Of a stretch of 64,000 nucleotides of DNA, positions 1 to 64,000 are shown in pieces. The translations under genes were made by a program, and so were the position numbers. Origin of the DNA: Planctomycetota bacterium. GTDB lineage: Bacteria > Planctomycetota > UBA11346. The DNA lies in assembly GCA_038318565.1 (NCBI GenBank), contig JBBQCI010000001.1, positions 42,724 to 106,723 on the forward strand, read 5' to 3'. The notes beneath the pieces were generated by a model. That model ran no database searches. It was given only the letters and a program-made list of their open reading frames with translations, and was not told where the DNA came from. Numbering within the stretch: position 1 is the stretch's first letter; each line of letters opens with the position of its first letter.

Positions 1-1
1 G

Positions 2-505
2 GCGATCCAGCTGTGGGACGAGGACGGGGTCGGCCCACTGCTGATGCACGCCTGCACAGAGGACACCCAGCGGACTGCCGGCTGGCAGGCCAGTCTGCAG
101 GCTTCTGTCACCGCCGCCCTGGTCGCCATGGCCAGACGGGCCGCATCGCGGTGTTCGCCTCCGACAACTACCGCAGCGGGTGCTTTAGCCCGGATCAGCC
201 CTGCGCTGGCGGTGATGGGGCAGGACTTCGGCCAGCCGCTGCGCGTACCCGAGTTAGCCCTCGCCTGCAATCTGGGAGCGGTGCAGTTCCGCCGCATCTT
301 CCGCAAGGCGCTGGGCTCCACGCCGGTTAAACACCAACAAATTCTGCGCCTGGCAGAGGCTCAACGCCTGATTGCTGGCGGAGCGCTGGTGCGCGAAGCG
401 GCCGAGGCGGTGGGCTACCGTTCGACGGCTTGTCTGGACCGGGTGTTCCGGCGTCTGGCTGGCACCAGTCCAGGGCGTTGGCGTACCGCTACGACAACTA
501 CCTGA
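2..505 (+). CDS. AraC-family transcriptional regulator, C-terminal HTH domain; the 5' end lies outside the window
   Basis: The frame is open from position 2. The tail ELALACNLGAVQFRRIFRKALGSTPVKHQQILRLAEAQRLI...AVGYRSTACLDRVFRRLAGTSPGRW matches the tandem HTH_AraC signature. Confidence 0.7.
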   Translation, partial: AIQLWDEDGVGPLLMHACTEDTQRTAGWQASLQASVTAALVAMARRAASRCSPPTTTAAGALARISPALAVMGQDFGQPLRVPELALACNLGAVQFRRIFRKALGSTPVKHQQILRLAEAQRLIAGGALVREAAEAVGYRSTACLDRVFRRLAGTSPGRWRTATTTT

Positions 506-2141
506 CCAGGGGAACGCCTTCATAAGCCAGGATCAACGGGCCACGTCCAGCGAGGTTGGCCCAAACGGCTATGCATGCTGCACCTGGCACGAAAGTCGAC
601 GCATTGACCAGTCCAAGCCGTGCCGCCAGCCCACTGCCCTTGGGGAATCGTTCCAACGGCAATGGGGCGGGTTCGACGGCCAGCTCGCGGACGCGGGCGG
701 CCACGGAACTGAGCGTGCCCAAGCCATCGGCCAGACCATCGGCCACCGCCTGTTCCCCGGTGAACACACGACCCTGTGCTAGCTGGTCAACCCGGGCGCG
801 CAGCAGTTTGCGCCGGCTGGCAACCAGGTTACGGAAGCGGTCGTCGACGTCGGCGATGACCGTGCGATAAACGGCCTCTTTGGCATCATTCCAGCCGCCC
901 ATGCGCAGGATGTCCGCGTGCGGCGAACCCAGTTCGACATGGCGCTTCAGGCCAAGCAACCCGGCTGCACCATCGACATCGGGAACCAGGGCGAAGGCGC
1001 CGATGGATCCAGTTATGGTGGCGCGGTGCACCCGGATCTCTCGGGCGGCGCAGGCGATCCAATAGCCACCGCTAGCGGCCACCGCGTCCATCAAGCAGAC
1101 CACCGGCTTGACGGCATCAAGCCGACGCACCGCCTGATGAATGCGGTCGCTGGCCCCGGCGTCGCCGCCGCCGGAATCGATGCGCAGGACGACCCCGGCG
1201 ATCCGCCGGTCGTCACGCAGACGGTCGAGCATCGCTACGGTGTCGCCGTCGGCGACGGTATCGCCGGGCATTGAGCGTTCGCCTGGTATGATCATGCCGG
1301 CCAGTTCCACCACCGCGATGGCCCGCACCGGCCGGACGGCGGCATCACCGCCGATGATCTGGCCCCAGAAGCGCATGATTCCGGCGAAACTGCTGAGATC
1401 CGGTACGTCAGGACCGAAGCGGACCATGCGCATCGGCTGCGGCTGGGCAGCCAGCCAGGCTCCGGGCTCAACCAGACTCTTGACCAGACCAAGATCGCGG
1501 GCGATCGGCGCCGTCTGCAAACCGGAGGCTCGCACCTTGGCCAAGGCTGCGGCATTGAAATCCGGTCGCTGACTCAGGGAAATGACGATTTTGTCCAATC
1601 CGTCCAGCAATTGGCGCATTTCGACGCGCGATTCGTCGGTCGGACCCTCGCGGGTGAAGGATTCCGGAGCGGTCTTGTAGGGACCACTGGCAACGGCGTG
1701 AAAACGCACGCCGATACGACCAAGAGCGCCAGCCATGTACCAGTGCTCGGCAGCTAATCCTCGCACGGCCTGCATGCCAGCGATCGGCATGGCGATGTCA
1801 TCGCACGCAGCAAGCACCAGCAGAGCCGGATCCTCAATCTGATCGATCAGGCAGCTGACCGTCTTGCCAGGGGCACGCTCGCGCAGGACGGCGGCAATTT
1901 CTTCGGCCGCGGCCAGACCTGGACGAAAGCCGCGCGACAAGTCCAGGACCAGTCGAGGTTCAGGCGCCAGCAGGGCTTCACGCAGCTTCTGCGTCACCTC
2001 ATGCAGCGATGGTTCGCCGCCGCCAAGGAGACCCTCGGATGGGCGCAGGCCACAGCTGCCGGCCAAGGTCAGGTGCACGCTGCCACGCGCTTCGCCCGCG
2101 TGCGCGAGGACAGCGGCTAGGAGTGCGATCAACAAGCGCAT
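498..2141 (-). CDS. sppA: signal peptide peptidase SppA (S49 family, 67K type; protease IV)
   Basis: 547 aa with an N-terminal signal peptide (MRLLIALLAAVLAHAGEA). It contains the S49 motif GGYWIACAAREIRVHRATITGSIGAF and a duplicated ClpP/crotonase-like domain. It converges on the AraC gene. Confidence 0.85.
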   Translation of the reverse strand: MRLLIALLAAVLAHAGEARGSVHLTLAGSCGLRPSEGLLGGGEPSLHEVTQKLREALLAPEPRLVLDLSRGFRPGLAAAEEIAAVLRERAPGKTVSCLIDQIEDPALLVLAACDDIAMPIAGMQAVRGLAAEHWYMAGALGRIGVRFHAVASGPYKTAPESFTREGPTDESRVEMRQLLDGLDKIVISLSQRPDFNAAALAKVRASGLQTAPIARDLGLVKSLVEPGAWLAAQPQPMRMVRFGPDVPDLSSFAGIMRFWGQIIGGDAAVRPVRAIAVVELAGMIIPGERSMPGDTVADGDTVAMLDRLRDDRRIAGVVLRIDSGGGDAGASDRIHQAVRRLDAVKPVVCLMDAVAASGGYWIACAAREIRVHRATITGSIGAFALVPDVDGAAGLLGLKRHVELGSPHADILRMGGWNDAKEAVYRTVIADVDDRFRNLVASRRKLLRARVDQLAQGRVFTGEQAVADGLADGLGTLSSVAARVRELAVEPAPLPLERFPKGSGLAARLGLVNASTFVPGAACIAVWANLAGRGPLILAYEGVPLVR

Positions 2142-2197
2142 GGGGAATTCCTTGGGGACGAAGATAGGACTTTTCGCAAGGCGGCAAACACCTGCTG

Positions 2198-2488
2198 TTA
2201 CAATCCTTTGCGACTGTAAGCTCGTTCGATCACTCCGCTCAGGTGGGTCTGGGCGTTACGCAGGTCGGTGGCATCCCCGTGCACGGCTGTAAAGAAATCC
2301 GCTCCTTGATCCGTCGGCTTGATGCCGACCAGGACAAAGCTCATACCCCCCAGGATGATCTGCACGGCTTTTCGCTGATCCTCGGTCAAACCGTCCGTTC
2401 CGCGCTCGGCCTCCGCCGGCGAAGTTGGCGCAGCCGGGGGTTTGGCAGCCCCAGCTACGCCCGGAAACTGGATGATCTTATCACTCAT
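2198..2488 (-). CDS. small hypothetical protein (about 96 aa)
   Basis: The ORF has consistent GC3 bias. I place the start at ATG 2488 (MSDKIIQFPGVAGAAK...). It lies upstream of sppA and co-directional with it. No family recognised. Confidence 0.35.
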   Translation of the reverse strand: MSDKIIQFPGVAGAAKPPAAPTSPAEAERGTDGLTEDQRKAVQIILGGMSFVLVGIKPTDQGADFFTAVHGDATDLRNAQTHLSGVIERAYSRKGL

Positions 2489-2675
2489 ACCCGTACGGTG
2501 GCACCGAATGCGGGTGCGCAACCTGGACCGGAGGCGGTGGGCCACTCACCCCCCCCGGTGACACACGCGCCCACTCCCTGTACTCTGCCACCCTTGGTCG
2601 CGGCCAACCAAAGCGCTAGCGTGCAGCCTTGCCCGGCTAGCTGCCGGTACGCATCCACCAGCGGGGATTCACGTT

Positions 2676-4529
2676 ATGGACAGCCATCAGGTCGCCTGGG
2701 GCCTCGACATCGGTCACTCGTCGATCAAGGCGGTCAAGCTCAGCCGCAATGGCAGTGACGTCACCGTACTCGGCTACGCCATCGAGCCCATCACCGTCGC
2801 GGAAGGTGGCGACCGCGATGCCGCCCTCCTCACCGCATTGCAGGCGATCATCGCCCGAGAGGAGTTCGGTGTCACGCCGGTCTTCGCCGCGATCAGCGGC
2901 AGGCAGGTGTTCACCCGCGCGGTCAACGTGCCGATGCTCAACCCCAAGCGCATGCATGCGATGGTGGAGCTGGAAGCCAAACAACAGATCCCTGGCAATT
3001 TCAATGAAGTCGAGTGGGGCTACCACAGCTCGCCGGCTCCTGACGGCGCCTCCCTGGATGTCGCCCTCTTTGCGGTCAAGCGCGAGATCATCCAGCAACT
3101 CATCACCAAGTGCAAAGGCGTTGGCCTCAATCTTGCCGGCGTCTCGGTCCCTTCGCTCGCGCTCTACAATTTCATCAAGTTCGACCAGCAGTTCCCAGAC
3201 GGAGAAGCGGTCATCATCCTTGATGTTGGCGCCGACAACACTGATCTCGTCGTCTACCAGGCCGACCAGCTGTGGATGCGCTCGCTGCCGGTTTCGGGCA
3301 ACGACATCACGCAGGTTTTCGCCAAGAAGTTCCGCGTTAGCGTCGCCGAAGCCGAAACGCTCAAGCGACAGGTCAACGATAGCCGCCAGGCCGACAAGAT
3401 CATCAAGGTGATCGAAAGTGGACTGACCGAACTGGTCAGCGAGATCAACCGCAGCATCGGTTTCTACAGGACGCAGAACACCAAGGCCGCGCTCGACAAC
3501 CTGGTGATCTCGGGGAACACCTTCCGCTTGCCCGGCCTGCCAGAATACATGGCCGAGAAGCTGCGCCTGACCATCAATATTCTCGAAGATCTCGATCGCA
3601 TCCAGGTCGCTGCGGGATTGGATCGTACCCACTTCATGCAGGACCTGCAGTGCCTTGGCGTTGCCATCGGGCTCGGCCTGCAGGCCACCGGCACCGCCCG
3701 CGCCAACGTCAACCTGATGCCCAGCGGCATGCAGGTCGAACGTCTGCTCAGCACCAAGAAATGGGCGGCAGCAGCGGTCATCGGCCTGCTTGGTGCAACC
3801 CTCTTCGCAGACTACTCCATCGCCAACAGCGCGGCGGAGAACAACGCCCGCTTGGCGACCAAGGTGACCCAGTACGCCAAGGACAACAAGGACCGCATGA
3901 AGCAGTCCGAGGCCGTCCTGCAAACCGTGCAGCAGCTGGCCCCGCAACTTGCCGCCTATGACGCAGTCGGGTCAAACCAGGGGCTGACCCATGCGGTCTT
4001 GTCAGGCGTCGTCGGAGTGGTCCAGACCATTGCCACCACCACCGAGATGCGCCCGGCAACCCCGGGCGGGGTGGGCGCGGCCGAACGATCGCCGCCATTG
4101 CAAGGCGCCTATCTCCGCCAGGTCGAGATGGGCGAACCAGCCGGCAACGGCAATACGGCCACCGCCACAGGCAACGATCCCTTCAGGCCGCTGGAGACCG
4201 AACGCATCGTCAACGTCCGGATCGACATCCCCGCCGGTGGCCGTCAAGGCGACATCCGGGCAGCCTTGCTGGATTCCCTGCGCAAGCTCCCGGTACCTGC
4301 GCACCTCCAGGATCTGACGCGTTCCCCCACCCTGTTCACCGATGTGCAGGTCCCAGAGGAGAAGGATGGCCAGGTCGAATGGTATTATCTCGACCGCGAC
4401 AACATCGATGAAGCCGGGAATGTGAAGCCGATCGAGGAGCGTCGTATGCTCTCCACCAGCATCACCACCTTCGTGTGCAAGCTGGCGACGTCTGCTGCAC
4501 CCGCCACTGCTCCGGAGGCCCAGAAGTGA
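2676..4529 (+). CDS. pilMN: type IV pilus / T2SS-like inner-membrane assembly protein, PilM-PilN fusion
   Basis: The N-terminal roughly 350 aa form an actin-like PilM domain (MDSHQVAWGLDIGHSSIKAVKL...). The conserved PilN N-terminal peptide (ANVNLMPSGMQVERLL) follows directly. After it come one TM helix (WAAAAVIGLLGATLFADY) and a PilN-like periplasmic coiled-coil and alpha/beta region. There is a GGGGA ribosome-binding site 8 nt upstream of the ATG. Confidence 0.7.
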   Translation: MDSHQVAWGLDIGHSSIKAVKLSRNGSDVTVLGYAIEPITVAEGGDRDAALLTALQAIIAREEFGVTPVFAAISGRQVFTRAVNVPMLNPKRMHAMVELEAKQQIPGNFNEVEWGYHSSPAPDGASLDVALFAVKREIIQQLITKCKGVGLNLAGVSVPSLALYNFIKFDQQFPDGEAVIILDVGADNTDLVVYQADQLWMRSLPVSGNDITQVFAKKFRVSVAEAETLKRQVNDSRQADKIIKVIESGLTELVSEINRSIGFYRTQNTKAALDNLVISGNTFRLPGLPEYMAEKLRLTINILEDLDRIQVAAGLDRTHFMQDLQCLGVAIGLGLQATGTARANVNLMPSGMQVERLLSTKKWAAAAVIGLLGATLFADYSIANSAAENNARLATKVTQYAKDNKDRMKQSEAVLQTVQQLAPQLAAYDAVGSNQGLTHAVLSGVVGVVQTIATTTEMRPATPGGVGAAERSPPLQGAYLRQVEMGEPAGNGNTATATGNDPFRPLETERIVNVRIDIPAGGRQGDIRAALLDSLRKLPVPAHLQDLTRSPTLFTDVQVPEEKDGQVEWYYLDRDNIDEAGNVKPIEERRMLSTSITTFVCKLATSAAPATAPEAQK

Positions 4530-5629
4530 AGCACCTCTACTGGATCGTGTGCGGCGTCACCATCGGCGTCATCCTCGTCGCCTGGTTCCTCGTTGTGCCC
4601 GCCGACAACGCCAGGGCGTCCAAACTGAAGCTCGACCAGCAGTCGAAGGACCTCAAGGATCTCGAGAAGCGTGCCGAGCGTGGCGATCCGCAAGGCGTCT
4701 TCGATGCCGAGAATTCGGCGGACACCCAGCGCCTGGCCAACGAATATCTGATTACCGAGAACTGGAAGCGGGTCCTGCAGCCGCACGTTGAGAAGTACGA
4801 GAAGCAGATGAAGGACCTCAAGGCCCAGTTGATGGGACGCGGAGCCTATCTGCATACCGTGGTTGCTCCGACGAAAAACACCCTGGAATGGTATAACGCC
4901 TACGCCACCGCTTCCGAGGCACTGGTGGTGCGTCTACGCGACGCCGGTTGTCTGCAGCGGGCCGCCGAAGACGAGATCCGTTCGGCTTCAGGCGAAAGTC
5001 CAGCGGCCGTCCGCAGCAGCGTCGGCCTGTTCACCCGCGCCGCTACATTCCCGGATCCCAGCCAGCATGCGCAGCTGACCACCAGATTGCGCGCCATGGA
5101 ACTGCTCGCCGACCGGCTCATCGAAGCCCGCCTCGCTGTGGCGAACAATCCGCTGATCGGCCCGACCGGCCGCAGCGAAGACCGAGCCAAGGCGGCCGCC
5201 GTGATTTTGTCCGTTGAATGGACTGCTGGCAGCGAGGCCGATGGCGGGGTGCGCAATCTGACCACCACCCTGTCCGGCCAGCTGCAGGCCCGCTCGGTCG
5301 GCTTGCGCCTGACACTTGAAGGGCCATTGAGCGCCCTCCTCGCCGCAAGCTCCACAATGGAACGCAACGCCGAGACGAATCGCCCCCTCGTCGCAGTGAC
5401 CTCAGCCAACCTCAGCCGGCGCGATAATGGCAAAGCCGGCGACCGTTTCGATATTGCTGATGACAACATCAGGCTGGTTCTGGCGGTCGAGATCATCGAA
5501 TTCGCCGAGACTGGAACCGGAACCGCTTCTGACAACGCGGCCAATACGCCAAGCGGTATGCCTCCGGCTATGGGGTCCCCCCCCGGTATAATGCCTGGCC
5601 GTCCACCTACGTCCCCCGGAGGCCGCTGA
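4526..5629 (+). CDS. PilO/GspM-like bitopic membrane protein with a Pro/Gly-rich C-terminal tail
   Basis: The GTG start overlaps the pilMN stop (GTGA). An N-terminal TM helix (LYWIVCGVTIGVILVAWFLVV) is followed by a coiled-coil and then an alpha/beta domain. The tail MPPAMGSPPGIMPGRPPTSPGG is proline-rich. I call it PilO-like from its architecture and its position after pilMN. Confidence 0.5.
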   Translation: MKHLYWIVCGVTIGVILVAWFLVVPADNARASKLKLDQQSKDLKDLEKRAERGDPQGVFDAENSADTQRLANEYLITENWKRVLQPHVEKYEKQMKDLKAQLMGRGAYLHTVVAPTKNTLEWYNAYATASEALVVRLRDAGCLQRAAEDEIRSASGESPAAVRSSVGLFTRAATFPDPSQHAQLTTRLRAMELLADRLIEARLAVANNPLIGPTGRSEDRAKAAAVILSVEWTAGSEADGGVRNLTTTLSGQLQARSVGLRLTLEGPLSALLAASSTMERNAETNRPLVAVTSANLSRRDNGKAGDRFDIADDNIRLVLAVEIIEFAETGTGTASDNAANTPSGMPPAMGSPPGIMPGRPPTSPGGR

Positions 5630-5630
5630 C

Positions 5631-7523
5631 ATGAGCGCCAAGACCTTTCTGATCGCCCATGGCGAGAAGCTCGCTGTCGCCGCCGTTGCCGGCGGCTGCA
5701 CCCTGGTGCTGATGGGCACGATCGACGACCCGACTATCCGCCCCAAAGACAACCAGGCGGCGATCGAGGCGATCAACGCCAAGATCGACGTCGTGTTCAA
5801 AAAGCAGAGCCCACCGGTGATGAAGGAGCCGCGCGCCTACCTCGACCAGCTCCTTGGCCGAATCGCGGACAGCGCGCCGACCACCCCAACGATGGCCTGG
5901 CTTACCAGTCCGCCTGACAAGGGCCGCGGCACAACGGTGATCGAAGGCAAGAATGTGCCACCCAGCGGCACCTACGTCTACATCTACGAACTGCTCGCCC
6001 CCACGGTGGCGCTTGAGGACGCGATCGGCTCGCTAAAAGTCAGCATCGCTCCACCGGTTGTTGCGGCCCAGGGCGCAGGCCGCCGCGTCACCAGCGAGGT
6101 CAGCCGGACCTGGACCCGCGACGACAAGGGCACGGTCACCAACACCGGACGCCACCTAGGCGTGCAGGTACAGATCAAGGTCGGCGACAACGACTGGAAG
6201 GCACTCGTGCTGCCCGGCGCCGGCAAGGATGGTGTGCTGCCGATCGACAAGCTGGCCAGCGCCCCAGTCACGATCCCGACTCCCGAGCCATGGCAACGCC
6301 ATCATCTCCGAGCTCGGCTGATCGCCGCAGCCACCGCCCTGGATCTTGATGCTAAGATCGAACGTCCCAAGCAGAGCGTCATCGTCTATCCTGGCGAAGC
6401 CTCCGCCGGGCCGACCGAGGACCAGGCCCTGCTCGATAAGGCCACGGCTCAATACGCAGCCAAGGATGGCGCACTATACAAGCTGTTCCTGCGTCCCTCC
6501 CCTGGCCCCCTGCCGACCAACAGCACACTGGAACCCGGCGAGAAGCTGTTCCTCGGTCCGTGGAGCCCGATCGCCAAAGTCGACGCCACCGCCAGTGTGC
6601 GCTTCGCCCTGGTTGGTCTCAGCACGGCTCCGATGGCGGAGGACCCGACCAAGACGCGCGACGTCGGACGCTTTTTGCTGCTGCGCCTGTTCCAGCAGGG
6701 CGAGGAGCGCAAATGGATGGAAAAACCTCTTGAATTGAAATTTGGCATCGGCGACGTCCTGGGCGTTAAGGGGGTAAAGATCGAGCATCCGTTTCTTGCA
6801 GGGAAGACGATTGAAGTCGATCTGATGACTCCCTTCGTCATCGACAAGCTAGTCAAGGATGAGAAGCGTGTCCTCTACTGGATGGTACGGGCAAAGACGC
6901 GTCCGACCGGCGGCAAGGACCGCGACCTAGAACTGTCGAACAAGGAAGTTCCAACCGATATCGTGGTACTGAAGAATCCGGAGACGGGCAGCGAGCTCAC
7001 CTTGACCAAGCTCATCAGCATCTCCCCGCCAAACCAGGCGAACGTGCAAGTCTACCCGTATCACGCCAGCCAGTACGTGGAGAAGGATGACTTCACCTCG
7101 GCGCCAAGCGAATTCCGCCAGTGGGGTCTGATCCCCGAAAAGCCCAAGGACTGGGCTCCCGGCAAAGGTCCGCTCGCGGAGCTATACAAGGCCAAGAAGG
7201 ACGAGGAGGCTCTCGACGCCGAAAGCTTCACCACCGACACCGCCTATTACGCCTTCCCTGATGGACGTCTGGTGTGGTGGGAACGGATAGAACACAAACA
7301 GATGGTCCACGACCCGGACGGCGTCCTGAGCGACAAGTCAGCTCTGCCCGCTCCGACCAAGACGGAACCGGCGCCGGGCCCAACCACAAAGCCGCCAGCT
7401 GGCATGCCGCCCACCGGTGCAACCAAGCCACCGGCTGGCTCGTCGCTGCCTCCTCCTGGAGGCATGCCACCCGGTGGCATGCCTCCCAGCTACACCCCAC
7501 CACCAGCACCGCCACGCAGGTGA
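5631..7523 (+). CDS. hypothetical 630-aa signal-anchored periplasmic protein, proline-rich C-terminus (occupies the pilP position)
   Basis: An N-terminal hydrophobic anchor (LAVAAVAGGCTLVLMG) is followed by a roughly 560-aa domain with no recognisable family. The C-terminal tail is PAPTKTEPAPGPTTKPPAGMPPTGATKPPAGSSLPPPGGMPPGGMPPSYTPPPAPP. It sits between the PilO-like gene and the first secretin. Confidence 0.5.
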   Translation: MSAKTFLIAHGEKLAVAAVAGGCTLVLMGTIDDPTIRPKDNQAAIEAINAKIDVVFKKQSPPVMKEPRAYLDQLLGRIADSAPTTPTMAWLTSPPDKGRGTTVIEGKNVPPSGTYVYIYELLAPTVALEDAIGSLKVSIAPPVVAAQGAGRRVTSEVSRTWTRDDKGTVTNTGRHLGVQVQIKVGDNDWKALVLPGAGKDGVLPIDKLASAPVTIPTPEPWQRHHLRARLIAAATALDLDAKIERPKQSVIVYPGEASAGPTEDQALLDKATAQYAAKDGALYKLFLRPSPGPLPTNSTLEPGEKLFLGPWSPIAKVDATASVRFALVGLSTAPMAEDPTKTRDVGRFLLLRLFQQGEERKWMEKPLELKFGIGDVLGVKGVKIEHPFLAGKTIEVDLMTPFVIDKLVKDEKRVLYWMVRAKTRPTGGKDRDLELSNKEVPTDIVVLKNPETGSELTLTKLISISPPNQANVQVYPYHASQYVEKDDFTSAPSEFRQWGLIPEKPKDWAPGKGPLAELYKAKKDEEALDAESFTTDTAYYAFPDGRLVWWERIEHKQMVHDPDGVLSDKSALPAPTKTEPAPGPTTKPPAGMPPTGATKPPAGSSLPPPGGMPPGGMPPSYTPPPAPPRR

Positions 7524-7659
7524 CGGTGAGAGTGACACCAGCAACGCCGGCGGGGTCTTCCCCCTCCGGCCCTCTGCTGTGGTCCTAGCATCCTCCAGAC
7601 CATCGTCGACGGCTGATCCAGCCGTCTCCCCGCCCCGAGCCTGACCAGAGGGACGCCCC

Positions 7660-10161
7660 ATGCGCTCGCGTTCACACATTCCGACCCACCTCTCGCCGCT
7701 TTTGCTGGCTATCGCCGTCCTGGCGCCTGCCGCGGAAGGTGGGCCTGCGCCGACTCCGGCACCCGCTCCAGCCGCGGTCGAACAGACTGCCCGGCCGGGC
7801 GAGGCCGAGGTCGCAGCTGACGCGGCTTATGCCGAAGCGCTGGCCAAGTATCGAGCAGGCGCCTTCGCCGAATCGCTCGAGCTGGTCGATCGCGCCGTCC
7901 AGCTATACCCGCCGCACGCTGGCGCCCAGCAGCTGCGCAGCGATGTGCTTGCCGTGCTCAACAACCGTGACAACCGCCTCAAGATGGCTGCTGCCTGGTT
8001 CGGCAGCCTGCAGGACGTCCGCACCCAAGAGACCGCCGTACGGCTGGCCGCCCTGCTCGAACGCGGCGACAAGGCGATGGCGGCGGGCGATTTCGAATCA
8101 GCGGAGCTGGACTACGATCGCGTCGACATCGGTATCCGCTCGTTTCCTTTTGCCTTCGAATGGGGCGAACTGCCCAAGCAGGTCGCCGCCAAGCGAGCCG
8201 AGGCCAGCGACAAAGTGCGCCTACGTACCATTCAGCGCCAGACCGATGACCGTCAGGCCGCTGCCGACACGGCCAAACGCCAAGCCGATCTCCAGGCCGA
8301 AGGTCTGCGCCTGAAGGTCGACGAACTCATGCGTCGCGCCAAGACCGCATACGACCGCAAAGATTACCGTCGCTCCGAAGTCGAGTCGTGGAACGCCTAC
8401 GAGTTGGATCGGCGCCGCGACGACGCTCGCGAACTCTATCTCGCGTCACGCCGCGAAGGCCATTACCAGTTCGATGGCCAATACCGTGTCGAGCGCGCCG
8501 AAGGCATCGCCCGGGTTTCGGAGGAGATCCACAAGGCGCTGGTTCCGCAGAATGAACTGCTGGTCTACCCGGAAGATTGGCGCCGCCGCACTCTGCGTAC
8601 TCCGCGAGAGATCGGCACACAGAAGGCCGAACCGTGGATGGCGGCCCTCAACGACCGCCTCGAACAGCGCGTCACCTTCGACTTTCAGGACCAGTCCTTT
8701 GAAGACGTCGTTGCCTTCCTCCGTCAAGTGACCGGAGTCAACATCATCGTTAGCCCGCAGGTCCTGGCCACCGCAGGCGGCGGCACGGTGACCCTGAAGG
8801 TGCGCGAGATGCGCTTCCGGGATGCCCTGAAATGGATCCTGGAAATCACTGGCTGGAAGATGGCTATTCAGGATCAAGCCATCTTCATCAATAATGAGGT
8901 GATCACTGGCGCGGCAGCCCTGCGTCTCTACGACGTCACTGACCTGATCACACCGGTGCGAGACTTCGCAGGTGTCGAACTGGCGTACGCTGCCGGTGGC
9001 GGCGCAGGCGGCGCTGCAGGCGGCGGACTGTTTGGGGCCGGCGGTGCCGAAGAGACTGGCGCAGCGCAGGATCCCCAAGAGTTGGTGGACTTCATCAAGA
9101 ACAACGTCACCAAAGACCAGTGGGGCCAGAACAATATCGACGTGCAGCAGCGCAGTGGCTCGACCCTGTTCGTCAGTCACACTCCGGAAGGTCACGAACT
9201 GGTCGCCCGTCTGCTCGCCAACCTGCGCAAGCAGACGGCCTTGCAGGTCAATGTCGGCGTCCGCTTGTTGGATGTGCGCAAAGGCTTCTTCGAAGAGATC
9301 GGCGTCGCCTGGACGGACAATCCCGCTGGATTCCTGAATAACACTGGCGCCGCGTCACTTCCTGGCAGTTTAGCAAACGGCACACCCGTTGATAGTCTGG
9401 AAGGCTGGACGACACGTCGCAATATGAATGGGGAGGCGGGTTACGTCGCTGACGGTTCGATCACCCAGAACCTGCCTGGTAACCGCACCGGGTATATTGC
9501 CCGCGGCCTAACCCTGGAAGGATCGCTGAACTCATCGAACTTCCTCAATGCTGATCAATTGAACGCCATCTTCACCGCCTCTGAGGACGAAACCGACTCG
9601 ACCGTGGTTCAGCATCCGATGCTCAGTTGCTTCAATGGTCAACGTGCCAATGCGACGTTCATCAACCAGTATGCGTTCATCTCCGACTACGAGATCGTCT
9701 CGGGCAACTACGACCCGGTGATCACGGTGCTGAACTACGGTAATATCCTGGATGTGCGTCCGGTTGTTTCCAGCGACCGCAAGTACATCACCATGGAGAT
9801 CCGACCCACGGCTGTCAGCTTCGTCGAATCAACGACGGAGACGATCATCGGTGTGCAGATCATCAACACTGGCGACATCGGGGTTGTCATTCCTGGCGTC
9901 GGGTACCCGATCGAACTGCCCAACATGCTGGTGCAGACCTTGCGCTCGACCGTCATGTTGCCCGATCGTGGAAGCCTCCTCATTGGCGGATTCAACCAGT
10001 CGACGCGTGTACGCAGCCACAGTGGCGTGCCGTTCCTCAGCCACATCCCGTTCCTCGGACGGCTGTTCAGCAAGAACGGCATCTACGACGACAACCGCAG
10101 GTCCTTTTTCCTGCTCAACGCGACCATCATGGACCTTACCGAGGCCGAGTCGCAGCAGTGA
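7660..10161 (+). CDS. secretin (GspD/PilQ family) paralog 1, 833 aa
   Basis: It has a signal peptide and an Arg/Asp/Glu-rich helical N-terminal region. An STN-like domain follows (VTFDFQDQSFEDVVAFLRQVTGVNIIV...ALKWILEITGWKMAIQ), then an N3-like domain. The C-terminal secretin domain ends with GVPFLSHIPFLGRLFSKNG. Confidence 0.85.
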   Translation: MRSRSHIPTHLSPLLLAIAVLAPAAEGGPAPTPAPAPAAVEQTARPGEAEVAADAAYAEALAKYRAGAFAESLELVDRAVQLYPPHAGAQQLRSDVLAVLNNRDNRLKMAAAWFGSLQDVRTQETAVRLAALLERGDKAMAAGDFESAELDYDRVDIGIRSFPFAFEWGELPKQVAAKRAEASDKVRLRTIQRQTDDRQAAADTAKRQADLQAEGLRLKVDELMRRAKTAYDRKDYRRSEVESWNAYELDRRRDDARELYLASRREGHYQFDGQYRVERAEGIARVSEEIHKALVPQNELLVYPEDWRRRTLRTPREIGTQKAEPWMAALNDRLEQRVTFDFQDQSFEDVVAFLRQVTGVNIIVSPQVLATAGGGTVTLKVREMRFRDALKWILEITGWKMAIQDQAIFINNEVITGAAALRLYDVTDLITPVRDFAGVELAYAAGGGAGGAAGGGLFGAGGAEETGAAQDPQELVDFIKNNVTKDQWGQNNIDVQQRSGSTLFVSHTPEGHELVARLLANLRKQTALQVNVGVRLLDVRKGFFEEIGVAWTDNPAGFLNNTGAASLPGSLANGTPVDSLEGWTTRRNMNGEAGYVADGSITQNLPGNRTGYIARGLTLEGSLNSSNFLNADQLNAIFTASEDETDSTVVQHPMLSCFNGQRANATFINQYAFISDYEIVSGNYDPVITVLNYGNILDVRPVVSSDRKYITMEIRPTAVSFVESTTETIIGVQIINTGDIGVVIPGVGYPIELPNMLVQTLRSTVMLPDRGSLLIGGFNQSTRVRSHSGVPFLSHIPFLGRLFSKNGIYDDNRRSFFLLNATIMDLTEAESQQ

Positions 10162-12359
10162 GCCGGAGGCACCAGGATTCGATGCAGACGGGTTCCGCGC
10201 ATGGGCGCGGCCAGTTGCCGCACGCCCTAGTGCTCACGTGTGTCGCCCTGGTAGGACTGCACGGGGCGGACCCGGTATCTGACCATGTGGCAGAGGCACA
10301 GGTCGGCACTGAGGCCGTCGCCATAGAGCTTATACGGGCCATCGATGATGCGTCCTTTCTGCTGGCTGCAGGACGTGCGCGTGAAGCAGCTGGACGCCTG
10401 AGCGATGCCTTGGCTGCAGCCGGGGCCAATGCCCCGCTGGCTGATCGACGACGGGCCGAAGCGTTGCTCGCCGACATCCATCGTCAGGAATCGCGCGATC
10501 AGACGGCTGGCGCGGAAGCCCTGCGCCGGTCCAGCGCTGCCGATGCCCAGGTTGCAGCGAACCATCAGTCTCGTGCTGCCGGCAATGCACGGGCGGAGCG
10601 CTTGTCGCGTATCGATGATCTGCGTCAGCGGAAACACAACGAGCTGGCGCTGGCACATTGCCGCTCGCTCCTGCACGATCTGCCGGGCGATGAAGAGGTT
10701 GATGCGATCTACCGTGAGATCCTCGATGAGACTCATACCGCCCGCAAGATGATTATTGAGGATCGCCAACGTGAACTCCGCAGCGAGTTGGCATTAATGA
10801 TCGAAAAGTCCCTCATCCCTGAGGGACTTGATGGCATGCCTATGTTCCCATCCGATTGGGGGACGGAGCGCATCCGACGTCAATCACCGATAGATGTGTC
10901 CGATCGTCCGGCCGCCTGGGAAGTGACGTTATCCGATCGGCTTGCCAGCCGAGCAACTGTTCAATTGGACGCAGTGCCACTACAAGAGGCGCTGGAACTG
11001 GTCTCCAAGCTGGGTGGGGTCAACCTGATCCCCGCTCCAGAACTGATCGCCTCGGGAGATCGGCTTATCACGCTGCGCGCGAACGACATGCGCTTGGACA
11101 GCATCCTCTCGTGGATAGCCCAACAGGCCTCAACCACCTGGGGCCTGGTGAGCGGTGGGGTTTTTGTTGGAGAACAGCCGGCTTCCAGTCGCAGCATCGT
11201 CCTGCACGACCTCGGTGAACTCCTGGTCGGAGTCGGCGACTTCCCTGGTTTGAGCCTAGCCATGACCACTGGTGGCGGAGGCGGTGGAACAGTAGGTTTC
11301 CTTGCGCCTGCCGCTACAGGCACAGTTGTCCCGACCGCAGATGACATCGCCGACCTCATCCGCAGATCAGTCAGTCCGGCCACCTGGACCGATTCCGAAA
11401 ACACCATGGTGGTTCGCGGCAATGCCCTGCTGGTAACGGCTCCGCCTGCCGTGCATCGTCTCCTGAGGGAATTCCTGCGCGCGCAATCGGCCCAGCACAG
11501 CCTGATGGTCCGAGTTCAACTGTACTGGTTAGAGTTGACCGACACATACGCCGAAGAGATCGGGGTGCAGTGGAGTAGCGGTGGCACCTACCTGACTGGC
11601 ATTCCCGGCAACGCCACGAACAGCTCCGGTCTGCTCCGTCAGGTTAACGGATGGGCTGTCGAGGGTGGTACGGCCAATCAGCTGCCGGCAAATTCGATGA
11701 CCCTGCAGGCATCGGGAACACCCGGAATGACCATGCAGACATCGTTCCTGGGCGATAGCCAGATCTCGGCAGTTCTTCAGGCAAGCGAGCGAAACCATCA
11801 GGGTCGAGTCCTGCGGTCCCCAGAGGTGGCCTGCATGAATGGCCAGCGGGCGAATGCCTTTTTCGGCGACCAGATCGCCTACATCAGCGACTACGAGATT
11901 GTCAGCGGAAACTATGATCCGGTGATCACCGTGCTCAACATCGGCAGTTCGATCGATGTGCGACCACTAGTCAGTGCGGATCGCCGTTACGTGACAATGG
12001 AACTGCGCGCCGCAACTGCCACAGCAACCTTCACGACCGAAAATATTATCGGCGTGCAGATTCTTGCCGGCGATGTCGGTTTGGCCATTCCTGGACAGAC
12101 CTTTCCCGTCGAACTGCCTAACGTCGAAGTCCGCGAAGTCGGTACAACCGTCATGCTGCCAGACAAAGGCAGCCTCTTGGTTGGCGGATTCACGTCGGGA
12201 CTCGATCAATTCGTTGCGACTCGCGTACCCTTGATCGGATCCATCCCGTTCCTGGGTCGTCTCTTCGGCGCTCGCGGTCGCTATGCCGAAAAGCGCAAAC
12301 TCAACCTGCTGACCACCGTCACCATCATCAACTATCCCGAACTGGAGGCCCGCCTGTGA
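10158..12359 (+). CDS. secretin (GspD/PilQ family) paralog 2, 733 aa
   Basis: Its start overlaps the paralog 1 stop. It has an STN-like domain (VQLDAVPLQEALELVSKLGGVNLIP...LDSILSWIAQQAS) and a secretin domain ending RVPLIGSIPFLGRLFGARG. The N-terminal helical region is shorter than in paralogs 1 and 3. Confidence 0.85.
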   Translation: MSRRHQDSMQTGSAHGRGQLPHALVLTCVALVGLHGADPVSDHVAEAQVGTEAVAIELIRAIDDASFLLAAGRAREAAGRLSDALAAAGANAPLADRRRAEALLADIHRQESRDQTAGAEALRRSSAADAQVAANHQSRAAGNARAERLSRIDDLRQRKHNELALAHCRSLLHDLPGDEEVDAIYREILDETHTARKMIIEDRQRELRSELALMIEKSLIPEGLDGMPMFPSDWGTERIRRQSPIDVSDRPAAWEVTLSDRLASRATVQLDAVPLQEALELVSKLGGVNLIPAPELIASGDRLITLRANDMRLDSILSWIAQQASTTWGLVSGGVFVGEQPASSRSIVLHDLGELLVGVGDFPGLSLAMTTGGGGGGTVGFLAPAATGTVVPTADDIADLIRRSVSPATWTDSENTMVVRGNALLVTAPPAVHRLLREFLRAQSAQHSLMVRVQLYWLELTDTYAEEIGVQWSSGGTYLTGIPGNATNSSGLLRQVNGWAVEGGTANQLPANSMTLQASGTPGMTMQTSFLGDSQISAVLQASERNHQGRVLRSPEVACMNGQRANAFFGDQIAYISDYEIVSGNYDPVITVLNIGSSIDVRPLVSADRRYVTMELRAATATATFTTENIIGVQILAGDVGLAIPGQTFPVELPNVEVREVGTTVMLPDKGSLLVGGFTSGLDQFVATRVPLIGSIPFLGRLFGARGRYAEKRKLNLLTTVTIINYPELEARL

Positions 12360-14869
12360 AGCCCCTGCACCACCGCCGTCTGGCGCTCACCGCCACCATG
12401 CTTGCCCTGGCCTACGCCCCGGTGACTGCCGCCGAGACGCCGCCGGCACCGCCTGCCCCACAGACCACTGGCGACGCCAACGCGGCGGCTGCCTTGGACA
12501 AGTACGCGACCGAACGTGACGCCCACCAGGCGGGACCTAACCAGGCGGCCGAGTACCACTTCGTCCGCGGCATGCGCGCCAGGGAAGAGAACCGCTTGCC
12601 CGACGCCGTGCGCGACCTGACTCTGGCGGTCGACTACGCTCCAGCCAATGCCGAGTACCAGGCCCAGCTGCGCGCTGTCCGCGCCCTCGCCGGCCTCGAA
12701 CGCGACCCGCGTTCGCAGCAGATCGACCGGCTCGTCGATGAGGTCCAGGTCAAGGATCAGGAGCTGTGGAATGAGTCCCAGGCAAAGAAGGCCGAAGGCA
12801 TCGCTGCCATGCAGGCCGGAGACTACAATCTGGCCGATCGCACCTTCCAGATGGCACTAGTACGCGTCGAAAGCCTGCCTTTCTCGGATGATCGCAAGAC
12901 CTCGGCAACGACCGAGCTGAACACCCTATTGGCCGAGGCCAAGACCCGTCGCGAAAGCGCCGACCGTGACGATGCCGCTTCCCGCAATCGTGCGGCATCC
13001 GACCGCAGCCGCGAACTGCGCGACATCGGCCTACAGCTCGAACGTGACCGCATCGACGCCATGCTGCGCCGCGCCCTACGCGCCCGCGAACGTCGTGACT
13101 ACGACGAATCCATCCTGATCTGCGAACAGGTTTTGAAGCTCAACCGGGCCGACGACCGGGCGACCGAACTGCTCGCCAAATGTCGCCGGGAACGCCACGT
13201 CTATATCCGCCAGATGACGGCCGACCGCTGGGACGAGGAGCACAAGCTGCTCTCGGAATCCATCCGCACCGCCATGCTGCCGCAGCTCGAACTCGTACGT
13301 TACACCACCGAATGGCCGGAGATCGACGCCCGCCGCAGCGCACCGGTGCAGGGTCTCGAGGAGAAGAGCGAATCCTGGCGCAAGGAGATCGCCAACCAGC
13401 TGGAACAGGAGATTACGCTCGACTTCCAAGATACCGACCTGGCCGACGTGGTGTCCTTCCTGCAACGGGTGACCAACGCCAACATCGTGCTCGATCCGCG
13501 GGTTCTGGCTGCCACGCCAGCCCCGGTGACCCTACGCGTCGAACGCATGAAGTTGAAATTCGTCCTCGACTTTGTGATGAAGATCACCGGTCTGAAGTAC
13601 ACTATGCGCAACGAGGCGATCTACATCTCCAACGAGGAAGGTACGCGCGGCGACCTCTTCATGAAGATGTATGACATCCGCGATCTGACCCACGCCATGG
13701 CCAGCTTCCCAGGCCCGAGCCTGGAAATCCCTGAACCAGGCGGTACCGGCAGCCAGCTGCTGCCTCCGATCGAAGCTGAAGCCAAGCCGGAGACGGGGGA
13801 ATTCATCGAAATCATCAAGCAGGTGGTCGTTCCCGCTTCGTGGGCCGATGGCACAGGCACGACCATCGAAGAGTACAACGGCTCCATGGTGGTGACCCAG
13901 AGCAATGAAGTTCACGTTCAGATCGACGAATTGCTGCGGGCCCTACGCAATCAGCGCGGCTCGCAGGTGCACGTGAAGTGCAAGTTCCTATCGGTAGAAA
14001 ATTCGGCCATGGAAGAGATAGGCGTCAACTGGCGCAATTATGGTACGAGCACCATCTATGGCGCGCCGCAGCCAACCGCTGTACCGCCGTTCAATACCGC
14101 TCCGATCACGGCAGCGAATCCCGTAAACATCGGCAATGCCGGTGCCTCCTGGCAGGGACCAGGTGCCGTCAATACAGCCGGTGAAGTCAATTCCGGCCTT
14201 GCCGGTAGCGGCCTGCCCGGCTATCTGACCGGGACGAACCTGACGACCACCGGTGGTCTGACGGCCAGCACCGCGACGTGGCAGCTTGGATCCGACTTCT
14301 TCGCCCGCGCTATCGTCAATGCGGTCGAGAAAGAGAATCGGGGCAACATCATCTTCCAACCAGACATCACCCTGTTCAACGGTCAACAGGCACACATCGT
14401 CAACATGAATCAGCGGTCGTACATTTCCGACTACGACGTCGTGCAGGGCCAGTATGATCCGATCATCTCGATTCTGTCCTACGGCACAGTGCTTGATGTG
14501 CAGGCCATCGCTTCGGCCGATAAGAAGTACATCACCCTGACGATGCGACCGACCAACGCGAACCTCGACCAGTTCCGTCGCTTCGTCATCGGTCAGTCCG
14601 CCTTCGGATCGTACCCGCTGACCGTACCGCAGATGGTCTACAACGCGGTGCGCACCTCGGCCACCATCCCCGATGGCGGCTCGCTGGTACTGGCCGGCAT
14701 GACCAATGGCATCAGCAACCGCAGTCACGCAGGCGTGCCATTCCTCAGCCACATCCCATTCCTTGGTCGGCTGTTCAGCACCAATGGCCGGGCCGAGTCG
14801 GAACGCCGCCAGATCATCGTCGTGCAGGCAGATCTAGTCCTCTTCGACGAGATCGAGTCGAAGCTGTAA
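12356..14869 (+). CDS. secretin (GspD/PilQ family) paralog 3, 837 aa
   Basis: The GTG start overlaps the paralog 2 stop (GTGA). It has a clear signal peptide (MKPLHHRRLALTATMLALAYAPVTAAE), an STN-like domain (ITLDFQDTDLADVVSFLQRVTNANIVLD) and a secretin domain ending GVPFLSHIPFLGRLFSTNG. A long Gly/Thr/Asn-rich insertion lies within the secretin domain. Confidence 0.85.
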   Translation: MKPLHHRRLALTATMLALAYAPVTAAETPPAPPAPQTTGDANAAAALDKYATERDAHQAGPNQAAEYHFVRGMRAREENRLPDAVRDLTLAVDYAPANAEYQAQLRAVRALAGLERDPRSQQIDRLVDEVQVKDQELWNESQAKKAEGIAAMQAGDYNLADRTFQMALVRVESLPFSDDRKTSATTELNTLLAEAKTRRESADRDDAASRNRAASDRSRELRDIGLQLERDRIDAMLRRALRARERRDYDESILICEQVLKLNRADDRATELLAKCRRERHVYIRQMTADRWDEEHKLLSESIRTAMLPQLELVRYTTEWPEIDARRSAPVQGLEEKSESWRKEIANQLEQEITLDFQDTDLADVVSFLQRVTNANIVLDPRVLAATPAPVTLRVERMKLKFVLDFVMKITGLKYTMRNEAIYISNEEGTRGDLFMKMYDIRDLTHAMASFPGPSLEIPEPGGTGSQLLPPIEAEAKPETGEFIEIIKQVVVPASWADGTGTTIEEYNGSMVVTQSNEVHVQIDELLRALRNQRGSQVHVKCKFLSVENSAMEEIGVNWRNYGTSTIYGAPQPTAVPPFNTAPITAANPVNIGNAGASWQGPGAVNTAGEVNSGLAGSGLPGYLTGTNLTTTGGLTASTATWQLGSDFFARAIVNAVEKENRGNIIFQPDITLFNGQQAHIVNMNQRSYISDYDVVQGQYDPIISILSYGTVLDVQAIASADKKYITLTMRPTNANLDQFRRFVIGQSAFGSYPLTVPQMVYNAVRTSATIPDGGSLVLAGMTNGISNRSHAGVPFLSHIPFLGRLFSTNGRAESERRQIIVVQADLVLFDEIESKL

Positions 14870-14902
14870 GCAACTCAGGTCCAGATCCTATTGGATTTTC
14901 GA

Positions 14903-14941
14903 GAGACACCGACAGCTGTTGCTGTCGGTGTCTCCGTTTCC
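14903..14941 (+). terminator. intrinsic terminator-like hairpin after the secretin operon
   Basis: A perfect 14-bp GC-rich stem (GAGACACCGACAGC, loop TGTT, GCTGTCGGTGTCTC) is followed by CGTTTCC. It lies 34 nt after the secretin 3 stop. Confidence 0.5.
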
Positions 14942-15030
14942 AGCGTATCTGACACCGATCGTTTCAATCGTTGCGTCAGTGGGTCCTGGAGATTGCACCT
15001 TCAGCACGCGTCCATACGTTTTGTAAAGAT

Positions 15031-18021
15031 ATGCCCGGTCAAGAGATCAACCCAACTGCGCGTCCCGGCGAATTGATCGCTGGGCGTTGGCGTCTGCTGC
15101 GCGAGATCGGGCGTGGCACATCTGGCCGAGTGTGGCAGGCCAAAGACGAGCATCTTGAGCGTGATGTTGCGGTGAAAGTTCTCGAAGCTTCGATAGAGGA
15201 CGAAGAACAGGTCCGCCGCTTCGAACGCGAGATCCGCGTTACTGCCCGTCTGCAGCATCCTGGCATTTGCGCCGTTTTCGAGGCTGCCGCGGACGACACG
15301 TCGCGACCGTGCTATGTCATGACCTTGGCCCGGGGTAGAACCCTCGATCAATTCATCGAAGAGCTCCGCCAAGTACCCGACCATTGGCGCACCTGGCCCC
15401 TGGTGGACCGATTGACCCTGTTCCTGAAGCTGCTCGACATCATGCATTACGCCCACAGCCAGGGCGTGGTGCATCGTGACCTGAAACCGGCCAACATCGT
15501 CATCGGCCAGTACGGCGAGTTGTGGGTGCTCGACTGGGGTCTTGCCCGCGACCTCCACGAAGAGCAGGCGGCCGAGAAGGCGTGGGATGCTGCCTTCTCC
15601 ACGGCAGACGAGAAGGTGAAGACTCCGCAACCGACTCCCGATCCGGTGACCGTCCGATCGCAGCGACTCGACACTGCGACTGTGATCATGAATGATCCCG
15701 ATGCAGCGGAAACCCAGGCGCTGGAATCACGACGACAGCCGCCTTCTTCACGCATCACCACTCCGGTTCCTGGCCAGAGCAGCACCAGCGAACGCCTGCG
15801 CAGCACCGACAGTCACCGGCGATCTTCGATGCGGGTATCGCGTTCGACGCATTTCGGACAGATCATGGGCAGCCCGGCCTACATGAGTCCGGAACAGGCG
15901 CTCGGCCGCGCTTCCGTTGTGGATCAGCGTACGGATGTCTATTCCCTCGGTTCGATCCTGGTCGAGATGATGGCTCTGCGCACGGCTCAGGAAATGGGCG
16001 AGGGTGAGGCGCTGATCGATTTCCTCGCCCGGATCAAAAAGGGCGACCGAAGGACGCTACGCGACCTCTGGCCCGAGGCGCCCCAGACGCTGCAGACGAT
16101 CGCCGAATGGGCCCTGGCCCGCGACCATCAGGACCGCTACCCGGACTGTGAGGTCTTCGCCCAGGATCTACGCACCCTGCTCATCCAGGTCTCCGAGAGC
16201 TATGCGCAACAGGAAGCCGTGCGCATGGCGCGGGAACGTGAAGGAGCCTGGCGAGGCCTGGGTCGCTGGGACTTCACCGCCAATCCGGATTCGGGACCAT
16301 TCAACCTGCCGTCGACCAGTTGGTGCGGCGAACAAGTCGGACACGTCCACCATCCCGAACTGGGCGGCATGCTGCTGGGCGGTTATGGCCTGCAGATCTA
16401 CCCATTGCAGGTCGAGGTCGGTGACGACGTACGCGTCACCGTCGAGATTGAGCTCATCCAAGGCGAGGAATTTTGGCTGCTTGCCCGCGGGATAGATCCC
16501 AGCCAGAGCTATCAGTTCCGTCTCGGTGCCTATGAAGGTCGATGGAGCACGATCACGCGTTCGCGCGGGGCGGCCAGCCCACAGGATGCTGAACTGCTGA
16601 GCATGCGCCCGATGCGCGAAACCGAGACAACCACCAAGATCGAGCGGTCGCAGCGGTCGCATCGCGTCGTGGTGGAATGCGAAGGCCAGATCCTGCGTTT
16701 CCATGTCGATGGCCAGGAGCCGCTGGCATTCCGCGACCTCAATCCGTTGACTGTCGCCCCGGGGACGACTATCGCGCTGGCAACCTGGAAGACCCAGGCC
16801 CTGGTCCGGACCCTGACCGTCGAACGCCGGCACGCTCCGCTGATGGTACCCAGCTACACGGTCGGCAACGAATTGCTGCGCCTCGGCCTCAATCAGGAGG
16901 CCGAGAACTGGTACGTGCGCTTCCTTGCCGAGCACGCTGATTCCGCGGAAGCGGTGCAGGCCTCGTTCCTGCGATGCATGGCCGTGCTCAAGCGTGGCGA
17001 CCTCGCGGCGACCTCCGAAGCGCTGCGCGAGTTCCTCGGCGACCATCTTGAGGATGTCTTGGCCCGTGACGCCATCTTCACCCTCGCCAAGGTACAGTAC
17101 GAGCGTCATGGCGGCAGCCTGCGAGCAGCAATCCGCGAACTGCTCGGCTATCAGGAATCGGGAGACGTGGTGCGTACCCGTTTCTGCCTGTGGATCATGC
17201 CGCTGATCGGCGCCCAGGTCGAACACGGGGGCCTGACAACCGAGGTCGAACACGACCTTGAACATCTCGCCCGCCTCATGCGCGGCTCCCCTGATGAATC
17301 GGCCCTGATGGGTACGATGTCCCGTTGGCTGTCGAGCCACCTGCGCGGCTGGCTGAACCACCTGGTCGACCGTACAGATGCGGTCGCCATTTCGGCCTGC
17401 CGTGACGCCATGCGCAGGTCCCGGGCGCTGGGTTACACCATTACCATTCGTGAACCGCGCATGCTCAGCGATTATGCCAGGATTTCGCACGAGATCAGCA
17501 ACACCGACGATCCTGCCCGAACCGTCCTGGTGATCGGTCGCGGCGAGGATCGGCCGACTACCTTGTTCGACTTCGTGCGCGACTCGCTGGTTCTGGTCGG
17601 GATGGGTGCTGAACGCCCGGTGCTGGCAGCGCTGTCGGGTGGCGAGGAGCTGACCCCGGTCGAACGCGTGCTGCGCGCCGGCCTGCGTCGCCGTCTCGGC
17701 GAGACTGCCGGAGCACAGGAAGACCTCGAGTGGTGTTTCCGGCTGACCGACGAACTGGAAACCTCACGCACCTCGCTGACCAAGCTGTTCGCAGCCCGCC
17801 TGGGCTGCCTGGCCCTCGGCTACCTTCCGGCCTCCTTGGTGCTCGACGGATTGTCGACCATCCGCGAGGATATCCTGCATTCCCCGCTGCTCGCCCTCAC
17901 CGCGTTCACCTGCGAAAGCCATGGTGACCGGCTCACCGCCATGCAACTATGGCGCGAACTGGCGGCCGAGGGCACCGGATTCAGCCTAGTCGGCAAGCAG
18001 GGCATCGAGCGGCTGAGCTGA
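15031..18021 (+). CDS. serine/threonine protein kinase with a roughly 700-aa C-terminal extension (beta-rich middle domain plus TPR-like helical region)
   Basis: It carries the Hanks kinase motifs: Gly loop GRGTSGRV, VAVK, HRDLKPANIV, DWGLAR, and SPAYMSPE in the activation loop. The ATG at 15031 sits 27 aa before the Gly loop. The ORF is open from TTG at 14971. Confidence 0.8.
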   Translation: MPGQEINPTARPGELIAGRWRLLREIGRGTSGRVWQAKDEHLERDVAVKVLEASIEDEEQVRRFEREIRVTARLQHPGICAVFEAAADDTSRPCYVMTLARGRTLDQFIEELRQVPDHWRTWPLVDRLTLFLKLLDIMHYAHSQGVVHRDLKPANIVIGQYGELWVLDWGLARDLHEEQAAEKAWDAAFSTADEKVKTPQPTPDPVTVRSQRLDTATVIMNDPDAAETQALESRRQPPSSRITTPVPGQSSTSERLRSTDSHRRSSMRVSRSTHFGQIMGSPAYMSPEQALGRASVVDQRTDVYSLGSILVEMMALRTAQEMGEGEALIDFLARIKKGDRRTLRDLWPEAPQTLQTIAEWALARDHQDRYPDCEVFAQDLRTLLIQVSESYAQQEAVRMAREREGAWRGLGRWDFTANPDSGPFNLPSTSWCGEQVGHVHHPELGGMLLGGYGLQIYPLQVEVGDDVRVTVEIELIQGEEFWLLARGIDPSQSYQFRLGAYEGRWSTITRSRGAASPQDAELLSMRPMRETETTTKIERSQRSHRVVVECEGQILRFHVDGQEPLAFRDLNPLTVAPGTTIALATWKTQALVRTLTVERRHAPLMVPSYTVGNELLRLGLNQEAENWYVRFLAEHADSAEAVQASFLRCMAVLKRGDLAATSEALREFLGDHLEDVLARDAIFTLAKVQYERHGGSLRAAIRELLGYQESGDVVRTRFCLWIMPLIGAQVEHGGLTTEVEHDLEHLARLMRGSPDESALMGTMSRWLSSHLRGWLNHLVDRTDAVAISACRDAMRRSRALGYTITIREPRMLSDYARISHEISNTDDPARTVLVIGRGEDRPTTLFDFVRDSLVLVGMGAERPVLAALSGGEELTPVERVLRAGLRRRLGETAGAQEDLEWCFRLTDELETSRTSLTKLFAARLGCLALGYLPASLVLDGLSTIREDILHSPLLALTAFTCESHGDRLTAMQLWRELAAEGTGFSLVGKQGIERLS

Positions 18022-18037
18022 CCCGGTCCGCTCAGCC
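18011..18037. terminator. possible bidirectional hairpin between convergent genes
   Basis: The structure is GGCTGAGC, an 11-nt loop, then GCTCAGCC. It spans the stop codons of the kinase (+) and the beta-helix gene (-). There is no clear U-tract. Confidence 0.25.
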
Positions 18038-20950
18038 CTCCAGGATGATGCGGGCGAGCCCCAGGGTGTTCGAGCCGTTGCCGAGTGATCCCCACCGCGC
18101 GAGCTTGAGGAAGTTCTGACCGGCAACTGGAGAGGCCGCGTTGCAGATCAGGTCGAAACGGAAGCGCTTGGCGTCGTTTGCTATGTCGACGCTGGCAAGG
18201 TCGATCCGCAGACGTGCATGCCACCCGCCTTCCACAGCTTCGATTGACCAGTCCGACGACGGCGGGGAATCGCCGCCGGCACGGCGGACCTCTGCCGGGC
18301 CATGTGCATCGGCCGGGATCAAAATCAGCTGGGTAGGCCGCGTCGATACGCCTATGGCTGGTTCCGGGGCGAGGAACAACTCGACCGAGGCACCCAACCA
18401 GGGGTTGACGCGGTCAAGACGCATCGCCGCGTCGCGCACGGTCAGATCGACGACGAGAGCTGATCCCACGACAGCGGCGCTGCCGGACAGGATGCTGGCG
18501 CCGGCATGTACGATGCCGATGTCCAAACCAACTGCCGGCTTCAGTCCGGCGACGGTTCGCGCCATGCGCACTTCGACAGGGATCACCAGCGGGATCGCCG
18601 CCGAGAAGCAAGTCCGTTCGTCGCCGACAACCTGCAACCATTGACGGCCTTGGCCGGCAGGGATACGGACCCGTAGTTCGCGGACCACTTCGCCGCCGGC
18701 AGCCAGGTCGGCGACGATCTGCGGCGAGGGCTCAACTATCGGCCGAATTGAACGATCACCCATGCGGATCCGCCAGACCCCCTTCACCCGACGATTTGAC
18801 GGATTGCTCAGGATGACCTTCATCGGCAATTCGACCTGACCGTCGGATACGACCAACTCGCCATGTTCGATACGAGCTACTGCGACGCCCTTCACCGGGG
18901 ACGCAGGCAACCGGTAACCGCGCCACGTGGATGACAACCGCCGGCGGGTACGCACGCCCGCCTTGCGCCAATCAAAAGGGCGGAATCCCAGCTGCAGAGC
19001 CGGCGAATCTGCGCGCAGAGCGAAATCGCCGCTGCGCGGATCGACAAACAGTGGATCGGCCTCGATGGAGTCCACCCATCGGCCGACCGCCTGCTCGTTG
19101 GCCAGACTCCCCTGGTGCCAATGCACGCCGCCTGATCCGGCATTCCACACCAGATTCCGCTTGGTGGCGCACAATTCGGGATGCCAATCCGCGTCGCTCT
19201 TGAGGTTGTCGCGATCGAACCACGTCAGGTTACGCTCGAAGATGATCCCGCAGCTGAGATCGGCCCGCCCGGGATTCAACATCGCCTTGTCCATGGTGGC
19301 GAAGATGTTGTTCTTTACCGTTAAAAAACGACCATAATGCACGCTGAATCCGCAATACTGCACATCATGGACGCAGTTGTCCCGGTAGGTGATGCCGCTG
19401 CTGCCCTCATCCGGGTAGAGACCCCAGCCGCCGTAGTGATAGCAGGCGATGTCATGCAGGTGGTTGCCGATCACCGTTGAACCCGGCTGAACGCCCAGCG
19501 AATAGATCCCTCCGTTATCCGACAACAGCCGTTCGTGATTGATGTGATGGATATAGTTCCAGTCGATGCGGTTGTCCCACGTCCGGGTCTGCTGATATCC
19601 CCAGGTCCATCCGAACGAAATGCCCGTGTAGGAGAAATGATGGATGTGGTTGTGCTGGATGCGATTGCCTCCGGCATTGCCAATCCACACGCCAATCGCG
19701 CTGGGATAGACATGGCCACCGTCGTGGAGATGGCAATCGGCCACCGTCGCGGCCATTGGCCGCAACCGTTCGGCTCTGAATGCCCTACCGACCGCGCCAT
19801 CATGCACCTGCAACTCCTCGTGCCCGATCTTCACTGCTCCGGCCCCAAGATCGCGGATGGTGCAGGCGGCAATCACGTTGCCGCTGCTGCCTGCCAGCAT
19901 CTCAACACCGTAGCCTGCACAGTGGGCCAATTCGCAACCATACAGCACGCAGCGTTCCGCCTGGTCGAACAGCACGGCTCCGGGCACATCGAAGGCGGCC
20001 TGGATGGTACCGCAGTTGGTGGGCAGACGGGACCACTCGTTGTGTTCGAGACCGATATTCTCTAGCACGACCTCGGAAACCAGGCCGGTTCGCGTGCCTT
20101 GGAAGCGGATCAGTTGTTCCAGCCGAGGTGCGACCACGGACACCGTTTCAGGCCGTTCGCCAGCATGCGGCAGGTAGGTCAGTCGGCCACTCGGCCGATC
20201 CAGATACCATTCACCGGGCTGGGATAGGGCTTCAGCGACGTTAATCAGGACGAAGCGGGCAAATTGGCCGCCCTCATCGCGCAGGCTGCCCAACGACGGT
20301 CCATGGAAACGGACGAGCCGACGGGTCTCGTCCAGCTCCCGTACGCGCAGATGGGTATCGAACCACAACTGATACGCCACGATCGTGACGTCATCTAGGT
20401 TGCGGAACCGGCTGATCGTTCCCTCGGGGTACTCGGCCCGATCGGGGCCCTTCAGCCAGGAAAAACCAGTATCAGGCAAGCCGTCAACACCACTGAAACG
20501 ATAGAAACCGGTTCGTGGCAGACGAGGACGGCTCCGCCGCTGTCCATCAACCCACAACTGGGTGAAGTTCCACGATTTGTCGCGCACCTCGGGCAGGTCG
20601 ATCGTCCAGGCCGTCTGCCCAGCCTGGGTACTGACCGACCAGCCGCCGAGCCGTCGTCCTCCGCTGAACACGGGCTTGCACCCGGTGGCAGCCGACCAGC
20701 GCTGGCCGTTATCAGCCGGCGTGAAGACCAGGGTCTCCTCGAGTTCATAGACCCCGGCGTGTACCACCACGTGGACGGGTCCTGTCGCCCTGCGCGCCAG
20801 CAGCTGGGCGCGTCTGGGCGTGGCCACGGGATGGGCTGCGCTGCCGTCGCCACGATCGTTCCCATCGACGTCGAGGTGGATCTGTTGAGTACGGCTGGTG
20901 GCCATGGTGTGCTCCGGTTGGGCAGCATTGTAGCCCTCGGCCGACATCAA
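18032..20950 (-). CDS. right-handed parallel beta-helix repeat protein (pectate-lyase-fold, 972 aa) with a C-terminal beta-rich domain; no obvious signal peptide
   Basis: It has repeated beta-helix coils with NxxH/NN motifs (NAGGNRIQHNHIHHFSYTGISFGWTWGY, GNHLHDIACYHYGGWGLYPDEGSSGITYRDNCVHD). The N-terminal GDGSAAHP...TGPVHVVVHAGVYELEETLVF resembles a glycan-lyase/hydrolase cap. Confidence 0.6.
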   Translation of the reverse strand: MMSAEGYNAAQPEHTMATSRTQQIHLDVDGNDRGDGSAAHPVATPRRAQLLARRATGPVHVVVHAGVYELEETLVFTPADNGQRWSAATGCKPVFSGGRRLGGWSVSTQAGQTAWTIDLPEVRDKSWNFTQLWVDGQRRSRPRLPRTGFYRFSGVDGLPDTGFSWLKGPDRAEYPEGTISRFRNLDDVTIVAYQLWFDTHLRVRELDETRRLVRFHGPSLGSLRDEGGQFARFVLINVAEALSQPGEWYLDRPSGRLTYLPHAGERPETVSVVAPRLEQLIRFQGTRTGLVSEVVLENIGLEHNEWSRLPTNCGTIQAAFDVPGAVLFDQAERCVLYGCELAHCAGYGVEMLAGSSGNVIAACTIRDLGAGAVKIGHEELQVHDGAVGRAFRAERLRPMAATVADCHLHDGGHVYPSAIGVWIGNAGGNRIQHNHIHHFSYTGISFGWTWGYQQTRTWDNRIDWNYIHHINHERLLSDNGGIYSLGVQPGSTVIGNHLHDIACYHYGGWGLYPDEGSSGITYRDNCVHDVQYCGFSVHYGRFLTVKNNIFATMDKAMLNPGRADLSCGIIFERNLTWFDRDNLKSDADWHPELCATKRNLVWNAGSGGVHWHQGSLANEQAVGRWVDSIEADPLFVDPRSGDFALRADSPALQLGFRPFDWRKAGVRTRRRLSSTWRGYRLPASPVKGVAVARIEHGELVVSDGQVELPMKVILSNPSNRRVKGVWRIRMGDRSIRPIVEPSPQIVADLAAGGEVVRELRVRIPAGQGRQWLQVVGDERTCFSAAIPLVIPVEVRMARTVAGLKPAVGLDIGIVHAGASILSGSAAVVGSALVVDLTVRDAAMRLDRVNPWLGASVELFLAPEPAIGVSTRPTQLILIPADAHGPAEVRRAGGDSPPSSDWSIEAVEGGWHARLRIDLASVDIANDAKRFRFDLICNAASPVAGQNFLKLARWGSLGNGSNTLGLARIILEG

Positions 20951-20957
20951 CTAGTGG

Positions 20958-22475
20958 CTAGGCCGGTCGGTCGAGAACTCGGTAGCCGATCGCCTCGCTG
21001 ACATCGTCGAGCCCGACCCCATCGCGTCCTTCAAGATCGGCGATGGTGCGCGCGACCTTGAGGATGCGGTCATGGGCCCGGGCCGACAGGCCGAGCTCGT
21101 CGACCGCCTGGCCGAGCAGGTGTAGGGCCTCAGGCGCGGCGTGGATGTGGCTGCGCAACCCGCGCGGTTCGAGCAGTGCGTTCGGCCGGCCCTGGCGCGC
21201 CACCATGAGGCCGCGGGCCGCCACCACGCGCTGGCGCAGGGCGGCGCTGGTCTCGCCCCCGTCGGCCCCCTGCAGCGTCTCGGGCCGCTGCGCCGGAACT
21301 TCCAGATGCAGGTCGATGCGATCGAGCAGGGGACCGCTGATTTTGGCACGATATCGGTGGATCTCATCGGAACCGCAGGTGCAGCGCCGGGTGGGATGGC
21401 CGAGGAAGCCGCACGGGCAGGGATTCATCGCCGCAACCAGGCAGCAACGGGCGGGAAATCGTAGCCGACCAGACGCCCGGACGATGGTGAGGAAGCCGTC
21501 CTCCAGCGGTTGGCGCAGCGATTCAAGCGCAGTCCGCGGGTACTCGGGCAATTCATCGAGGAATAGGACGCCATGATGGGCTAGGCTGATCTCCCCCGGC
21601 CGCGGCGGGCTGCCTCCTCCGACCAGACCCGGCCCGCTGACCCCGTGATGGGGTGAGCGGAACGGGCGCTGGGCGACCAAGCCACTGCCCAACGGCAGGA
21701 GTCCGGCGATCGAATGCACCCGCGTCACTTCCAGGGCCTCATCGGATGACAGCGCCGGCAGGATGCCGGACAACCGGCGCGCCAGCATGGTCTTGCCCGA
21801 ACCCGGCGGCCCGAGCATCAACAGGTTGTGCGCCCCCGCAGCAGCAATGACTATGGCTCGCTTGGCCTGCGCCTGGCCACGAACGTCCGAGAGACACGGT
21901 TCGTCAGTTTCGGCCTGCCGGGGAGCCGGTGGCATGGTCGGCATCTCGCCGCTGCGCAGCCAGGCGCAGCAGGCTCGCAGGTCCGATGGGGCGACGACGC
22001 GCAGACCGCCGACTGCAGCCGCCTCGTGGGCGTTGGCCGGGGCGACCACCGCCGTATCAAAGCCGGCCGCGCGAGCCGCCGCGGCGGCCGCAACGACTCC
22101 ACGCACTGGCCGCAATTCGCCACCCAGAGCAAGCTCAGCGAGGAACAGTGCGCGCTGCGGCGGCTCTGGCAGGGCGTTATCGCCCATGGTGGCCAGAAAA
22201 CCGATTGCACACGCCAGGTCAAAGGCGGGTCCTTCCTTGCGACGATCGGCTGGTGCCAAGTTGACGGTGATGTGATCGAGCGGGCTGTGACGCAAACCCG
22301 AGGCGAAAATGGCCGTGGTGACCCGCTGCACGCTCTCGCGCACAGCCGCATCAGGCAGCCCGACGACCGTGGTCCGACCCTCACCGTTTGCTGGAGTCGA
22401 CCGTGCGACCTCGACAGTGACTAGATAGCCATCCACCCCTTCGGTGCCGGCCGCGTGAACTCGTACAAGTCGCAT
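20958..22475 (-). CDS. yifB: YifB/ComM family Mg-chelatase-like AAA+ ATPase
   Basis: The sequence starts MRLVRVHAAGTEGVDGYLVTVEVARS. It contains a Lon-like domain, Walker A GPPGSGKTMLARR, Walker B VLFLDELPE, and a C-terminal ChlI domain. I set the start at the internal ATG at 22475 because the extended ORF would abut the divergent gene. Confidence 0.85.
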   Translation of the reverse strand: MRLVRVHAAGTEGVDGYLVTVEVARSTPANGEGRTTVVGLPDAAVRESVQRVTTAIFASGLRHSPLDHITVNLAPADRRKEGPAFDLACAIGFLATMGDNALPEPPQRALFLAELALGGELRPVRGVVAAAAAARAAGFDTAVVAPANAHEAAAVGGLRVVAPSDLRACCAWLRSGEMPTMPPAPRQAETDEPCLSDVRGQAQAKRAIVIAAAGAHNLLMLGPPGSGKTMLARRLSGILPALSSDEALEVTRVHSIAGLLPLGSGLVAQRPFRSPHHGVSGPGLVGGGSPPRPGEISLAHHGVLFLDELPEYPRTALESLRQPLEDGFLTIVRASGRLRFPARCCLVAAMNPCPCGFLGHPTRRCTCGSDEIHRYRAKISGPLLDRIDLHLEVPAQRPETLQGADGGETSAALRQRVVAARGLMVARQGRPNALLEPRGLRSHIHAAPEALHLLGQAVDELGLSARAHDRILKVARTIADLEGRDGVGLDDVSEAIGYRVLDRPA

Positions 22476-22665
22476 ACCGATAGCCTTCCATGGTCGCATC
22501 ACGCCGCAAGTGGACCGGCGTTGCACCGTCGAAGGGAAGCGGGATGATGCAGGGGTGCCGCAGGACCCTCGCCAGACTCCACCATCAGACGTACATGCCC
22601 TGGTCCGTGAGGTCCTCGGCGGAGCCCAGCCTACCAGCGGGGTTCCTGGTGGTGGCTTAGGGTGG

Positions 22666-23469
22666 ATGGATGAGGCCGAGCCGGAGAAGCCAGGAAACAG
22701 CAGTGGCTGGGCCAGGCCGGGTGCGAAACCAAAGAGCGAGGACAGCGAAGTCGAGCAGGCCCGCCACATTCAGCTGCGCATGCTGACCACCCCGCCGCGA
22801 CTGCCCGGCCTGAGCTGTGCGGCCCGGTTCGAGCCCCACCACGAAGTCAGCGGCGACTTCTACGACTTCTTCCAATTCCCGGATGGCCGCTTAGGGGTCG
22901 TGCAGGGCGACGTCAGCGGTCACGGTGTCGCTGCCGGCATGGTCATGGCCATGGCCAAACAGACCATCCGCCTGCTTGCTTCCACCGGCTCCAATCCGGG
23001 CAAAGTGCTGATCGAGGCCAACCGCTGGCTGTGCGGTGCGATGGCTGGCAAGTTTGTCACCTGCATCTACCTGACCATCGATCCAGCCAAAGGTGAGTTG
23101 CGGCTCGCCCGTGCCGGTCACCCACCCCTGATCCTGGTCAATGCCGCCACCGGCAAGCGGGACATTTTGTCGCCCAAGGGCATCGCCCTGGGCATCCGCA
23201 GTGGCGCCGCATTCGCCGCCGGATCCGAAGAGATCCGGGTCGGTTTGCGTCCAGCCGACCTGCTGGTACTCGCCACGGATGGCCTTTTGGAAGCCAAGGA
23301 TCGCCTGGGCGAAGAGTTCGGCTGCGAACGCATGACCGATGTCATCGCTCAGCATGCTCCGGCCGGTCCCGAAGCCGTGGTCAACCGCATCCTTGATGCT
23401 GCCCGGCATTTCCAGGGCAGCGTCAACCTAGATGATGACGCCATGGCGGTCGCCATAGCCGTCGGCTGA
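22666..23469 (+). CDS. PP2C-family (SpoIIE/RsbU-like) serine phosphatase
   Basis: Motifs GDFYDFFQF...GDVSGHGVAAGMVMA and ATDGLLEA are present. The ORF is open from 22510, but that start lies only 35 bp from the divergent yifB start. I chose the ATG at 22666, which has a GGGTGG ribosome-binding site. The start is uncertain. Confidence 0.65.
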   Translation: MDEAEPEKPGNSSGWARPGAKPKSEDSEVEQARHIQLRMLTTPPRLPGLSCAARFEPHHEVSGDFYDFFQFPDGRLGVVQGDVSGHGVAAGMVMAMAKQTIRLLASTGSNPGKVLIEANRWLCGAMAGKFVTCIYLTIDPAKGELRLARAGHPPLILVNAATGKRDILSPKGIALGIRSGAAFAAGSEEIRVGLRPADLLVLATDGLLEAKDRLGEEFGCERMTDVIAQHAPAGPEAVVNRILDAARHFQGSVNLDDDAMAVAIAVG

Positions 23470-24201
23470 TCAAGGTCGTGGCCCGCTGCGCCGGACCACC
23501 CAGTCGTCATTGCCATAGCGCTCCTGGCGAAGGTGCCTGGCCCGGGCCAACTCCTCCGTGGTCCAGATGCCAGGCAGCAACGGGGCGGCAAGGGCGTCAC
23601 TGACAGCTTCGCGCAGGACTGCCGCTGCAGCATCCCAATCCAGTCCGCAGCCACTGATTGTCGTGCCATCCCATCCGTTGCTCGCTAACTTCAGGCTACC
23701 GTGCAATAGGCACCGCGAACCGCGGGCCCGCGCGGCGCTGCCGAGCACCTTCCCACCATCGGCATGCACCAGGTCATCTGCCGCTGGACTGGCGAAACAA
23801 CGTGGTTCGTCCTGATACCGGCGATCGCCGATCGAGGTCGACTGCCGGGCCAGAGCCCGGTCGCGCCGTGCCAAGGCAGCCAGCACTGCCCCATGGATGA
23901 GCGGATAGAGATCACGGGCTCGCTCGGGCAGACCGTGCTGGCCGAGGATGCCAGCCAGCGCATAGGTGACCTCGTGCTCATGCCAGATCGCTCCACCCCC
24001 GGTGATGCGCCGCACCACCGCCATGCCAGCCGGCAGACCAGTCGTGGCGGTTGCATGATCCTGGAAGCAGCCCAGCGATACGGTTGGCGGATCCCAGCGA
24101 TAGAGACGCAGCGTGGTCTGATCAAAAACGTCCAGGAGAGCCTCATCTCGCGCCATCTGTTCAGGGCCATCGGCGATCAGAGTGGGGAGAAGACGGATCA
24201 T
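23470..24201 (-). CDS. biotin/lipoate A/B protein ligase (BPL/LPL) family protein, LplA/LipB-like
   Basis: The sequence MIRLLPTLIADGPEQMARDEALL...RITGGGAIWHEHEVTYALA has the BPL_LplA_LipB catalytic-domain pattern. Confidence 0.55.
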   Translation of the reverse strand: MIRLLPTLIADGPEQMARDEALLDVFDQTTLRLYRWDPPTVSLGCFQDHATATTGLPAGMAVVRRITGGGAIWHEHEVTYALAGILGQHGLPERARDLYPLIHGAVLAALARRDRALARQSTSIGDRRYQDEPRCFASPAADDLVHADGGKVLGSAARARGSRCLLHGSLKLASNGWDGTTISGCGLDWDAAAAVLREAVSDALAAPLLPGIWTTEELARARHLRQERYGNDDWVVRRSGPRP

Positions 24202-24281
24202 GCGGTGTCACACCTTGGCGGCGCGCAAGGACGTGCAATCCGGGCGGGTTGCCAGTCAACGATCGGTGCTATGGTGCCGAA

Positions 24282-25685
24282 ATGCGCATCCCGTTCAGCC
24301 AGTGGCGGCACGGCAGTCCGGTGCGGCGGGGACTGTTCTACGCCATGGTCGAAGGCGGCGTGGTCGGAGGCATGGTCGTGGCCATGGAGGCGTGGATGGT
24401 ACCACTGCTGCAGATCAGCCTGGGGGCAGCGGTGTTCGTGGTCGGACTCCTGACACTGATCCCGCAATTGGGCATGATCGGCTTGTCTCCCTTCGCCCGA
24501 CCCATGATCCAGCGCCTCGGAGGCCCCAAACGGGCCGCCATCCTCGCCTGCTGGTGGCAGGTGACCATCATCGGTCTGCTGTCGATCCCGCTGCACGCCC
24601 CAGAGCAACCGTGGGCGGTGCCGATGGCCGTCACCCTGATCTGCTGCTTTGGTCTTAGTGCCGTATTCGGCGGTCCGGCCTGGGTGGCCTGGGTCTCCGG
24701 CTTCGTCCCGCGACAGATCAGCGGCCGTTACCAGGCCCGGCGGATGCGCCTCTTCAACGTGATCAAGCTGCTTTTCGCGGCTGTGTTTGCCGGCCTCGCC
24801 CACTTCATGCCGCTCGACAAGGGGAGCGAAGGCCTGCAACTGATCCTGGCTTTGGCGTTGCTGTCGCGCCTTGCCTCAATCTGGTGTCTGGAACGGCAAC
24901 CCTACATCGAACCGAAGGTAGATCGTGCTCCGATGTCAGCGCGTGCCGCAGAGGCGGCCACCGGCATGGGCGGATTCCTGCGCACCATGACCAGTACAGA
25001 CATTGGTCGCTGGACCCTGGTGTGGGCGACCTTCCAAGGCGGTGTCATGGTCGCCGGTCCGTTCTTCGCCAGCTACATGATCACAGCCAGTGACCAGGGC
25101 GGACTTGGTCTACGTGACTTCGATTACACCCTGCTGCTGTATGTCAGCGTGATCGCACGCATCCTGTTCTATCCGGTAGTCGGGCGGATGGTCGATCTGT
25201 TCGGTCCCCGCGCCGTGCTGCGCATCTGTTTCTGCATCATCCTCTTGCTGCCGGTTGCGTGGTCCCTGACGACTAGCCTGCCGATCCTCCTGCTCAACGA
25301 GGTGTTGGCCGGGGCGGCCTGGGCGGCCGCCGAGATCTCGATCGGGGCACTGATGTTCGCGTCGCATCCCGATCCCGATCGCCGGATGGAACTGATCGGC
25401 TATTTCAACACCATCAGCGCCTCGTGCATCGCCCTGGGTACGCTGCTCGGTACTGTCCTGATCGATCTGGTGCCGGCGATCGCCGGAAGCCGCTACCATA
25501 GCATATTCCTGATCAGCATGGCCCTGCGCTTACCAGGAGTGATCCTGGCTTTACGGTGGCTGCCCAGTCTGCGTCCGATTGGACCGAACGAAGGGCGTCA
25601 CTTAGTCCAAGCGCTACCTGGAGTGGAGCTGGTGAGTGCTTTCGGGCGTGGGCTCGCGAACCTGTTCCGCAGACCGTTCGACTGA
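24282..25685 (+). CDS. MFS transporter
   Basis: About 12 predicted TM helices. I start it at the in-frame ATG 24282 (MRIPFSQW...), because the longer ORF would overlap the convergent gene. The segments are hydrophobic and rich in Gly, Leu and Ala. Confidence 0.7.
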   Translation: MRIPFSQWRHGSPVRRGLFYAMVEGGVVGGMVVAMEAWMVPLLQISLGAAVFVVGLLTLIPQLGMIGLSPFARPMIQRLGGPKRAAILACWWQVTIIGLLSIPLHAPEQPWAVPMAVTLICCFGLSAVFGGPAWVAWVSGFVPRQISGRYQARRMRLFNVIKLLFAAVFAGLAHFMPLDKGSEGLQLILALALLSRLASIWCLERQPYIEPKVDRAPMSARAAEAATGMGGFLRTMTSTDIGRWTLVWATFQGGVMVAGPFFASYMITASDQGGLGLRDFDYTLLLYVSVIARILFYPVVGRMVDLFGPRAVLRICFCIILLLPVAWSLTTSLPILLLNEVLAGAAWAAAEISIGALMFASHPDPDRRMELIGYFNTISASCIALGTLLGTVLIDLVPAIAGSRYHSIFLISMALRLPGVILALRWLPSLRPIGPNEGRHLVQALPGVELVSAFGRGLANLFRRPFD

Positions 25686-26300
25686 TGGGGGTGCGACTGG
25701 ATCCCGCCGAGGTCGGACCGATTGGCCCAACCACAGCTTACCAGCCAGGTCGGCAGAATGTTCCCGTCCGACAACATCGAGCCGAGACTGATCGATCAGA
25801 TGCAGCACGTGGCCGGCTTCCGCTCCACGTCCCAGGCGGAATAGCGCTTCGGCGTGCAGGAGCCTAGTGGCCGGCAGTAGATCACCGGGGTTCACTAGTC
25901 CGACCTGGACACAGGTCGCGTCAATGCCTGCCCAGTCGCCTTGTTCCGCGAGGTAGGTGCATCGAGCCCGCCAGATGGGTCCGGCGGCCAGCGGACGGGC
26001 CACGGTTTCCCTCCTGGTGGCCTCGCCATCTGCCAAGACATCGGCGGTGGGCAACGCCTCGGTCTCTCGGAAAGCAATCGCTGCATCTTGCGCGCGCATG
26101 TCCGCAACCAGGTCGGAAACTCTGGCACTCAACGCAAGCAGCGCCGCCACGAACATCAGAGTCAGCACCAGCACTGCGGCAACCAGCACGCGCACCAGGT
26201 TACGCGGCTTGGCGATGGCGACCCGCGGCGGCAGGGCGGGCTCAGTGGTGCGCGACAACGCCTCAGCCAGTGAGGAGACGGATGGTTCGCGGGAGGCCAT
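25614..26300 (-). CDS. hypothetical bitopic membrane protein downstream of pilC
   Basis: 228 aa with one TM helix (LVRVLVAAVLVLTLMFVAALLAL). It lies 12 bp after the pilC stop on the same strand. Its 3' end overlaps the MFS gene by 72 bp, which lowers my confidence. Confidence 0.35.
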   Translation of the reverse strand: MASREPSVSSLAEALSRTTEPALPPRVAIAKPRNLVRVLVAAVLVLTLMFVAALLALSARVSDLVADMRAQDAAIAFRETEALPTADVLADGEATRRETVARPLAAGPIWRARCTYLAEQGDWAGIDATCVQVGLVNPGDLLPATRLLHAEALFRLGRGAEAGHVLHLIDQSRLDVVGREHSADLAGKLWLGQSVRPRRDPVAPPSVERSAEQVREPTPESTHQLHSR

Positions 26301-26312
26301 CAGGCTGATCCC

Positions 26313-27539
26313 TCAGGACAGCGTCTTCTGCAGTTCCAGGATCGGATAGAAGATGGCGATCACGATGGTGCCGACGATCGTGCCCATGATGCCCAACATG
26401 ATCGGTTCGATCAGCGAAGTCAGCGCTTTCACCGTGGCATGGATCTGCTCGTCGTAAAAGTCCGAGATCTTGGCAAGTAACTGTTCCAACGCACCGGACT
26501 TCTCGCCGATGCCGATCATGCGCGTGACCATTGGGGGGAACACCCAGGCGGTCTTCAGGTGACTGGTCAGCGATTCACCCCGCTTAACTTGGTCACGAGT
26601 CGCTAGCAGCGTGTCTTCCAACACCGCATTGCCCGACGTCGATGCGACGATTTCGAGAGCTGCCAGCAAAGGCACGCCCGAGGCGAGCAGAGTCGACATG
26701 GTGCGGGCGAAGCGGCTGATCGCGACTTTCTGGCCAAGCGGGCCGAACACCGGCGCCTTGAGCATCCAGGTATCATTCATACGCCTGAAGTCGCGGTTAG
26801 TCATTGCCAACTTGTAGCCGAAATACGCGGCAAGACTCGCCCCGATCACCACATACCAGCGATCCTGCAGGAATTGCGAGCAGTCGAGCACGAATACCGT
26901 GATGCCGGGCAGCTTGGCATTCAGGCTCTTGAACATTGATTCGAACTTGGGGACGACAAACACCAGCAGGTAGGCGGTGATGCCCAGGACCAGGATCAGT
27001 GAGATCACCGGATAGGTCATCGCTGACTTGATCTCGCGCTTCAGCGATTCATTGGCCTCCAGGAAGTCGGCGAGACGGCCAAGGATGATGTCGAGCTGAC
27101 CAGAGGCCTCGCCCGCCTTCACCATGTTGATATAGATGTCAGGGAAGATGCGGGGGAAGCGGGTCATCGCTTCGGACAGTTCTGTGCCGCCGCGGACCAG
27201 ATCGGCGCATTCCTGAAGACCCATGCCGAAGCCTTTGTTCTGATCCATGGTCTGTTCAGATAGGATCTCGAAGGCTTCGAGCAGCGGGATGCCGGCGCCA
27301 ATCATGGTCGCCATCTGGCGAGTGAAGAGCGCCAGTTCCGAGGTGTTGGCCTTGCGCGCGACCGCACCGAGGCTCATGAAGCCACCCGGTTTGATGTCGA
27401 TGCGCTTGACCCCGGTCACCACTAGGTTCTGCGACTTCAACTTGGTATTGGCCTCGGCCTCGTTGTCGGCCTCGATCTGGCCCTTTACATCGATACCCGC
27501 TGAGTTGCGGGCGGTATAGGCGAACTTCTGCTTTGCCAC
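26313..27539 (-). CDS. pilC: type II secretion / type IV pilus platform protein, GspF/PilC family
   Basis: The two repeated T2SSF domains are present (ALFTRQMATMIGAGIPLLEAFEIL and SRFARTMSTLLASGVPLLAALEIV), with three TM segments. I place the start at GTG 27539, which has an AGGAG ribosome-binding site 5 nt upstream. Confidence 0.85.
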   Translation of the reverse strand: MAKQKFAYTARNSAGIDVKGQIEADNEAEANTKLKSQNLVVTGVKRIDIKPGGFMSLGAVARKANTSELALFTRQMATMIGAGIPLLEAFEILSEQTMDQNKGFGMGLQECADLVRGGTELSEAMTRFPRIFPDIYINMVKAGEASGQLDIILGRLADFLEANESLKREIKSAMTYPVISLILVLGITAYLLVFVVPKFESMFKSLNAKLPGITVFVLDCSQFLQDRWYVVIGASLAAYFGYKLAMTNRDFRRMNDTWMLKAPVFGPLGQKVAISRFARTMSTLLASGVPLLAALEIVASTSGNAVLEDTLLATRDQVKRGESLTSHLKTAWVFPPMVTRMIGIGEKSGALEQLLAKISDFYDEQIHATVKALTSLIEPIMLGIMGTIVGTIVIAIFYPILELQKTLS

Positions 27540-27769
27540 GGCGGCTCCTGGAAAGAGGTCTGCCCATACTATGCGGTCCCGCGTAAGGCCGCAACTGGAC
27601 AAACGGCACTAGGAGCCTGTCGGAGATTCTCCGCTAGGCTTTTGGCTTTCGCGGATTCAGCCTCCCTTTGGTCACGAGTTTGCGGAAACCGCGAAAACAG
27701 GCTCTTTGCGCAAGAGGCAAGCCCGGCAAGCCCACTTTGACCCCCTAGTCGCCTGTCTCCGACAGGCTC

Positions 27770-28381
27770 TTAGCGGCCATCGTCGCGCTCGGCCCAGGCA
27801 CGGTCCACGGCTGCGCGGAGGGGTTCCGCCATCATGATCGGGGGCCGATCGACCAGGATTCCCGCCCCGGCAAGCAGATCAGTTGTGAAATCATGGCAGT
27901 TCGTGCGCAGCGACCAGTCGTGGGTCGACGGCCACCAACAGCTACCCGGACGGATGGCAACGGGGTCTCCACGAGCCACCCAGGTCCGCAATCGAGCCTG
28001 GAGTCCCTCCAGATCCCTGCGACTGACGGGAAATGCCCAGATCCGCACCATGTCTGGTTTGGTCCCGCCACAGCGGTGCACCCACCAATCAACGTTGTCG
28101 ATCTGGACGCCTCCGTCGCCAGGGGCGATGGCCAGCCGCAGGGCCGCCAGGGTGCCAGAGGCCCGACCGCTGATCCAATGTTGCTCACCGAAATGCACCG
28201 CAACCCAGCGACGCTCGACTTCCGCTGGCAGCATTTCGGCCGGTAGATCGCCATGCGCCAGCATGATCCCACTGTGGAAATCATCGGCGAACACCAGGAC
28301 CAGGGCATCTGGATGGCTCGGTTCCCGCACAACCGTGCCGCAACCGCCCAGCAATAGCACGCTCAGAACGATCCAGCGCAT
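27770..28381 (-). CDS. hypothetical lipoprotein
   Basis: The signal peptide MRWIVLSVLLLGGCG has a lipobox-like LLGGC. The body is a roughly 180-aa Trp-rich domain. No family recognised. Confidence 0.45.
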   Translation of the reverse strand: MRWIVLSVLLLGGCGTVVREPSHPDALVLVFADDFHSGIMLAHGDLPAEMLPAEVERRWVAVHFGEQHWISGRASGTLAALRLAIAPGDGGVQIDNVDWWVHRCGGTKPDMVRIWAFPVSRRDLEGLQARLRTWVARGDPVAIRPGSCWWPSTHDWSLRTNCHDFTTDLLAGAGILVDRPPIMMAEPLRAAVDRAWAERDDGR

Positions 28382-28456
28382 TGCTATAGGCTGCCGCCCC
28401 CCCCTCGGCCGGCAAGGTGCTTGCCCAGGAGGCACCTACGCGGCACCATCCCGGCC

Positions 28457-29428
28457 ATGATTGTGGCTTGGTCTGTCGGCGAGAAGGGTCTGGTCAAACA
28501 GGATGTCGTCGGAGCCGCGATTCCCGGCAACGCGATCTGGCTCGACTGCATCGACATGTCACCCGAGGAGGAGTCCGGACTCGAGGCAGCATTGCACCTC
28601 GACATGCCCACTCGGGCCGAAATGCAGGAGATCGAGGCCAGCAGCCGGCTCTACCGCGCGGGCGGCGCCGTCTACATGACCGCGACCATGCTGGTCAAGA
28701 CCGAGACCGAACAGCCCGAGGGCACCCCGGTCACCTTTATTCTGTCCCGTTCGTGCCTGGTGACCCTGCGTTATGCCGAGCCGTGGAGCTTCCGCACCTT
28801 CTCAGTCAGGGCCTGCAAGAGCGACGCGAACACCGCAGAACTGGTCTTCATCAGTCTGTTGGAAACCACGGTTGAACGTCTGGCCGACATGCTTGAGTTG
28901 GTGTCACTTGAGCTCGAACGCATTCAGCAACAGATCTTCCGCCGCAAAGGGATCTCTGCCGATCTCAATCTTGAGCGGATCCTCTACAAGATCGGTCACT
29001 GCGGCAACATCGTTGGTAAGGCACGTGAATCCCTGGTCGACAAGAATCGCCTGCTGCACTTCTCCGAAAGCGCCAGCACCGAGTGGTGCCCCGAGGGCCG
29101 CTCGCGCATTCGCGGCGTACTCAACGACATCGCGTCGCTGACCGATCACTCCAGCTACACGGCCGGTAAGATCGCCTTCCTACTCGACGCGACCCTTGGG
29201 CTGATCAACAACAACGTCAATCAGCAGATGAAGCGCATGACCATGATCATGCTCGCCGTGCTGTGGCCTGCCCTGGTCAGCGGATTTTTCGCCATGAACG
29301 TGCAACTGCCCTTCCCTCAGCAGGGGGCGGCATGGCCATTCTATCTCTGTCTGACCCTGGCCTTCGGCCCGCTCGTGGGCGGATTCATCTGGTGGTTCCG
29401 TCAACAACGGCGCATGCGTAACCGCTGA
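28457..29428 (+). CDS. corA: CorA-family divalent cation transporter
   Basis: Two C-terminal TM helices carry the motif FFAMNVQLPFP, a variant of the CorA GMN motif. Upstream is a cytoplasmic funnel domain. Start is at ATG 28457. Confidence 0.75.
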   Translation: MIVAWSVGEKGLVKQDVVGAAIPGNAIWLDCIDMSPEEESGLEAALHLDMPTRAEMQEIEASSRLYRAGGAVYMTATMLVKTETEQPEGTPVTFILSRSCLVTLRYAEPWSFRTFSVRACKSDANTAELVFISLLETTVERLADMLELVSLELERIQQQIFRRKGISADLNLERILYKIGHCGNIVGKARESLVDKNRLLHFSESASTEWCPEGRSRIRGVLNDIASLTDHSSYTAGKIAFLLDATLGLINNNVNQQMKRMTMIMLAVLWPALVSGFFAMNVQLPFPQQGAAWPFYLCLTLAFGPLVGGFIWWFRQQRRMRNR

Positions 29429-30678
29429 TGTCCCTACCGGCTTCCCTCGCTGGAACCCGGGTCCTGGTGTGGGGTCTCGGCCGTCATGGTGGTGGTCTCG
29501 CGGCAGCCAGATTGTGCCGGTCGGAAGGTGCCCTCGTCACCATCCTCGACAACAAACCAGCTGACCAATGTGGTGAGGATGGCGTCAGCGCGCTGCGCGA
29601 GGGCTACGCCTGCGTGGTCGGCGATGCCCAACATGCCGAATTCCGGACAGCTGAGTTGATCGTCCCATCGCCAGCCATCCCACCGCGCGCCTGGCCGGCG
29701 TCACATCCGCCATTCGCAAGTCCGGAAGCCCTCGCCCTGCAGCGCCACCGTGGTCGCCGCATCGGGGTGACTGGAACCAAAGGCAAAAGCACCACCGCCA
29801 TGCTGACCGGCGCCTTGCTCGGCTGGCAGGTGGCTGGGAACTCGTGGCGACCGCTGTGCGAAGAGGTGCTGAAGGATCCCACCGCCGACCTGGTCTGCGA
29901 ACTGTCCAGTTTCCAGCTGTGGTATCTGCGCGACGTCCGACCCCATTTCCAGGCTGCGATCATGACCACGTTAGCGGTCGACCACCTCGACTGGCACCCG
30001 GATCTCGCCCATTACCACACTGCCAAACTCGCCTTGCTGGATTGGTCGGATGCCGTCGCCGCCCCGTCGCACGTGCTTGGGCAGCTTCGCCCCGGACTGC
30101 CGATGCTGCCCCTGGCCGACCTGCCGAAGGCTGCCGAGTTGCGGGTTCCTGGTCCGCACAATCTGGTCAATGCCGCCTTGGCCCTGGCGGTCGCCAGGCA
30201 TCTCAGAGCGCCCGAGCAGGAGTTGGCCGCCCGACTGCGGTCCGCCGAACCGCTACCCCATCGCCTGCGTACCGTCCATCAATCTTCCGGCATCGCCTTC
30301 GTCGACGACTCGATTGCCACCACACCCGAGGCGGCGATGGCTGGACTCGCATCCTTCGAGGGGCCGCTCGCCGTAATTCTCGGCGGCAGCGACAAAGGCG
30401 CGACCTTCGACGCCCTAGCCAAAACCGTGGCCAGCCGACAAGCGACACCCATCCTGCTGGGCGCCACCGCCAAGAGTATACAGAATGCTCTTCACCAGGC
30501 AGGCGTCCAAGCCCCGATCGCCACCGACCTGGACGAGGCCGTACGCTTGGCAGGCCGTGCTGTCGTCGGAGGCGGCACTGTGCTGCTGTCACCGGCATGC
30601 GCCTCGTTTGACCTCTTCCACGGCTTCGAACATCGCGGCGACTGCTTCGCTGACGCAAGCCGGCGGCTGTTCCCGTAG
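29428..30678 (+). CDS. murD: UDP-N-acetylmuramoyl-L-alanine--D-glutamate ligase
   Basis: It has the Mur-ligase P-loop GVTGTKGKSTTAMLTG and the MurD C-terminus VLLSPACASFDLFHGFEHRGDCF. The ATG overlaps the corA stop (ATGA). Confidence 0.75.
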   Translation: MSLPASLAGTRVLVWGLGRHGGGLAAARLCRSEGALVTILDNKPADQCGEDGVSALREGYACVVGDAQHAEFRTAELIVPSPAIPPRAWPASHPPFASPEALALQRHRGRRIGVTGTKGKSTTAMLTGALLGWQVAGNSWRPLCEEVLKDPTADLVCELSSFQLWYLRDVRPHFQAAIMTTLAVDHLDWHPDLAHYHTAKLALLDWSDAVAAPSHVLGQLRPGLPMLPLADLPKAAELRVPGPHNLVNAALALAVARHLRAPEQELAARLRSAEPLPHRLRTVHQSSGIAFVDDSIATTPEAAMAGLASFEGPLAVILGGSDKGATFDALAKTVASRQATPILLGATAKSIQNALHQAGVQAPIATDLDEAVRLAGRAVVGGGTVLLSPACASFDLFHGFEHRGDCFADASRRLFP

Positions 30679-30710
30679 CACACCCGTCCCGTTCCATAGC
30701 GTCCTGCCGC

Positions 30711-32339
30711 ATGCTGCCTTCCATCGTTGCGACCGGCCCGACCAGTCCGCGCCATCTGGTCGGCTTCGATCCCCGCCGACGGCCAGGTCTCGAGACTGAA
30801 GTTCTGGTCATCGGCGGCGGTATCGCCGGCCTGTCCGCCGCCATCGCTGCGGCAGAAGCCGGACGCGAGGTCCTGATCCTGTGCAAAGGCGAACTCAACG
30901 TCTCAAACACCGCCTGGGCCCAAGGCGGCGTCGCCGCGGTACTGGGGGCGGATGAGCGCTCGTCTGACGATGGCGTCGCCCTGCATGTGCAGGACACCTT
31001 GATCGCCGGAGCCGGTTTGTGCCACGAACCAGCAGTCCGGACGATCATCGGCGCAGCAGAACCGGCGATGGACTTCCTTCGTCAGGCCGGCTGCCGTTTC
31101 GACGGCGGCGCCGATGGCATGCCGCATCTCGCCCGCGAGGGCGGCCACAGCACCCGACGCATCCTGCACGCCCACGGCGACGCCACTGGTGCCGAGATCG
31201 CCCGTGCCCTGGCGGCGGCCGTACGTGCCCATCCCCGCATCACCATTATCGAACGCGCCTTCGCGATCGATCTGCTCGACCAGGGAGGACGCATCGGAGG
31301 AGCCTCGTACGGCCATCGCGACGAGGTCTATGCAGTGCGTGCCGGGGCGACGGTGCTGGCCACTGGCGGCTGCGGTGCCGCCTGGCGTGAGACGACGAAT
31401 CCCGCGCTAGCCACCGGCGACGGACTCGCCCTGGCCTACCGCGCCGGCGCAACCCTCGCTGATCTCGAGTTCATGCAATTCCACCCGACCACGCTGTACG
31501 TGGCCGGAGCCGCCCGTCTGCTCATCACCGAGGCGATGCGGGGCGAAGGCGCTTTGCTCAAGAATGCGGACGGCGAACGGTTCATGCCGCGTTACCACGC
31601 CGATGCCGAACTGGCACCGCGTGACGTGGTGACCCGGGCCATCGTCGCTGAGATCCGCCGCACCGGATTCCCTCACGTCTGGTTGGACGCCACCCATCTG
31701 GGCCCGGCCTTCCTCAAAGAGCGCTTTCCAACCATCCATCTGGCCTGTGCCCGCTTCGGCATCGATATCGCAACGGCGTGGATGCCGGTCCATCCCAGCG
31801 CCCACTATCACTGCGGCGGGATCGTCAGCGACCCACGCGGACGCACCGCCCTGGCAGGCCTGTGGACTGCTGGCGAAGTCGGATGCACCGGGCTGCACGG
31901 CGCCAACCGGCTTGCCTCCAATAGCCTGCTGGAGGGCGTTGTGGTCGGACTGGCCGCCGGAGCCGATGCCGCCGCTGATTGCGTCATGCCTGGACTGCTG
32001 CGCGCCGAGCACCGCGCCCCAGTGGTCGAGAACCTGGACGTTGCCGATCTGGTCGGATCGCTCCGCTCGCTCATGTGGCGCAGCGTCGGCATCGAACGCA
32101 ACGCCCGCGAACTTGGCCTGGCAAGGCGCTCGATCGCATTCTGGATGGGGCATCAGGCGAACGGTTTCCTGCGCACCCCGCCAGGCTGGGAGTTGCAGAA
32201 TCTCCTGCTGATCGGAGCCCTGATTGCGCAAGCAGCCGAGCTGCGCACGGCCTCGGTAGGTACCCACACCCGCAGCGATAGCACCGGCGCAATCGCTAGC
32301 GGACACTACGCCTTGCGCCGCGAGGGATCCCATGACTGA
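30711..32339 (+). CDS. nadB: L-aspartate oxidase (FAD flavoprotein, succinate-dehydrogenase/fumarate-reductase family)
   Basis: It has the dinucleotide fold VLVIGGGIAGLSAAIAAAEAG and SNTAWAQGGVAAVL. The active-site region reads HPSAHYHCGGI...GLWTAGEVGCTGLHGANRLASNSLLEGVV. The true start may be a few codons inside the ORF. Confidence 0.7.
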   Translation: MLPSIVATGPTSPRHLVGFDPRRRPGLETEVLVIGGGIAGLSAAIAAAEAGREVLILCKGELNVSNTAWAQGGVAAVLGADERSSDDGVALHVQDTLIAGAGLCHEPAVRTIIGAAEPAMDFLRQAGCRFDGGADGMPHLAREGGHSTRRILHAHGDATGAEIARALAAAVRAHPRITIIERAFAIDLLDQGGRIGGASYGHRDEVYAVRAGATVLATGGCGAAWRETTNPALATGDGLALAYRAGATLADLEFMQFHPTTLYVAGAARLLITEAMRGEGALLKNADGERFMPRYHADAELAPRDVVTRAIVAEIRRTGFPHVWLDATHLGPAFLKERFPTIHLACARFGIDIATAWMPVHPSAHYHCGGIVSDPRGRTALAGLWTAGEVGCTGLHGANRLASNSLLEGVVVGLAAGADAAADCVMPGLLRAEHRAPVVENLDVADLVGSLRSLMWRSVGIERNARELGLARRSIAFWMGHQANGFLRTPPGWELQNLLLIGALIAQAAELRTASVGTHTRSDSTGAIASGHYALRREGSHD

Positions 32340-32658
32340 CAGTGACGACCTCCGCTGGAGCCCAGTCGGCCAAGTTACCGAATTCAACGATGGCACGGGA
32401 CGGGTCGTCATGGTCGGCGCCCGGCGCATCGCCGTGTTCCGCACTGGCGAGCGCTTCCGCGCCTTGAAGGACGCCTGCCCGCATGCCGGCGTCTCGCTTG
32501 CGATGGGCTATCTTCACGAAGATACCGTGGTCTGCCCGGCCCACTCCTGGGGATTCAATCTTGATGACGGCCGCTGCACCCTGGGCCCGGCCAGCGCCAA
32601 AGCCGGCTGCTATGCGGTTCGCGCCATCAATGGCATGGTGGAAATCGGCATCCCCTGA
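32332..32658 (+). CDS. Rieske [2Fe-2S] domain protein, NirD-like small subunit
   Basis: Rieske ligand boxes CPHAGVSL and CPAHSWGF are present in a 108-aa protein. Its start overlaps the nadB stop by 8 nt. Confidence 0.7.
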   Translation: MTDSDDLRWSPVGQVTEFNDGTGRVVMVGARRIAVFRTGERFRALKDACPHAGVSLAMGYLHEDTVVCPAHSWGFNLDDGRCTLGPASAKAGCYAVRAINGMVEIGIP

Positions 32659-32679
32659 GATCTGAATCGGTCCGGCCGA

Positions 32680-33078
32680 TCAGAACGGGATAGCACCGCG
32701 GACGGTGCGCGCCATCATCGCCAGATCGGCCTGCAGGGCAGCGATCTCACCGGGTACCCCGGGCGCAGGCATCGCCGTGCGCGCTGGCGCCAACAGGTCA
32801 TCCAGGGCTGGCGCAGCCGGGATACGCATCACTGCCGCGGTCGGTGCTGCAACCTGCTCTGGACTGCCGCCGGCCTGGAACAGCCAGATCGACCCGGATG
32901 CCACAGCCAGAACTGCGGCTGCTGCTGCCAGCAAACGGGGCCATGGCAACCCTAGGCAATCGACGGTCCGCACACGGTGTGCTGGCACGGCAGCGCAAAT
33001 GCGCGTAACGAGATCTGGCCCGGCAGTCTGACTGATCGTGCTGGCCTCGCTGCGCAGGCGGGACGTAAGATCGCTCAT
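32680..33078 (-). CDS. putative anti-sigma factor (single TM) cognate to the ECF sigma factor
   Basis: 132 aa with one TM helix (LLAAAAAVLAVASGSIWLF). Its start overlaps the stop of the upstream ECF sigma gene. Confidence 0.4.
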   Translation of the reverse strand: MSDLTSRLRSEASTISQTAGPDLVTRICAAVPAHRVRTVDCLGLPWPRLLAAAAAVLAVASGSIWLFQAGGSPEQVAAPTAAVMRIPAAPALDDLLAPARTAMPAPGVPGEIAALQADLAMMARTVRGAIPF

Positions 33079-33626
33079 GACAGGGCCTCGGCAGTGGTGA
33101 ATGCAGGATCTGCGCGCAGGGCGTGCTCAAGCCGTCGTCGCGCGCGATGCAAGCGGACGCGGGCCGCTATCGGGTTGATGCCGATAACTCTGGCCACCTC
33201 AGCAGGTTCCATGTCTTCGGCATAGCGCAGCCACAAAGCCCGGTATTCGTCACTATTCAGGATGGAACGCGCGCGCGCCCACAGTCCCCCTGCCGGAACA
33301 ACATCTTCCTCCGCAGGAGGGGCAGCGATCTGGCAACTGTCCAGAGAAGTGTGCGGACGTCGGCGGGCCGCAAGGTCCCGTCGAACTCGATGCGCAATGG
33401 TGAACAGCCAGGTAGTGAAGGCCCAGCGGGGATCGTAACGGTCGATGGCAGCGTGGGCGCGCAGGAATGCCTCTTGGACCACATCTTCGGCATCGTGATG
33501 GCCCGTACCGGTGGCAACCAACCAGCGATGCAATCGTCCCGCATGGGCCTCGACCAGTGCTGCGAAGGCAACAGCATCGCCGCTGCCTGCCGCCGCCGCC
33601 AGACTACGGTCGTCCACCGCAGTCAT
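33075..33626 (-). CDS. ECF (sigma-70 family group 4) RNA polymerase sigma factor
   Basis: Region 2 reads DVVQEAFLRAHAAIDRYDP...FTTWLFTIAHRV. The region-4 HTH reads EPAEVARVIGINPIAARVRLHRARRRL. Confidence 0.85.
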   Translation of the reverse strand: MTAVDDRSLAAAAGSGDAVAFAALVEAHAGRLHRWLVATGTGHHDAEDVVQEAFLRAHAAIDRYDPRWAFTTWLFTIAHRVRRDLAARRRPHTSLDSCQIAAPPAEEDVVPAGGLWARARSILNSDEYRALWLRYAEDMEPAEVARVIGINPIAARVRLHRARRRLEHALRADPAFTTAEALS

Positions 33627-33627
33627 G

Positions 33628-34527
33628 TCAGCGCGCCCGACCCTGCTCGATCACCCGCAGGGCATCTGCCGCGGCCAAACCAACTCGGATGGTGACGGCC
33701 GGGCCTTCGCGCGACATCTTGGCATTCTGGATGGCTGTCAGCAGGGATGGGTCCAGGTGGTCCGGACGCTGTAGCTGAACCAGGGCGACCAGGCCGCGGC
33801 CGGCATCGAGCAACTGCTGCGCAGCCGCCTCGCTGGCCGCTATCGCACGCCCCTCGACCACGAGATCCGTGCCCTCTTCGACGATGCGTACCGACAACGA
33901 ACGTACATTGCGCAGCATGGCTGATTCCGGTTTACCCGCCGCGAGGTCGGCGATCTGTTCGGCTGCGCCTAGCATCAAGGCCGACTTCTCCCAGCCCGCT
34001 GGGGTGACGATGCCGCTGACCTCATCCCTTCCGACATCAACCGCCGCGATCAGATCGCGGATGCGGGTGCTGGTCTTGGCAAGCACCAGCAAATCTGAAG
34101 CAACCAGGCAGCCTGCCGCCGGCTTGCCCTTATCGAGCCAAGTGTGGATGGTGCGGGAACCGACGGGCAGGGCGAGGTGGCCATCGGCTGCCTGCGCCAC
34201 CATCTCAATGCGGGCAGCATCGAAGGTGCCGCGAACCAACACCAGACCCGTATCGTCGTCAGCACCGACTCCACACAGCGTGACCGAACGGATGTCGCGC
34301 CTCAGATCCAGTCCGCTGATCGCCTGAAGCATCTGCAAGCGTGCCGCATGGGGTTGCTTGACCATCTGCTGGCCGATCCATTCGCCGACCTTGGACTTGA
34401 ATATGGCCTGGGCATCGATCTGGACAAGCCACTGGCAATCAGCGGGAATCCGCTCGACTGACGATAAAAGGGTGCAGGACAGAACGAGGATGCAGATGAA
34501 GAGGCGAGTCATGATTGATCTCCGCAT
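33628..34527 (-). CDS. hypothetical secreted protein, first gene of the ECF sigma operon
   Basis: It has a signal peptide MTRLFICILVLSCTLLSSV and a roughly 280-aa domain with no recognised family. Its stop lies 2 bp before the sigma factor start. Confidence 0.45.
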   Translation of the reverse strand: MRRSIMTRLFICILVLSCTLLSSVERIPADCQWLVQIDAQAIFKSKVGEWIGQQMVKQPHAARLQMLQAISGLDLRRDIRSVTLCGVGADDDTGLVLVRGTFDAARIEMVAQAADGHLALPVGSRTIHTWLDKGKPAAGCLVASDLLVLAKTSTRIRDLIAAVDVGRDEVSGIVTPAGWEKSALMLGAAEQIADLAAGKPESAMLRNVRSLSVRIVEEGTDLVVEGRAIAASEAAAQQLLDAGRGLVALVQLQRPDHLDPSLLTAIQNAKMSREGPAVTIRVGLAAADALRVIEQGRAR

Positions 34528-34631
34528 CTTCTACCTGATTACAAGCGAAGCGTTACCGGAAACCCAGGATGTCCTATTTGCAGGTCAATTCTGGGCAACC
34601 GTGCAGCAGAGTGTTCTCTACGTACCCGCTA

Positions 34632-36503
34632 TCACTCGTCGTCGTCAACCGGCAGGAGTTTGGCACGTAGCTGTCCGCTCCGATCGGACGTACCGTAATA
34701 CGTCAATTGGGGGGAGAAGTAGAGCCGACCTGGACCGACCATGATCCCACAGTTCTTCTTCTCTCCGTTGTCCACCCAGGCCATCAGTGCCCCCATGTTG
34801 GATCCACCAGACGAATACATGTAGGAGGATGTCATCGTCGTGCCATTCATCGTATAGGTGTAGGTGCGGACGTATCCCTTCCACCCGAAGGACTTTTTGC
34901 CCCCGTCGCTGTACCAACTCGACAGATCGAAGGTCCATTGATCGGTCGGTTGCGGGACGACGCGGATACGCTCGCCAGCAGCCAGGGCGACACCCGAGTC
35001 GGTTCGGTCAGTGCGGGCTGGTATGACCACAATCTTGCCCTTGAGCTTGTCCCACTGGCTGGCAGTCAACGCCTCCCAGTCGACGCTGTCCGGATCCAGG
35101 GGCAGCAACTTGTCGATCTCCACGATGCGCTTGGCCACTCGATCCTTGGAGATGCCCTCGAGACCGCCAACGACGCTCTGGTACCAGGTCATGGAACGGG
35201 CCATGCAGCCGGTTTTGTCCTCTTTGGACTTGGCCGACTTCCCCACGTCATACCAGGCATCGGCGACCTGCATCTGCTCCTGGGCGTTGGTGGGGTGGTC
35301 GATCTCCATCTGAGCGACCTTGGCGATCGCCGGATCACCACCACGGGCAAGCAACGGAAAGCCCTCAGTCCAGCGCCGGGCAGTAAATGCGAACCAGCGC
35401 CCAGCGGCGAGGTTCGCTGCCGGATCACCTGGCGTATCCAACAGCTTGGCGATAGCGGTCGCTGTCGCCTTCCCACTCATCTTTTTTAGTGCCGCCTTCT
35501 TCTCGGCAATCGCATCATAGCCAGTGTAGGTCAACGCCATCTGATCGACTGCATCGAGCAGCGGTTCGTAATCCTCGGATTCGATGGCCAGCCTGATGGA
35601 TTCGCTGAGCATCTGTTGGTAGATCGCTGGATCGTTCTTGTTCTTCCCCGATTCCGCGAGGAGCTTGCGCGACAACTTGCGCTTCGACGCGGGGTCCTTC
35701 TTGGCATACGACTTGGCATAACTCTGCTTCACCGCCGCCAGAGCGTCCTTCTGAGCACTGGCCGACGGCAGGGGAGTCTCGCCAGGCTTGGTCGAGCCAG
35801 GCTTGGTGAATCGGGTGGCTCGGGCAGCCTCTGCTGCGTCCTGAGCCGCCTTGATCATTGCCTGCTGGGCTGCCAAAGCGCGCTTGTTCGCCTCGGTGCC
35901 TGATGCCTCGCCTGGGAAGCGCTCTGCGACTTCCAAAAAACGGATGGCAATCTGCAGGTGGTTGTCTGGGTTGGCAGAGGCGAATTTCTCTGCCCGGGCA
36001 AGATAGGTGGGGGCTTCCTTGGCGTCCGGCGTCACTGAACTGACAGCCTCAAGCTGAGCCATAGCCAACTTGCCATCCTCACCTTTGCGCGCGACGTAGT
36101 CCTTCAGTGCGTCCATATCCATCTGCTTCTTGCACCAGTACAGATTTGACTGCACCGCGGAGATGTCCTCGACGCTGCCGCTGGCCACCAGCAGTTTGCG
36201 CGCCTTTCCGAAACAGATCGCCGCGTCGACCACAGCGTTGGGGTTCTGCGCCTTGTTGTCGTTGAATTGACGAACCAGATCCATGCCTTCGCGGACCATC
36301 GTGTTGGCTTGGGCATTGGCCATGCGAGCCGCCGAGTCGCTTCCCTCGACAGGTGCTTCTGCCGGTGCGGTGGCGGCTGGAGCAGGATGCGGGGCGGTCC
36401 CGCCGATATCGCCCGCGGGATCGCCCTCAGCGGCAGATAATACGGAAAATGTCAGGGCAAAAGAAATGAAGAACTGGGAACAGGTTGGGGTGGGCATGGC
36501 CAT
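34632..36503 (-). CDS. hypothetical secreted protein: helical repeat region plus a C-terminal beta-sandwich, possibly a PA-IL/LecA-like lectin fold
   Basis: It has a signal peptide MAMPTPTCSQFFISFALTFSVLSAAEG and an N-terminal Ala/Lys-rich helical (TPR-like) region. The C-terminal roughly 130 aa (GERIRVVP...GWKGY...GALMAWVDNGEKKNCGIMVGPG...YGTSDRSGQL) loosely resemble the LecA pattern GALVMKIGNSG...NNSGSF. Confidence 0.5.
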   Translation of the reverse strand: MAMPTPTCSQFFISFALTFSVLSAAEGDPAGDIGGTAPHPAPAATAPAEAPVEGSDSAARMANAQANTMVREGMDLVRQFNDNKAQNPNAVVDAAICFGKARKLLVASGSVEDISAVQSNLYWCKKQMDMDALKDYVARKGEDGKLAMAQLEAVSSVTPDAKEAPTYLARAEKFASANPDNHLQIAIRFLEVAERFPGEASGTEANKRALAAQQAMIKAAQDAAEAARATRFTKPGSTKPGETPLPSASAQKDALAAVKQSYAKSYAKKDPASKRKLSRKLLAESGKNKNDPAIYQQMLSESIRLAIESEDYEPLLDAVDQMALTYTGYDAIAEKKAALKKMSGKATATAIAKLLDTPGDPAANLAAGRWFAFTARRWTEGFPLLARGGDPAIAKVAQMEIDHPTNAQEQMQVADAWYDVGKSAKSKEDKTGCMARSMTWYQSVVGGLEGISKDRVAKRIVEIDKLLPLDPDSVDWEALTASQWDKLKGKIVVIPARTDRTDSGVALAAGERIRVVPQPTDQWTFDLSSWYSDGGKKSFGWKGYVRTYTYTMNGTTMTSSYMYSSGGSNMGALMAWVDNGEKKNCGIMVGPGRLYFSPQLTYYGTSDRSGQLRAKLLPVDDDE

Positions 36504-36567
36504 GACGGCACTTTGTGTGCCATGCAGCCTGGAAGTCCAGCGGCAACCGTGTCATGAAATCAGGACA

Positions 36568-37614
36568 CTAGCGTCCTGCGTCCCGCGATCTATGTCCGCC
36601 GCCAATTCCCGCCAACCGACGGTAGTACTTACGCACCAGTTGGTTGCACGGCGCAACCAGATAGCCCGCCGCCAGCGTCTGATAGACGTGCTGGCGCCTG
36701 ATCTTCACCTTGTGGGATGGATCGAGCAACCGCGGGTCATTGGCTGCGAGCGTCAGCGTCCGGACGGCGAAGTACAACGGGGCAAGACAGAATAGCCGAA
36801 TACGGTAGTCGTAAGCGGGCAGCTCCAGGCAGTATTGTAACGCCCCATCGAGATGCCCGCGCGCCTTCATGATCATCCGCACCATCGTCTCCTTGGCCTG
36901 CGCCTGGTGTTGCTCCGACAGCAGGTCCTCCGGCTGGAAGCCGCTAGGAGTACAGAACTCGCGCGGAACAAACGACCAACCACGCGCACGATCGTCAGCC
37001 ACGTCCTTGATGATGTTGACCAACTGGAGACCCAAGCCGAATTCACCGGCACTTGCCTTCAGCCGGTCGTAACGCTGCCGGTCGATGCGCGGCGAGTGGA
37101 TGCGGAACAGTTCGGTCAGGAGATGACCCACCGTTCCTGCGACATACCAGCAGTATCGATCAAGATCAGCGGTGCGCTCCAGGGCTTGAAATGTCCCAGG
37201 ACTGGGCTGCAGTCCAGCGAACCACGCCATCCCCTCGCACATCTCCTGGACCCACGGCCTGATCGCCCTGCGCACATCAGCAGGGAAGGCCCGGAACTCA
37301 CGCAGCGTGCGGAGGGCGTCCCGAGTCAGCAGTTCATCCGCCGTCGCAGGCTGGGTGAAGGTATGGTCGAGCTCAGCGTCGCCGGTCGCTCCCTCATCCA
37401 GGCATGAACGAAATCCTGCGAGTAGGCTCTGCTTTTCGGCACACCGGAGCCGGGCACAGTCTTCGACCGTATCGGCGATACGGCACAAGAGATAGGCCAC
37501 CAGCACCCGATGTTGCAGCGGTTGCGGCAGCAGTCCGATGCAGGCCGCGAACGTCCGCGATACCTGAGGCAGCATGGCGATACAGAAGTCCCGGTCGGCC
37601 GCCGCCTCGGTCAT
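36568..37614 (-). CDS. squalene/phytoene synthase family protein (HpnC/HpnD-like, hopanoid-associated)
   Basis: It has the trans-isoprenyl diphosphate synthase head-to-head fold. The sequence reads MLPQVSRTFAACIGLLPQPLQHRVLVAYLLCRIADTVEDC...YCWYVAGTVGHLLTELF, with Asp-rich motifs. Confidence 0.7.
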   Translation of the reverse strand: MTEAAADRDFCIAMLPQVSRTFAACIGLLPQPLQHRVLVAYLLCRIADTVEDCARLRCAEKQSLLAGFRSCLDEGATGDAELDHTFTQPATADELLTRDALRTLREFRAFPADVRRAIRPWVQEMCEGMAWFAGLQPSPGTFQALERTADLDRYCWYVAGTVGHLLTELFRIHSPRIDRQRYDRLKASAGEFGLGLQLVNIIKDVADDRARGWSFVPREFCTPSGFQPEDLLSEQHQAQAKETMVRMIMKARGHLDGALQYCLELPAYDYRIRLFCLAPLYFAVRTLTLAANDPRLLDPSHKVKIRRQHVYQTLAAGYLVAPCNQLVRKYYRRLAGIGGGHRSRDAGR

Positions 37615-38531
37615 CAGCGGATCCCCTCTGGAGGAGCCTTGGTCTCTATTGACGGGGTATTCGCACGCGTTTCACCTTCAACCAAAGGCCACAATTGCCG
37701 GCCATAGGGATTGGTCACGTGGGTCAGGTTGAGGATCAGTCCGGCATCAAGCAATTCCTGCTGGTGCACCGCACCACGTGCGTCGCAACGTAGCAGTGCA
37801 AAGCGACGTCCATCGACCTGCATCTCAACCTCCAGCAACTCGGCATTGCCGGCAGCTGTCCGACGCATCCCTTTGCCGAGCACCGTAAAGACGGCGTCCT
37901 TGGTCGACAGGCGCATGCTGATCGGATCCAAACTGGATATGCGGTTTTTGAAACGACCCCCAGGCTTCAGCCCTGGGGGTAGATTGGCCGACAGTTCGCT
38001 ACCACTCAACTGTTCTGGGCGAACCTCGGGAATTACGCGGACCCCCTCCGTACCTGCCGCCTTCCAGGTCAGCCGCAGACCACGATGGTCGACCGGCCCT
38101 TCGGCACTGAACACTTGGCCAAACACGTTGCCGGAAACTTCAATGGCACGTAACCGCATATTGGCATCCAGCATCTCCTCGAGGCGCAAACGTATGCCGG
38201 CCTTGGCTGGCCCACCCATCGCCTGGCGCAGCATGCGTTCGCCCGGAAGAAACCTGGTGTTGTCGAGATCCAGCTGGGTCTCCAGCTTGACTCCCACATC
38301 GTCGGTCAGCGCCGCCAGCGAACAGCTGCCGACCTTCATGGCCGCATGGGTCGGCTGCGGGCGCCACAGGATGTCGTAGTGCTGGACCTTGCCAATGCGG
38401 GCCGCCAACGCGGATTTCGCATCGGTCTGCTGGCCCATCCCGAGATCCGGCAGGGTGTGACGTACGACGTACCAGCCGGTGACAGACAGCCAGGCGGCAA
38501 GCAGGCCGATGCGGATGATGTTGCCGAACAT
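37614..38531 (-). CDS. hypothetical signal-anchored protein
   Basis: N-terminal TM helix IIRIGLLAAWLSVTGWYVV. 305 aa. Its stop overlaps the hpn-like gene start. No family recognised. Confidence 0.4.
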   Translation of the reverse strand: MFGNIIRIGLLAAWLSVTGWYVVRHTLPDLGMGQQTDAKSALAARIGKVQHYDILWRPQPTHAAMKVGSCSLAALTDDVGVKLETQLDLDNTRFLPGERMLRQAMGGPAKAGIRLRLEEMLDANMRLRAIEVSGNVFGQVFSAEGPVDHRGLRLTWKAAGTEGVRVIPEVRPEQLSGSELSANLPPGLKPGGRFKNRISSLDPISMRLSTKDAVFTVLGKGMRRTAAGNAELLEVEMQVDGRRFALLRCDARGAVHQQELLDAGLILNLTHVTNPYGRQLWPLVEGETRANTPSIETKAPPEGIR

Positions 38532-38534
38532 GAA

Positions 38535-40715
38535 CTAGAATCCGTAGGATTTCAGCACGGGATCACGAACATCCTTCTCGTCTCCACCGAAAACGAAAGT
38601 CGCCGAGATGCGATTATCGACACTTCCCTGGGTGGGATCAAAGGCGTTCTCGTAGGATACGGCGGCTATGCCATCGATCATACGACGGGCCACGCCGAGG
38701 TGCCAGGTATCCAAGTTGCGTCCACCCGAACGCGCCTCGCTGCCCGGACGTACCTCACCCCAGGTATCCAGACGGTAGCGGTTGAGATAGAGCGCACCGC
38801 CCGCTCGGTGCAGCCAAGTGTCGCCGGTGGAGATCGTAGGCGGGACATAGGCACCATTATACAGCAACTCGACCCGTTCCGCCACCCGCCAACGTCCACG
38901 GGCATCGAAGCTGCTCCACCTAGCCAGTCTGGCGTCCCATACGCCATCCGCCACCGTGTCGACATCACGATGCGGTGATCCGCGTGCGCGGAAGGTGAGG
39001 TCGGCCAAGGACGAAGCGGAGGACCGCACGGACCCGTCGACTTCGACTGCCTCCTGGTCGACCTGACGGATTCCCCAACGGGCGACAACTTCGGCACTGC
39101 AGGAAACGCTGCCGACGTGAAGTTCACCGTCCAAACCGGTCAGAAAGTAGTGCCGGTCGCTATCCGGTGTGTCCACTCCATCGCCGAAATCATATCCTGG
39201 GTTGCCTGAGCCACGCGCTGTGCCCAGGACTTCGACTCCCAGGCGCGGGGTCAGCATGCCGGACGTTGTCTCGCCGGTGGCAAGCAGCCTCACGCGGATG
39301 CCGGCTTCGCCGACTGGGATGGTGATGCTCTCGCTGCCTAGTTCATTCACGCCCGAGATGCGACCATCGCTGTAGACCACGCCACGGCCACCGGCACTGA
39401 CGTCGAATCCCACGCCCCCGACCCACTTGACCATCTCCATCCGGCTCTCCCAGCTCACCCGAGTGGCCTCAGTGTCCTGCGCCTCCTGGCTAAGGCGTTC
39501 AGCACGGATTCGTCCGTCAACCGCCCAAGGACCGACGAGCCCAAGCCTGGGCAGGGTGATGTCCGCACCGAGCAGCCTTTCGGTCTCATCGATCTGGTTG
39601 TTCGGACGCCGCTCGATGTCGGCCATGAAGGCCAGGAACGGGGTGACCCAGGCGCCGTTCAAGCCGCGGCGCGCGAACGGTTGCTCCTCCAACGCTCGTT
39701 TCTGGTAGTCGGCCCGAAAGCGCTCATCCGGGCTACGCCCGTCGGGTAGCGTTGCCGACTCATCGGCATCCGGCAGGACGGTGTAGCGGCCTGCAGCGGC
39801 CCAACCGCGGCCGGCAACGTAATGGGCGGCATCCCAGGAGTTGACATCGCGCTCGCCGCCCTGCTGGGACTGGTCGGCCGGATCGGCGACGCGTTCGCGA
39901 TACATCCGATAGATTGAGGCATTGCCCCGACCGTAGGTCTCGTTCTTCCAGATCAGTTCCGCGCCGAATCCATTGCCAGCCCGAGTATAGCGGTCAGCGC
40001 GCCCCTGGATTCGGGTGTGCCAGCCGGTGAACTCGGGCAGATTGCTGCCGACCTGGTAGCGCAGGAATGCACCCAGCCGGTTGGTTTGGCCGACCTCCAC
40101 AGTGGACCACGGATAGTCGAGGACGTAGTCGCGGTAGAGATAGGGGAACCACAGCACCGGCACCCCAGCCATCTCAACCGTCGGACGCACGGCGGCGATA
40201 CCCTCGACATAACGATCGATCTGGTTTGCGCCCTTGTCCATCCGCTGCTCTTCGCGGATGTACACGTGCAGACGCGGGCAATGGAGCGACATCGTGCCAC
40301 CATGGCCGAAGTCGCCGACGACGTCATGGAAAGTCAGTCGATCTGGACGCAGCTCGACCCGCGCTGCCGTGATGCGCAGGCGGCGTTTGTCCTTCTCGAT
40401 CCAGGCCTCGACCCCCCAGGCGTCCCCAGTGCGTGCCTCGGTACGCATGCCCAGCTTGTCCGCATGGAGCCGCACTGACGGCATGACGAATACGACACCA
40501 CCAGTGGCGAAGAGGCTGTCGTTGTGCTGATCCCAGCGCAAGGCCTCGCCGGTCAGCAGCCAATCGCCACGGCGGGCGACGAAGCCTTGTCCGGCGATAG
40601 TGATGATGCCGCCTTCGCCCAACTGGGTGTTCGCCCCGGGCGCCTCGATGACGAGGGACTCACCAGCCTGGACAGATGCCAGGGCCAGCAACAGAGGCGC
40701 GCAGCGGAGAAGCAC
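38535..40715 (-). CDS. LptD/OstA-like outer-membrane beta-barrel protein
   Basis: It has a signal peptide MLLRCAPLLLALASVQA and an N-terminal OstA-like beta-jellyroll (repeated gap-containing strands ...LTGEALRWDQHNDSLFATGGVVFV...). A roughly 550-aa aromatic-rich barrel ends with the terminal motif LKSYGF. Confidence 0.5.
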   Translation of the reverse strand: MLLRCAPLLLALASVQAGESLVIEAPGANTQLGEGGIITIAGQGFVARRGDWLLTGEALRWDQHNDSLFATGGVVFVMPSVRLHADKLGMRTEARTGDAWGVEAWIEKDKRRLRITAARVELRPDRLTFHDVVGDFGHGGTMSLHCPRLHVYIREEQRMDKGANQIDRYVEGIAAVRPTVEMAGVPVLWFPYLYRDYVLDYPWSTVEVGQTNRLGAFLRYQVGSNLPEFTGWHTRIQGRADRYTRAGNGFGAELIWKNETYGRGNASIYRMYRERVADPADQSQQGGERDVNSWDAAHYVAGRGWAAAGRYTVLPDADESATLPDGRSPDERFRADYQKRALEEQPFARRGLNGAWVTPFLAFMADIERRPNNQIDETERLLGADITLPRLGLVGPWAVDGRIRAERLSQEAQDTEATRVSWESRMEMVKWVGGVGFDVSAGGRGVVYSDGRISGVNELGSESITIPVGEAGIRVRLLATGETTSGMLTPRLGVEVLGTARGSGNPGYDFGDGVDTPDSDRHYFLTGLDGELHVGSVSCSAEVVARWGIRQVDQEAVEVDGSVRSSASSLADLTFRARGSPHRDVDTVADGVWDARLARWSSFDARGRWRVAERVELLYNGAYVPPTISTGDTWLHRAGGALYLNRYRLDTWGEVRPGSEARSGGRNLDTWHLGVARRMIDGIAAVSYENAFDPTQGSVDNRISATFVFGGDEKDVRDPVLKSYGF

Positions 40716-40874
40716 CCCCGCATAGTGGGCGGGCGCACGAACCCGCCAGAGGCAGGCTGCCGTGGGTCCGGAATGCGAAGACGGAACGCCCCTAATGAAA
40801 ATGCCGTTCGCTACGACTCTGCGTCATTCCAGGCATCACGTAACCAGCTCTCGACCGCGGCCCTTGGATGGCGT

Positions 40875-42059
40875 TCAGACCGTGACCATTCCAGCCGTAT
40901 CAAGGGCGATGACCAGTTCCTCGTTGGTCGGCACAACCAGGGCAGGAATACTGCCGTCCGTGGTGATGCGCCCGTTCCAATCCCGACCATGCGCCGCGTT
41001 GCGCTGTGGATCCAACACCAGCCCGAGGACACGCAGGTGGCCGATCACCCTGGCGCGCACCTGCACAGAGTTTTCCCCGATTCCGCCGGTAAAGGCTATA
41101 GCGTCGATACGCCCCAGCGGCACAGCCAGAGCGGCCAGACTCTTGGCCAGGCGGTAGCAGAATACCTCGACGGCCAGGGCGGCGCGCTCGTTACCCTTGT
41201 CGACCTCGGCAAGCAGCGTGCGCATGTCGTTACTCGCCCCGGACAGACCCAAGAGCCCGCTCTGCTTGTTAAGGATATCGGTGACTTGGGCGGCATTCTT
41301 ACCCAAGCGCTCGCCCATGAAGGCGATCAGGGCGGGATCAATGTCGCCAGATCGGGTGCCCATTACCAAGCCTTCCAGCGGCGTCAGACCCATCGTCGTA
41401 TCAACGCTGATGCCGTTGCGGATCGCGGTGGCGCTGCAGCCGTTGCCGAGGTGGGCGACGATGACGGCGTGGTCGTCACCACGGAGGTTGAGCATCCCGA
41501 CCGTGCGGGCACTGACGTACCGGTGGCTGGTGCCGTGGAAACCGTACTTCCGCACCGCGTGCTGCTCGTACCAGGCGTACGGCACGGCATACATGTAGGC
41601 TTGGCGTGGCATGGTCTGATGGAACGCGGTATCGAACACCGCGACCTGTCGCAGTCCTGGAAAGAGCTCTTTGCAGATACGGATCCCAAGTAGGTTCGGA
41701 GGATTGTGCAACGGTCCCAAGGCAAAGCAGGATTCGATGCCCTGCTCGACCTGTTCATCGATCACTACCGAGGCAGAGAACAATTGACCGCCATGCACCA
41801 CCCGGTGGCCGATGCCGGCGATACCGGATGCCAGCCCACGCGCCTTGAGGCCCTCGTAGACCTCACGCATGGCCTTGGCGTGGTCCCCCCCTGGGATGAC
41901 ATCCTCGTACTTCCGTCCTGTGGCATCCTTCCAGACGATCGAGGCCTCTGGCGAGCCCAGTCGCTGAGCCAGTCCGTTGACCACCTCAGATCGTGCCGCC
42001 GGGTCGATCACCGCGAACTTCAGGGACGACGAACCGCAGTTGATGACGAGGATATGCAT
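40875..42059 (-). CDS. ackA: acetate kinase
   Basis: The N-terminus is MHILVINCGSSSLKFAVID. Motifs HRVVHGG and HLGNGCS are present. 394 aa. Confidence 0.9.
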   Translation of the reverse strand: MHILVINCGSSSLKFAVIDPAARSEVVNGLAQRLGSPEASIVWKDATGRKYEDVIPGGDHAKAMREVYEGLKARGLASGIAGIGHRVVHGGQLFSASVVIDEQVEQGIESCFALGPLHNPPNLLGIRICKELFPGLRQVAVFDTAFHQTMPRQAYMYAVPYAWYEQHAVRKYGFHGTSHRYVSARTVGMLNLRGDDHAVIVAHLGNGCSATAIRNGISVDTTMGLTPLEGLVMGTRSGDIDPALIAFMGERLGKNAAQVTDILNKQSGLLGLSGASNDMRTLLAEVDKGNERAALAVEVFCYRLAKSLAALAVPLGRIDAIAFTGGIGENSVQVRARVIGHLRVLGLVLDPQRNAAHGRDWNGRITTDGSIPALVVPTNEELVIALDTAGMVTV

Positions 42060-42163
42060 GGTCCTGGTAGCCTAACGACCGGGACGCGATGCGGAAGGCG
42101 TTGGCGGACGCATGTACAAGGCGCCGTCCGTTGCATGGATGGATGCGCCTGAACGTCGCGAAC

Positions 42164-42748
42164 CTAGACGATCTGCATAAGGTGGTCGAGACGCAGCTGA
42201 CGCAGCTGGGTGGCAACTTGAGACTTGGCCCGGAACACCTTCACCGGAACGGGCTTGGCCGATTGCACGACCTGCAACATCCAGGCGATCATTACCGAAT
42301 TGATCTGATTCAGACGGCTACAGTCGATGACCACCGCGACGGCATCCACGCCAGAGACCCACTGATGAAAGCACGGCTGGCCGAAACCAGTGCTGCGGTC
42401 GAGCACCGCACTGACCTCGATGACGATCTCCTGGTCGACTGCGTGGACCACGAAGGGCATCTGTTCGAGTTCGCGGCGTTCTTCACTGGTGGGTTCCAGG
42501 CCCAGCTTGGACCCCAGACCCAGTACGAGCAAGGCGCGTCGCAGCTGCGGCCGCAATCCACCAAATCGTACTCCCTCCGACTGCTGGAGGGCTGTGAAAC
42601 AAGCGGCAGGCAGACGGTCGACGGTCGATGCCTGGATCGCCGCAATGCGCGAGGATGCAATCAAGCCAGCAAGCCGCTGCGGGTCCGCCGGAGCGCTCAG
42701 CCAGCTTGACAAAGCGGCAGCAGGAGCTGGACAGGTTCCCTCAGTCAT
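42164..42748 (-). CDS. STAS-domain protein (anti-sigma-factor antagonist-like); the N-terminal about 95 aa are of uncertain reality
   Basis: The C-terminal roughly 100 aa (MPFVVHAVDQEIVIEVSAVLD...AVAVVIDCSRLNQINSVMIAWMLQVV) match the SpoIIAA/STAS pattern. The true start may be the internal ATG at 42460. Confidence 0.45.
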   Translation of the reverse strand: MTEGTCPAPAAALSSWLSAPADPQRLAGLIASSRIAAIQASTVDRLPAACFTALQQSEGVRFGGLRPQLRRALLVLGLGSKLGLEPTSEERRELEQMPFVVHAVDQEIVIEVSAVLDRSTGFGQPCFHQWVSGVDAVAVVIDCSRLNQINSVMIAWMLQVVQSAKPVPVKVFRAKSQVATQLRQLRLDHLMQIV

Positions 42749-42778
42749 GGAGCGACCTTAGCGGTCCCGGGGAATCCC

Positions 42779-44146
42779 TCAAGGGTCCGGATTGGCAGGC
42801 GCATCGAGGGCCTGACGCTGCAGCAGATGGTAATAGCGCCGGCAGAAGCGGTGGGCCTCGTCCCGGACATATTGCAGCAGCCGCAGTCCAGCGTCCCGGC
42901 GCGGAAGCCTGATCGATCGGCCACCAGGCACGACGATGGTCTCTTCGCGTTTGGCCAGACCGACGATCGCCGGCAGGACTACGCCTTCGGCCTCCAAGGC
43001 AGCCAAGGCGGCATTGAGCTGGCCGAGTCCACCGTCGATCAGGACCAGATCGGGGAGCGGCTGCCCCTCGTCACGCAATCGCCGGTAGCGCCGGCCGACC
43101 ACCTCCCGCATCGAGGCGAAGTCGTCATTGCGGGCCATGTCGATCGCACCTTTGACACGGAAGCGACGATAGCCGTCCTTGTTCGGTACGCCGTTCACAA
43201 ACTGGACCAGCGAAGCGACCACATGCTGGCCCTGCAGGTGGGCGATGTCAAAACCTTCGATGGTGCGAGCAGGTCCGGCCAGGCCGAGATGCGTCTGCAG
43301 CGCCAGTACCCCGGCACCGATGTCGATGACCGGGGCTGCCGGCTCGCGATAGTCAGACAGCTTGCCACGTTCCTTGAGGCGTCCGAGCGCTTCAATCTGA
43401 TCACGAATGCGGGCGGCATCTTCGAAACGTAATTCCTTGGCGACGGTGACCATGCGCTCCCGTAGGCCCGCGATCAACGATCCCTTTGCCCCACGACCAG
43501 TGACAAAGGCACGCATGGCGCGGATATCCTCGCCGTACGCGGCGGCATCGATACGCGTCGTGCACGGCGCACTGCATCGTTTGATATGCCAGTTGAGGCA
43601 GGCCGCGAAATGGCGCCGGCCAGGATCGTTCTCGCGGATATCGAGGTCGCAGGTACGGAAACGGAAGGCGCGCTGCAGGAAGTGATAGGCTCGTTGCAAC
43701 TCACCGGCATTGGTGAACGGTCCGAGTAGGTCAGCCCCAGTCTGGTTATGATCCCGGGTGATGAATACTTTGGGGAATTCCTCGCGCGTCACAGCAAGCA
43801 GTGGGTAGTTCTTGCCATCCTTCAGCAGCACGTTGAAGCGCGGCTGAAGGTCCTTAATAAGCTGATTCTCCAGCAGAAGCGCCTCGACCTCGGAGTCGGT
43901 CACCAGCCACTCGAGGTCGACCGACTCCTGCAACATGCGCAGGGTTCGGGTCGGGTGGTCCGCCAGCCGTTGGATGTAGCTAGCCACCCGACGGCGCAGG
44001 TGCTTGGCCTTCCCAACATAGATCACGCGGCCTTCCGCGTCCTTCCAGAGGTAACATCCGGGGTCGTCAGGGACCTTGCAGACCTTCGCAGCCAAGGCTG
44101 CGAAGGGCCCGGCATCCGTCTCCGGATGTCCGGCATGTTCTTTCAC
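42779..44146 (-). CDS. uvrC: excinuclease ABC subunit C homolog, short form lacking the C-terminal (HhH)2 domain
   Basis: The GIY-YIG motif is CYLWKDAEGRVIYVGKAKHLRRRVASY. The UvrBC region and the RNase-H-like endonuclease region (DLVLIDGGLGQLNAA...VGLAKREE) are present. It is 455 aa, about 150 aa shorter than a canonical UvrC. Confidence 0.75.
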   Translation of the reverse strand: MKEHAGHPETDAGPFAALAAKVCKVPDDPGCYLWKDAEGRVIYVGKAKHLRRRVASYIQRLADHPTRTLRMLQESVDLEWLVTDSEVEALLLENQLIKDLQPRFNVLLKDGKNYPLLAVTREEFPKVFITRDHNQTGADLLGPFTNAGELQRAYHFLQRAFRFRTCDLDIRENDPGRRHFAACLNWHIKRCSAPCTTRIDAAAYGEDIRAMRAFVTGRGAKGSLIAGLRERMVTVAKELRFEDAARIRDQIEALGRLKERGKLSDYREPAAPVIDIGAGVLALQTHLGLAGPARTIEGFDIAHLQGQHVVASLVQFVNGVPNKDGYRRFRVKGAIDMARNDDFASMREVVGRRYRRLRDEGQPLPDLVLIDGGLGQLNAALAALEAEGVVLPAIVGLAKREETIVVPGGRSIRLPRRDAGLRLLQYVRDEAHRFCRRYYHLLQRQALDAPANPDP

Positions 44147-45048
44147 AGGAAGGCGCTCTCGTCATCGCCTGGTGGCTCGCGACGGCTCATCAAACGGGCG
44201 TAATCGGACGCTGCGACGCTGCGTGGGGCCAGCGATTCGGCGACCCGCTTGGCCGAGGCCCAGCCCTGGATTTCGGCTTCGGGAGTGATCCGTCCCATCA
44301 ACATGCTGCAACGCAGGAACACCAGGTAGGTGTCGATGGCGTCGCAGGTGCAGTAGTCGTCGATGCGCTCGAATTCGCCGCGGTTCCATAGCTCCTGCAC
44401 CATGCTGCCCTTGGTGTCCATCTTGCCGCAGCCACCGACCAGCCTGGTAAACAGGTCGAGTCCACCGTTGGCGTGGGTCGCGCCGGCATTGGTAATGAAC
44501 TCCTGGACGTCGAAATGGAAGGTTGTGTTGAAACGGTTGCGCGGCTGCTGATATCCGGGACCACTCATGGTGAACCATTCCGGGACAGGGATGCCGAAGC
44601 GGTAGGCGCAATGCTCCATCACCGGCAGATCGAAAAAGCGGCCGTTGAAGGTGACGAAGCAGGGCGGCTCGCCACGGTTGCGGTCAAGATGCTTGCGCCA
44701 GCCGTTCCAGAACTGGCGGGCAATAACCTGGGGACGGAACTTCGGACGATCAAGGTTCTTGACGTCGATCAGGGTGTAGTCCTCGGCCACCCGTGCGATC
44801 GCCACCGACACCGGGAGGTGGTAGGTATGCGGGATGAAATCGCTCTTGCCGCTATCACGAAGCATGCCCTGCCACTTCGCCACCGCCTCGGCCGGGGTCA
44901 GTTGCGGTTCCTCCGGAAAACGCGAAACTTGGACGAGACGACCGTCGACGACGGACTCAAGATCGAAGACGAGGAACGCGGCGCGATCGGACATGCTGGG
45001 GCATGCTAGGGATCGCAGGTCCCGGGGAATCTCAGAATCGCTAGGCAT
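44143..45048 (-). CDS. predicted 3'-5' exonuclease of the PolB-exonuclease-like (RNase H fold) family
   Basis: The sequence reads FLVFDLESVVDG...FVTFNGRFFDLPVMEHCAYRFGI...GGLDLF...GKMD..GSMVQELW..GEFERIDDYCTCDAIDTYLVFLR. This matches the COG3298/PF10108 pattern of a DEDD-like exonuclease. The start ATG at 45048 has an AAGGTGG ribosome-binding site. The stop overlaps the uvrC start. Confidence 0.6.
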   Translation of the reverse strand: MPSDSEIPRDLRSLACPSMSDRAAFLVFDLESVVDGRLVQVSRFPEEPQLTPAEAVAKWQGMLRDSGKSDFIPHTYHLPVSVAIARVAEDYTLIDVKNLDRPKFRPQVIARQFWNGWRKHLDRNRGEPPCFVTFNGRFFDLPVMEHCAYRFGIPVPEWFTMSGPGYQQPRNRFNTTFHFDVQEFITNAGATHANGGLDLFTRLVGGCGKMDTKGSMVQELWNRGEFERIDDYCTCDAIDTYLVFLRCSMLMGRITPEAEIQGWASAKRVAESLAPRSVAASDYARLMSRREPPGDDESAFL

Positions 45049-45110
45049 CACCGAACCACCTTGTTCCGCTCTTCCCTTCTCCTCCTGTCCCAGACCCAAT
45101 AACCCCACCC

Positions 45111-45536
45111 ATGGATCGGGTCATCATCGGTGGATTCGTCCGGGCAGCGGGTGCGTGCGCCTGCTTCGTGGTTGCGCTCAGCCTGCTGTCGGTCGGACTG
45201 CGGTTCGGCTGGGGGATCGGCTGGATGGCCTGGATTCCGGCTGCATTCTTGTTGCTCCCTGCGCTTGCACTCAGCGGTCGGCGTGAGTTGCAACGCACGC
45301 CTCACGGCCTGGAAATCAGCGACGGACGCCTCTTCCGCCGCATCTACGCCGTGTCGTTGACGGAGGCCGAGTTGGAGATCCTGCCGGCCGGCGGCGCCTG
45401 GGCGGTGGTCCTGCATCTGCCCAGGCGCGAGGTGTCCCTAGCCAGCTGGGTGACCAAGGCGACTGCCGAGCGGATCGCCGCCCTGATGCCGGAACTGCCA
45501 CGTCGCACCCCTCGTGTCCCGCAGGGCGACCGGTGA
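45111..45536 (+). CDS. hypothetical membrane protein
   Basis: It has two TM segments (FVRAAGACACFVVALSLLSV and WMAWIPAAFLLLPALALSG). 141 aa. No family recognised. Confidence 0.35.
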   Translation: MDRVIIGGFVRAAGACACFVVALSLLSVGLRFGWGIGWMAWIPAAFLLLPALALSGRRELQRTPHGLEISDGRLFRRIYAVSLTEAELEILPAGGAWAVVLHLPRREVSLASWVTKATAERIAALMPELPRRTPRVPQGDR

Positions 45537-46000
45537 CGGAACCTCGGCACTTCCGCACCTCGGCGCTCTCCTACCATGCCGCAATGACCGACGAAGACGT
45601 CATCCGCGCTTCCGGCCTGTTGCTGCGCAGGGAATCGGGCGGACGCCGCAGCTGGCTGCTGCTACGCAACCGCAAACGTGGCGAATGGGGCTTTCCCAAA
45701 GGCCACGCCGAAGGTGACGAAGACGACGTCAGCACCGCCTTGCGCGAATGCGCCGAGGAATGCGGCATCGCTCTGGTCGCGCTCGACGGAACTACCCGCA
45801 TCCTGCGCTACCGGCTGTCGAACGGCTTCGCTAAGCAGGTGGTCTATTTGCCGGCCCGCACCTGTCAGGATCGTGTGCTTTTGTCGCACGAGCATGACCG
45901 TTCCGGCTGGTTCGATGCCAAGGGCGTCATCGCCCGCATGCCGTATGAAAGCCTGCGCGCCCTGTTCCGTGCCCACCTGCGCGATTTCCGGTACCGCTGA
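45533..46000 (+). CDS. NUDIX hydrolase
   Basis: The Nudix box is GEWGFPKGHAEGDEDDVSTALRECAEECGI. Its start overlaps the upstream gene stop. Confidence 0.8.
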   Translation: MTEPRHFRTSALSYHAAMTDEDVIRASGLLLRRESGGRRSWLLLRNRKRGEWGFPKGHAEGDEDDVSTALRECAEECGIALVALDGTTRILRYRLSNGFAKQVVYLPARTCQDRVLLSHEHDRSGWFDAKGVIARMPYESLRALFRAHLRDFRYR

Positions 46001-46794
46001 TGCAACGTTTTGAATTCCTCGTCCACGACGGCGATGACCTGCCCAACATCGATCAACTGGCAGCCGCCCTCATCGAACTCGGCTGCCTGCTGCACAATGG
46101 CGAGGATTACCGGCCTGGAAGCTGGTCAGATCCGGGCACCGGTGCCCGCGCTGTGCTCGATCTAGGCACTCCGCCAATTGAGGAGGATGCCCAGCACCCG
46201 CCGCGTGCTTATGCCGGCTGGGTGCCATTGCGTCTGGCCGTCCAGCTACCATTGGTCTGTCCGCACTGGCAGGCGGTAGAGGGTTTCCAGTTCATTGAAC
46301 GGCTGCTGGCAACCGTGCCGGGCGCTTTCGCCCTCGACTGCGAGGATATCCAGGAGACCAAAGACGCCGATCCGGGTCCGTTCGCCTGGAGTCGCCCACG
46401 CGCCCTGGCCAGCTGGGAACGCCAGCACACCGTGCAGATCGAAACGCGAACGGATCTGTCTCGGATGAATCGGGGTGACTCGCTCCGCTTATGGCGCTGG
46501 CGACGAGAACGGGAGGAAGCCTGGCCGGTGGCGGCCGTCTTGCGCGACCGTGCGGCATCCGAAGCGCATGCCGTAGTGGTTTGGCAGGATCCCACCAAGC
46601 CCTGCGTGCTGCCGTCGACCGGACTGATCCTGGTCCGCCTTGCCACGCCCCGCCTGGTGCGTCGCCGCGAATTACCTGACGGTACCCCTCTGCCGCGTGC
46701 CGGTGGCGCTCTGGTTGCACCGCCGACGGAATGGCCAGCCAGCCTGGCGATCGATCGTTTCACGGCCTGCGACGACGAGCTGTGGGTCGACTGA
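46000..46794 (+). CDS. hypothetical protein
   Basis: 264 aa with consistent codon bias. Its start overlaps the NUDIX stop. No family recognised. Confidence 0.4.
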   Translation: MQRFEFLVHDGDDLPNIDQLAAALIELGCLLHNGEDYRPGSWSDPGTGARAVLDLGTPPIEEDAQHPPRAYAGWVPLRLAVQLPLVCPHWQAVEGFQFIERLLATVPGAFALDCEDIQETKDADPGPFAWSRPRALASWERQHTVQIETRTDLSRMNRGDSLRLWRWRREREEAWPVAAVLRDRAASEAHAVVVWQDPTKPCVLPSTGLILVRLATPRLVRRRELPDGTPLPRAGGALVAPPTEWPASLAIDRFTACDDELWVD

Positions 46795-47036
46795 CCCACC
46801 TAATCATAAGCTATATTCGTCAGGCTTTTTGATGTGAGTATGCTGGCGTCTACGTCAGTTCACCAATGAATCTCAATCGACCCACCACCGTGCAGTTGGT
46901 AGCTCTCAGCTGATCATACCCGGTTGTCCGTTGCCGCACGATACCTCAAAGCACTGACCATGCTTGGCGAGTTCAGCGAACCACACATGGGATCGGAAGA
47001 TCAATCCCCCCTGTGGACAACGTCCGCGATAGCCGA

Positions 47037-47408
47037 CTACTCGTCCCACAATCCCTCGAGGATGTCCTTACGCATCTCCGCTACCTCAGCCGGTGGCGGC
47101 ACCGCCGCCGAATCTAACAATACTAACGCCTGATCGCTGTCACCGGTCCTGGCGAGACACCTCGCATAGTTCACCAGGTAATCGGTGCGCGACACGTTCT
47201 TCACTTTCGCATAGTACGAGAGGGCCGTTTCGGCCTCATCCACCAGGGTGTCGTAGGCGATCGCGGCTTCGAGCAGCAGATCATCACTGGCTGGAAAATC
47301 CTTCAAACCGTCAAGCAGGGTGTCTTGGATCAGCTTCAGGATGTTACGCTGATCGCCGTTGTCATAGACGGCATCCCTGAACTCGGCGATGAGGTCTTGC
47401 GGCGTCAT
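47037..47408 (-). CDS. hypothetical small helical protein
   Basis: 123 aa, acidic, helical (...LLLEAAIAYDTLVDEAETALSYYAKV...). No family recognised. Confidence 0.4.
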   Translation of the reverse strand: MTPQDLIAEFRDAVYDNGDQRNILKLIQDTLLDGLKDFPASDDLLLEAAIAYDTLVDEAETALSYYAKVKNVSRTDYLVNYARCLARTGDSDQALVLLDSAAVPPPAEVAEMRKDILEGLWDE

Positions 47409-47517
47409 GGCGTGGCTACCCGCGCATCTGGGTGGTCACGTCGAAGACGTGCAGTTGCGATAATATCCGTGTAGACGCACCGCGTCGTCCGTCAAGGCGA
47501 CCCATTGTGAAGTTTCA

Positions 47518-49563
47518 TCACCCGTGGACGAATCCATCCCGATACACCGTTCCGGTCAGATACGGCGCCCAGTTCTTCTCAAAGAAGATGCGGGCTGGAT
47601 CCTCCATGCCACGCAAGTCGGTCGACGAAACGGCAAAGCCGTCACGCCAGGTCACAGTCAGTTTCTGGCGACGTTGCTCCGGCCGTTCCTCGCGAAAGCG
47701 ATAGGCCGAGCAGTCGACGGATACGGCTTCGGGCATCTTTGTGCCGGCGGCATCGCAATAAGCACGTGCGCCTCGACTGCCACCACCGGAGACCAAGTAG
47801 GAGTCGAGCGCCGTGAGCACGGCCTCGGACAGCAGGGCTTGATGCCGCCATCGGAAGGCTTCTGCCGAACGTTCGGGCGTGACGCTAATGCCATCCCTGA
47901 TGACGCGAACGCGCAGGGCGCGCGCCGCGGCCAGGGCGGACGGAACCTCGGCCACCGGGCAGATAAAGCCGGCATGGTCGCTCATGCGCGCCTGAATCTC
48001 ATCACGCACGGCTGGGGCAGTCAGTCCGCTATCAGTGCGGGTGATTGCCAATGCGTTTCGGGCCGCCGCCTGCACCGCGGCGATCTCTATACCCGGACGC
48101 TGTGGACGCTCGGACGACAGGTGCTTGGCAACGCGCACGCCCATGACCTGGCCGGCGTTCAGGGCCGCACCGCCAGGACGGGTGACGCCATGGGTGCCGG
48201 CCACCTCACCCAAGGCGTAGAGTCCAGAGATGCTGCTGCGACCCCAGGTATCGACCTGCACACCGCCATTCATGTGCTGATTATTGACGTTGAACGGCAG
48301 CGGCTCGCGCGCGAGATCCGTTCCGTGCATGCGATACAACTCGATGGCGAGCGGATTCATCCGTCGCAGGCGCTCAATCGGGGTGGGCAGCAGGGCGTCG
48401 TTGTTGGCGAGGTAGCTACGCGCATCGTCGTCCAGGTCATCGAGCGAGAAGCCGGTCGGATTGCGCGTGAAGTCGAGACAGATGGTACGACCGAGGCGCG
48501 ATTCATGATGGATCGCCAGGTCGACCAGACTGGAGCCGAAGGCCAGCATGCGGCTGGCGTGGAACGGCCACTGGTAGCCCTTGCGGAAGACGTTGCTCGC
48601 CGCCTCACACGGTGAGCGATACCACGACTGGAGAAACTCACGCTCAGTTCCCGCAGCATCGCGACTGAAGATGCGCGGCACCACCTGCACGTAGGTTCCA
48701 GAGAGGTTCCACGGAAACTCCTGGCGGCGCGTGCCGATGCCGAACTGACTCTCGGTCAGATTGCACACCGCTGCACCGGATTCGATCGCCATACCGAGCG
48801 AGCCGTAGCAGTGGCGCGGATAGACGCTGTCCCGGTATAGCTCTCCGGGACCGCCCGTTGCCAGGACGGTTGCACCGGCCAGCAGCACGCACAGTCCCTG
48901 GGGATTGGCTCCTGGTCCCAGTTCGCGATCGACGGCGATGGCGCCCAGGCAACGTCCCTCGCTGACGATCAGATGAACCGCCTCGCAGCGACGACGGATG
49001 GTGACGCCGAGTCGCAGAGCCTCTTCGGCCAGCACCTTGACCATGAGGCGCGAGGTCCGCGGGCCGCAGCTGGTGGCGCGACCGACGTCATCATGGTCGG
49101 TCTGGTAGCGCAGCACCGCGCCGAAACGGTCGGTCGGCAGCGGCAAGCCGAGATACTGCAGTCCAGCGAATGCGCCGATCGATCCAACCGCTTCCACATA
49201 GGCCTGATCGAGATCCATCGCCCCGCCGGCGCCAATGTCGCTGGCCAGCTTGACGAAGTTGTCGCCTTTGTTCGATGTTCCGGCAGTATGGATGGTCTGC
49301 TTGTCCGATCCCGAGCAGGCCGACGTTCCGCCAAACGGACTCATCGTCGCCACGGTCACTTCAAGCCCAGCACGGTTGGCTTCAACAGCGGCCCGCAGAC
49401 CAGCGGCACCGCTACCAATTACCAGGACAGCTGTTCGCAGTACCGGCATGCGGACACTGTGCACATCAATGTGTTCGGTTAGGGCTGGAGATTCGGGCAG
49501 TGCCGGCATGTCGACGCGGGTCAGGGCGTCGAGGATGGCCTGGGGGACATCGATGGGCATCAC
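47518..49563 (-). CDS. FAD-dependent oxidoreductase (FAD_binding_2 / fumarate-reductase-flavoprotein-like fold)
   Basis: It has the dinucleotide-binding motif VLVIGSGAAGLRAAVEANRAGLEV. It is 681 aa. It is the last gene of the eda-SDR operon, and its start overlaps the SDR stop. Confidence 0.6.
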   Translation of the reverse strand: MMPIDVPQAILDALTRVDMPALPESPALTEHIDVHSVRMPVLRTAVLVIGSGAAGLRAAVEANRAGLEVTVATMSPFGGTSACSGSDKQTIHTAGTSNKGDNFVKLASDIGAGGAMDLDQAYVEAVGSIGAFAGLQYLGLPLPTDRFGAVLRYQTDHDDVGRATSCGPRTSRLMVKVLAEEALRLGVTIRRRCEAVHLIVSEGRCLGAIAVDRELGPGANPQGLCVLLAGATVLATGGPGELYRDSVYPRHCYGSLGMAIESGAAVCNLTESQFGIGTRRQEFPWNLSGTYVQVVPRIFSRDAAGTEREFLQSWYRSPCEAASNVFRKGYQWPFHASRMLAFGSSLVDLAIHHESRLGRTICLDFTRNPTGFSLDDLDDDARSYLANNDALLPTPIERLRRMNPLAIELYRMHGTDLAREPLPFNVNNQHMNGGVQVDTWGRSSISGLYALGEVAGTHGVTRPGGAALNAGQVMGVRVAKHLSSERPQRPGIEIAAVQAAARNALAITRTDSGLTAPAVRDEIQARMSDHAGFICPVAEVPSALAAARALRVRVIRDGISVTPERSAEAFRWRHQALLSEAVLTALDSYLVSGGGSRGARAYCDAAGTKMPEAVSVDCSAYRFREERPEQRRQKLTVTWRDGFAVSSTDLRGMEDPARIFFEKNWAPYLTGTVYRDGFVHG

Positions 49564-50351
49564 AACCTCCGTAACTGGAAGCCACCGTCTACGTCGATCA
49601 CCGTCCCGCTGCTGAATGGGAAATCGCCGGCAACCAGCGCCTTCACCGCCAATCCGACGTCTTCGCCGGTACCCCAGCGGTTCTGCGGCACCAGGCCCTG
49701 GGCGATCAGTGCGTCGTACTTGCCGGTGACGCCCGCAGTCATGTCGGTCTTCATGATGCCTGGGCGCACTTCATAGACCATGATGCCCTCTGGTGCCAGG
49801 CGAGTCGCCCACAGCTGCGCCGCCATCGCTACTCCGGCTTTGCTGATGCAATAGTCGCCACGCATGATTGAGGCGGTATGCACGCTGATCGAGGTGCAGA
49901 ACACCACCGAGCGGTAGCGGACCGCCGGTTCATACGGCTTGCCCAGCCAGTGCTTGGCCACTAGCTGGGTGAGAAAATATGGACCCTTGGTGTTGATGCC
50001 TACCAACCGATCGAAGCTCTCTTCGCCGGCATCAAGGATGTCCGCTCGCACGTTTGGGGCGACTCCGGCGTTGTTCACCAGACTGTCGATGCGGCCAAAG
50101 GCGGCGAGTGTTGCGTCGAGCAGGGTCTGACGTTGGCTCGCCTGGCTGATATCCCCCTGCAGCGGGATGAACCGTTGCGCGCAATCCTGTGCTGCGGTAC
50201 TGCACAGCTGCGCGCATTCCTCAGCAGCGCCTGCGTTGCCGGCGTAGTTGATACCGACGCTCCAACCGGCCTTTGCCAGTTCGAGGGCAACCCCACGGCC
50301 GAGTCCGCGCGAGGCACCCGTAACCAGGGCTACGGGAAAGGTCATGCGCAC
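49560..50351 (-). CDS. SDR-family oxidoreductase (KduD/FabG-like)
   Basis: The cofactor motif is TGASRGLGRGVALELA. NNAG is present, and the catalytic YxxxK is in GDYCISKAG. 263 aa. Confidence 0.8.
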   Translation of the reverse strand: MRMTFPVALVTGASRGLGRGVALELAKAGWSVGINYAGNAGAAEECAQLCSTAAQDCAQRFIPLQGDISQASQRQTLLDATLAAFGRIDSLVNNAGVAPNVRADILDAGEESFDRLVGINTKGPYFLTQLVAKHWLGKPYEPAVRYRSVVFCTSISVHTASIMRGDYCISKAGVAMAAQLWATRLAPEGIMVYEVRPGIMKTDMTAGVTGKYDALIAQGLVPQNRWGTGEDVGLAVKALVAGDFPFSSGTVIDVDGGFQLRRL

Positions 50352-50986
50352 TCCTTGGCGACGGCAACGGCCTCAGCCGTCAAACGGGTGATCTCGGCCC
50401 AGTTTCCCGAAGCTATCAGCTTCGGAGCCACCATCCAGGTACCACCGATGGCGAGAACTCCTGGGGTCTTCAACCAATCACGCAGGTTGCCAATCTCGAT
50501 TCCACCAGTCGCCACAAAGCGCACGCCACGATGCTGGTACGGCGCATGCAGCGACTTGATCATCGGGATACCGCCGGCTGCGACCGCGGGGAAGAATTTC
50601 AGCGCCGTGCATCCTAGTGACAACGCCCGTTCGACGTCACTGGGTGTACACACGCCTGGCCAGAACGGCAAGCCACTCGACTGGGCGAGTTTGACAATGT
50701 CGGGATTGCAGCCCGGAGCGACCGCGAATCTGGCCCCGGCCTGTTTCGCGGCAGCGACCTCCTCGGGCATGGTGACGGTGCCAGCTCCAAGGATGAATTC
50801 GGGGAAATCCCGGGCGACCGTGGCGATGGCCTCCCGAGCCGCTGCGGTGCGGAAGGTGATCTCGGCAACCTGAAGACCGCCTGCAGCAAGAGCTCGGCAG
50901 AGCGGTTCAGCATCGACTGCTCGTTCGATAACGATCACGGGTACGATGCGGGCGGCTGAGACTTCGGCGAGGATATCGGTGGGCAT
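50342..50986 (-). CDS. eda: 2-dehydro-3-deoxyphosphogluconate / 4-hydroxy-2-oxoglutarate aldolase
   Basis: The sequence reads VPVIVIERAVDAEPLCRALAAGGLQVAEITFRTAAAREAI...GAGTV...KFFPA...ATGGI. This is the typical Eda class I aldolase pattern. Confidence 0.85.
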   Translation of the reverse strand: MPTDILAEVSAARIVPVIVIERAVDAEPLCRALAAGGLQVAEITFRTAAAREAIATVARDFPEFILGAGTVTMPEEVAAAKQAGARFAVAPGCNPDIVKLAQSSGLPFWPGVCTPSDVERALSLGCTALKFFPAVAAGGIPMIKSLHAPYQHRGVRFVATGGIEIGNLRDWLKTPGVLAIGGTWMVAPKLIASGNWAEITRLTAEAVAVAKECA

Positions 50987-51021
50987 GCTGACATGCTACA
51001 ACGGGCCGACGCTGTGGCAAG

Positions 51022-51046
51022 CCGATCATATATGATATATGATCGG
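51022..51046. promoter_or_regulatory. 25-bp AT-rich near-perfect palindrome (putative operator) in the divergent eda promoter region
   Basis: The sequence CCGATCATATATGATATATGATCGG is an AT island in a roughly 66% GC genome. It lies 36 bp upstream of the eda start. It shares the core GATCATATATGAT with the site at 57525. Confidence 0.5.
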
Positions 51047-51105
51047 TAGACGCGCCGAGAACCGGGTGACTTGCGCATGACCAGTCGTGGCAACGCTGCC
51101 GCGCC

Positions 51106-52380
51106 ATGCTTGGAACCTTGCGGCGCATCACCTGGTGGCAGACCCTGATCCTCATCGGATGCCTGTTTGGCATCTTCGTGGCCTGTCTGGCCATGTGGCT
51201 TCGCAGTACCAGCGATCTGATAGCCGTCGATGCACGGGCCCGCCAGCTGCGGTTGCCAACTGGCCTGACGAATATCGCCTTTGCCAGCGCCACTCCCGCA
51301 CGCATCGCCGACTGGCAACGGCTGCTGACCCTGGGTGAACAGCTCAAGCCATGGTCGGAAAGCGAACCCGCCAAGGGCTGGACGCCGATTCCTGGTCAGG
51401 CACTGCCTGACGGTTTGGCAACTCATCATGAAGCACTCGACAAGGCGCTGCTGGTCGAATCGGCAGACATCCTCGGCCGTCTCGGTGATGCGCCAATCGA
51501 TGCCCACCGCGACCTGTCGCCAGCTGCCACGTTGCCCGACGTCACCGCCCTGCGCCGGCACATGCGCCTGCGCTGTGAGCGGATCCTGCTGGCGCCGTCT
51601 GCCGATCTGCCAGTCGAGATCAGCCGAGCCGCGGCCCTGATCCCTGCGCGCGAACCCCTTGGCCTGCTCCGTCTGATGGTCCAGGCCAATCTGATCGAGC
51701 AGTGGTCTACCGCTGTGATCATGCGCTCCGCTGATCTCGGCGCTGCTAAGGCCGCGATCGCCGATCAAGCGCGCGGCCTCGCCCCACTGGCTCCTCAAGG
51801 GCTGGCCGTTGCCTGGCGAAACGACCTCGCGTCTTTGCGTGGCTTCGTCGCCACCGCAGATCCTGCCGCCGTGTGGAGTCGACTAGGTCGGGACGGTGGT
51901 TTGTTCTCGTTCGACGCCTGGGGCTTCGCCATCGCCCTGCGCGCCGGCCGCGCCGAGACCATCACGCTGATGCAGGACATCGCCGTCGCCCAGGGCGAGG
52001 CGCTGGATGCAGCACGCCAGCTTGCTGCCACCCGGACAGCCGAGGCGATCGCACGGCAAGCCTCGTGGTGGCGGCCTGGCACCCTCCTGCCAGCCATGAC
52101 CCTACCCGTAGCGACCCCGGTCGTAGCAGGGGCGCACACGGCCCGGCTTCGGCTGCTGGTGCTGGCGGCCGAACTGACAGGCGAGGCTTGGCCGATCGAC
52201 CAACTCGATTCATCCGGCAAACCAGTACGGCGGGTCGAGCGCGCCGCCACGCTGATCGGGGCCTACAGCGTCAGCGCCGACGGCGTGGATGACGGCGGAC
52301 ATTCCCAAAACGACCGCTGTTGGCCGCTGTACGCCCCCTTGGGCAGTCCCAAGGCCGGGGATCCACTGCCCGCACCGTGA
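51106..52380 (+). CDS. hypothetical signal-anchored protein
   Basis: N-terminal TM helix WWQTLILIGCLFGIFVACLAMWL. 424 aa. Ala/Leu-rich and helical. No family recognised. Confidence 0.4.
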   Translation: MLGTLRRITWWQTLILIGCLFGIFVACLAMWLRSTSDLIAVDARARQLRLPTGLTNIAFASATPARIADWQRLLTLGEQLKPWSESEPAKGWTPIPGQALPDGLATHHEALDKALLVESADILGRLGDAPIDAHRDLSPAATLPDVTALRRHMRLRCERILLAPSADLPVEISRAAALIPAREPLGLLRLMVQANLIEQWSTAVIMRSADLGAAKAAIADQARGLAPLAPQGLAVAWRNDLASLRGFVATADPAAVWSRLGRDGGLFSFDAWGFAIALRAGRAETITLMQDIAVAQGEALDAARQLAATRTAEAIARQASWWRPGTLLPAMTLPVATPVVAGAHTARLRLLVLAAELTGEAWPIDQLDSSGKPVRRVERAATLIGAYSVSADGVDDGGHSQNDRCWPLYAPLGSPKAGDPLPAP

Positions 52381-52428
52381 GACTAGACGACGCCCGCCGC
52401 CTGCCACCCTTCCCGCCCGGAGCCCCAC

Positions 52429-53346
52429 ATGCCCGTCCGCGCCATCATCCACGCCGGTCTTGCCGGCATCGAACTCACCACGCCTGCCTTGCGTCTAATC
52501 GCCGTTCATGGTGCGGGGCCACGCCTCGCCTGGTTCGGCGCCTCGGCCGGCGACAACCTTCTGCTGTGGGACGACCAACAGCCGCTGAAGTACGTCCGTC
52601 AGGTGTCTGGTTTCGCCAAACCCTGGTCGCTACGCGGCGGCCACCGCGTCTGGACCGCACGCTTCGGCGCCGACGAGGACGAGCAGACCTACGCCAACGA
52701 TGATGCCGCTGGTACCGGAACAGTAAGCCCCGACGGCTTCACCGTCACTGGTGCGCTCTGCCGCGAAACCTTCAGCCGCCGTTCGATCAGCGTGCGCATT
52801 CTGCGCGACGATCGTCTGGAAGTGATCAACCGCATCATCAACGAAGGCGACATGCTGCTCGGCTGCGGACTGTGGGCGCTGACCTGCACCAAGCCCAATG
52901 CGGACACCCGTTATGTCATCCCACTGGGTGACGGTTCGTCGTGGGATACCGCCACGATCACCACCTTCCGCACCTGGGCCGGGCACGGCACCGGCAGCTT
53001 CCGCGAAGAGCAGTTCGAGACGACCGACGATGCCTACGTCCTGACCCCACGGGGCCGCGAGACCAAGCGCATGGTCGGCACGCCAGCCGGCAGCATCGCC
53101 ATGATTGATCCGGCTCGTAATCTGACCTTTGCGATCAGCACCACCTGGGAGCCGCGCGCGACCTACCCAGCCAATGCGAACATCGCCATGTACGTCGGCC
53201 CTGCGAACTTCATGGTCGAGATGGAGACGATGGGTCCACACGCTGTGCTGAAGGCTGGCCAGTCGCTGGAGCACCGTCAGGAGTGGACCCTCGCCAAGGG
53301 CACCATCCCACTGACCGGCGCTGCGGTGCGCGGCCTCACCGCCTGA
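52429..53346 (+). CDS. hypothetical protein (beta-rich; possibly sugar-related given its neighbours)
   Basis: 305 aa. No family recognised. It is embedded in the sugar-catabolic block. Confidence 0.4.
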   Translation: MPVRAIIHAGLAGIELTTPALRLIAVHGAGPRLAWFGASAGDNLLLWDDQQPLKYVRQVSGFAKPWSLRGGHRVWTARFGADEDEQTYANDDAAGTGTVSPDGFTVTGALCRETFSRRSISVRILRDDRLEVINRIINEGDMLLGCGLWALTCTKPNADTRYVIPLGDGSSWDTATITTFRTWAGHGTGSFREEQFETTDDAYVLTPRGRETKRMVGTPAGSIAMIDPARNLTFAISTTWEPRATYPANANIAMYVGPANFMVEMETMGPHAVLKAGQSLEHRQEWTLAKGTIPLTGAAVRGLTA

Positions 53347-53406
53347 CATGACGACAGTCCGCGCGTAGACTTCAGTTCGTTGCTTCAGCTGTTGCTTCAG
53401 CTGTTG

Positions 53407-54213
53407 CTACGGCTGTCCTGACAACCACGCGCTGGGGCTGCTTCCGGTAGCTGCCCTGAAGCGATGGTTGAAGTGGCTCTGGCTGCCAAATCCGCAGGCC
53501 AACGAGACATCGAGCAGGGTGCCTCGCCGTGCGCGCATCATCCGCTGGGCCTCGCGCAGGCGAATGTCCAGCAGGACATCGCCGATGGTGCGACCGGTAC
53601 GGGCGCGGAAGCGGGCCAGGAACTGCGAGCGACCAAGCGGGCCAAGCGCCACCAAGTCGGCGACGCGCACCGGCGTCATGTAATAGTCCTCAAGCCATCG
53701 GCAGGCCTGGTCGATTTGGCGATTGCCGGCAGCGACGGCGTCGGTGTCGGCAGTAGGCGCCTGCTGGGCATCGCGAGCCAGCGCAACGACAGCTTCGACG
53801 ACCAGGGCCTGGGCAGCCGGTCTGGCACCCAAGGCGGATGATGTCCATTCCCGCTCGGCCCGGTGGAGCAGCGCCGCAACCCGCTGACCCGTTGAAGATC
53901 GAACCGGCAGACGATTGGACTGCGCGGCAAGGTCCGAGATCCGGCCCAGCAGTACGCCAGCCTCTGCAGGCAGTTCGCCAGACGCCACGTTCAGCACCAC
54001 CGCACTGAACGTCTCATCCCGACCGGTCGCGCTCATGTGGGGGCATCCGATCGGATAGACGAAGACATCGCCGGGTACGCACGGGATGTCTCCTGTGCCG
54101 GTCAATTGCCGACCACGCCCCCGCTGGACCACAAGGAACTCGATGTCGTTATGCACATGACGATTCCCGGTCGGGTTGGTCAGGGCATGGGCCTGGAACG
54201 CCAGCAGGATCAT
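53407..54213 (-). CDS. AraC-family transcriptional regulator (cupin sensor domain plus HTH)
   Basis: The C-terminal HTH is LDVSLACGFGSQSHFNHRFRAATGSSPSAWL. The N-terminal cupin-like region reads VVQRGRGRQLTGTGDIPCVPGDVFVYPIGCPH. I chose the start at ATG 54213 to avoid overlapping the divergent MocA gene. The ORF is open to 54564. Confidence 0.7.
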   Translation of the reverse strand: MILLAFQAHALTNPTGNRHVHNDIEFLVVQRGRGRQLTGTGDIPCVPGDVFVYPIGCPHMSATGRDETFSAVVLNVASGELPAEAGVLLGRISDLAAQSNRLPVRSSTGQRVAALLHRAEREWTSSALGARPAAQALVVEAVVALARDAQQAPTADTDAVAAGNRQIDQACRWLEDYYMTPVRVADLVALGPLGRSQFLARFRARTGRTIGDVLLDIRLREAQRMMRARRGTLLDVSLACGFGSQSHFNHRFRAATGSSPSAWLSGQP

Positions 54214-54273
54214 GCCGGACGATACCACAAGCACCGGCGTGTGCGAGGGCAAGACACAGGCTGCCGGGGAGAT

Positions 54274-55317
54274 ATGCTGTTCGCCATGAGCACCCCCCTC
54301 CGTCTCGTCATCACCGGCTGCGGCGGCATCGCCGCCGCGTGGCTCGACAATCTGGTCAAGCGCGACGATGTCGCGCTTGCTGGCTTCGTCGATCTCAATC
54401 CGAAACGGGCGGCCGAGCGGGCCGAGCAGTACGCCAAAGGCGCCGCCACCGGTAGCGATCTGGCGGCCATGATCGACCAGGTGAAGCCCGACATCGTCAT
54501 CGACTTGACCATCCCCGATGCTCATGCCGACGTCGCCTGTCTTGCCCTCGGCAAGGGCTGCCATGTCCTGTCAGAGAAGCCCATGGCCGCCACTATGGAG
54601 GGCGCACGACGCATCCTGGCCGCCACCACGGCGAGCGGACGCACCCACGCGGTGATGCAGAACCGCCGCTGGCTGCCCAGCATCCGTCGCTACCGCGAAG
54701 CCGTGCTGGGCGGTTCGATCGGCCGGCTGACGGAACTGCACGCAGATTTCTTCATCGGTGCCCATTTCGGTGGTTTCCGCGACACTATGCGGCACGTCCT
54801 CCTGCTCGACATGTCGATCCATAGCTTCGACCAGGCCCGCTTCATTGGCAATCTGGAGCCGGTGGCGGTGCATGCGACCGAGTGGAATCCGCCCGGTTCC
54901 TGGTTCGCCCATGGTGCATCTGCCTTGGTCTGCGTCGAATGCGCTGGCGGCGAGCGGATTACTTATCGCGGCAGCTGGTGCAGCGAGGGCGCCAACACGT
55001 CGTGGGAATGCGCCTGGCGCGGTGTCTGCACCGGAGGCACCGCACTGTGGGATGGCCATGACGAGATCCGCGTCGATGCCGTCGACTTGGGAAAGGATGG
55101 GTGCATCCGGCCAAAACGCGAAGTCGCTGCCCCGCCGCTGGTGACACTCGATTTGACCCAGCACGCCGGATGTATCGACGATATGCTGACGGCAATCAAG
55201 ACCGGCAAGCAGCCAATGACCACCGGAAGCGATAATGTCAAGTCGCTGGCCATCGTCCATGCCGCCATCACCAGCGCAGACCGTGGTGGGGCCCGCGTCA
55301 CTATTGACTCGATCTGA
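54274..55317 (+). CDS. Gfo/Idh/MocA-family NAD(P)-dependent oxidoreductase
   Basis: The Rossmann N-terminus is LRLVITGCGGIAAAWLDNL, followed by the MocA C-terminal alpha/beta domain. A GGGGAG ribosome-binding site precedes ATG 54274. An alternative start is at 54286. Confidence 0.75.
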   Translation: MLFAMSTPLRLVITGCGGIAAAWLDNLVKRDDVALAGFVDLNPKRAAERAEQYAKGAATGSDLAAMIDQVKPDIVIDLTIPDAHADVACLALGKGCHVLSEKPMAATMEGARRILAATTASGRTHAVMQNRRWLPSIRRYREAVLGGSIGRLTELHADFFIGAHFGGFRDTMRHVLLLDMSIHSFDQARFIGNLEPVAVHATEWNPPGSWFAHGASALVCVECAGGERITYRGSWCSEGANTSWECAWRGVCTGGTALWDGHDEIRVDAVDLGKDGCIRPKREVAAPPLVTLDLTQHAGCIDDMLTAIKTGKQPMTTGSDNVKSLAIVHAAITSADRGGARVTIDSI

Positions 55318-55416
55318 GAGTGATCGCTTAAGCCCGGGCCTGTGTTGGTACCTGAGATCATCCTGCCTTTGCTTCCAACATAAAACTATCCAGCATATAA
55401 CATCCAAGGGGCATCC

Positions 55417-56310
55417 ATGACCACCCATCCTCTCCACGATATCCGCATCGGCACCCTGGTCGGCGGCGGTGCCGACACCGTCGACAAGCTGAAATTCCTC
55501 CTGCCGCATGGATTCGAGAGCTTCTCGATCACCTTCTGGCAGCAGCTTGGCGACACTCAGCTGCCGCGCCTGGCCGAGGAGGTGCGCAAGACGCTGGCTG
55601 GCACCAACACGGTGATCAGCAGCATCGGCGTGTTCGGTAACCCGCTGGAAACCACCGAGATCGACCTCAAGACGCTGGCTGGCTGGGAAGTCGCCATCGA
55701 CCACGCCAAGGATTTCGGAGCCGATATCGTCTCGGGATTCACCGGACGTGTGCGCGGCAAGAAGTTGGACGAAAGCATCCCGCGCTTCAAAGAGGTCTTC
55801 GGCCGTCTCGCCGACCGCGCCGCGGCCAAAGGCGTGCGACTGGCGTTTGAAAACTGTGCCATGGGTGGCGATTGGGGGTCCGGCGACTGGAATATCGCGC
55901 ATGGCCCGGATGCTTGGGACCTGATGTTCAACGCCGTGCCGGCCAAGCATATCGGCCTGGAGTGGGAGCCCTGCCACCAGATGGTCCGTCTGTGCGACCC
56001 ATTCCCGCAGTTGGACGACTGGCATCAGCGTATCTTCCACATCCATGGCAAAGATGCCTCGATCGATCATACGCGCCTGCGGAAGTACGGCTTCGGCGCT
56101 TCGAAAGAATGGTCGTGGCACCGTACCCCGGGCTTCGGCGACAGTGACTGGACGGCAATCATCAGTCGGCTTCGCCAACACCAGTTCAAGGGCTCGATCG
56201 ACATTGAAGGCTGGCATGATCCGGTCTACCGCGGCGACCTTGAATACACCGGCCAGGTCCATGGCTTGAACCACTTGATCCGCTGCCGCGGCGGCAAGAC
56301 GCCCGTCTAA
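55417..56310 (+). CDS. sugar phosphate isomerase/epimerase (xylose-isomerase-like TIM barrel)
   Basis: 297 aa. The pattern ...GFESFSITFWQ...AKDFGADIVSGFTG...LAFENC...HIHGKD... matches the AP endonuclease 2 / TIM-barrel family. Confidence 0.75.
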   Translation: MTTHPLHDIRIGTLVGGGADTVDKLKFLLPHGFESFSITFWQQLGDTQLPRLAEEVRKTLAGTNTVISSIGVFGNPLETTEIDLKTLAGWEVAIDHAKDFGADIVSGFTGRVRGKKLDESIPRFKEVFGRLADRAAAKGVRLAFENCAMGGDWGSGDWNIAHGPDAWDLMFNAVPAKHIGLEWEPCHQMVRLCDPFPQLDDWHQRIFHIHGKDASIDHTRLRKYGFGASKEWSWHRTPGFGDSDWTAIISRLRQHQFKGSIDIEGWHDPVYRGDLEYTGQVHGLNHLIRCRGGKTPV

Positions 56311-57524
56311 GTTGTAGCCAACCCGTCAACCGCCGCACGTAGTCGCGGCAGGTCGGCGGGGGTTACCCATGCGGGGCGCGGCGCCCAGGCGAAACCCTGG
56401 TCGCACGGATGCGTGCCATCGGCCAGGAATCGTGCGCTGGCATCCAGGATTCCTGGCATGGTTCCATTGCACGTCGGTTCTTGGCCGATCCGACCGGTCG
56501 ACAGATGGGCGAGCGCATTCAATCGCACAAACGATCGTGCGTCCGCCAAGGTGGTCGCCGGACGTCCACTACCGGCAGCCACCAGGGCGCAGGCAGCCTG
56601 CATGTTCTCATACTGGTGCTGGTTCACGGCTCCGCTGATCACCTCGTCGGGACGTCCAGGGCGGATGATGCGGACACGTTCAGCTTCGTCCGGACGGATC
56701 CGGATGAGCGCATCCCCGCACTGCATCTCCTCGATTGGATCGGTATTGCGCTCGCCAGCATGAGTCACAGCGATGCGTACGGGGACCGCCTCGGTGGCGA
56801 CCTCGACCAAAACCGTGTCGGCCCCCTGGATAAGGTGGGCACGCATCAGGCTGGCCCGAACCCGCAACGCCTGTCCAAAGCCATCCTGTGTTCCACCGGC
56901 CCAATGCAGGGCATCATGGACGAAATGGGCCATGGCATTGCCAAGCGGTCCATCGAGTACCAACCGATCGCGCAGGACCAAGCGACCCGCCCAATCGGCA
57001 CGGCCATAATATGCGTCGTTACGCTGCCAACTGACGAACACCCGCACCGACTGCAGGGGTCCGAATTCCCCAGTCAGGATCCGCCGTTTGACCGCCTGAC
57101 GGATCGGATCGCGGATGAAATTGAAACCAACCCAGGTCGGGATCGCGGCGGTGGCATCGACAGCGATCATCTGCTCCAACTCGTCGGGGTCGAGCGTCGG
57201 CGGCTTCTCCAGATAGACCGCGAGGCCACGACTCACGCAGACCTGATGCATCGAAGCGTGCAATGGGACCGGTGTCGGAATAGTGACCAGCTGCAACGTC
57301 TGGCCATGCTCACGCAGCATCGCGTCCAGATCTGGCAGCACCGCCACCCCACGTTCGGCCAGTCGTAGTTCTGGCGTCGCAGCAATCAGTTCTGCGGCAC
57401 GCGGATCGCACGTAGCGACCACCCGTACGGCACCCTCCTGCTCGAGGCGCTGGAGGGCGCGATGATGCACCGTGGCGTAGCCGCCAAGACCGACAACGGC
57501 GACGGGAAGAGGCTGGGTGCTCAT
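56307..57524 (-). CDS. Gfo/Idh/MocA-family oxidoreductase
   Basis: The Rossmann N-terminus is LPVAVVGLGGYATVHHRAL. 405 aa. Its stop overlaps the isomerase gene end. Confidence 0.8.
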   Translation of the reverse strand: MSTQPLPVAVVGLGGYATVHHRALQRLEQEGAVRVVATCDPRAAELIAATPELRLAERGVAVLPDLDAMLREHGQTLQLVTIPTPVPLHASMHQVCVSRGLAVYLEKPPTLDPDELEQMIAVDATAAIPTWVGFNFIRDPIRQAVKRRILTGEFGPLQSVRVFVSWQRNDAYYGRADWAGRLVLRDRLVLDGPLGNAMAHFVHDALHWAGGTQDGFGQALRVRASLMRAHLIQGADTVLVEVATEAVPVRIAVTHAGERNTDPIEEMQCGDALIRIRPDEAERVRIIRPGRPDEVISGAVNQHQYENMQAACALVAAGSGRPATTLADARSFVRLNALAHLSTGRIGQEPTCNGTMPGILDASARFLADGTHPCDQGFAWAPRPAWVTPADLPRLRAAVDGLATT

Positions 57525-57548
57525 CCTTAGATCATATATGATCTAAGG
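57525..57548. promoter_or_regulatory. 24-bp perfect AT-rich palindrome (putative operator) abutting the start codon of the MocA oxidoreductase
   Basis: The sequence is CCTTAGATCATATATGATCTAAGG. It is an exact palindrome directly 5' of the ATG at 57524. Its core is identical to the site at 51022. Confidence 0.5.
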
Positions 57549-57567
57549 ACGACACAACCCTTCATCC

Positions 57568-58629
57568 TCAGAAGCCGACCGGACCACCTGGACGGGGGGC
57601 ATCGGCTGGCGGAGCATTGGCGTCAGCCGGTGCATCGGGACGACGACGCATCCCACCGCCGCCAAATCCTCCCGGACCGCCACGCCCGCCCACCATGCCA
57701 CCCATAGCACCGCGCATCCATCGCAAGGCCGGAGAATCTGCGCTGACTTCCCAACCGCCGTCAACCAGCTTCAGCTTCAACGGCAGGGTCTGTTCGGCTG
57801 CAAAGGCGGTGAAGCGTACGACAACCGTGATGGTGCCGTCCGCATTGGCTGGCTCGGCAACGACCTTGGCCGAAGCGAAGGCCGCGTCAGCATCAAGTCC
57901 GTAGACAGCCAAGGCCTGCTTCAGGCGCGGCAGTCCAGCAGACCAGGCTGCCAGCAGGGTGCGAGACGGATCGACGGCGGAGGGGGCATCCGGCTTCGCT
58001 GCCGTGGCGGCCCGCACCGCAACCGCAAAAGCCTGAAGATGCGGCTGGGCGGCAGCGGCGCGTTGCTCATCGGTCAACGGGGCAGTCGCTGCCCACGTGG
58101 CAAAGCCCTTAGACCAGGTGTCGATGGCCGCGATCTGCCTGCTCTCTTGACCCTGGGCCAGTATGCCACTCATGATCCCGATGAGCATGCCGCCCGCCGC
58201 CATGCGCGGGACGAAGGCGAGGAACGGCTGGTCGGTCGGCAGCTGAACACTGGCCGGGGCCTTGCCGTCGAGCGACACCGTTCCCGCCATGGCCGCCAGG
58301 GTCGCGGCAAGGATGCGTCCACCCTGAGCCGCCTGATCGCCTTCAGCAAGCATGCGCAGTGGCATGTCGAGCGTGCGCCCGCCGCGTGGTCCGCCACGCT
58401 GACGGTCTGTTCCGGGGGCTCCTTCAGCCGGTGCCGGCGAAGTCGGCTGCGAGAGCGCCGCCGACCAGACCTTACGCTGCGCTTCGGGCAGGGCGTCCCA
58501 GGCGGTGGTCAGATCGTTGGCCTGCATGGCCTTGATCCAACTACCGACCGTCGCTGCCGGATCCGGAGCATCACCGGCGTACGCAGCCGCGAGCACCAGC
58601 ATGAGGATGAAGGAGCGGAATGCGGTCAT
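57568..58629 (-). CDS. hypothetical secreted protein with a Gly-rich C-terminal tail
   Basis: It has a signal peptide MTAFRSFILMLVLAAAYA and an Ala-rich helical body. The tail is GGMVGGRGGPGGFGGGGMRRRPDAPADANAPPADAPRPGGPVGF. Confidence 0.4.
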   Translation of the reverse strand: MTAFRSFILMLVLAAAYAGDAPDPAATVGSWIKAMQANDLTTAWDALPEAQRKVWSAALSQPTSPAPAEGAPGTDRQRGGPRGGRTLDMPLRMLAEGDQAAQGGRILAATLAAMAGTVSLDGKAPASVQLPTDQPFLAFVPRMAAGGMLIGIMSGILAQGQESRQIAAIDTWSKGFATWAATAPLTDEQRAAAAQPHLQAFAVAVRAATAAKPDAPSAVDPSRTLLAAWSAGLPRLKQALAVYGLDADAAFASAKVVAEPANADGTITVVVRFTAFAAEQTLPLKLKLVDGGWEVSADSPALRWMRGAMGGMVGGRGGPGGFGGGGMRRRPDAPADANAPPADAPRPGGPVGF

Positions 58630-59246
58630 GGTTTCTCCAAAGTCGGGAGCGTAGTCTTGGTCGGAGCGAGCGGAACCTGCTCCGGATCGTCCGGCGCACT
58701 GCGGATGTCGATGGTGATCTGAACCTTGAAGGTGCCGGTCGGATAGAGGCGTTTGTAGGCCTCGGCCATCTTGGGCAGACCTTCTTGGACGCGCACCAAC
58801 AGACGCAGGCAGTCCTGCAGATCGCTCTGCAGACGCGAGCGCTCGCCGTCCTCTTTCAGTTTGGCGATCTCAGCACGCAGCTTGTCGGCGTCGGTCAGCA
58901 ACTGCCGTGGGCGCGGCACCGCAGCGATGGTACCGGACAACAATATCTCAGTCCCGTCGCGCCGGACGGTCAGCTCGATCGGGGCATCAACAGTTAGTGG
59001 TGCGAGCGCAACAGCAACCTCGGCGGTGGTTGTCACCGGGGTGGTCCCGATACGCATCAAGCGGTCGCCAGGCTTCACGCCCATGCGGTCGGCACTGGCT
59101 CCGGCCGCGACCTGAGTCACCCGCAACGGGGGCGCGTCGGCGACCTCCTCCAGGTCGAGACCAAGCCAGATCGGTTCTGAGGAGACGACCGCCTCGCCAG
59201 TACAAGCGAGGGCGGCCAACAACAGGGCCAGCAGGCAGCGCGACAT
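58626..59246 (-). CDS. secreted PDZ-domain protein (no protease domain)
   Basis: It has a signal peptide MSRCLLALLLAALACTG. The PDZ domain reads WLGLDLEEVAD...LRVTQVAAGASADRMGVKPGDRLMRIG, with a GLGF-like loop. 206 aa. Confidence 0.6.
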   Translation of the reverse strand: MSRCLLALLLAALACTGEAVVSSEPIWLGLDLEEVADAPPLRVTQVAAGASADRMGVKPGDRLMRIGTTPVTTTAEVAVALAPLTVDAPIELTVRRDGTEILLSGTIAAVPRPRQLLTDADKLRAEIAKLKEDGERSRLQSDLQDCLRLLVRVQEGLPKMAEAYKRLYPTGTFKVQITIDIRSAPDDPEQVPLAPTKTTLPTLEKP

Positions 59247-59839
59247 CAGCGGATCTCCAGGTGAATGAACCAGGCTTTGGTCACGTCCGGTCGAGGAACG
59301 GACGCGAGTTCAGCAGCAGCCGAGGTCAGGGCATCACGCTCGGCAAGCAGTTGTTCGCGCTGTTCTGCTGCTGTCGGAGGTGGCCAGCTGCCGTCCATCT
59401 CTGGCGGTGGACCCATGCCCCATGGGGCCAACCCAGCCCACGGCGGTGGCCCCGCAGGCCGCGGCAGACGGGCCTGGAACTCGCCACGTAGGGTGGAGGT
59501 ACTCGACGAAGTCCCCCTTTTCACCGCAACCCGCACCGCGTCACCAGCCTCGGCTTGGCGGACGATGGCGCGCAGCTCACGACGGGTGGACACCGGCTGG
59601 CCATTGAGCGACATGACGATGTCCCCGGGGGCCACCCCCAGGCTGTCAGCCGTGCCGCCGGGACGCACGTGGAGAACCACCAGGCCTTGCCCAGGCATCA
59701 GGTCATGGGCTGCCTGCACCGACAGCGGCGGCGGAGCGGCAAAGGCGCCCCAACCGGCGCGGCCCGGTTCCTCGTAATCGTCGGCCGCCTGAGCGTTGGC
59801 AAGCACGGAAAACACGGCAAGCAGGAGGAACTGACGCAT
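59246..59839 (-). CDS. secreted PDZ-domain protein (no protease domain)
   Basis: It has a signal peptide MRQFLLLAVFSVLANAQA. The PDZ domain reads GQGLVVLHVRPGGTADSLGVAPGDIVMSLNGQPV. The ORF is open to 59884. Confidence 0.6.
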   Translation of the reverse strand: MRQFLLLAVFSVLANAQAADDYEEPGRAGWGAFAAPPPLSVQAAHDLMPGQGLVVLHVRPGGTADSLGVAPGDIVMSLNGQPVSTRRELRAIVRQAEAGDAVRVAVKRGTSSSTSTLRGEFQARLPRPAGPPPWAGLAPWGMGPPPEMDGSWPPPTAAEQREQLLAERDALTSAAAELASVPRPDVTKAWFIHLEIR

Positions 59840-59885
59840 GGCGGAAACATGCCTGTCCCAGGCCGTCAGGCGATCCCCGACCACG

Positions 59886-61220
59886 TCATCCAGGCGTCAT
59901 CGTCAAGCGGACGGTAAATTGCCCATCTGCGACGGATAAATCCATGGGAACTGCCAGCAGTGCCGTGATACGCCGGCATAAAGCCAGGCCGAGGCCACAG
60001 TGCGCCCCATTACTGCGGGCTCCATCGGCACGATAGAAGGCGGTACCCAGTCGGACAGGATCGACCTGACCAGGACAGGCGTTGGCAATAGTCAGCACGC
60101 CATCGGCCAGGAGGATCGTGATGGTCGAGCCAGGCGGCGCATGCGCAACCGCGTTCCCGACCAAGTTGTCGAAGACCACATCGAGATGCGCCGACGAGAC
60201 CTTCGCCATCATGGAATCCGGCGTCTTCATGTCCCATACGAGGCCACGGCCGAGCGCGCGCGATTCCCAGCGTTCGACAACCCCGCCAAGCAGTGGGACG
60301 ACGTCACACGGCTCGCTAGCGATGTGTTCTCGTCCGGCCTCGATCCGCGCCAGCATGAGGATGTTCCCCACCATCCCCTGCATCCGGCCGACGGTGGCGA
60401 GGAGCCCGCGCAGCACGGCTTGCTCGTCTAGATACGCACTGGAAAGCAGCCGAAATTCAATCTCTGTACGCAAACCGGCAACTGGAGTGCGTAGTTCATG
60501 GGCGATGTTGGCGATGGTCGCCTGCTCGCGCTGGAACGCTTCCTCCAACCCGCCCAGCAGCGTATTGAGGCGGCCAACCAGACGGCGCACCTCGTCCGGC
60601 CCAGCTCCAGGCGGGACGCGCGCAGCAAGATCCTCCGGACGCAGTAGCGAGAGTTCATGATCGAGCGCCACCAGCGGACGCAGCACTGATCGTCTCAAAG
60701 CTAAGGCGGCACCGACAGCGAGACCCGTGGCGACCAACCACAAGGTGGCCAGTCCGATCGCCATGCGCCGGAGCTCGGCGTGCACGGGGGTGAGATCCTC
60801 GCCAATCAACACCGTCGCCTGAATTGGAGACGCCCCCTCGGCTTGCGGAGGCGGATGCTGCAAAGCGACCGCCAAGACGCGGATGCCACGCACCTCACCG
60901 CGCCAGCCATCCGGAGGTACGCTGCCATCGTCCAGTTTCAGACTGGTGTCCGGTTCGGGTCCCACGGTAGAGCCATTCGCGCTCAGTATATGCATCAGAC
61001 GCGGGGCACGCCCGTCCGGGGGGCGACTTGGTCCACGCCAACGCCCACTCATCATGGCGTCGAAGCGCCGGGTGCGTTCCGCCCGATTGTCGAGATCGCG
61101 ATCAACCCCAGAACGCAGCACCACCGACAGCGACCACCACATCACCACGGCGGCGATCAGCACCGTTCCGGCTGTTATTCCGACCACAGCCAGGGTCAGG
61201 CGAGTGGCCAAGCTGCTCAT
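59886..61220 (-). CDS. two-component sensor histidine kinase
   Basis: It has two TM helices flanking a periplasmic segment. The HisKA H-box is IANIAHELRTPVAGL. The HATPase_c domain carries the N, G1 and G2 boxes (VFDNLVGNAVAHA...GLGLAL). Confidence 0.85.
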   Translation of the reverse strand: MSSLATRLTLAVVGITAGTVLIAAVVMWWSLSVVLRSGVDRDLDNRAERTRRFDAMMSGRWRGPSRPPDGRAPRLMHILSANGSTVGPEPDTSLKLDDGSVPPDGWRGEVRGIRVLAVALQHPPPQAEGASPIQATVLIGEDLTPVHAELRRMAIGLATLWLVATGLAVGAALALRRSVLRPLVALDHELSLLRPEDLAARVPPGAGPDEVRRLVGRLNTLLGGLEEAFQREQATIANIAHELRTPVAGLRTEIEFRLLSSAYLDEQAVLRGLLATVGRMQGMVGNILMLARIEAGREHIASEPCDVVPLLGGVVERWESRALGRGLVWDMKTPDSMMAKVSSAHLDVVFDNLVGNAVAHAPPGSTITILLADGVLTIANACPGQVDPVRLGTAFYRADGARSNGAHCGLGLALCRRITALLAVPMDLSVADGQFTVRLTMTPG

Positions 61221-61891
61221 GCGTCGATGCCGAGTTGGTAGCCAAAGCCCCGTCGGGTGTGCAGCACAGCTGCCGCACCCGGTGGATGCAGCTTGCGGCG
61301 CAACCGACCCACCAGCACATCGATGAGGTTGCTCGCCGCTGCCCCTTCGCCGGGATAGAGCTGGGCGAACAGTTCGTCCCGTGCGACCACCGCCGGCATA
61401 CGAGCGGCCAGCATCTCGAGGAGGTGGAATTCCTTCGGCGTCAGGTCGATGCGCCGACCAGCGCGTCGGACCATACGGGCCCCGGTGTCGAGCTCGACAT
61501 CGCCAATCTGGATGATGGGGTCGGCGCGGTTGTCACCCCGGCGCAGCAGGGCGCGCAGCCGTGCCAGTAGTTCAGCGACGGCGAAAGGCTTGACCAAGTA
61601 GTCATCGGCTCCGGCGTCCAAGCCCGTCACTCGCGCATCGACTCCATCACAAGCCGTCAGCAGCAGGACCGGCACACGCGATCCGGCACGGCGCAGACGG
61701 CGCAGGATCTCGAGTCCATCCAAGCCTGGCATCATGCGGTCGAGAACGATCAGGTCGTGGGTCGCCTCGCTGGCCGACTCCCAGCCAGCGACCCCGTCGG
61801 GACACGCCGTCACCTCGTACCCGGCAGCGGTCAATCCGCGTTGCAGGGAGTCACGCAGGGTCTCATTATCTTCAATCACCAGGAGACGCAC
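61217..61891 (-). CDS. OmpR/PhoB-family response regulator
   Basis: The receiver domain begins MRLLVIEDNETLRDSL, with the phospho-acceptor aspartate in LIVLDRMMPGLDG. A winged-helix output domain follows. Its stop overlaps the histidine kinase start. Confidence 0.9.
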   Translation of the reverse strand: MRLLVIEDNETLRDSLQRGLTAAGYEVTACPDGVAGWESASEATHDLIVLDRMMPGLDGLEILRRLRRAGSRVPVLLLTACDGVDARVTGLDAGADDYLVKPFAVAELLARLRALLRRGDNRADPIIQIGDVELDTGARMVRRAGRRIDLTPKEFHLLEMLAARMPAVVARDELFAQLYPGEGAAASNLIDVLVGRLRRKLHPPGAAAVLHTRRGFGYQLGIDA

Positions 61892-61958
61892 GACACCAGC
61901 CTGTCATGGAGCGCGGCCGGAACAGCGCCGGTTGGCGTCATCAAGCTGTCATCCCGCC

Positions 61959-62675
61959 TCAGGACTTACGCTTCTTCGATGGAGTCTTGGGCTCCAGTGC
62001 ACCCTGCTCGGTGGCTTCGCCGATATCCTTCTTCTTGTGCACCTTGGTGACGCTGATCAGGTCCTCTTGGCGGACATACGTCTTGATCACCTTGACCTTG
62101 GCCTTCAGCCCTTTGGGCGTTGGGCTGTTCCAACGGTCGATCAGGCCCTTCTTGAAGTCGTTGTAGCGCGCTATCGACTCGGTGATGATCTGGTGGGCCA
62201 TCAGGCGGTCTTCCCAGCCGTAGGTGTCCGACTTCTTGCCTTCTAACTCCTTGTAGATGTTGAAGAAGTAGTCGATTTCCGAGAGGTAATGCTTGGCCAG
62301 GTGCTGCAGTCCATGAACCTCACGCAGGCGTGGATCGTTGACCGGCACGGCCAGAACCTTGTGGTCGAGTCCAGCGTCGTCACGCATGACCAGCACACCA
62401 ACCGGACGGACCTCAATGAGACAGCCGGGAAAGGTGTCGTGCTCGACGATCACGACCACGTCGAGCGGGTCGCCGTCCTCAGACAAGGTGCGCGGGAAGA
62501 AGCCGTAGGCGCCAGGGTAGTGGACCGGGCTGTACAGCGTCCGGTCCAGCCGGAAGACGTTCAGTTCCTTGTCGTACTCATACTTGTTCGATGATCCTTT
62601 GGGAATCTCGATGATGGCGTTGAGGACGTGGGGGACGTCAGGACCGGTCGGAATGTCGTCGAGGTAGCTACGCAT
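61959..62675 (-). CDS. ppa: inorganic pyrophosphatase (family I) with a Lys-rich C-terminal extension
   Basis: The core reads VLNAIIEIPKGSSNKYEYDKELNVFRLDRTLYSPVHYPGAYGFFPRTLSEDGDPLDVVV. The roughly 60-aa tail is ...KVHKKKDIGEATEQGALEPKTPSKKRKS. Confidence 0.85.
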   Translation of the reverse strand: MRSYLDDIPTGPDVPHVLNAIIEIPKGSSNKYEYDKELNVFRLDRTLYSPVHYPGAYGFFPRTLSEDGDPLDVVVIVEHDTFPGCLIEVRPVGVLVMRDDAGLDHKVLAVPVNDPRLREVHGLQHLAKHYLSEIDYFFNIYKELEGKKSDTYGWEDRLMAHQIITESIARYNDFKKGLIDRWNSPTPKGLKAKVKVIKTYVRQEDLISVTKVHKKKDIGEATEQGALEPKTPSKKRKS

Positions 62676-62754
62676 GGCGATGTCCTACCGCATCGGGGAA
62701 GGCCAGACAACCGCATCCGTTGCATGGATCCGCCGCCTCCCATGACAGTCTCTC

Positions 62755-63030
62755 ATGCGTCGCCTCCTCGCAGTTCTTGCCCTCGTCCTCGTTTGCACCA
62801 GTTGCAATGACCGCCTGCCGCTCACCCACCTCGAGGCGAGTGCCGCTGCGCGCAACTGGTGCATTCGTGAAGTCTTACCCTGGGGCGACCCGGTGATCGT
62901 CACCGGACCCGGGCCCGAAGACGCCGATAAACGCTTGTGGTATACGGTACGATTCGCCGCGCCGAAGGATGGCCCCCCGCGCGTACTGCTGGTCAACAGC
63001 GCATCGGGATGGGTCAAGCGGGCGCCATAG
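62755..63030 (+). CDS. hypothetical small secreted protein
   Basis: 91 aa. It has a signal peptide MRRLLAVLALVLVCTSC. No family recognised. Confidence 0.35.
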   Translation: MRRLLAVLALVLVCTSCNDRLPLTHLEASAAARNWCIREVLPWGDPVIVTGPGPEDADKRLWYTVRFAAPKDGPPRVLLVNSASGWVKRAP

Positions 63031-63047
63031 GCGAAGGGGCGCGGATT

Positions 63048-64000
63048 GTGCATCCTCTCGTCCGGCTGCTGTCGCTCTATCGTGACCACCTGGGTCTGGC
63101 CACCAGCGTCGTGGCCGGATTGGGTCTGGTCAACCTCGCCCAGCCCGCCACGGCTTGGCTAGTCGGGCTCGCTGTCGAGGATCTGCGCTCCGGCATCGCT
63201 GTCCGACCCATGCTTGGCGGAGGTCTGGATGCCAGCGGAGCCTGGACCTGGGTATGGATCCTGGTCGGCGTCACCGTCCTGCGCGGATTGCTGCAGTATG
63301 GCTCAACCATCATCGCGATGGTCCTCGGACAACGCCTGCTGCACACCATGCGCGATCGCCTCTTGCAGGCCGTGCAGGGCCTGGACCTCGCCTGGCATCG
63401 CCTGCATGGCGCCGGTGAGGTGATCAACCGTGCCACCCGCGACAGTGATCTGGTGCGCGACGCGATCGTCGGGGGTTCGCGCAATCTATTCGAATTAGCG
63501 TTGGTCATCCTGGGCACCGTCGGCCTGCTGCTCTACTACCATTGGCTGCTGGCACTGGTGCCCGCTCTGCTCGTCCTGGTGGCGATCGTGATCATGAAGC
63601 GGCAGGCCGCCCGGCTGGTCGCCCTCGACCGCCAGGCGGCCGCCAGCTACGACGCGGTCAGCCAGGAACTTAGCGAGGGCATCCACGGCGTACGCGTGAT
63701 CAAGGCGTTCGCCCTTGAAGATCAGCGCATCGACCGGTTCTCGGACCGGGTCGATGCTTTCACCGTCAAGGCGCGGGCTGCCGTCCGCTACACCGCGGTG
63801 CGCCTGCCGCTGCCCCAGCTGATCGTCTCGTTGGGCCATGTCTGGGTGCTCGGCTGCGGCGGCGTGCTGGTGTCCCGCGGTCAGCTGGTGCCGGGCGACC
63901 TGATCGCAGCGGTGATGGTCATCCAAGGCCTGGTCTTCCGTGTCGAAGCGATCGGTTCGCTGGTACGCATGTTCGCCGACGCCTCGTCCTCGGCCGGACG
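63048..64000 (+). CDS. ABC transporter, fused permease/ATPase (MsbA-like exporter); only the transmembrane domain is in the window (3' partial)
   Basis: The frame is open from GTG 63048 to the window end. It has six TM helices in the type I exporter TMD pattern (…LLHTMRDRLLQAVQGLDLAWH…GEVINRATRDSDLVRDAI…). It is absent from the ORF track because it has no stop codon in the window. Confidence 0.7.
   Translation, partial: MHPLVRLLSLYRDHLGLATSVVAGLGLVNLAQPATAWLVGLAVEDLRSGIAVRPMLGGGLDASGAWTWVWILVGVTVLRGLLQYGSTIIAMVLGQRLLHTMRDRLLQAVQGLDLAWHRLHGAGEVINRATRDSDLVRDAIVGGSRNLFELALVILGTVGLLLYYHWLLALVPALLVLVAIVIMKRQAARLVALDRQAAASYDAVSQELSEGIHGVRVIKAFALEDQRIDRFSDRVDAFTVKARAAVRYTAVRLPLPQLIVSLGHVWVLGCGGVLVSRGQLVPGDLIAAVMVIQGLVFRVEAIGSLVRMFADASSSAG

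Follow-up and report, generated by a model that had tools for sequence, protein, structure and literature searches.

A single-chain PilM-PilN-like protein heads a secretin-linked operon in Planctomycetota

PilM of type IV pilus systems binds a short cytoplasmic part of PilN, and the PilM-PilN complex is viewed as the equivalent of GspL, which is a single chain (PMC4471445). For C. difficile, the membrane accessory proteins are given as PilC, PilO and one called PilMN (PMC7057214, PMC6143707). In Akkermansia, amuc_1101 is described as coding for PilM in the secretin-linked MUL2 locus (PMC13174399), and Amuc_1098-1102 is the secretin-linked locus that contains Amuc_1101 (MUL2B; PMC5332112, PMC13174399). 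Fused equivalents of a PilM and PilN pair are thus already known in GspL and in C. difficile PilMN, for which reason the architecture described below will not surprise specialists. The C. difficile protein is reportedly regarded by Melville and Craig (2013) as a true gene fusion; BfpC of the type IVb pili is grouped with the GspL/EpsL architecture. GspL is not known to have the actin-fold nucleotide-binding motifs, the full four-subdomain PilM or the INLLP peptide.

The gene analysed here encodes one protein that combines a PilM domain, a PilN-type peptide, a membrane anchor and a periplasmic domain. It lies near the beginning of the window, the whole 64,000-nucleotide stretch of Planctomycetota DNA that was analysed, and its features are as follows:

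2676..4529 (stop included), + strand: whole gene, single-chain PilM-PilN-like protein, 617 aa (ORF list and sequence)
2700..3683, + strand: cytoplasmic PilM (actin/FtsA-like) domain, aa 9-336 (PF11104, TIGR01175, PDB matches, AF2)
3684..3707, + strand: short linker A-T-G-T-A-R-A-N, aa 337-344 (alignment to the 5EOU junction 'FDSSGMAR')
3708..3722, + strand: PilN-type PilM-binding motif V-N-L-M-P (canonical INLLP), aa 345-349 (conservation and alignment to 5EOU)
3762..3824, + strand: single TM helix, aa ~363-383, with basic K361-K362 just before it (Kyte-Doolittle, conservation, spacing)
3828..3953, + strand: periplasmic helical stalk, possible coiled coil, aa ~385-426 (AF2, reach of the Amuc_1101 HMM)
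3963..4496, + strand: periplasmic globular domain, clade-specific, aa 430-607 (AF2, profile search)

The ORF runs exactly from the ATG at 2676 to the TGA that ends at 4529, and its start codon is supported by the invariant M1 and by an N-terminus, MDSHxVAWGLDIG, that is common to homologues. A gene of this kind could arise as an artefact, if an error in sequencing or assembly had lost a stop codon or shifted the frame and so merged separate pilM and pilN genes; an interrupted gene is indeed present in L027, the closest MAG relative (88% identity). The break in L027, however, is a deletion of ~11 codons with a frameshift inside the PilM domain, away from the junction, and the identical 617-aa protein is called on 11 contigs, each from a separate assembly. 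Of 46 related loci from Planctomycetota in which the gene is present, 42 have an intact single ORF of 600-690 aa; besides L027, the other three merely end with their contig. The PilM/PilN junction region is conserved in protein sequence across homologues, more than 120 of which (600-666 aa) cover 96-100% of the 617-aa protein. The artefact is effectively refuted and its probability is negligible; the uninterrupted frame between the two domains, which the first-pass annotation had wanted confirmed, is real.

The N-terminal half is a complete PilM domain, as had been claimed from the sequence. PF11104 (PilM_2) is matched over model positions 1-338 of 340 (E 6.5e-38, 131 bits against a cut-off of 27) and TIGR01175 (pilM) over positions 3-346 of 348 (157.7 bits against a cut-off of 133); phmmer matches of the domain in the PDB include the PilM proteins of 3JC8 and 2YCH. 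The pLDDT of the AF2 model is 80-89 across aa 1-340, and Foldseek comparison of the model with the PDB retrieves 5EOU, 5EOX, 2YCH and 3JC8, with E-values between 1e-25 and 1e-21 and TM scores (target) of 0.65-0.80, the top match being 5EOU (E 3.4e-25, 354 aligned columns on a 352-residue chain). For the PilM domain, a TM of 0.77-0.80 to PilM structures is obtained. Residues D11, G13, K18, I181-L-D-V-G-A186, N188, T189, G280 and T282 do not vary among 24 members of the family; from general knowledge of the fold, D11-x-G13...K18 is taken to be the phosphate-1 motif, I181-LDVGA-x-NT189 the phosphate-2 motif and the G280 region the adenosine motif. Judged by these residues, the actin-fold nucleotide motifs of the PilM domain are intact.

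After a linker of 7-8 residues the chain continues into the PilN-type motif. The peptide that the first-pass annotation quoted as the conserved N-terminus of PilN, VNLMPSGMQVERLL, is located at aa 345-358 (nt 3708-3749); what stands of that assignment is the motif core, A-N-V-N-L-M-P at aa 343-349, whose family form A-x-V-[N/D]-L-[M/L]-[P/S] corresponds to the INLLP of canonical PilN, while the remainder of the quoted peptide has no such correspondence. The core is found at the junction site in 117 of the 117 long homologues checked, and elsewhere the same degenerate pattern has just 17 occurrences in 86,735 residues; the motif therefore lies far above chance. In the family, L347 is invariant and conservation of V345 and P349 reaches 90% or more. 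By phmmer, 'GTARANVNLMP' of the fusion is aligned to 'SSGMARINLLP' of 5EOU, the P. aeruginosa PilM:PilN(1-12) chimera; the alignment extends through PilN(1-12) and scores 69.2 bits, against 63.5 bits to the same PilM without the peptide. This chimera shares with the fusion the PilM C-terminus, a short linker and the PilN peptide, and it is the best structural match; it is, however, artificial and ends after 12 PilN residues, whereas the natural protein goes on into the membrane and the periplasm. The covalent joining of a full PilM domain to a PilN-type binding peptide and a membrane anchor, the central proposal of the first annotation, is borne out, with both phmmer and Foldseek pointing to 5EOU.

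In the AF2 model the pLDDT is 81 at aa 341-350 and falls below 50 for the next 30 residues, a pattern that may be a hint of peptide docking. The tethered peptide would lie in the 1A/1C groove of the PilM domain to which it is joined, on the model of the PilM:PilN(1-12) chimera. It is rather improbable that the peptide instead reaches across to the next subunit and binds the PilM domain there, in a domain-swapped, trans arrangement that would chain subunits head-to-tail into a cytoplasmic ring; the linker is short enough that it could favour swapping, and one of the best matches, the in-situ machine model 3JC8, contains a PilM ring. The natural linker is nevertheless within one residue of (and shorter than) the engineered 'FDSSGMAR' junction of 5EOU, which crystallised as a folded unit, and the geometry of the AF2 monomer is confident at aa 341-350; both points argue for binding in cis, though neither is a rigorous discriminator between cis and trans.

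The sole strongly hydrophobic stretch of the protein, WAAAAVIGLLGATLFADYSIA, starts at aa 363-365, the highest 19-residue Kyte-Doolittle windows beginning at aa 364-365, and K361, W363 and A364 are invariant. Between motif and helix lie 13-18 residues (median 15); for 12 canonical PilN proteins the range is 11-20 (median 12), and the PilN-like TM helix that had been placed after the peptide is thus found at a spacing within the canonical range. From K361-K362 and the cytoplasmic PilM domain we infer a bitopic, N-in orientation. AF2 predicts one long helix from aa 350 to 426 with low to moderate confidence.

The periplasmic fold of PilN is a permuted ferredoxin-like (alpha-beta-beta)x2 arrangement that is common to PilO, to the periplasmic part of GspL and to GspM. 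In the fusion, aa 430-607 are predicted by AF2 (alignment A3) to have the order alpha-beta-beta-alpha-beta-beta, with a pLDDT of 89.4 and a pTM of 0.84, and the C-terminal domain is conserved among homologues. The further claim that the second half is the periplasmic domain of PilN is not upheld. PF05137 (PilN) has no match at E<=1 in aa 338-617, against 91.5 and 89.5 bits for two canonical PilN proteins used as controls; NCBIfam gives no PilN, PilO or GspL match in the C-terminal half, a profile of this half (A2) finds nothing among PDB sequences, and the periplasmic domain shows no GspM signal either. When A2 and A3 were compared by hhalign with profiles of PilN and PilO drawn from 12-13 betaproteobacterial pilMNOPQ loci, the probability stayed below 2% (<=1.9% against the PilN profile of 13 sequences); this test is of low power because the PilN-vs-PilO control reached 13.8% only. 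A Foldseek search of the PDB with the domain model gives unrelated phage proteins as its best matches (E 8e-3) and PilO in 21st place at E 0.21, while the periplasmic chains of GspL/EpsL are absent from its top 50 matches and from the sequence-profile matches.

When the profile of aa 338-617 was searched exhaustively against 1.84 billion proteins, matches were obtained in 41 representative clusters only. Ten short matches were inspected by sequence or N-terminus (P0121-P0124, P0131, P0137, P0144, P0150, P0159 and P0160), and none of the ten is a stand-alone homologue of the C-terminal half, all being fused proteins or their fragments; cluster P0136 was rejected as a spurious leucine-rich-repeat match. 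The periplasmic half is PilN-like in topology and secondary-structure order only. These results could be taken to mean that the C-terminal half is not derived from PilN, a PilM gene having gained an unrelated, lineage-specific anchor and periplasmic domain, with NLMP either convergent or a remnant of the first ~20 PilN residues: every test beyond the TM helix is negative for PilN, PilO or GspL similarity, the domain is limited to the clusters above, and aa 430-607 cannot be aligned with the periplasmic parts of the more distant fused proteins. Such an origin is considered unlikely, as the motif, its spacing, the TM helix, the stalk and the alpha-beta-beta-alpha-beta-beta order match the plan of PilN, and a bitopic partner gene lies directly downstream, like pilO after pilN. 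The periplasmic domains of PilN and PilO themselves diverge past sequence recognition, in line with the low value of the hhalign control.

Intact orthologues of 600-690 aa head the same operon, consisting of the fusion, two bitopic proteins and three secretins, in ~45 Planctomycetota genomes, and more distant fused relatives with the canonical NLLP occur in Phycisphaerae and Pirellulales; the survey of related taxa proposed in the first-pass annotation thus does yield fused genes. Clostridial locus L060 from the genome scan is ftsA beside ftsZ and not pilMN, and it was left out along with clostridial loci L062 and L065, whose matches cover the same region. NCBIfam NF045709 (Amuc_1101, equivalog) is matched at 222.6 bits (E 1.2e-65; cut-off 650), aa 4-427 of the fusion aligning to model positions 4-442 of 608, which is ~90 residues beyond the PilM domain; all the fused relatives likewise match this 608-position model below its cut-off and past the PilM domain, to model positions 435-516. 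In this PVC-specific family, which is related to Akkermansia Amuc_1101, the fused form is normal and conserved. The fusion and Amuc_1101 are both PilM-like proteins of ~600 aa encoded in the order PilM-like protein, bitopic proteins, secretin; unlike Amuc_1101, the fusion scores far under the 650-bit cut-off and has a periplasmic domain outside the HMM alignment, and its locus has three secretins and no pilin-like gene upstream of the fusion.

The genes that follow the fusion are these:

4526..5629, + strand: p2, a 367-aa bitopic protein with an N-terminal TM helix followed by a charged helical region (ORF, Kyte-Doolittle, synteny)
5631..7523, + strand: p3 (630 aa), which has a hydrophobic segment at the N-terminus and a tail rich in Pro (ORF list)
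7660..14869, + strand: three tandem, translationally coupled secretin genes, S1 (7660-10161), S2 (10158-12359) and S3 (12356-14869) (PF00263 in each)

The GTG start of p2 overlaps the stop codon of the fusion (GTGA), which indicates translational coupling. The protein is called with the same 367 aa in public contigs and has its Kyte-Doolittle peak at aa 4-26; it is syntenic in 44 of 46 related loci and is cut by the contig end in the other two. By position and topology only, p2 is a candidate PilO-like partner; it gives no PilO or T2SSM signal by Pfam or hhalign (2.5% probability against PilO by the latter). The p3 gene is kept in synteny in 35 related loci, and the order fusion-p2-p3-S1-S2-S3 is complete in 25 loci, most of the others continuing up to the contig end. 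Searches with p2 and p3 returned no Pfam family, no NCBIfam match at E<=1 and nothing by phmmer against the PDB; hhalign of the two against PilO, PilN, A2, A3 and each other found nothing, and they show no similarity to the neighbours of the Phycisphaerae fused gene. The three secretins share 25-35% pairwise identity and form an orthologous triplet kept across the clade. S2 scores best with the family TIGR02517 type_II_gspD (99 bits) and S1 with Amuc_1098_fam (77 bits; cut-off 750), the GspD N0 domain is weakly matched by S1 and S3, and all secretin scores are far under every family cut-off. In the 64-kb window there is no pilin gene by the GFTLIE-type DNA pattern and no PilB or PilT; a lone PilC/GspF is encoded 12 kb away.

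Several of these features bear on the role of the machine, whose substrate may be a pilus, a pseudopilus or an uptake device. One possible but less favoured reading is that the fusion is the GspL equivalent of a T2SS-like or uptake machine, as proposed for Akkermansia MUL2 and mucin acquisition, rather than of a surface pilus, and that its single chain reflects a T2SS-like branch. The joining of cytoplasmic, TM and periplasmic parts is the architecture of GspL (PMC4471445), the window is without a pilin gene, the GspD matches of S1-S3 point the same way, and the nearest curated family is Amuc_1101 of the MUL2 locus (PMC13174399). Distant fused relatives have sub-threshold matches to T2SSL, at most 20.4 bits (P0154) against a cut-off of 25.5; the fusion itself, however, has no PF05134 (T2SSL) match at E<=1, scores above the cut-off for PilM and retains the nucleotide-binding motifs. 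By Foldseek it reaches cytoplasmic EpsL/GspL only at E 1e-10 to 1e-8 (TM 0.5-0.6), against ~1e-25 for PilM, the PilM matches being ~15 orders of magnitude better, and the low secretin scores noted above also speak against this reading. This reading concerns the role of the machine and not the identity of the protein. It is a separate and unlikely proposition that the C-terminal domain, p2 and p3 are new folds unrelated to PilN, PilO and PilP in a distinct PVC-specific trans-envelope machine, whose channel would consist of three paralogous secretins (a heteromer or three specialised pores) and which would form a type IV filament branch of its own, neither T4P nor T2SS. No test supports the earlier suggestion of a T4P/T2SS intermediate, the fusion being simply the conserved state of its PVC-specific family.

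With GspL/EpsL the fusion shares a single chain with an actin-like cytoplasmic domain, a TM helix and a periplasmic domain, so that the GspL-like architecture seen in the first annotation is confirmed; unlike GspL, it retains the four-subdomain PilM, the nucleotide motifs and an explicit INLLP-type peptide. The accompanying statement that the signatures are those of PilM and PilN and not of GspL holds for PilM, and is not supported for PilN in the periplasmic half. Canonical T4aP PilM and PilN (T. thermophilus 2YCH, M. xanthus 3JC8, P. aeruginosa 5EOX) have in common with the fusion the full PilM domain, the INLLP-type peptide, a TM helix ~12-15 residues past the peptide, a periplasmic stalk with a small alpha/beta domain, and a downstream bitopic partner gene and secretin(s). 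They differ in being two polypeptides rather than one; the periplasmic core of the fusion is without a PF05137 signal, p2 and p3 are not recognisable as PilO and PilP, and three secretins stand in place of one PilQ. C. difficile PilMN is likewise a natural protein named as a PilM-PilN combination, a likeness drawn from the naming in papers only, and it belongs to a Gram-positive host without a secretin. The arrangement had been presented as unusual; the fusion is real, but in view of the GspL equivalence (PMC4471445) and of C. difficile PilMN (PMC7057214, PMC6143707) it is less unusual than implied.

The fusion is probably the platform subunit, in the inner membrane, of a secretin-linked type IV filament machine of the PVC type, in which PilM and its membrane partner are supplied as one chain; by analogy, it would be the functional PilM-PilN counterpart of single-chain GspL. 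With the peptide held in its own groove, PilM would always be membrane-anchored and always 'PilN-bound'. The ratio of PilM to the PilN-type part is fixed at 1:1, as had been pointed out, a trivial consequence of covalent fusion. The periplasmic part may pair with p2 in a PilO-like role, the 630-aa p3 may link the periplasmic part to the secretins, and the face of PilM may recruit a PilB-type ATPase and the PilC platform, both of which would be encoded elsewhere.

The protein is a natural reproduction of the PilM:PilN(1-12) chimera that structural biologists engineered, and as a single-chain fusion it is a handy target for structural work on the link from cytoplasm to periplasm. Public names ('type IV pilus assembly protein PilM', and 'FtsA' for Amuc_1101) conceal half of the protein, and a separate pilN is not to be expected in these genomes. 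Through this operon, uncultured Planctomycetota are connected with MUL2 of Akkermansia, a locus studied for mucin acquisition and host signalling. A whole clade appears to run its machine with PilM permanently tethered to a PilN-type anchor, which argues that dynamic release of PilM is not essential for such machines.

The fusion gene heads a secretin operon. The features of this region are:

498-2141, minus strand: S49 (SppA-type) peptidase gene, 5' of the operon and opposite in orientation
2198-2545, minus strand: small hypothetical gene, likewise upstream on the opposite strand
2676-4529, plus strand: fusion gene, ORF from ATG to TGA, 617 aa
4526-5629: p2, the 367 aa product of the next gene; N-terminal TM helix, then a charged helical region
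5631-7523: p3, the 630 aa product of the gene after p2; N-terminal hydrophobic segment
7660-10161, 10158-12359 and 12356-14869, plus strand: S1, S2 and S3, tandem paralogous secretins, translationally coupled through 4-nt GTGA overlaps
14971-18021, plus strand: Ser/Thr protein kinase gene, 1016 aa, directly 3' of the third secretin
26313-27602, minus strand: PilC/GspF platform gene (T2SSF, two domains, E 2.3e-65)

The ORF has exactly the coordinates of the first-pass annotation, and the G+C content of the window is 60-68%. Its single frame is not an artefact of a frameshift or hidden stop: gene calls on 11 independently assembled contigs give the identical 617 aa protein (sources include two samples from ENA and one from JGI), and 42 of 46 orthologue-holding Planctomycetota loci carry a single intact ORF of 600-690 aa; three others are cut at the end of a contig. 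The p2 gene is also called at 367 aa beside the identical fusion in public contigs. The N-terminus MDSHQVAWGLDIG agrees with the start of all full-length homologues; at 4526-4529 the fusion stop codon shares bases with the GTG start of p2 (GTGA), an overlap typical of translational coupling. The closest relative, L027:10001-11830 (88% identity), is the sole interrupted orthologue; an ~11-codon deletion and frameshift follow '...ILEDLDRI', and the continuation in another frame starts 'MQDLQSLGVAMG...'. The break falls within the PilM domain rather than at the junction with the PilN part; the locus is not a natural PilM/PilN split, and a faulty MAG assembly or a pseudogene is the probable explanation.

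The first half of the fusion is a bona fide PilM, and complete, as had been claimed; Pfam PilM_2 matches aa 9-336 over essentially the whole model (E 6.5e-38), TIGR01175 (pilM) exceeds its curated cut-off (157.7 versus 133 bits), and T2SSL has no Pfam match in the fusion. Searches of PDB sequences with phmmer return PilM from M. xanthus (3JC8, 1.2e-25), T. thermophilus (2YCH) and P. aeruginosa (5EOX). In the AlphaFold2 model, computed from 24 aligned family sequences, the PilM domain has pLDDT 80-89; the top Foldseek ranks of the model are PilM structures (E 1e-25 to 1e-21, target TM 0.65-0.80), followed by FtsA (~1e-17) and then EpsL/GspL cytoplasmic domains at only 1e-10 to 1e-8. D11-x-G13...K18, I181-LDVGA-x-NT189 and G280 are invariant across the family and presumably represent the phosphate-1, phosphate-2 and adenosine motifs of the actin fold.

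A PilN-type N-terminal peptide does follow the PilM domain: A-N-V-N-L-M-P occupies aa 343-349, 7-8 residues beyond the last PilM helix (the peptide originally quoted was aa 345-358, nt 3708-3749). The degenerate motif A-x-V-[N/D]-L-[M/L]-[P/S] is found at the junction in 117 of 117 long homologues examined, and elsewhere in those proteins only 17 times in 86,735 residues; L347 never varies, and conservation is at least 90% at V345 and P349. In phmmer, 'gtaranvnlmp' of the fusion pairs with 'ssgmarinllp' in the PilN part of 5EOU, an engineered P. aeruginosa PilM:PilN(1-12) chimera, with a single-residue difference in linker length; the chimera scores 69.2 bits versus 63.5 bits for the same PilM without the peptide, and is the best Foldseek match of the whole model (354 aligned columns, 352-residue chain). 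In the model, pLDDT is 81 at aa 341-350 and below 50 in the next 30 residues, the pattern expected if the peptide packs on the PilM domain. By analogy with 5EOU, the peptide would fill the PilM groove of its own chain, leaving PilM constitutively membrane-bound and peptide-loaded at 1:1; alternatively, binding may be in trans, to an adjacent subunit.

The PilN-like TM helix is W363-A383, the only strongly hydrophobic stretch past the PilM domain, with K361-K362 directly before it; K361, W363 and A364 show no variation. The distance from the motif to the best 19-residue hydrophobic window is 13-18 residues (median 15) in the fusion family versus 11-20 (median 12) in 12 canonical betaproteobacterial PilN proteins from pilMNOPQ loci; in motif, TM helix and spacing the fusion is PilN-like at the start of its second half. 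A stalk, predicted at low confidence as a single long helix, extends to ~aa 426.

The periplasmic domain is present; AlphaFold2 of aa 430-607, run separately on a 31-sequence alignment, is confident (pLDDT 89.4, pTM 0.84), and its elements run helix, strand, strand, helix, strand, strand, the order described for the (alpha-beta-beta)x2 cores in PilN, PilO, periplasmic GspL and GspM (PMC4471445). Its assignment to PilN was not borne out, and the fusion lacks a recognizable PilN core domain: PF05137 (PilN) has no match at E<=1 in the C-terminal half (two canonical PilN controls score ~90 bits), PDB sequences searched with the family profile yield nothing for the periplasmic part, and Foldseek against the PDB gives no match below E 1e-3 (PilO 2RJZ ranks 21st, E 0.21). 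Probabilities from hhalign against PilN and PilO profiles are below 2%, a test of little power since the PilN-versus-PilO control reaches only 13.8%. As no test detected a relationship to PilN, PilO or GspL, the periplasmic part is PilN-like in plan only, and this half may have no PilN origin. An exhaustive search of 1.84 billion representative proteins with the aa 338-617 profile returned only 41 clusters; none of ten inspected non-spurious clusters holds a free-standing PilN-like protein, all being fused proteins of ~600-740 aa or fragments. P0136, a 1859 aa leucine-rich-repeat protein (E 3.6e-24), was rejected as a repeat-driven false positive, its score arising from 22 short 'PSLQALYL' repeats resembling the profile strand 'PPLQALYL', and is worth leaving out of any family census.

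Foldseek matches of the periplasmic domain (window 3963-4496) are headed by phage tail-terminator proteins, with TM of 0.2-0.5; these and the tailocin and neck matches (lambda gpU, 2GJV, pyocin collar, T1, GTA) are all non-significant and possibly reflect generic alpha/beta similarity. The uncharacterised protein 2L25 is the top sequence-profile match (non-significant) and ranks 34th in Foldseek.

The proposed combination of PilM and PilN signatures in a GspL-like layout holds for the PilM domain and the PilN N-terminal motif but not for the PilN core domain; the fusion shares the GspL architecture but does not score as GspL by HMM, and the same architecture is common to Amuc_1101, whose HMM cut-off it likewise does not reach. 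Single-chain equivalents are already established: the PilM-PilN complex is regarded as the GspL counterpart (PMC4471445), and a PilMN protein is described in C. difficile (PMC7057214, PMC6143707). The family is present in public databases, labelled PilM. In Akkermansia, Amuc_1101 serves as the PilM of the MUL2 locus (Amuc_1098-1102), which also codes for a secretin and the PilO/PilN-like Amuc_1100 (PMC5332112, PMC13174399, bioRxiv 10.64898/2025.12.30.696933).

Neither p2 nor p3 belongs to a recognisable family, and their profiles show no similarity to PilO, PilN, the fusion C-terminus or one another; p2 aa 171-259 weakly matches bactofilin structure 6RIA (phmmer E 0.019). S1, S2 and S3 share 25-35% pairwise identity, with an N-terminal TPR match that is weak in S1 and near-threshold in S3; the best family of S1 is Amuc_1098 (77 bits, far under its cut-off). 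In the proposed machine, the periplasmic part of the fusion would pair with p2, p3 would link them to the secretins, and an ATPase and platform protein would dock on the PilM face. Its role may be T2SS-like or in uptake rather than pilus-building. Neither a GFTLIE-type prepilin motif nor PilB or PilT occurs in the window, the lone PilC/GspF gene has no PilB/GspE or pilin gene beside it, and no pilin-like gene was found upstream of the operon at the position of Akkermansia Amuc_1102. The adjacent kinase gene may point to regulation of the machine; at L031, an orthologous locus, two kinase-like ORFs lie 5' of the operon.

One conserved polypeptide joins a PilM domain, short linker, PilN-type peptide, canonically spaced TM helix, stalk and periplasmic domain. 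A word-indexed search gave 239 homologues, the best 120 being nearly all 600-666 aa, covering 96-100% of the query and, where named, PilM from Planctomycetes; a scan in which each species was represented by a single genome placed the gene in 47 Planctomycetota loci. Remoter fused proteins with canonical NLLP and a TM helix (P0152, P0154, P0155, a 775 aa Phycisphaerae protein and Pirellulales proteins of ~750-770 aa) have periplasmic parts not alignable with that of the query. The query and all these relatives match NCBIfam NF045709, a 608-position model named 'Amuc_1101 family PilM-like pilus complex protein', with scores of ~195-237 bits, well below the equivalog cut-off of 650. The alignments reach model positions 435-516, well beyond the end of the PilM domain; this fused layout therefore seems to be characteristic of PVC bacteria. 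The order fusion-p2-p3-S1-S2-S3 is complete in 25 loci, and most others keep it up to the contig end. Of most remaining interest are the periplasmic components, which match no recognisable family, and the secretin triplet, kept orthologue by orthologue in 25 Planctomycetota loci; since secretins are normally homo-oligomers, the three may together build a heteromeric channel or each form a specialised pore.

Follow-up and report, generated by a model that had tools for sequence, protein, structure and literature searches.

A membrane-anchored planctomycete protein family in the PilP slot of type IV pilus-like operons

Introduction

In the type IVa pilus systems of P. aeruginosa and N. meningitidis, the gene between pilO and the secretin gene encodes PilP, a lipoprotein of about 170-180 aa with one small beta domain. 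GspC of the type II secretion system (T2SS; PF11356) is a bitopic N-in protein with a short cytoplasmic N-terminus and a single transmembrane (TM) helix, which is paired with GspL and whose periplasmic region is thought to reach the N0 domain of the secretin. A related gene order is found in the Amuc_1098-Amuc_1102 cluster of Akkermansia muciniphila, in which the corresponding position is occupied by Amuc_1099, a TM-anchored protein of 337 aa and unknown function. To our knowledge, machines resembling type IV pili have barely been characterised in PVC bacteria, with the exception of the medically studied Amuc_1100 of Akkermansia, and we know of no genes assigned so far to the crateriform and fimbrial structures of planctomycetes. 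The periplasm of these bacteria is unusually wide.

Here, we analysed a 64-kb window of planctomycete DNA (the whole stretch under study), which harbours an operon encoding, in this order, a PilM-PilN fusion, a 367-aa protein, a 630-aa protein in the third position (slot 3) and three tandem TPR-secretins (Table 1). Our literature search on planctomycete PilM, PilQ, secretin and crateriform genes returned nothing covering the slot-3 family described below.

Results and discussion

That the slot-3 gene is real, as the first-pass annotation of the window had taken it to be, is borne out by its ribosome-binding site and by the identical 630-aa protein, which is annotated as a gene product on further public contigs, one of them a 125-kb NCBI contig. 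The stop codon of the upstream gene (5627-5629) is separated from the ATG by a single base, and no promoter or terminator exceeding chance was found inside the operon. The gene is co-transcribed with the genes of the PilM-PilN fusion and the 367-aa protein, and it is probably also translationally coupled to them, as indicated by the overlapping or 1-nt-spaced starts and stops together with the GGAGG motif. An alternative start of the 367-aa protein at 4475 was rejected; the real start is the GTG at 4526, and the exact 367-aa product is present in a public collection.

Table 1 Features of the operon and of the slot-3 protein.
Feature	Position	Strand	Basis or remark
PilM-PilN-like fusion, 617 aa	2676..4529	+	Pfam PilM_2 6.5e-38
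PilO/Amuc_1100-like bitopic protein, 367 aa	4526..5629	+	GTG start overlaps stop of the PilM-PilN gene
Disordered Met/Pro/Gly tail of the 367-aa protein	about 5519-5626	+	
Shine-Dalgarno GGAGG	5618..5622	+	Read from the sequence; 8 nt 5' of the slot-3 ATG
Slot-3 protein, 630 aa (PilP/Amuc_1099 position)	5631..7523	+	
Short cytoplasmic N-terminus with conserved FLIAHGEK, residues 1-13	5631..5669	+	
Transmembrane anchor, residues 14-31	5670..5723	+	AF2 helix 13-31; hydrophobic stretch conserved
Membrane-proximal helices (residues 42-58, 69-79), then P-x-MAWL-x-x-PPD-x-G (86-98)	5754..5924	+	
D1, FN3-like beta-sandwich, residues 102-255	5934..6395	+	AF2 strands, pLDDT about 85-92
Helical hairpin joining D1 to D2, residues 261-285	6411..6485	+	AF2 model
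D2, beta domain, residues 305-460	6543..7010	+	AF2 pLDDT about 87-93
D3, mixed alpha/beta, residues 470-565	7038..7325	+	
Disordered Pro/Gly/Thr/Met tail, residues 567-630	7329..7520	+	pLDDT 36-52
Secretin 1, 833 aa	7660..10161	+	Pfam Secretin 4.3e-21; NCBIfam Amuc_1098_fam 8.7e-22
Secretin 2, 733 aa	10158..12359	+	Pfam Secretin 9e-21; start overlaps stop of secretin 1
Secretin 3, 837 aa	12356..14869	+	Pfam Secretin 7.2e-23; start overlaps stop of secretin 2

The neighbouring genes define the position of the slot-3 protein. The PilM-PilN fusion consists of a cytoplasmic actin-like PilM domain, a TM helix near residue 360 and a periplasmic C-terminal part; it scores above the cut-off for TIGR01175 (pilM), matches NCBIfam Amuc_1101_fam over residues 4-427 (1.2e-65, below the equivalog cut-off) and can be aligned to Akkermansia Amuc_1101 through the TM segment. 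The 367-aa protein gave negative results in all sequence-level tests against Amuc_1100 or PilO, and structure comparison alone was successful: its AF2 model (pLDDT 69.6) has the TM helix, coiled coil and ferredoxin-like core of the Amuc_1100/PilO fold, and the ten best Foldseek matches in the PDB are all Amuc_1100 (6lad, 6kny and 6laf; E 1e-6 to 7e-6, probability 1.00, TMt 0.62-0.70), followed by PilO of P. aeruginosa (2rjz and 5uvr; probability 1.00/0.99, rmsd 3.1). The PilO-like identity that the first-pass annotation had given to this protein is thus confirmed by predicted structure and not by sequence libraries, and with it the claim that the 630-aa protein occupies the pilP slot, now as the third gene of a pilM/N-pilO-X-secretin order and equally in the position of Amuc_1099. 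On the downstream side, secretin 1 comprises a TPR-like N-terminal region, weak N0/STN-like matches and a secretin C-domain, while secretin 3 matches TPR_2 (8.8e-6) and GspD N0 (1.3e-4) weakly, both just under the Pfam cut-offs.

In planctomycetes, this operon corresponds to the Amuc_1101-1100-1099-1098 cluster of Akkermansia. In both, the genes for a PilM-N fusion (~610 aa) and an Amuc_1100/PilO-like protein (~320-370 aa) are followed by those for a TM-anchored protein and a TPR-secretin, in this order, and the PilM-PilN fusion and the secretins of the window match the Amuc_1101 and Amuc_1098 models. The Akkermansia locus was reached via Amuc_1100, with a query of which residues 31-317 were verified to be identical to PDB 6LAD/6KNY; a search for PilM-PilN homologues yielded planctomycete proteins only among the matches listed and did not reach Akkermansia. 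The two loci differ in that Akkermansia has one secretin gene instead of three and that the planctomycete operon is preceded by a small divergent ORF and not by an Amuc_1102-like gene. Like Amuc_1099, the slot-3 protein follows the Amuc_1100-like protein, precedes an Amuc_1098-like secretin and is anchored by an N-terminal TM helix, but it is nearly twice as long and carries an H-G-E-K box that Amuc_1099 lacks.

This correspondence raises the question whether the slot-3 protein is truly homologous to Amuc_1099 but strongly diverged from it, descended from a common PVC slot-3 ancestor and enlarged by inserted beta domains, so that both would form one family. The shared slot, the N-in bitopic topology and the flanking genes, which are homologous by sequence (PilM-PilN, secretin) or by structure (PilO-like/Amuc_1100), would fit such a descent, and hhalign recurrently picks the same short C-terminal hairpin (residues 439-460 against 314-335 of Amuc_1099), albeit at a non-significant level. 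Nevertheless, we consider this homology improbable, as it was supported by none of the searches. Amuc_1099_fam (NCBIfam NF042425) did not match the slot-3 protein at E<=1, compared to 6.9e-101 for the Akkermansia protein as positive control; hhalign, run with a single sequence as well as with a profile of two sequences that was compared with the full-length protein and separately with its domains, assigned a probability of 0.18-0.4% to the pair and of at most 5.3% to any slot-3 cluster; and the HMM of the N-terminal slot-3 motif gave E=110 and 670 for Amuc_1099.

The first-pass annotation had described the protein as signal-anchored and of no recognisable family, and both statements stand. Pfam and NCBIfam yielded no match at E<=1 and a PDB sequence search with the family profile none at all. 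The N-terminal helix is preceded by basic and followed by acidic residues, and A9, H10, G11, E12 and K13 are invariant in a 22-sequence alignment; the conserved motif together with the TM helix speaks for an anchor that stays in the membrane and against cleavage as a signal peptide. A lipobox-like A-G-G-C23 suggested a lipoprotein, but this reading was rejected: the Cys is placed midway along a hydrophobic helix of 18 residues, which extends beyond it, the conserved motif stands ahead of it, and C23 is conserved only in close relatives (missing from the divergent members P0101, P0102, P0108 and L011). The slot-3 protein is hence bitopic, which makes its topology GspC-like and not PilP-like.

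Behind the anchor, the periplasmic part of about 540 residues consists, according to the AF2 model, mostly of beta-sandwich domains and a disordered tail. The membrane-proximal P-x-MAWL-x-x-PPD-x-G segment is near-invariant in sequence, yet residues 78-101 were modelled with a pLDDT below 50. D1 bears the signature EPWQ-H-x-x-RAR (residues 219-229) and gave tandem FN3 matches in Foldseek (probability up to 0.96), and an FN3-type consensus 'PG..Y.YR.R....NP' recurs across slot-3 proteins. The strands of D2 are very long in the model (393-423 and 431-448). D3 contains the conserved block APSEFRQWGL-PE-PK...PG-GPL, with P476, E484, F488, P492, F495, P502, P505, G513, P514 and L515 invariant in the 22-sequence alignment, and this block is still recognisable among homologues at 24-30% identity. 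An internal duplication among D1, D2 and D3 was not found (hhalign probabilities at most 5%).

Is the protein then a giant analogue of PilP, as had been proposed? Its position between the pilO-like and the secretin genes speaks for it, and like PilP it is periplasmic, is tethered to the inner membrane and has beta-sandwich structure that comes after a disordered segment close to the membrane. However, a similarity to PilP in sequence or fold was not detected. The Pfam models PilP (PF04351) and T2SS-C (PF11356) did not match the protein at E<=1, nor any of 45 slot-3 proteins (this one and 44 others) in an hmmscan at E<=0.1. The model contains beta-sandwich domains, but neither PilP nor GspC appears among the top 50 Foldseek matches of the full-length model in the PDB, which comprise weak tandem FN3/Ig-type matches only (best E 4e-4, TM about 0.1). 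Unlike PilP, the protein combines a TM-helix anchor and a cytoplasmic motif with three domains and a tail. It shares with GspC the bitopic N-in anchor, the short cytoplasmic N-terminus, the single TM helix and the pairing with a partner, here the PilM-PilN-like fusion, but it is much larger than GspC, has no HR-domain, PDZ or coiled-coil match in Pfam, and other T2SS genes are absent from the vicinity of its operon.

The slot-3 gene proved to be a stable part of its operon. In all sufficiently flanked relatives, from 99% down to 24% identity, the gene is present and the order PilM-PilN, PilO-like, slot 3, secretin 1, secretin 2, secretin 3 is kept, so that its absence from orthologous operons, which would have spoken against the initial interpretation, was not observed. 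The trio of PilM-PilN, slot 2 and slot 3 was found in 40 further, more distant metagenomic loci. Iterating the slot-3 HMM over the fetched ORFs converged immediately, with L075 as the sole addition, and profile-profile comparison was therefore required to connect the slot-3 clusters. By hhalign, the family is linked to other slot-3 clusters with probabilities of 92.7%, 92.6% (cluster E, via D2 residues 355-406) and 78.6%, and these are linked to each other with 99.6% and 99.8%. The wider set ranges from 480 to 850 aa, includes MAGs labelled Gemmataceae and Planctomycetaceae among its sources and shares a cytoplasmic H-G-E-K motif (H-x-E-K in distant loci) directly ahead of the TM helix. An HMM of this motif retrieved 57 ORFs at E<=0.003, while the next best ORF scored E=6.6. 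We refer to these proteins as an 'H-x-E-K anchor' grouping, which was defined in this analysis and is not a curated family, on the basis of the pattern [FL]-[LF]-x-x-H-[GIV]-E-K-[ILV] followed by a TM helix and of the position as third gene after PilM-PilN and PilO-like; motif, helix, position and hhalign links place the 630-aa protein in it. These results show that the PilP position is held by a phylum-wide, unannotated, membrane-anchored planctomycete protein family.

The same distribution bears on the question of the binding partners. A core platform subunit that works with PilM-PilN and the PilO-like protein only, as stalk, ring, stator or peptidoglycan-level scaffold, would make no contact to the secretin and would mechanistically not be an analogue of PilP or GspC. 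The trio as the conserved unit, the lack of secretin genes near L011 and near most cluster A and B loci, the conservation being strongest at the cytoplasmic/TM end and the missing PilP-like fold are compatible with such a subunit. On the other hand, three secretin genes always lie directly 3' of the gene in the protein's own clade, and the conserved block of D3 is located far from the membrane, as expected of a distal binding partner. We thus regard a pure platform function as possible but unlikely.

By synteny and topology, and not by fold, the slot-3 protein most likely replaces PilP as periplasmic connector. Somewhat in favour, we suggest that it is the third subunit of the inner-membrane/periplasmic alignment module of a machine of the T4P/T2SS class such as PVC bacteria possess, and that it does the job of PilP in T4aP and of GspC in T2SS. 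Held by its anchor beside the PilN/PilO-like pair in the inner membrane, it would probably contact this pair through its membrane-proximal helices and through the conserved MAWL-PPD motif; the beta domains would span the periplasm, and the distal D3 or the tail would touch the periplasmic N-domains of the secretins, which bear their weak, sub-threshold N0/STN-like matches where a partner of the PilP/GspC type would bind. On the cytoplasmic side, either PilM or the motor ATPase may serve as the docking site of the H-G-E-K box. A farther-reaching scenario, which we put forward as speculative and rather doubtful, is that Planctomycetota swapped PilP for an unrelated, far larger bitopic family, in which the H-G-E-K peptide plugs into PilM or the motor and the multi-domain stalk bridges the enlarged periplasm to a secretin assembly of three conserved paralogues.

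The structural link ties the planctomycete operon to the Akkermansia cluster, and the sharp N-terminal signature of the slot-3 family could be used for annotation. Gene order and topology suggest the family and the three conserved secretin paralogues as candidate genes for the assembly of an envelope-spanning fibre across the wide periplasm. If true, the replacement of PilP would represent a distinct architecture by which T4P-like machines link their inner-membrane platform with the channel in the outer membrane, and the slot-3 protein might be part of the crateriform and fimbrial structures.

The tail of the slot-3 protein had attracted attention in the first-pass annotation by its GMPP repeats and by a similar tail of the PilO-like protein. 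The description was accurate: the Pro/Gly-rich tail (...PPAGMPPTGATKPPAGSSLPPPGGMPPGGMPPSYTPPPAPPRR) contains 36% Pro and three in-frame copies of GMPP and ends in the dibasic PPRR, and the Met/Pro/Gly-rich tail of the upstream protein (...NTPSGMPPAMGSPPGIMPGRPPTSPGGR) has one in-frame copy. These counts of three and one compare with an expectation of about 1.3 across all six frames of the window. Conservation of these tails as a functional element did not hold up. Across the family, a disordered tail is almost always present but differs in composition: in divergent members it is acidic or rich in Ala, Lys and Glu, and the most divergent ones have an acidic tail. In many relatives, the PilO-like protein has no such tail. 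The GMPP tail is thus a lineage-variable disordered extension and not a core functional element. This also concerns the reading of the protein as an adhesin or cargo, located at the surface or in the periplasm, that hitch-hikes in the operon, with the Pro-rich tail as a tether spanning the cell envelope. Adhesins commonly carry tandem FN3/Ig-like domains and Pro-rich tails, but a tail conserved neither in sequence nor in composition, the conserved cytoplasmic motif with its TM anchor and the tight coupling to the PilM-PilN and PilO-like genes over deep divergence render this reading very improbable. The likeness of the two tails is compositional: a DNA repeat common to both was not found, and the three GMPP copies of the slot-3 protein correspond to a short imperfect repeat of 15-21 nt at 7392-7412, 7452-7472 and 7467-7487.

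Results and discussion

The first-pass annotation had described a 630-aa proline-rich protein of no recognisable family at the pilP position. The gene is in place as described, and other public contigs, including one 125 kb long, carry a called gene for an identical product; its ATG has a GGAGG 8 nt 5' of it and is separated from the upstream stop codon by a single base, and the C-terminal sequence agrees with the one quoted earlier. The lack of a family was borne out: Pfam and NCBIfam gave zero matches at E ≤ 1, and a 22-sequence family profile found no PDB chain except one chance match (E = 0.61). Relatives (34 by word-indexed search, 88 when 1.84 billion representatives were scanned exhaustively with HMMER) are all unnamed or hypothetical and mostly 560-650 aa long, and the few with an organism label are Planctomycetes. 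The annotation had regarded absence of the gene from orthologous operons as evidence against its reading; the order PilMN (a PilM-PilN-like fusion), PilO-like protein, 630-aa protein and three secretins was kept in every relative with sufficient flank, from 99% to 24% identity. The gene is a coupled member of the operon, and its position beside PilMN and the PilO-like protein is deeply conserved.

Features of the operon, of the 630-aa protein and of the surrounding window
Feature	Position	Strand	Description
Small divergent ORF	2198-2545	-	about 94-115 aa; no Pfam match
PilMN	2676-4529	+	617 aa; PilM domain fused to TM helix and periplasmic PilN-like part
PilO-like protein	4526-5629	+	367 aa; GTG start overlaps PilMN stop (GTGA); public product begins there
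630-aa protein	5631-7523	+	630-aa ORF
N-terminus	residues 1-13		cytoplasmic; invariant AHGEK
TM helix	residues 14-31		
Helices	residues 42-58 and 69-79		
Low-confidence segment	residues 78-101		nearly invariant P-x-MAWL-x-x-PPD-x-G despite low confidence
D1	residues 102-255		beta-sandwich; FN3-type signature EPWQ.H..RAR
Helical hairpin	residues 261-285		
D2	residues 305-460		beta; very long strands
D3	residues 470-565		mixed alpha/beta; conserved block APSEFRQWGL.PE.PK...PG.GPL
Tail	about residues 567-630		disordered; pLDDT about 36-52 (residues 569-630)
Secretin 1	7660-10161	+	833 aa; 136-nt gap after 630-aa protein
Secretin 2	10158-12359	+	733 aa; start overlaps secretin 1 stop
Secretin 3	12356-14869	+	837 aa; start overlaps secretin 2 stop
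PilC/GspF-type platform protein	26313-27602	-	Pfam T2SSF 2.3e-65; orphan

All genes of the operon lie on the + strand, and no promoter-like or terminator-like sites above chance were found inside it. PilMN matches Pfam PilM_2 (6.5e-38) and NCBIfam Amuc_1101_fam (1.2e-65, under its equivalog cut-off). All three secretins match Pfam Secretin and, weakly, Amuc_1098_fam, with weak TPR and N0/STN-like matches in secretins 1 and 3; 7660-14869 holds three tandem paralogues with TPR-like N-terminal regions. Each is orthologous to its positional counterparts in related loci (47-77% identity) and shares only 24-37% with the other two paralogues, which makes the triplication an old one that has been maintained; the three could assemble into one hetero-oligomeric secretin or act as separate channels. 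The remainder of the window consists of housekeeping genes and one PilC/GspF-like gene with neither ATPase nor pilin genes adjacent, and the motor and pilin genes of a pilus-like machine are absent from the window.

The upstream protein was rightly called PilO-like. Sequence-level comparison gave no resemblance to Amuc_1100 or PilO, and it was the AlphaFold model (pLDDT 69.6; a TM helix, long helices and an alpha/beta core) whose ten best PDB matches were all Amuc_1100 chains (E 1e-6 to 7e-6, probability 1.00, TM 0.62-0.70 on the target structure), followed by P. aeruginosa PilO (2rjz, probability 1.00; 5uvr, 0.99; rmsd 3.1 Å); PilO in the M. xanthus machine model was matched as well. The 630-aa protein therefore occupies the PilP/Amuc_1099 slot. 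A start of the PilO-like gene at 4475 (384 aa, the longest ORF) was rejected as an over-extension of the publicly recorded product.

NCBIfam matches of the operon led to the pili-like gene cluster Amuc_1098-1102 (PMC5332112, PMC10688800). The Akkermansia locus was retrieved with an Amuc_1100 sequence, of which residues 31-317 were verified as identical to PDB 6LAD/6KNY. Its order is Amuc_1102 (238 aa), Amuc_1101 (a PilM-N fusion of 612 aa), Amuc_1100 (317 aa), the TM-anchored Amuc_1099 (337 aa) and the TPR-secretin Amuc_1098 (906 aa). Amuc_1101, like PilMN, joins PilM to a TM helix and to a PilN-like periplasmic portion, a GspL-like architecture within a gene annotated as pilM. In place of Amuc_1102 the window carries the small divergent ORF directly upstream of PilMN, but on the opposite strand; this ORF is kept in seven related loci (L001-L007) at 58-75% identity.

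Scanning metagenomes with an alignment of PilMN gave 80 loci (PilM 28-36% identity), and in 40 of them with sufficient downstream DNA the trio recurs as PilMN (570-930 aa), a slot-2 protein (320-700 aa) and a slot-3 protein (480-850 aa). Ten slot-3 ORF calls, the window's own among them, match public gene products exactly; the few named ones are 'hypothetical protein' entries of Gemmataceae, Planctomycetaceae and Planctomycetota MAGs. The consensus K-N-F-L-L-A-H-G-E-K-[IL]-[VA]-L opens nearly all slot-3 proteins and leads directly into a TM helix (FLIAHGEKLAVAAV in the window). An HMM of this 32-residue segment found 57 ORFs at E ≤ 0.003 among the 4,960 ORFs of the loci, the next best scoring E = 6.6. 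Profile-profile comparison aligned the family of the 630-aa protein with slot-3 clusters B (92.7%), E (92.6%) and D (78.6%), and the clusters with one another (A-B 99.6%; B-D 99.8% over 626 columns). The D1 signature recurs in distant slot-3 proteins as 'PG..Y.YR.R....NP', and a Pfam search of 45 slot-3 proteins gave no meaningful domain in any. The slot-3 protein belongs to an unannotated family that occurs in several planctomycete lineages and has a sharply defined N-terminal signature. Amuc_1099 was rejected as a member (hhalign ≤ 5.3%; motif HMM E = 110 and 670), and no relation of the slot-3 protein to PilP, GspC or Amuc_1099 was detectable.

The AlphaFold model of the 630-aa protein has mean pLDDT 76.9 (beta domains 85-93). 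The protein is bitopic and N-in; it has a conserved box on the cytoplasmic side, a large region rich in beta structure in the periplasm, and a disordered tail that varies. The P-x-MAWL-x-x-PPD-x-G motif is likely a linear binding motif.

A GMPP-type tail common to both proteins had been noted earlier, the PilO-like protein ending in ...SGMPPAMGSPPGIMPGRPPTSPGGR. The likeness holds in composition, with three in-frame GMPP in the tail of the 630-aa protein and one in that of the PilO-like protein (about 1.3 expected over six frames of the whole window). The three copies form a short imperfect DNA repeat, and no DNA repeat common to both tails was found; the resemblance is therefore compositional and not a duplication. 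Nor did the tail prove to be a conserved functional feature. Most full-length family members carry a disordered tail of 15-96 residues after the last conserved block, with 20-40% Pro in most lineages. Pentapeptide repeats of the [GA]-M-P-P-G type occur in separate lineages only 30-38% identical to the window (P0035, P0036, P0050, P0052, P0065, P0090), and tails are Ala/Lys/Glu-rich in L008 and P0099; the members that diverge most (P0097-P0104, L012) have acidic, Pro-poor tails. Among PilO-like proteins, only those of the window, of L003 and of L011 carry a Met/Pro/Gly tail, which is absent in L006, L007, L010 and L013. As this survey demonstrates, the presence of a flexible tail is conserved while its sequence and chemistry are not, which does not match a specific conserved binding element. 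The pattern fits a spacer or entropic extension with drifting composition, to which slippage at repeats in the GC-rich DNA contributes. Among these otherwise unconserved tails, a basic C-terminus is the one trait that recurs: PPRR follows the Pro-rich stretch at 7509-7520, and di- to tetra-basic ends (PPRR, PPKK, PKRR, RRRR) occur in many tails of the same clade and some distant ones.

We infer that the 630-aa protein fills the role of PilP or GspC in a T4P-like machine of the PVC type. Close to the membrane it would associate with the periplasmic domains of PilN-like and PilO-like character, and with its distal domain or its tail it would extend as far as the N0-like secretin regions. The chief alternative, a role confined to the platform and involving no contact with the secretins, is favoured by the many loci in which the PilMN-slot 2-slot 3 trio stands alone; one of them, L011, has the trio and no adjacent secretins. 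In topology the 630-aa protein is closer to GspC than to the lipoprotein PilP, being bitopic and paired with a PilM-N fusion as GspC is with GspL. Of the 'giant PilP analogue' proposed earlier, the slot and the likely role stand, but no PilP-like fold could be shown. One may speculate that the larger size goes with the enlarged periplasm of planctomycetes (PMC11131199) or with the presence of three secretin paralogues. The system type, a T4P/T2SS-class alignment complex of an Amuc-type cluster, is already known; the slot-3 family within it is unannotated.

In L011 (contig CAMCMZ010000015.1 of a MAG labelled 'Candidatus Kuenenia stuttgartiensis'), PdxJ and aminotransferase genes follow the trio. 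Metagenome contig Ga0163144_10035932 (L017, 9.3 kb) ends within PilMN and probably stems from the genome of the window or one nearly identical to it, given 100% identity over PilMN residues 1-419. A gene for a large Ser/Thr protein kinase is found repeatedly beside the cluster (window 14971-18021, L011 3311-6736, L013 2964-6281), in L013 with an FGE-sulfatase domain, and P0073 and P0083, judged by eye, appear to be fusions in which a protein of the 630-aa type is followed C-terminally by one or two FGE-sulfatase-like domains. These observations hint at a functional link.

Follow-up and report, generated by a model that had tools for sequence, protein, structure and literature searches.

A conserved, co-translated triplet of secretin paralogs in a pilus-like operon of Planctomycetota: a candidate multi-secretin conduit

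The region described here, in a window of 64 kb (the whole stretch of DNA that was analysed), is best explained as the distal half of an envelope operon resembling that of type IV pili, carried by an uncultured lineage of Planctomycetota in which an outer-membrane secretin gene would have been triplicated and all three copies (SecA, SecB and SecC) retained as an obligate, co-translated set. The three proteins would be produced jointly at a fixed ratio and serve a single outer-membrane conduit instead of three unrelated machines. Taken as a whole, with the triplet acting as a single co-assembling multi-secretin module in that conduit, this is the best reading we can offer, and its probability falls slightly short of even.

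The cluster runs in the order pilM-orf384-orf630-secA-secB-secC, the three secretin genes being its final members (Table 1). We treat it as one operon because a PilM gene lies upstream, the junctions are tight and a strong hairpin follows secC. The pilM-like gene encodes an actin-like PilM domain followed by a membrane-spanning segment and a periplasmic extension. It matches Pfam PilM_2 (E 6.5e-38), TIGR01175 pilM (157.7 bits, cutoff 133) and, in NCBIfam, the Amuc_1101 family (E 1.2e-65), and its C-terminal half gave nothing usable in Pfam and NCBIfam at permissive E-values. It is conserved ahead of the secretins at related loci too. For orf384, the real start is probably downstream of the listed one, close to the single N-terminal hydrophobic helix read from the sequence; its orthologs occupy the same slot at about 20 loci, where 4-nt overlaps with the neighbours are common. 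The other gene, orf630, lies directly 5' of SecA in every long related locus. Neither of them has a Pfam or NCBIfam match, permissive E-values included. Both resemble PilN/PilO/PilP in position and membrane topology, and the PilN, PilO and PilP models do not match them.

With 136 nt between orf630 and secA, a separate promoter for the secretins is possible. At the other end, the hairpin 3' of secC folds with -30.4 kcal/mol (z = -7.2 against shuffles) and is likely the operon end; since its T-tract is weak (CGTTTCC), we only infer a terminator. It was picked up by eye and then by folding, having been missed by a scan of positions 2000-15200 for promoter and terminator consensus, which gave nothing above shuffled expectation. 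Scanning of the 64-kb window revealed a single pilM gene, no secretin beyond the three and no pilin motif, and the Rfam scan returned no RNA genes.

Table 1. Features of the secretin cluster, in positions of the window.
Feature	Position	Strand	Remarks
pilM-like gene, 617 aa	2676-4529	+	opening gene of the cluster
orf384, bitopic membrane protein	4475-5629	+	slot expected for PilN/PilO
orf630, N-terminal anchor and Pro-rich tail	5631-7523	+	slot expected for PilP
secA, secretin paralog A, 833 aa	7660-10161	+	Pfam Secretin 75.7 bits
secA/secB junction	10158-10184	+	GTGA overlap 10158-10161; alternative GGAGG 10165-10169 and ATG 10182
secB, secretin paralog B, 733 aa (GTG 10158) or 725 aa (ATG 10182)	10158-12359	+	Pfam Secretin 74.6 bits
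secB/secC coupling site	12339-12359	+	GGAGG in the last secB codons (peptide ELEARL), then GTG start overlapping TGA stop
secC, secretin paralog C, 837 aa	12356-14869	+	Pfam Secretin 81.4 bits and TPR_2
hairpin, perfect 14-bp GC-rich stem	14901-14935	+	32 nt past the secC stop

All three paralogs clear the curated cutoff of Pfam Secretin (PF00263, 27.5 bits), and each begins with a hydrophobic, signal-peptide-like segment read from the sequence. Pairwise alignment gave identities of 35% over 549 aa (A-B), 32% over 775 aa (A-C) and 25% over 598 aa (B-C). The motif VP(F/L)(L/I)..IPFLGRLF is conserved in all of them, with IPFLGRLF invariant. AF2 models cover SecA and SecB (pLDDT 76), the architecture and fold of SecC being taken from alignment and HMM matches. 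Both models have a long helical N-region, an N0-like and an N3-like domain, a double-hairpin secretin barrel and a short C-terminal helix, with no S-domain. In Foldseek they match every secretin class (T2SS, T3SS, T4P, Tad, phage) with E from 1e-19 to 1e-10, and the predicted secretin fold comprises the ring-building N3 domain, a double-walled beta-barrel, two inner gate hairpins and an amphipathic helical loop.

In SecA, the signal peptide is followed by a TPR/helical region (48-293), N0 (337-425), a Gly-rich linker (about 430-470), N3 (472-526) and the barrel (529-824). The barrel includes the GATE1 (663-703) and GATE2 (709-760) hairpins, with positions mapped via the InvG alignment and the VcPilQ paper (PMC7545093), and the amphipathic-helix motif VPFLSHIPFLGRLF. 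The loop at 553-612 is variable, has low confidence in the model and is possibly surface-exposed. SecB has the same N0-N3-secretin order with a shorter helical N-region and no TPR match, and SecC carries TPR repeats at its N-terminus; the helical N-regions span about 180-250 residues in all three. The TPR region of the Akkermansia homologue was likened to a pilotin by Ottman et al. (PMC4960237), and such a region is found in SecA and SecC.

A sequence-only reading had described three large, clearly diverged secretins in one pil-like operon, sharing a PFLGRLF motif and with no pilotin or S-domain partner in evidence. The domain scores, the alignments and the upstream pilM agree with it, all three being real and complete secretins, and neither a pilotin nor an S-domain was seen as a separate element. 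Of the architecture it gave to all three, the signal peptide, helical region, N3-like domain and secretin domain stand. Its "STN-like" domain is only loosely right: Pfam STN has no match in the three paralogs, and the fold is of N0 type, with a weak GspD_N0 match in SecC and a Foldseek match to the N0 structure of N. meningitidis PilQ (4ar0).

The secB/secC genes overlap by GTGA at 12356-12359 with a GGAG(G) Shine-Dalgarno 7-8 nt upstream, and this arrangement (GGAG...GTGA) is kept in 24 of 24 loci examined. Between secA and secB, an (A/G)TGA overlap is present in 17 of 21 orthologous loci. In this window ATG 10182 is as plausible a SecB start as GTG 10158, and it fits the database SecB copy (P0253), 725 aa long and 8 residues shorter than the 733-aa ORF. 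Whichever start is used, the spacing between secA and secB is at most 21 nt. The tight coupling of the three genes proposed from the sequence is borne out; of the two stop/start overlaps on which it was based, that of secB/secC is solid, and that of secA/secB is present next to an equally good alternative start.

Related Planctomycetota, whose MAGs are abundant in lakes, bogs and mats, keep the triplet. The A-B-C order with one-to-one orthologs was observed in every related locus long enough (about 25 loci), with 14 intact triplets in species-representative genomes and about 7 in metagenomes, and we found no sufficiently long related locus where a paralog is missing. Retention of only one paralog and pseudogenization, both named beforehand as evidence against a functional set, were not seen, the former in these loci and the latter in this window, where all three ORFs are intact. 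Redundant duplicates heading for decay, or an assembly artefact, are accordingly very improbable and largely refuted by conservation. Interrupted copies of SecA (L018 and L024) and SecB (L054) would speak for decay. Against it, the ORFs are intact here and in about 20 independent assemblies with ortholog identities of 31-77%, and paralogs only 25-35% identical could not be produced by assembly duplication. The three loci with interrupted copies are draft or metagenome assemblies, in which sequencing errors may account for the frameshifts.

More than 120 ortholog clusters were found for SecA (44-74% identity) and more than 120 for SecC. In the NJ tree, every paralog is monophyletic and the paralog trees mirror one another, so the duplications predate the clade. 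SecC is closest to the single-copy secretins of other Planctomycetota and, as judged by these comparisons, is the conservative, ancestral-type copy, with SecA and SecB as sister copies. Mean ortholog identity is 0.43 in SecB, the fastest-evolving, 0.55 in SecA and 0.60 in SecC, the most conserved; for the N0 domain the values are 0.38, 0.60 and 0.64, respectively. Synonymous sites are saturated, because all available orthologs are at most 77% identical, and dN/dS was therefore dropped.

This asymmetry would suit one true pore, made by SecC, with SecA and/or SecB as an accessory periplasmic ring, scaffold or assembly factor, either stacked or concentric and bridging the enlarged periplasm, or acting as a built-in pilotin-like helper. 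The grouping of SecC with single-copy secretins, the rapid evolution of SecB with its poorly conserved N0 and missing TPR matches, and the helical N-regions of all three are in line with it. We consider it unlikely, given that SecA and SecB still have a complete barrel with both gate hairpins, together with the invariant amphipathic-helix motif for membrane insertion, none of which is needed by a soluble periplasmic ring.

A closer relation between SecA and SecB emerges from their gates. In the gate region (SecA 654-774), SecA-SecB identity is 0.51 within a genome against 0.44 between genomes (z=8.5, p<=5e-6, 19 genomes), and the A-C and B-C pairs, used as internal controls in the same test, have no within-genome excess there. 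By this comparison, each genome keeps its SecA and SecB gate hairpins similar to one another, and the SecC hairpins take no part in this. Weak signals outside the gates (N3 for B-C, p=0.00026; N0 for A-C, p=0.009) led us to no conclusion. Plain gene conversion between adjacent paralogs accounts for part of the SecA/SecB concerted evolution: at least one lineage (L055) has a 41-nt exact SecA/SecB tract in the gate region, the product of a recent conversion, and tracts of about 21 nt occur in two others (L005 and L044). That part needs no functional reason, and conversion is expected to fall on the segment of highest similarity even in the absence of selection. The shared SecA/SecB gate residues are encoded in several genomes, including this window, by saturated synonymous codons, with TCN/AGY serine switches among them, so that recent conversion cannot be the sole cause. 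For this window it was rejected as such, the synonymous sites being saturated and the longest exact match having 12 nt.

The gate likeness bears on a strong rival, which we consider quite possible without expecting it: three independent homo-oligomeric pores that assumed separate roles after duplication, such as different pilus types, protein or polymer secretion or DNA uptake, and are merely co-transcribed. SecA and SecB gates would then be alike by neutral gene conversion, directly seen in L055, or by a similar substrate diameter. All solved secretins, collected as structure matches by sequence and Foldseek, are homo-oligomers, which counts against co-assembly. Each paralog keeps every element for a pore alone, the alignments show N-terminal regions and variable loops that differ strongly among them, and an orphan pilC inside the window, 11 kb away, hints at more than one machine. 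Other pilus or secretion machines, each using one secretin, are possible elsewhere in the genome, of which 64 kb are visible here. Independent secretin channels in other bacteria are usually placed with their own machines. Here the three genes are strictly retained together, in a fixed order and with conserved coupled junctions over deep divergence, more so than independent channels would lead one to expect; the cluster has just one pilM-orf-orf set for three secretins, and the SecA/SecB gate identity persists past synonymous saturation.

In the single conduit that we favour, the most likely arrangement would be SecA and SecB mixed in one ring, with SecC either joining this ring or forming its own on the same machine. 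Gate hairpins of adjacent subunits touch in solved secretins, as seen in the VcPilQ S448C/S453C cross-link (PMC7545093), and a SecA/SecB mixed ring would explain why the inner-barrel and gate modules must stay matched. The conserved triplet, its conserved coupling and the concerted SecA/SecB gate evolution would all fit a gate shared by these two proteins. No co-variation with SecA or SecB is seen in the SecC gates, so a ring of all three paralogs has no specific support. The long N-terminal helices of the paralogs may help bridge the wide planctomycetal periplasm.

A natural hetero-oligomeric secretin, in which SecA, SecB and SecC (or at least A and B) would co-assemble with fixed stoichiometry, is a possibility we rate as rather doubtful. 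It could take the form of a mixed ring, for example of repeating A-B(-C) units, or of coaxial rings. The differing N-domains would contact different periplasmic or inner-membrane partners. One class of planctomycetal cell-surface pores or pilus-base structures could have its protein basis in a pore of this kind. A link of the triplet to crateriform structures, for which a 2025 review (PMC12673574) gives the components as unknown, is pure speculation.

In the literature on heteromeric, tandem or multiple secretins, on secretins in Planctomycetes and on crateriform structures, we found no prior description, and the hetero-oligomeric secretin is a hypothetical class without a described member. 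The coupled, deeply conserved triplet with matched SecA/SecB gates is the best natural mixed-subunit candidate known to us. If co-assembly were true, this would be the first natural hetero-oligomeric secretin pore. It would open the questions of what determines ring symmetry and stoichiometry, how a gate of unlike subunits opens and how secretins adapt to an unusually wide planctomycetal periplasm, and would supply defined genes to test against the pilus-bearing surface structures of Planctomycetota that still await identification. Three separate pores would instead be a clear case of paralogs with separate roles held in one transcription unit.

Secretins as a superfamily form large, detergent-resistant outer-membrane multimers of 12 to 17 subunits. 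Compared with GspD, the paralogs reach 55-99 bits in TIGR02517 (cutoff 351); the SecA and SecB models have one N0 and one N3, no N1 or N2, and a C-terminus about 10 residues past the last strand, and no gspC-M genes were found near the secretins. The type IVa PilMNOPQ operons of Myxococcus xanthus, Vibrio cholerae and Pseudomonas aeruginosa follow the same logic as this cluster, with PilM first, then bitopic membrane proteins and the secretin last. Among solved structures, M. xanthus PilQ (3jc8) and V. cholerae PilQ (6w6m) come closest in sequence, and PilQ and SecA/SecB are alike in the N0-N3-secretin order, the two gate hairpins and the absence of an S-domain. Unlike the type IVa system, PilN, PilO and PilP are not recognisable here by HMM, and AMIN domains have no match in the three paralogs, whose N-terminus is helical/TPR instead. 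Scores in TIGR02515 (type IVa PilQ) are 66.4, 65.7 and 77.5 bits against a cutoff of 284.35. PilQ is also one homo-oligomeric 12- to 15-mer, whereas three secretins are present here.

The cluster has some of its best matches in the NCBIfam models for Amuc_1098 and Amuc_1101. Akkermansia muciniphila Amuc_1098 ("PilQ") resembles the paralogs in being a large secretin with an N-terminal TPR/helical region, and is a highly abundant protein located in the outer membrane (PMC4960237). In the Amuc_1098-1102 cluster (PVC superphylum), as in this one, the secretin adjoins a PilM-like Amuc_1101-family gene and unassigned small genes. In NF042912, the Amuc_1098 family, the paralogs score 77, 44 and 81 bits, far under the equivalog cutoff of 750, which makes them distant relatives and not family members, with a likeness confined to architecture and gene neighbourhood. 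The Akkermansia cluster has a single secretin, in contrast with the three diverged, coupled paralogs found here.

Secretin pores can consist of several proteins assembled at the outer membrane, as is known from PilQ-TsaP, BfpB-BfpG, GspD-pilotin and RcpA-TadD, and both the SecA and SecB models have BfpB of the BfpBG complex (9u5s) as their top Foldseek match. In these assemblies there is one secretin species and the partners are non-secretins, whereas the candidate partners here are full secretin paralogs. The related phage secretins f1 and IKe pIV reportedly form mixed multimers when co-expressed, as Kazmierczak et al. are said to have described in 1994, which makes mixed secretin rings physically possible. 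That pairing is an artificial one from two phages, whereas here the paralogs belong to a naturally conserved multi-paralog operon.

The three secretin genes that the sequence-only reading had placed in tandem at 7660-14869 were confirmed by their ORFs, by Pfam Secretin scores of 75.7, 74.6 and 81.4 bits for SecA, SecB and SecC, all far over the gathering cutoff of 27.5 bits, and by pairwise alignments. SecA is 35% identical to SecB over the C-terminal 549 residues and 32% identical to SecC across 775 residues, while SecB and SecC share 25% identity across 598 residues. Judged by these alignments they are clearly diverged paralogs, and the IPFLGRLF motif is unchanged across all three.

Coordinates of the secretin genes and neighboring features (window positions, except for the three genes of the related locus L055)
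Feature	Position	Strand	Description
PilM-like gene	2676-4529		Upstream of secretins; Pfam PilM_2, E 6.5e-38; TIGR01175 over cutoff; Amuc_1101 family, E 1e-65
secA	7660-10161	+	ORF, ATG start, 833 aa
secB	10158-12359	+	ORF, 733 aa counted from GTG
secC	12356-14869	+	ORF, GTG start, 837 aa
Ser/Thr protein kinase	14971-18021	+	1016 aa, directly after the operon's terminal hairpin
Right-handed beta-helix protein	18032-20950	-	972 aa, GH141 insertion domain
Mg-chelatase-like AAA+ protein	20958-22769	-	ChlI, Mg_chelatase and Mg_chelatase_C domains
Orphan PilC/GspF-type platform gene	26313-27602	-	Pfam T2SSF, E 2e-65
L055 SecA	2776-5331		
L055 SecB	5386-7977		
L055 SecC	7974-10610		

SecA and SecB, modeled with AlphaFold2 (mean pLDDT of 76 for each), have a common plan: an unstructured signal-peptide region, long helices spanning ~180-250 residues (TPR-like where the SecA helices begin), an alpha/beta N0-type domain, a Gly-rich linker, N3 and a barrel of long beta-hairpins. 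At the C-terminus, a short amphipathic helix at PFLGRLF is followed by the last strand and a terminal helix of 7 residues; both models lack an S-domain. Foldseek matched both models to all solved secretin classes (T4bP BfpB, VcPilQ, InvG, GspD, RcpA and pIV; E 1e-19 to 1e-10). The domain initially called "STN-like" is present and has an N0 fold, as indicated by a weak Pfam GspD_N0 match in SecC and a Foldseek match to the N0 structure of Neisseria PilQ, but the label was loose, since Pfam STN has no match in the three secretins.

A genome scan using one genome per species gave 38 loci, all from Planctomycetota MAGs, and a metagenome scan gave 57 additional ones. To the question of whether relatives retain one paralog or the triplet, the answer is the triplet: in every sufficiently long locus the genes run pilM-orf-orf-A-B-C and are one-to-one orthologs, and intact triplets were found 14 times in genomes and ~7 times in metagenome contigs. 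In truncated contigs the break always fits the expected gene order, and the sole apparent exception to A-B-C (L059) has the SecB C-terminal signature. Ortholog identity to the window is 44-74% for SecA, 31-60% for SecB and 46-77% for SecC, so the triplet is old and under purifying selection. Interrupted copies occur in three draft loci, affecting SecA in L018 (9587-12398) and L024 (9608-11928) and SecB in L054 (5659-7927), and reflect either frameshift/sequencing errors or occasional pseudogenization. With these few copies set beside the conserved order, it is highly improbable that the triplet consists of decaying duplicates or is an artefact. Protein searches returned >120 ortholog clusters (90% identity) for SecA, >120 for SecC and 23 for SecB, a low count in keeping with the faster divergence of SecB and with a search that picks its candidates by word matching; the clusters are named only "GspD/PulD secretin" or "hypothetical".

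A neighbor-joining tree built on the C-terminal 520 residues resolves three monophyletic groups, A, B and C, whose topologies mirror one another. Group A is sister to B, and C clusters with single long secretins of other Planctomycetota, for example from a Pirellulales MAG. Orthologs of SecA, SecB and SecC have mean identities of 0.55, 0.43 and 0.60; in the N0 domain the mean is 0.38 for SecB (~10950-11210) vs 0.60 and 0.64 for SecA and SecC. In other secretins N0 touches the alignment complex of the inner membrane, a contact that SecB, by analogy, may lack. We consider it unlikely that SecC is the pore and that SecA and SecB form accessory rings derived from secretins, having weighed this tree and the SecB N0 together with the secretin barrels of both models. 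In a second, distant Planctomycetota lineage (L029, 5048-9057; L030, 1548-6515), two or more diverged secretins, 32-34% identical, follow pilM-orf-orf in tandem, so multi-secretin pil operons either have more than one origin or predate the A/B/C clade.

The overlapping stop and start codons reported at both secretin junctions were found as GTGA at 10158-10161 (A|B) and 12356-12359 (B|C). At B|C, the SecB stop TGA (12357-12359) overlaps the GTG start at 12356, and GGAGG lies 7-8 nt before this GTG, within the final SecB codons. As GGAG...GTGA is kept in 24/24 related loci examined, the support for translational coupling from SecB to SecC is close to the most that sequence data by themselves can give. 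At 12339-12356 and in the orthologous junctions, the conserved SecB tail E-L-E-A-x-L also serves as the SecC Shine-Dalgarno (GGAGG); the end of the protein and the ribosome-binding site constrain one another. At A|B, [A/G]TGA is present in 17/21 loci, the four most divergent having TAA or TAG stops and gaps of 24-53 nt. An alternative SecB start in the window, ATG 10182 preceded by GGAGG at 10165-10169, is as good as GTG 10158 and agrees with a 725-aa database copy of SecB (P0253). We infer that the three genes are co-expressed in a fixed ratio.

Upstream of secA, neither orf384, encoding a membrane-anchored protein, nor orf630 has a Pfam/NCBIfam match. The 136-nt non-coding gap between orf630 and secA (7524-7659) may contain an internal promoter or regulatory element; in orthologs this gap is 30-340 nt, whereas overlaps occur elsewhere in the cluster. 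The secC stop is followed after 32 nt by a perfect hairpin of 14 bp, with a folding energy of -30.4 kcal/mol (z -7.2). The kinase gene adjoins the operon in the closest relatives only (L027, L040) and therefore is probably not part of the secretin module. Convergent with it is the beta-helix gene, whose product is probably a polysaccharide-active enzyme. The Mg-chelatase-like protein, encoded near the pilus-type operon, we take to be of the YifB/ComM type; ComM has a role in natural transformation in other bacteria. The 64-kb window has no further secretin or pilin-like gene, and the orphan pilC, ~11 kb from the operon, has no ATPase or pilin gene beside it, its flanking ORFs (25614-26300 and 27770-28435) having no family match.

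If SecA and SecB evolved independently after their duplication, the identity between SecA of genome i and SecB of genome j should not depend on i = j. Such dependence was found in one region only, SecA residues 654-774 (A654-774), with identity of 0.51 within genomes vs 0.44 between them (z=8.5, 19 genomes) and 0/200,000 permutations as high. The A-C and B-C comparisons, internal controls for composition, have no pairing effect there (p=0.29 and 0.73). Mapping by InvG alignment, AlphaFold2 hairpins and the VcPilQ description (PMC7545093) places the GATE1 hairpin at A663-703 (tip S681/G682) and GATE2 at A709-760, which jointly make the inner barrel and periplasmic gate; in VcPilQ, GATE1-tip cysteines cross-link neighboring subunits (PMC7545093). 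The tips are strikingly lineage-specific: the gate tip common to SecA and SecB is SGNYDPVITVLN in the window, SSNLDPKI.VLT in L005, NNNLDPVIEVL in L046 and GYGGNGGTLDPTI in L055, and that of SecC is nearly everywhere QGQYDPIISILS. In L055, SecA and SecB match exactly over 41 nt at the GATE1 tip (peptide AYISGYGGNGGT), a short tract of recent gene conversion; the SecC tip of this locus is Gly-rich as well (GGGNGGF), with different DNA. Tracts of ~21 nt occur in L005 and L044. In the window and L046, the codons for the common residues differ at saturated synonymous sites, with TCN/AGY serine switches among the differences, and the longest exact match in the window (12 nt) is not above between-genome matches. 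The two gates thus evolve in concert, by episodic conversion with the matched state then persisting.

Matched gates are expected if the SecA and SecB gate modules must fit together, which is suggestive, not decisive. Neutral conversion restricted to the most similar segment could yield the same pattern, and a set of three homo-oligomeric pores, each with its own role, is a strong rival, though somewhat less likely than our preferred reading. Our tentative preference is an obligate module of several secretins within one type-IV-pilus-like machine of the PilM type, in which the three proteins would be produced together, at least SecA and SecB would sit in a common ring, and SecC, the ancestral-type subunit, would either enter that ring or build its own. 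The original proposal of a hetero-oligomeric channel or a set of alternative channels is partly supported as an interpretation.

The window secretins resemble T4aP PilQ in operon logic and best PDB sequence matches; all three score under the cutoffs of the PilQ and GspD families, and AMIN, N1/N2 and S-domains are absent (profile search; SecA model). By architecture and neighborhood, the nearest described relative is Akkermansia Amuc_1098 "PilQ" with Amuc_1101 (PMC4960237), from a cluster with one secretin, whereas the window has three. The scores of the window secretins are far under the Amuc_1098 equivalog cutoff, so they are not members of that family. We found no description of tandem or heteromeric secretins in the literature, and a broad type IV filament survey has duplicated ATPases, pilins and platforms, but not secretins (PMC6668835). 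The components of planctomycetal crateriform structures are still unknown (PMC5394234, PMC12673574), and a tie of the triplet to these is speculation; any link to pili or to other cell-surface structures is inferred. Co-assembly of the three proteins is unproven, but specialists on secretins would not expect a conserved, coupled triplet in which the SecA and SecB gates match, and the hypothesis that it offers can be tested directly.
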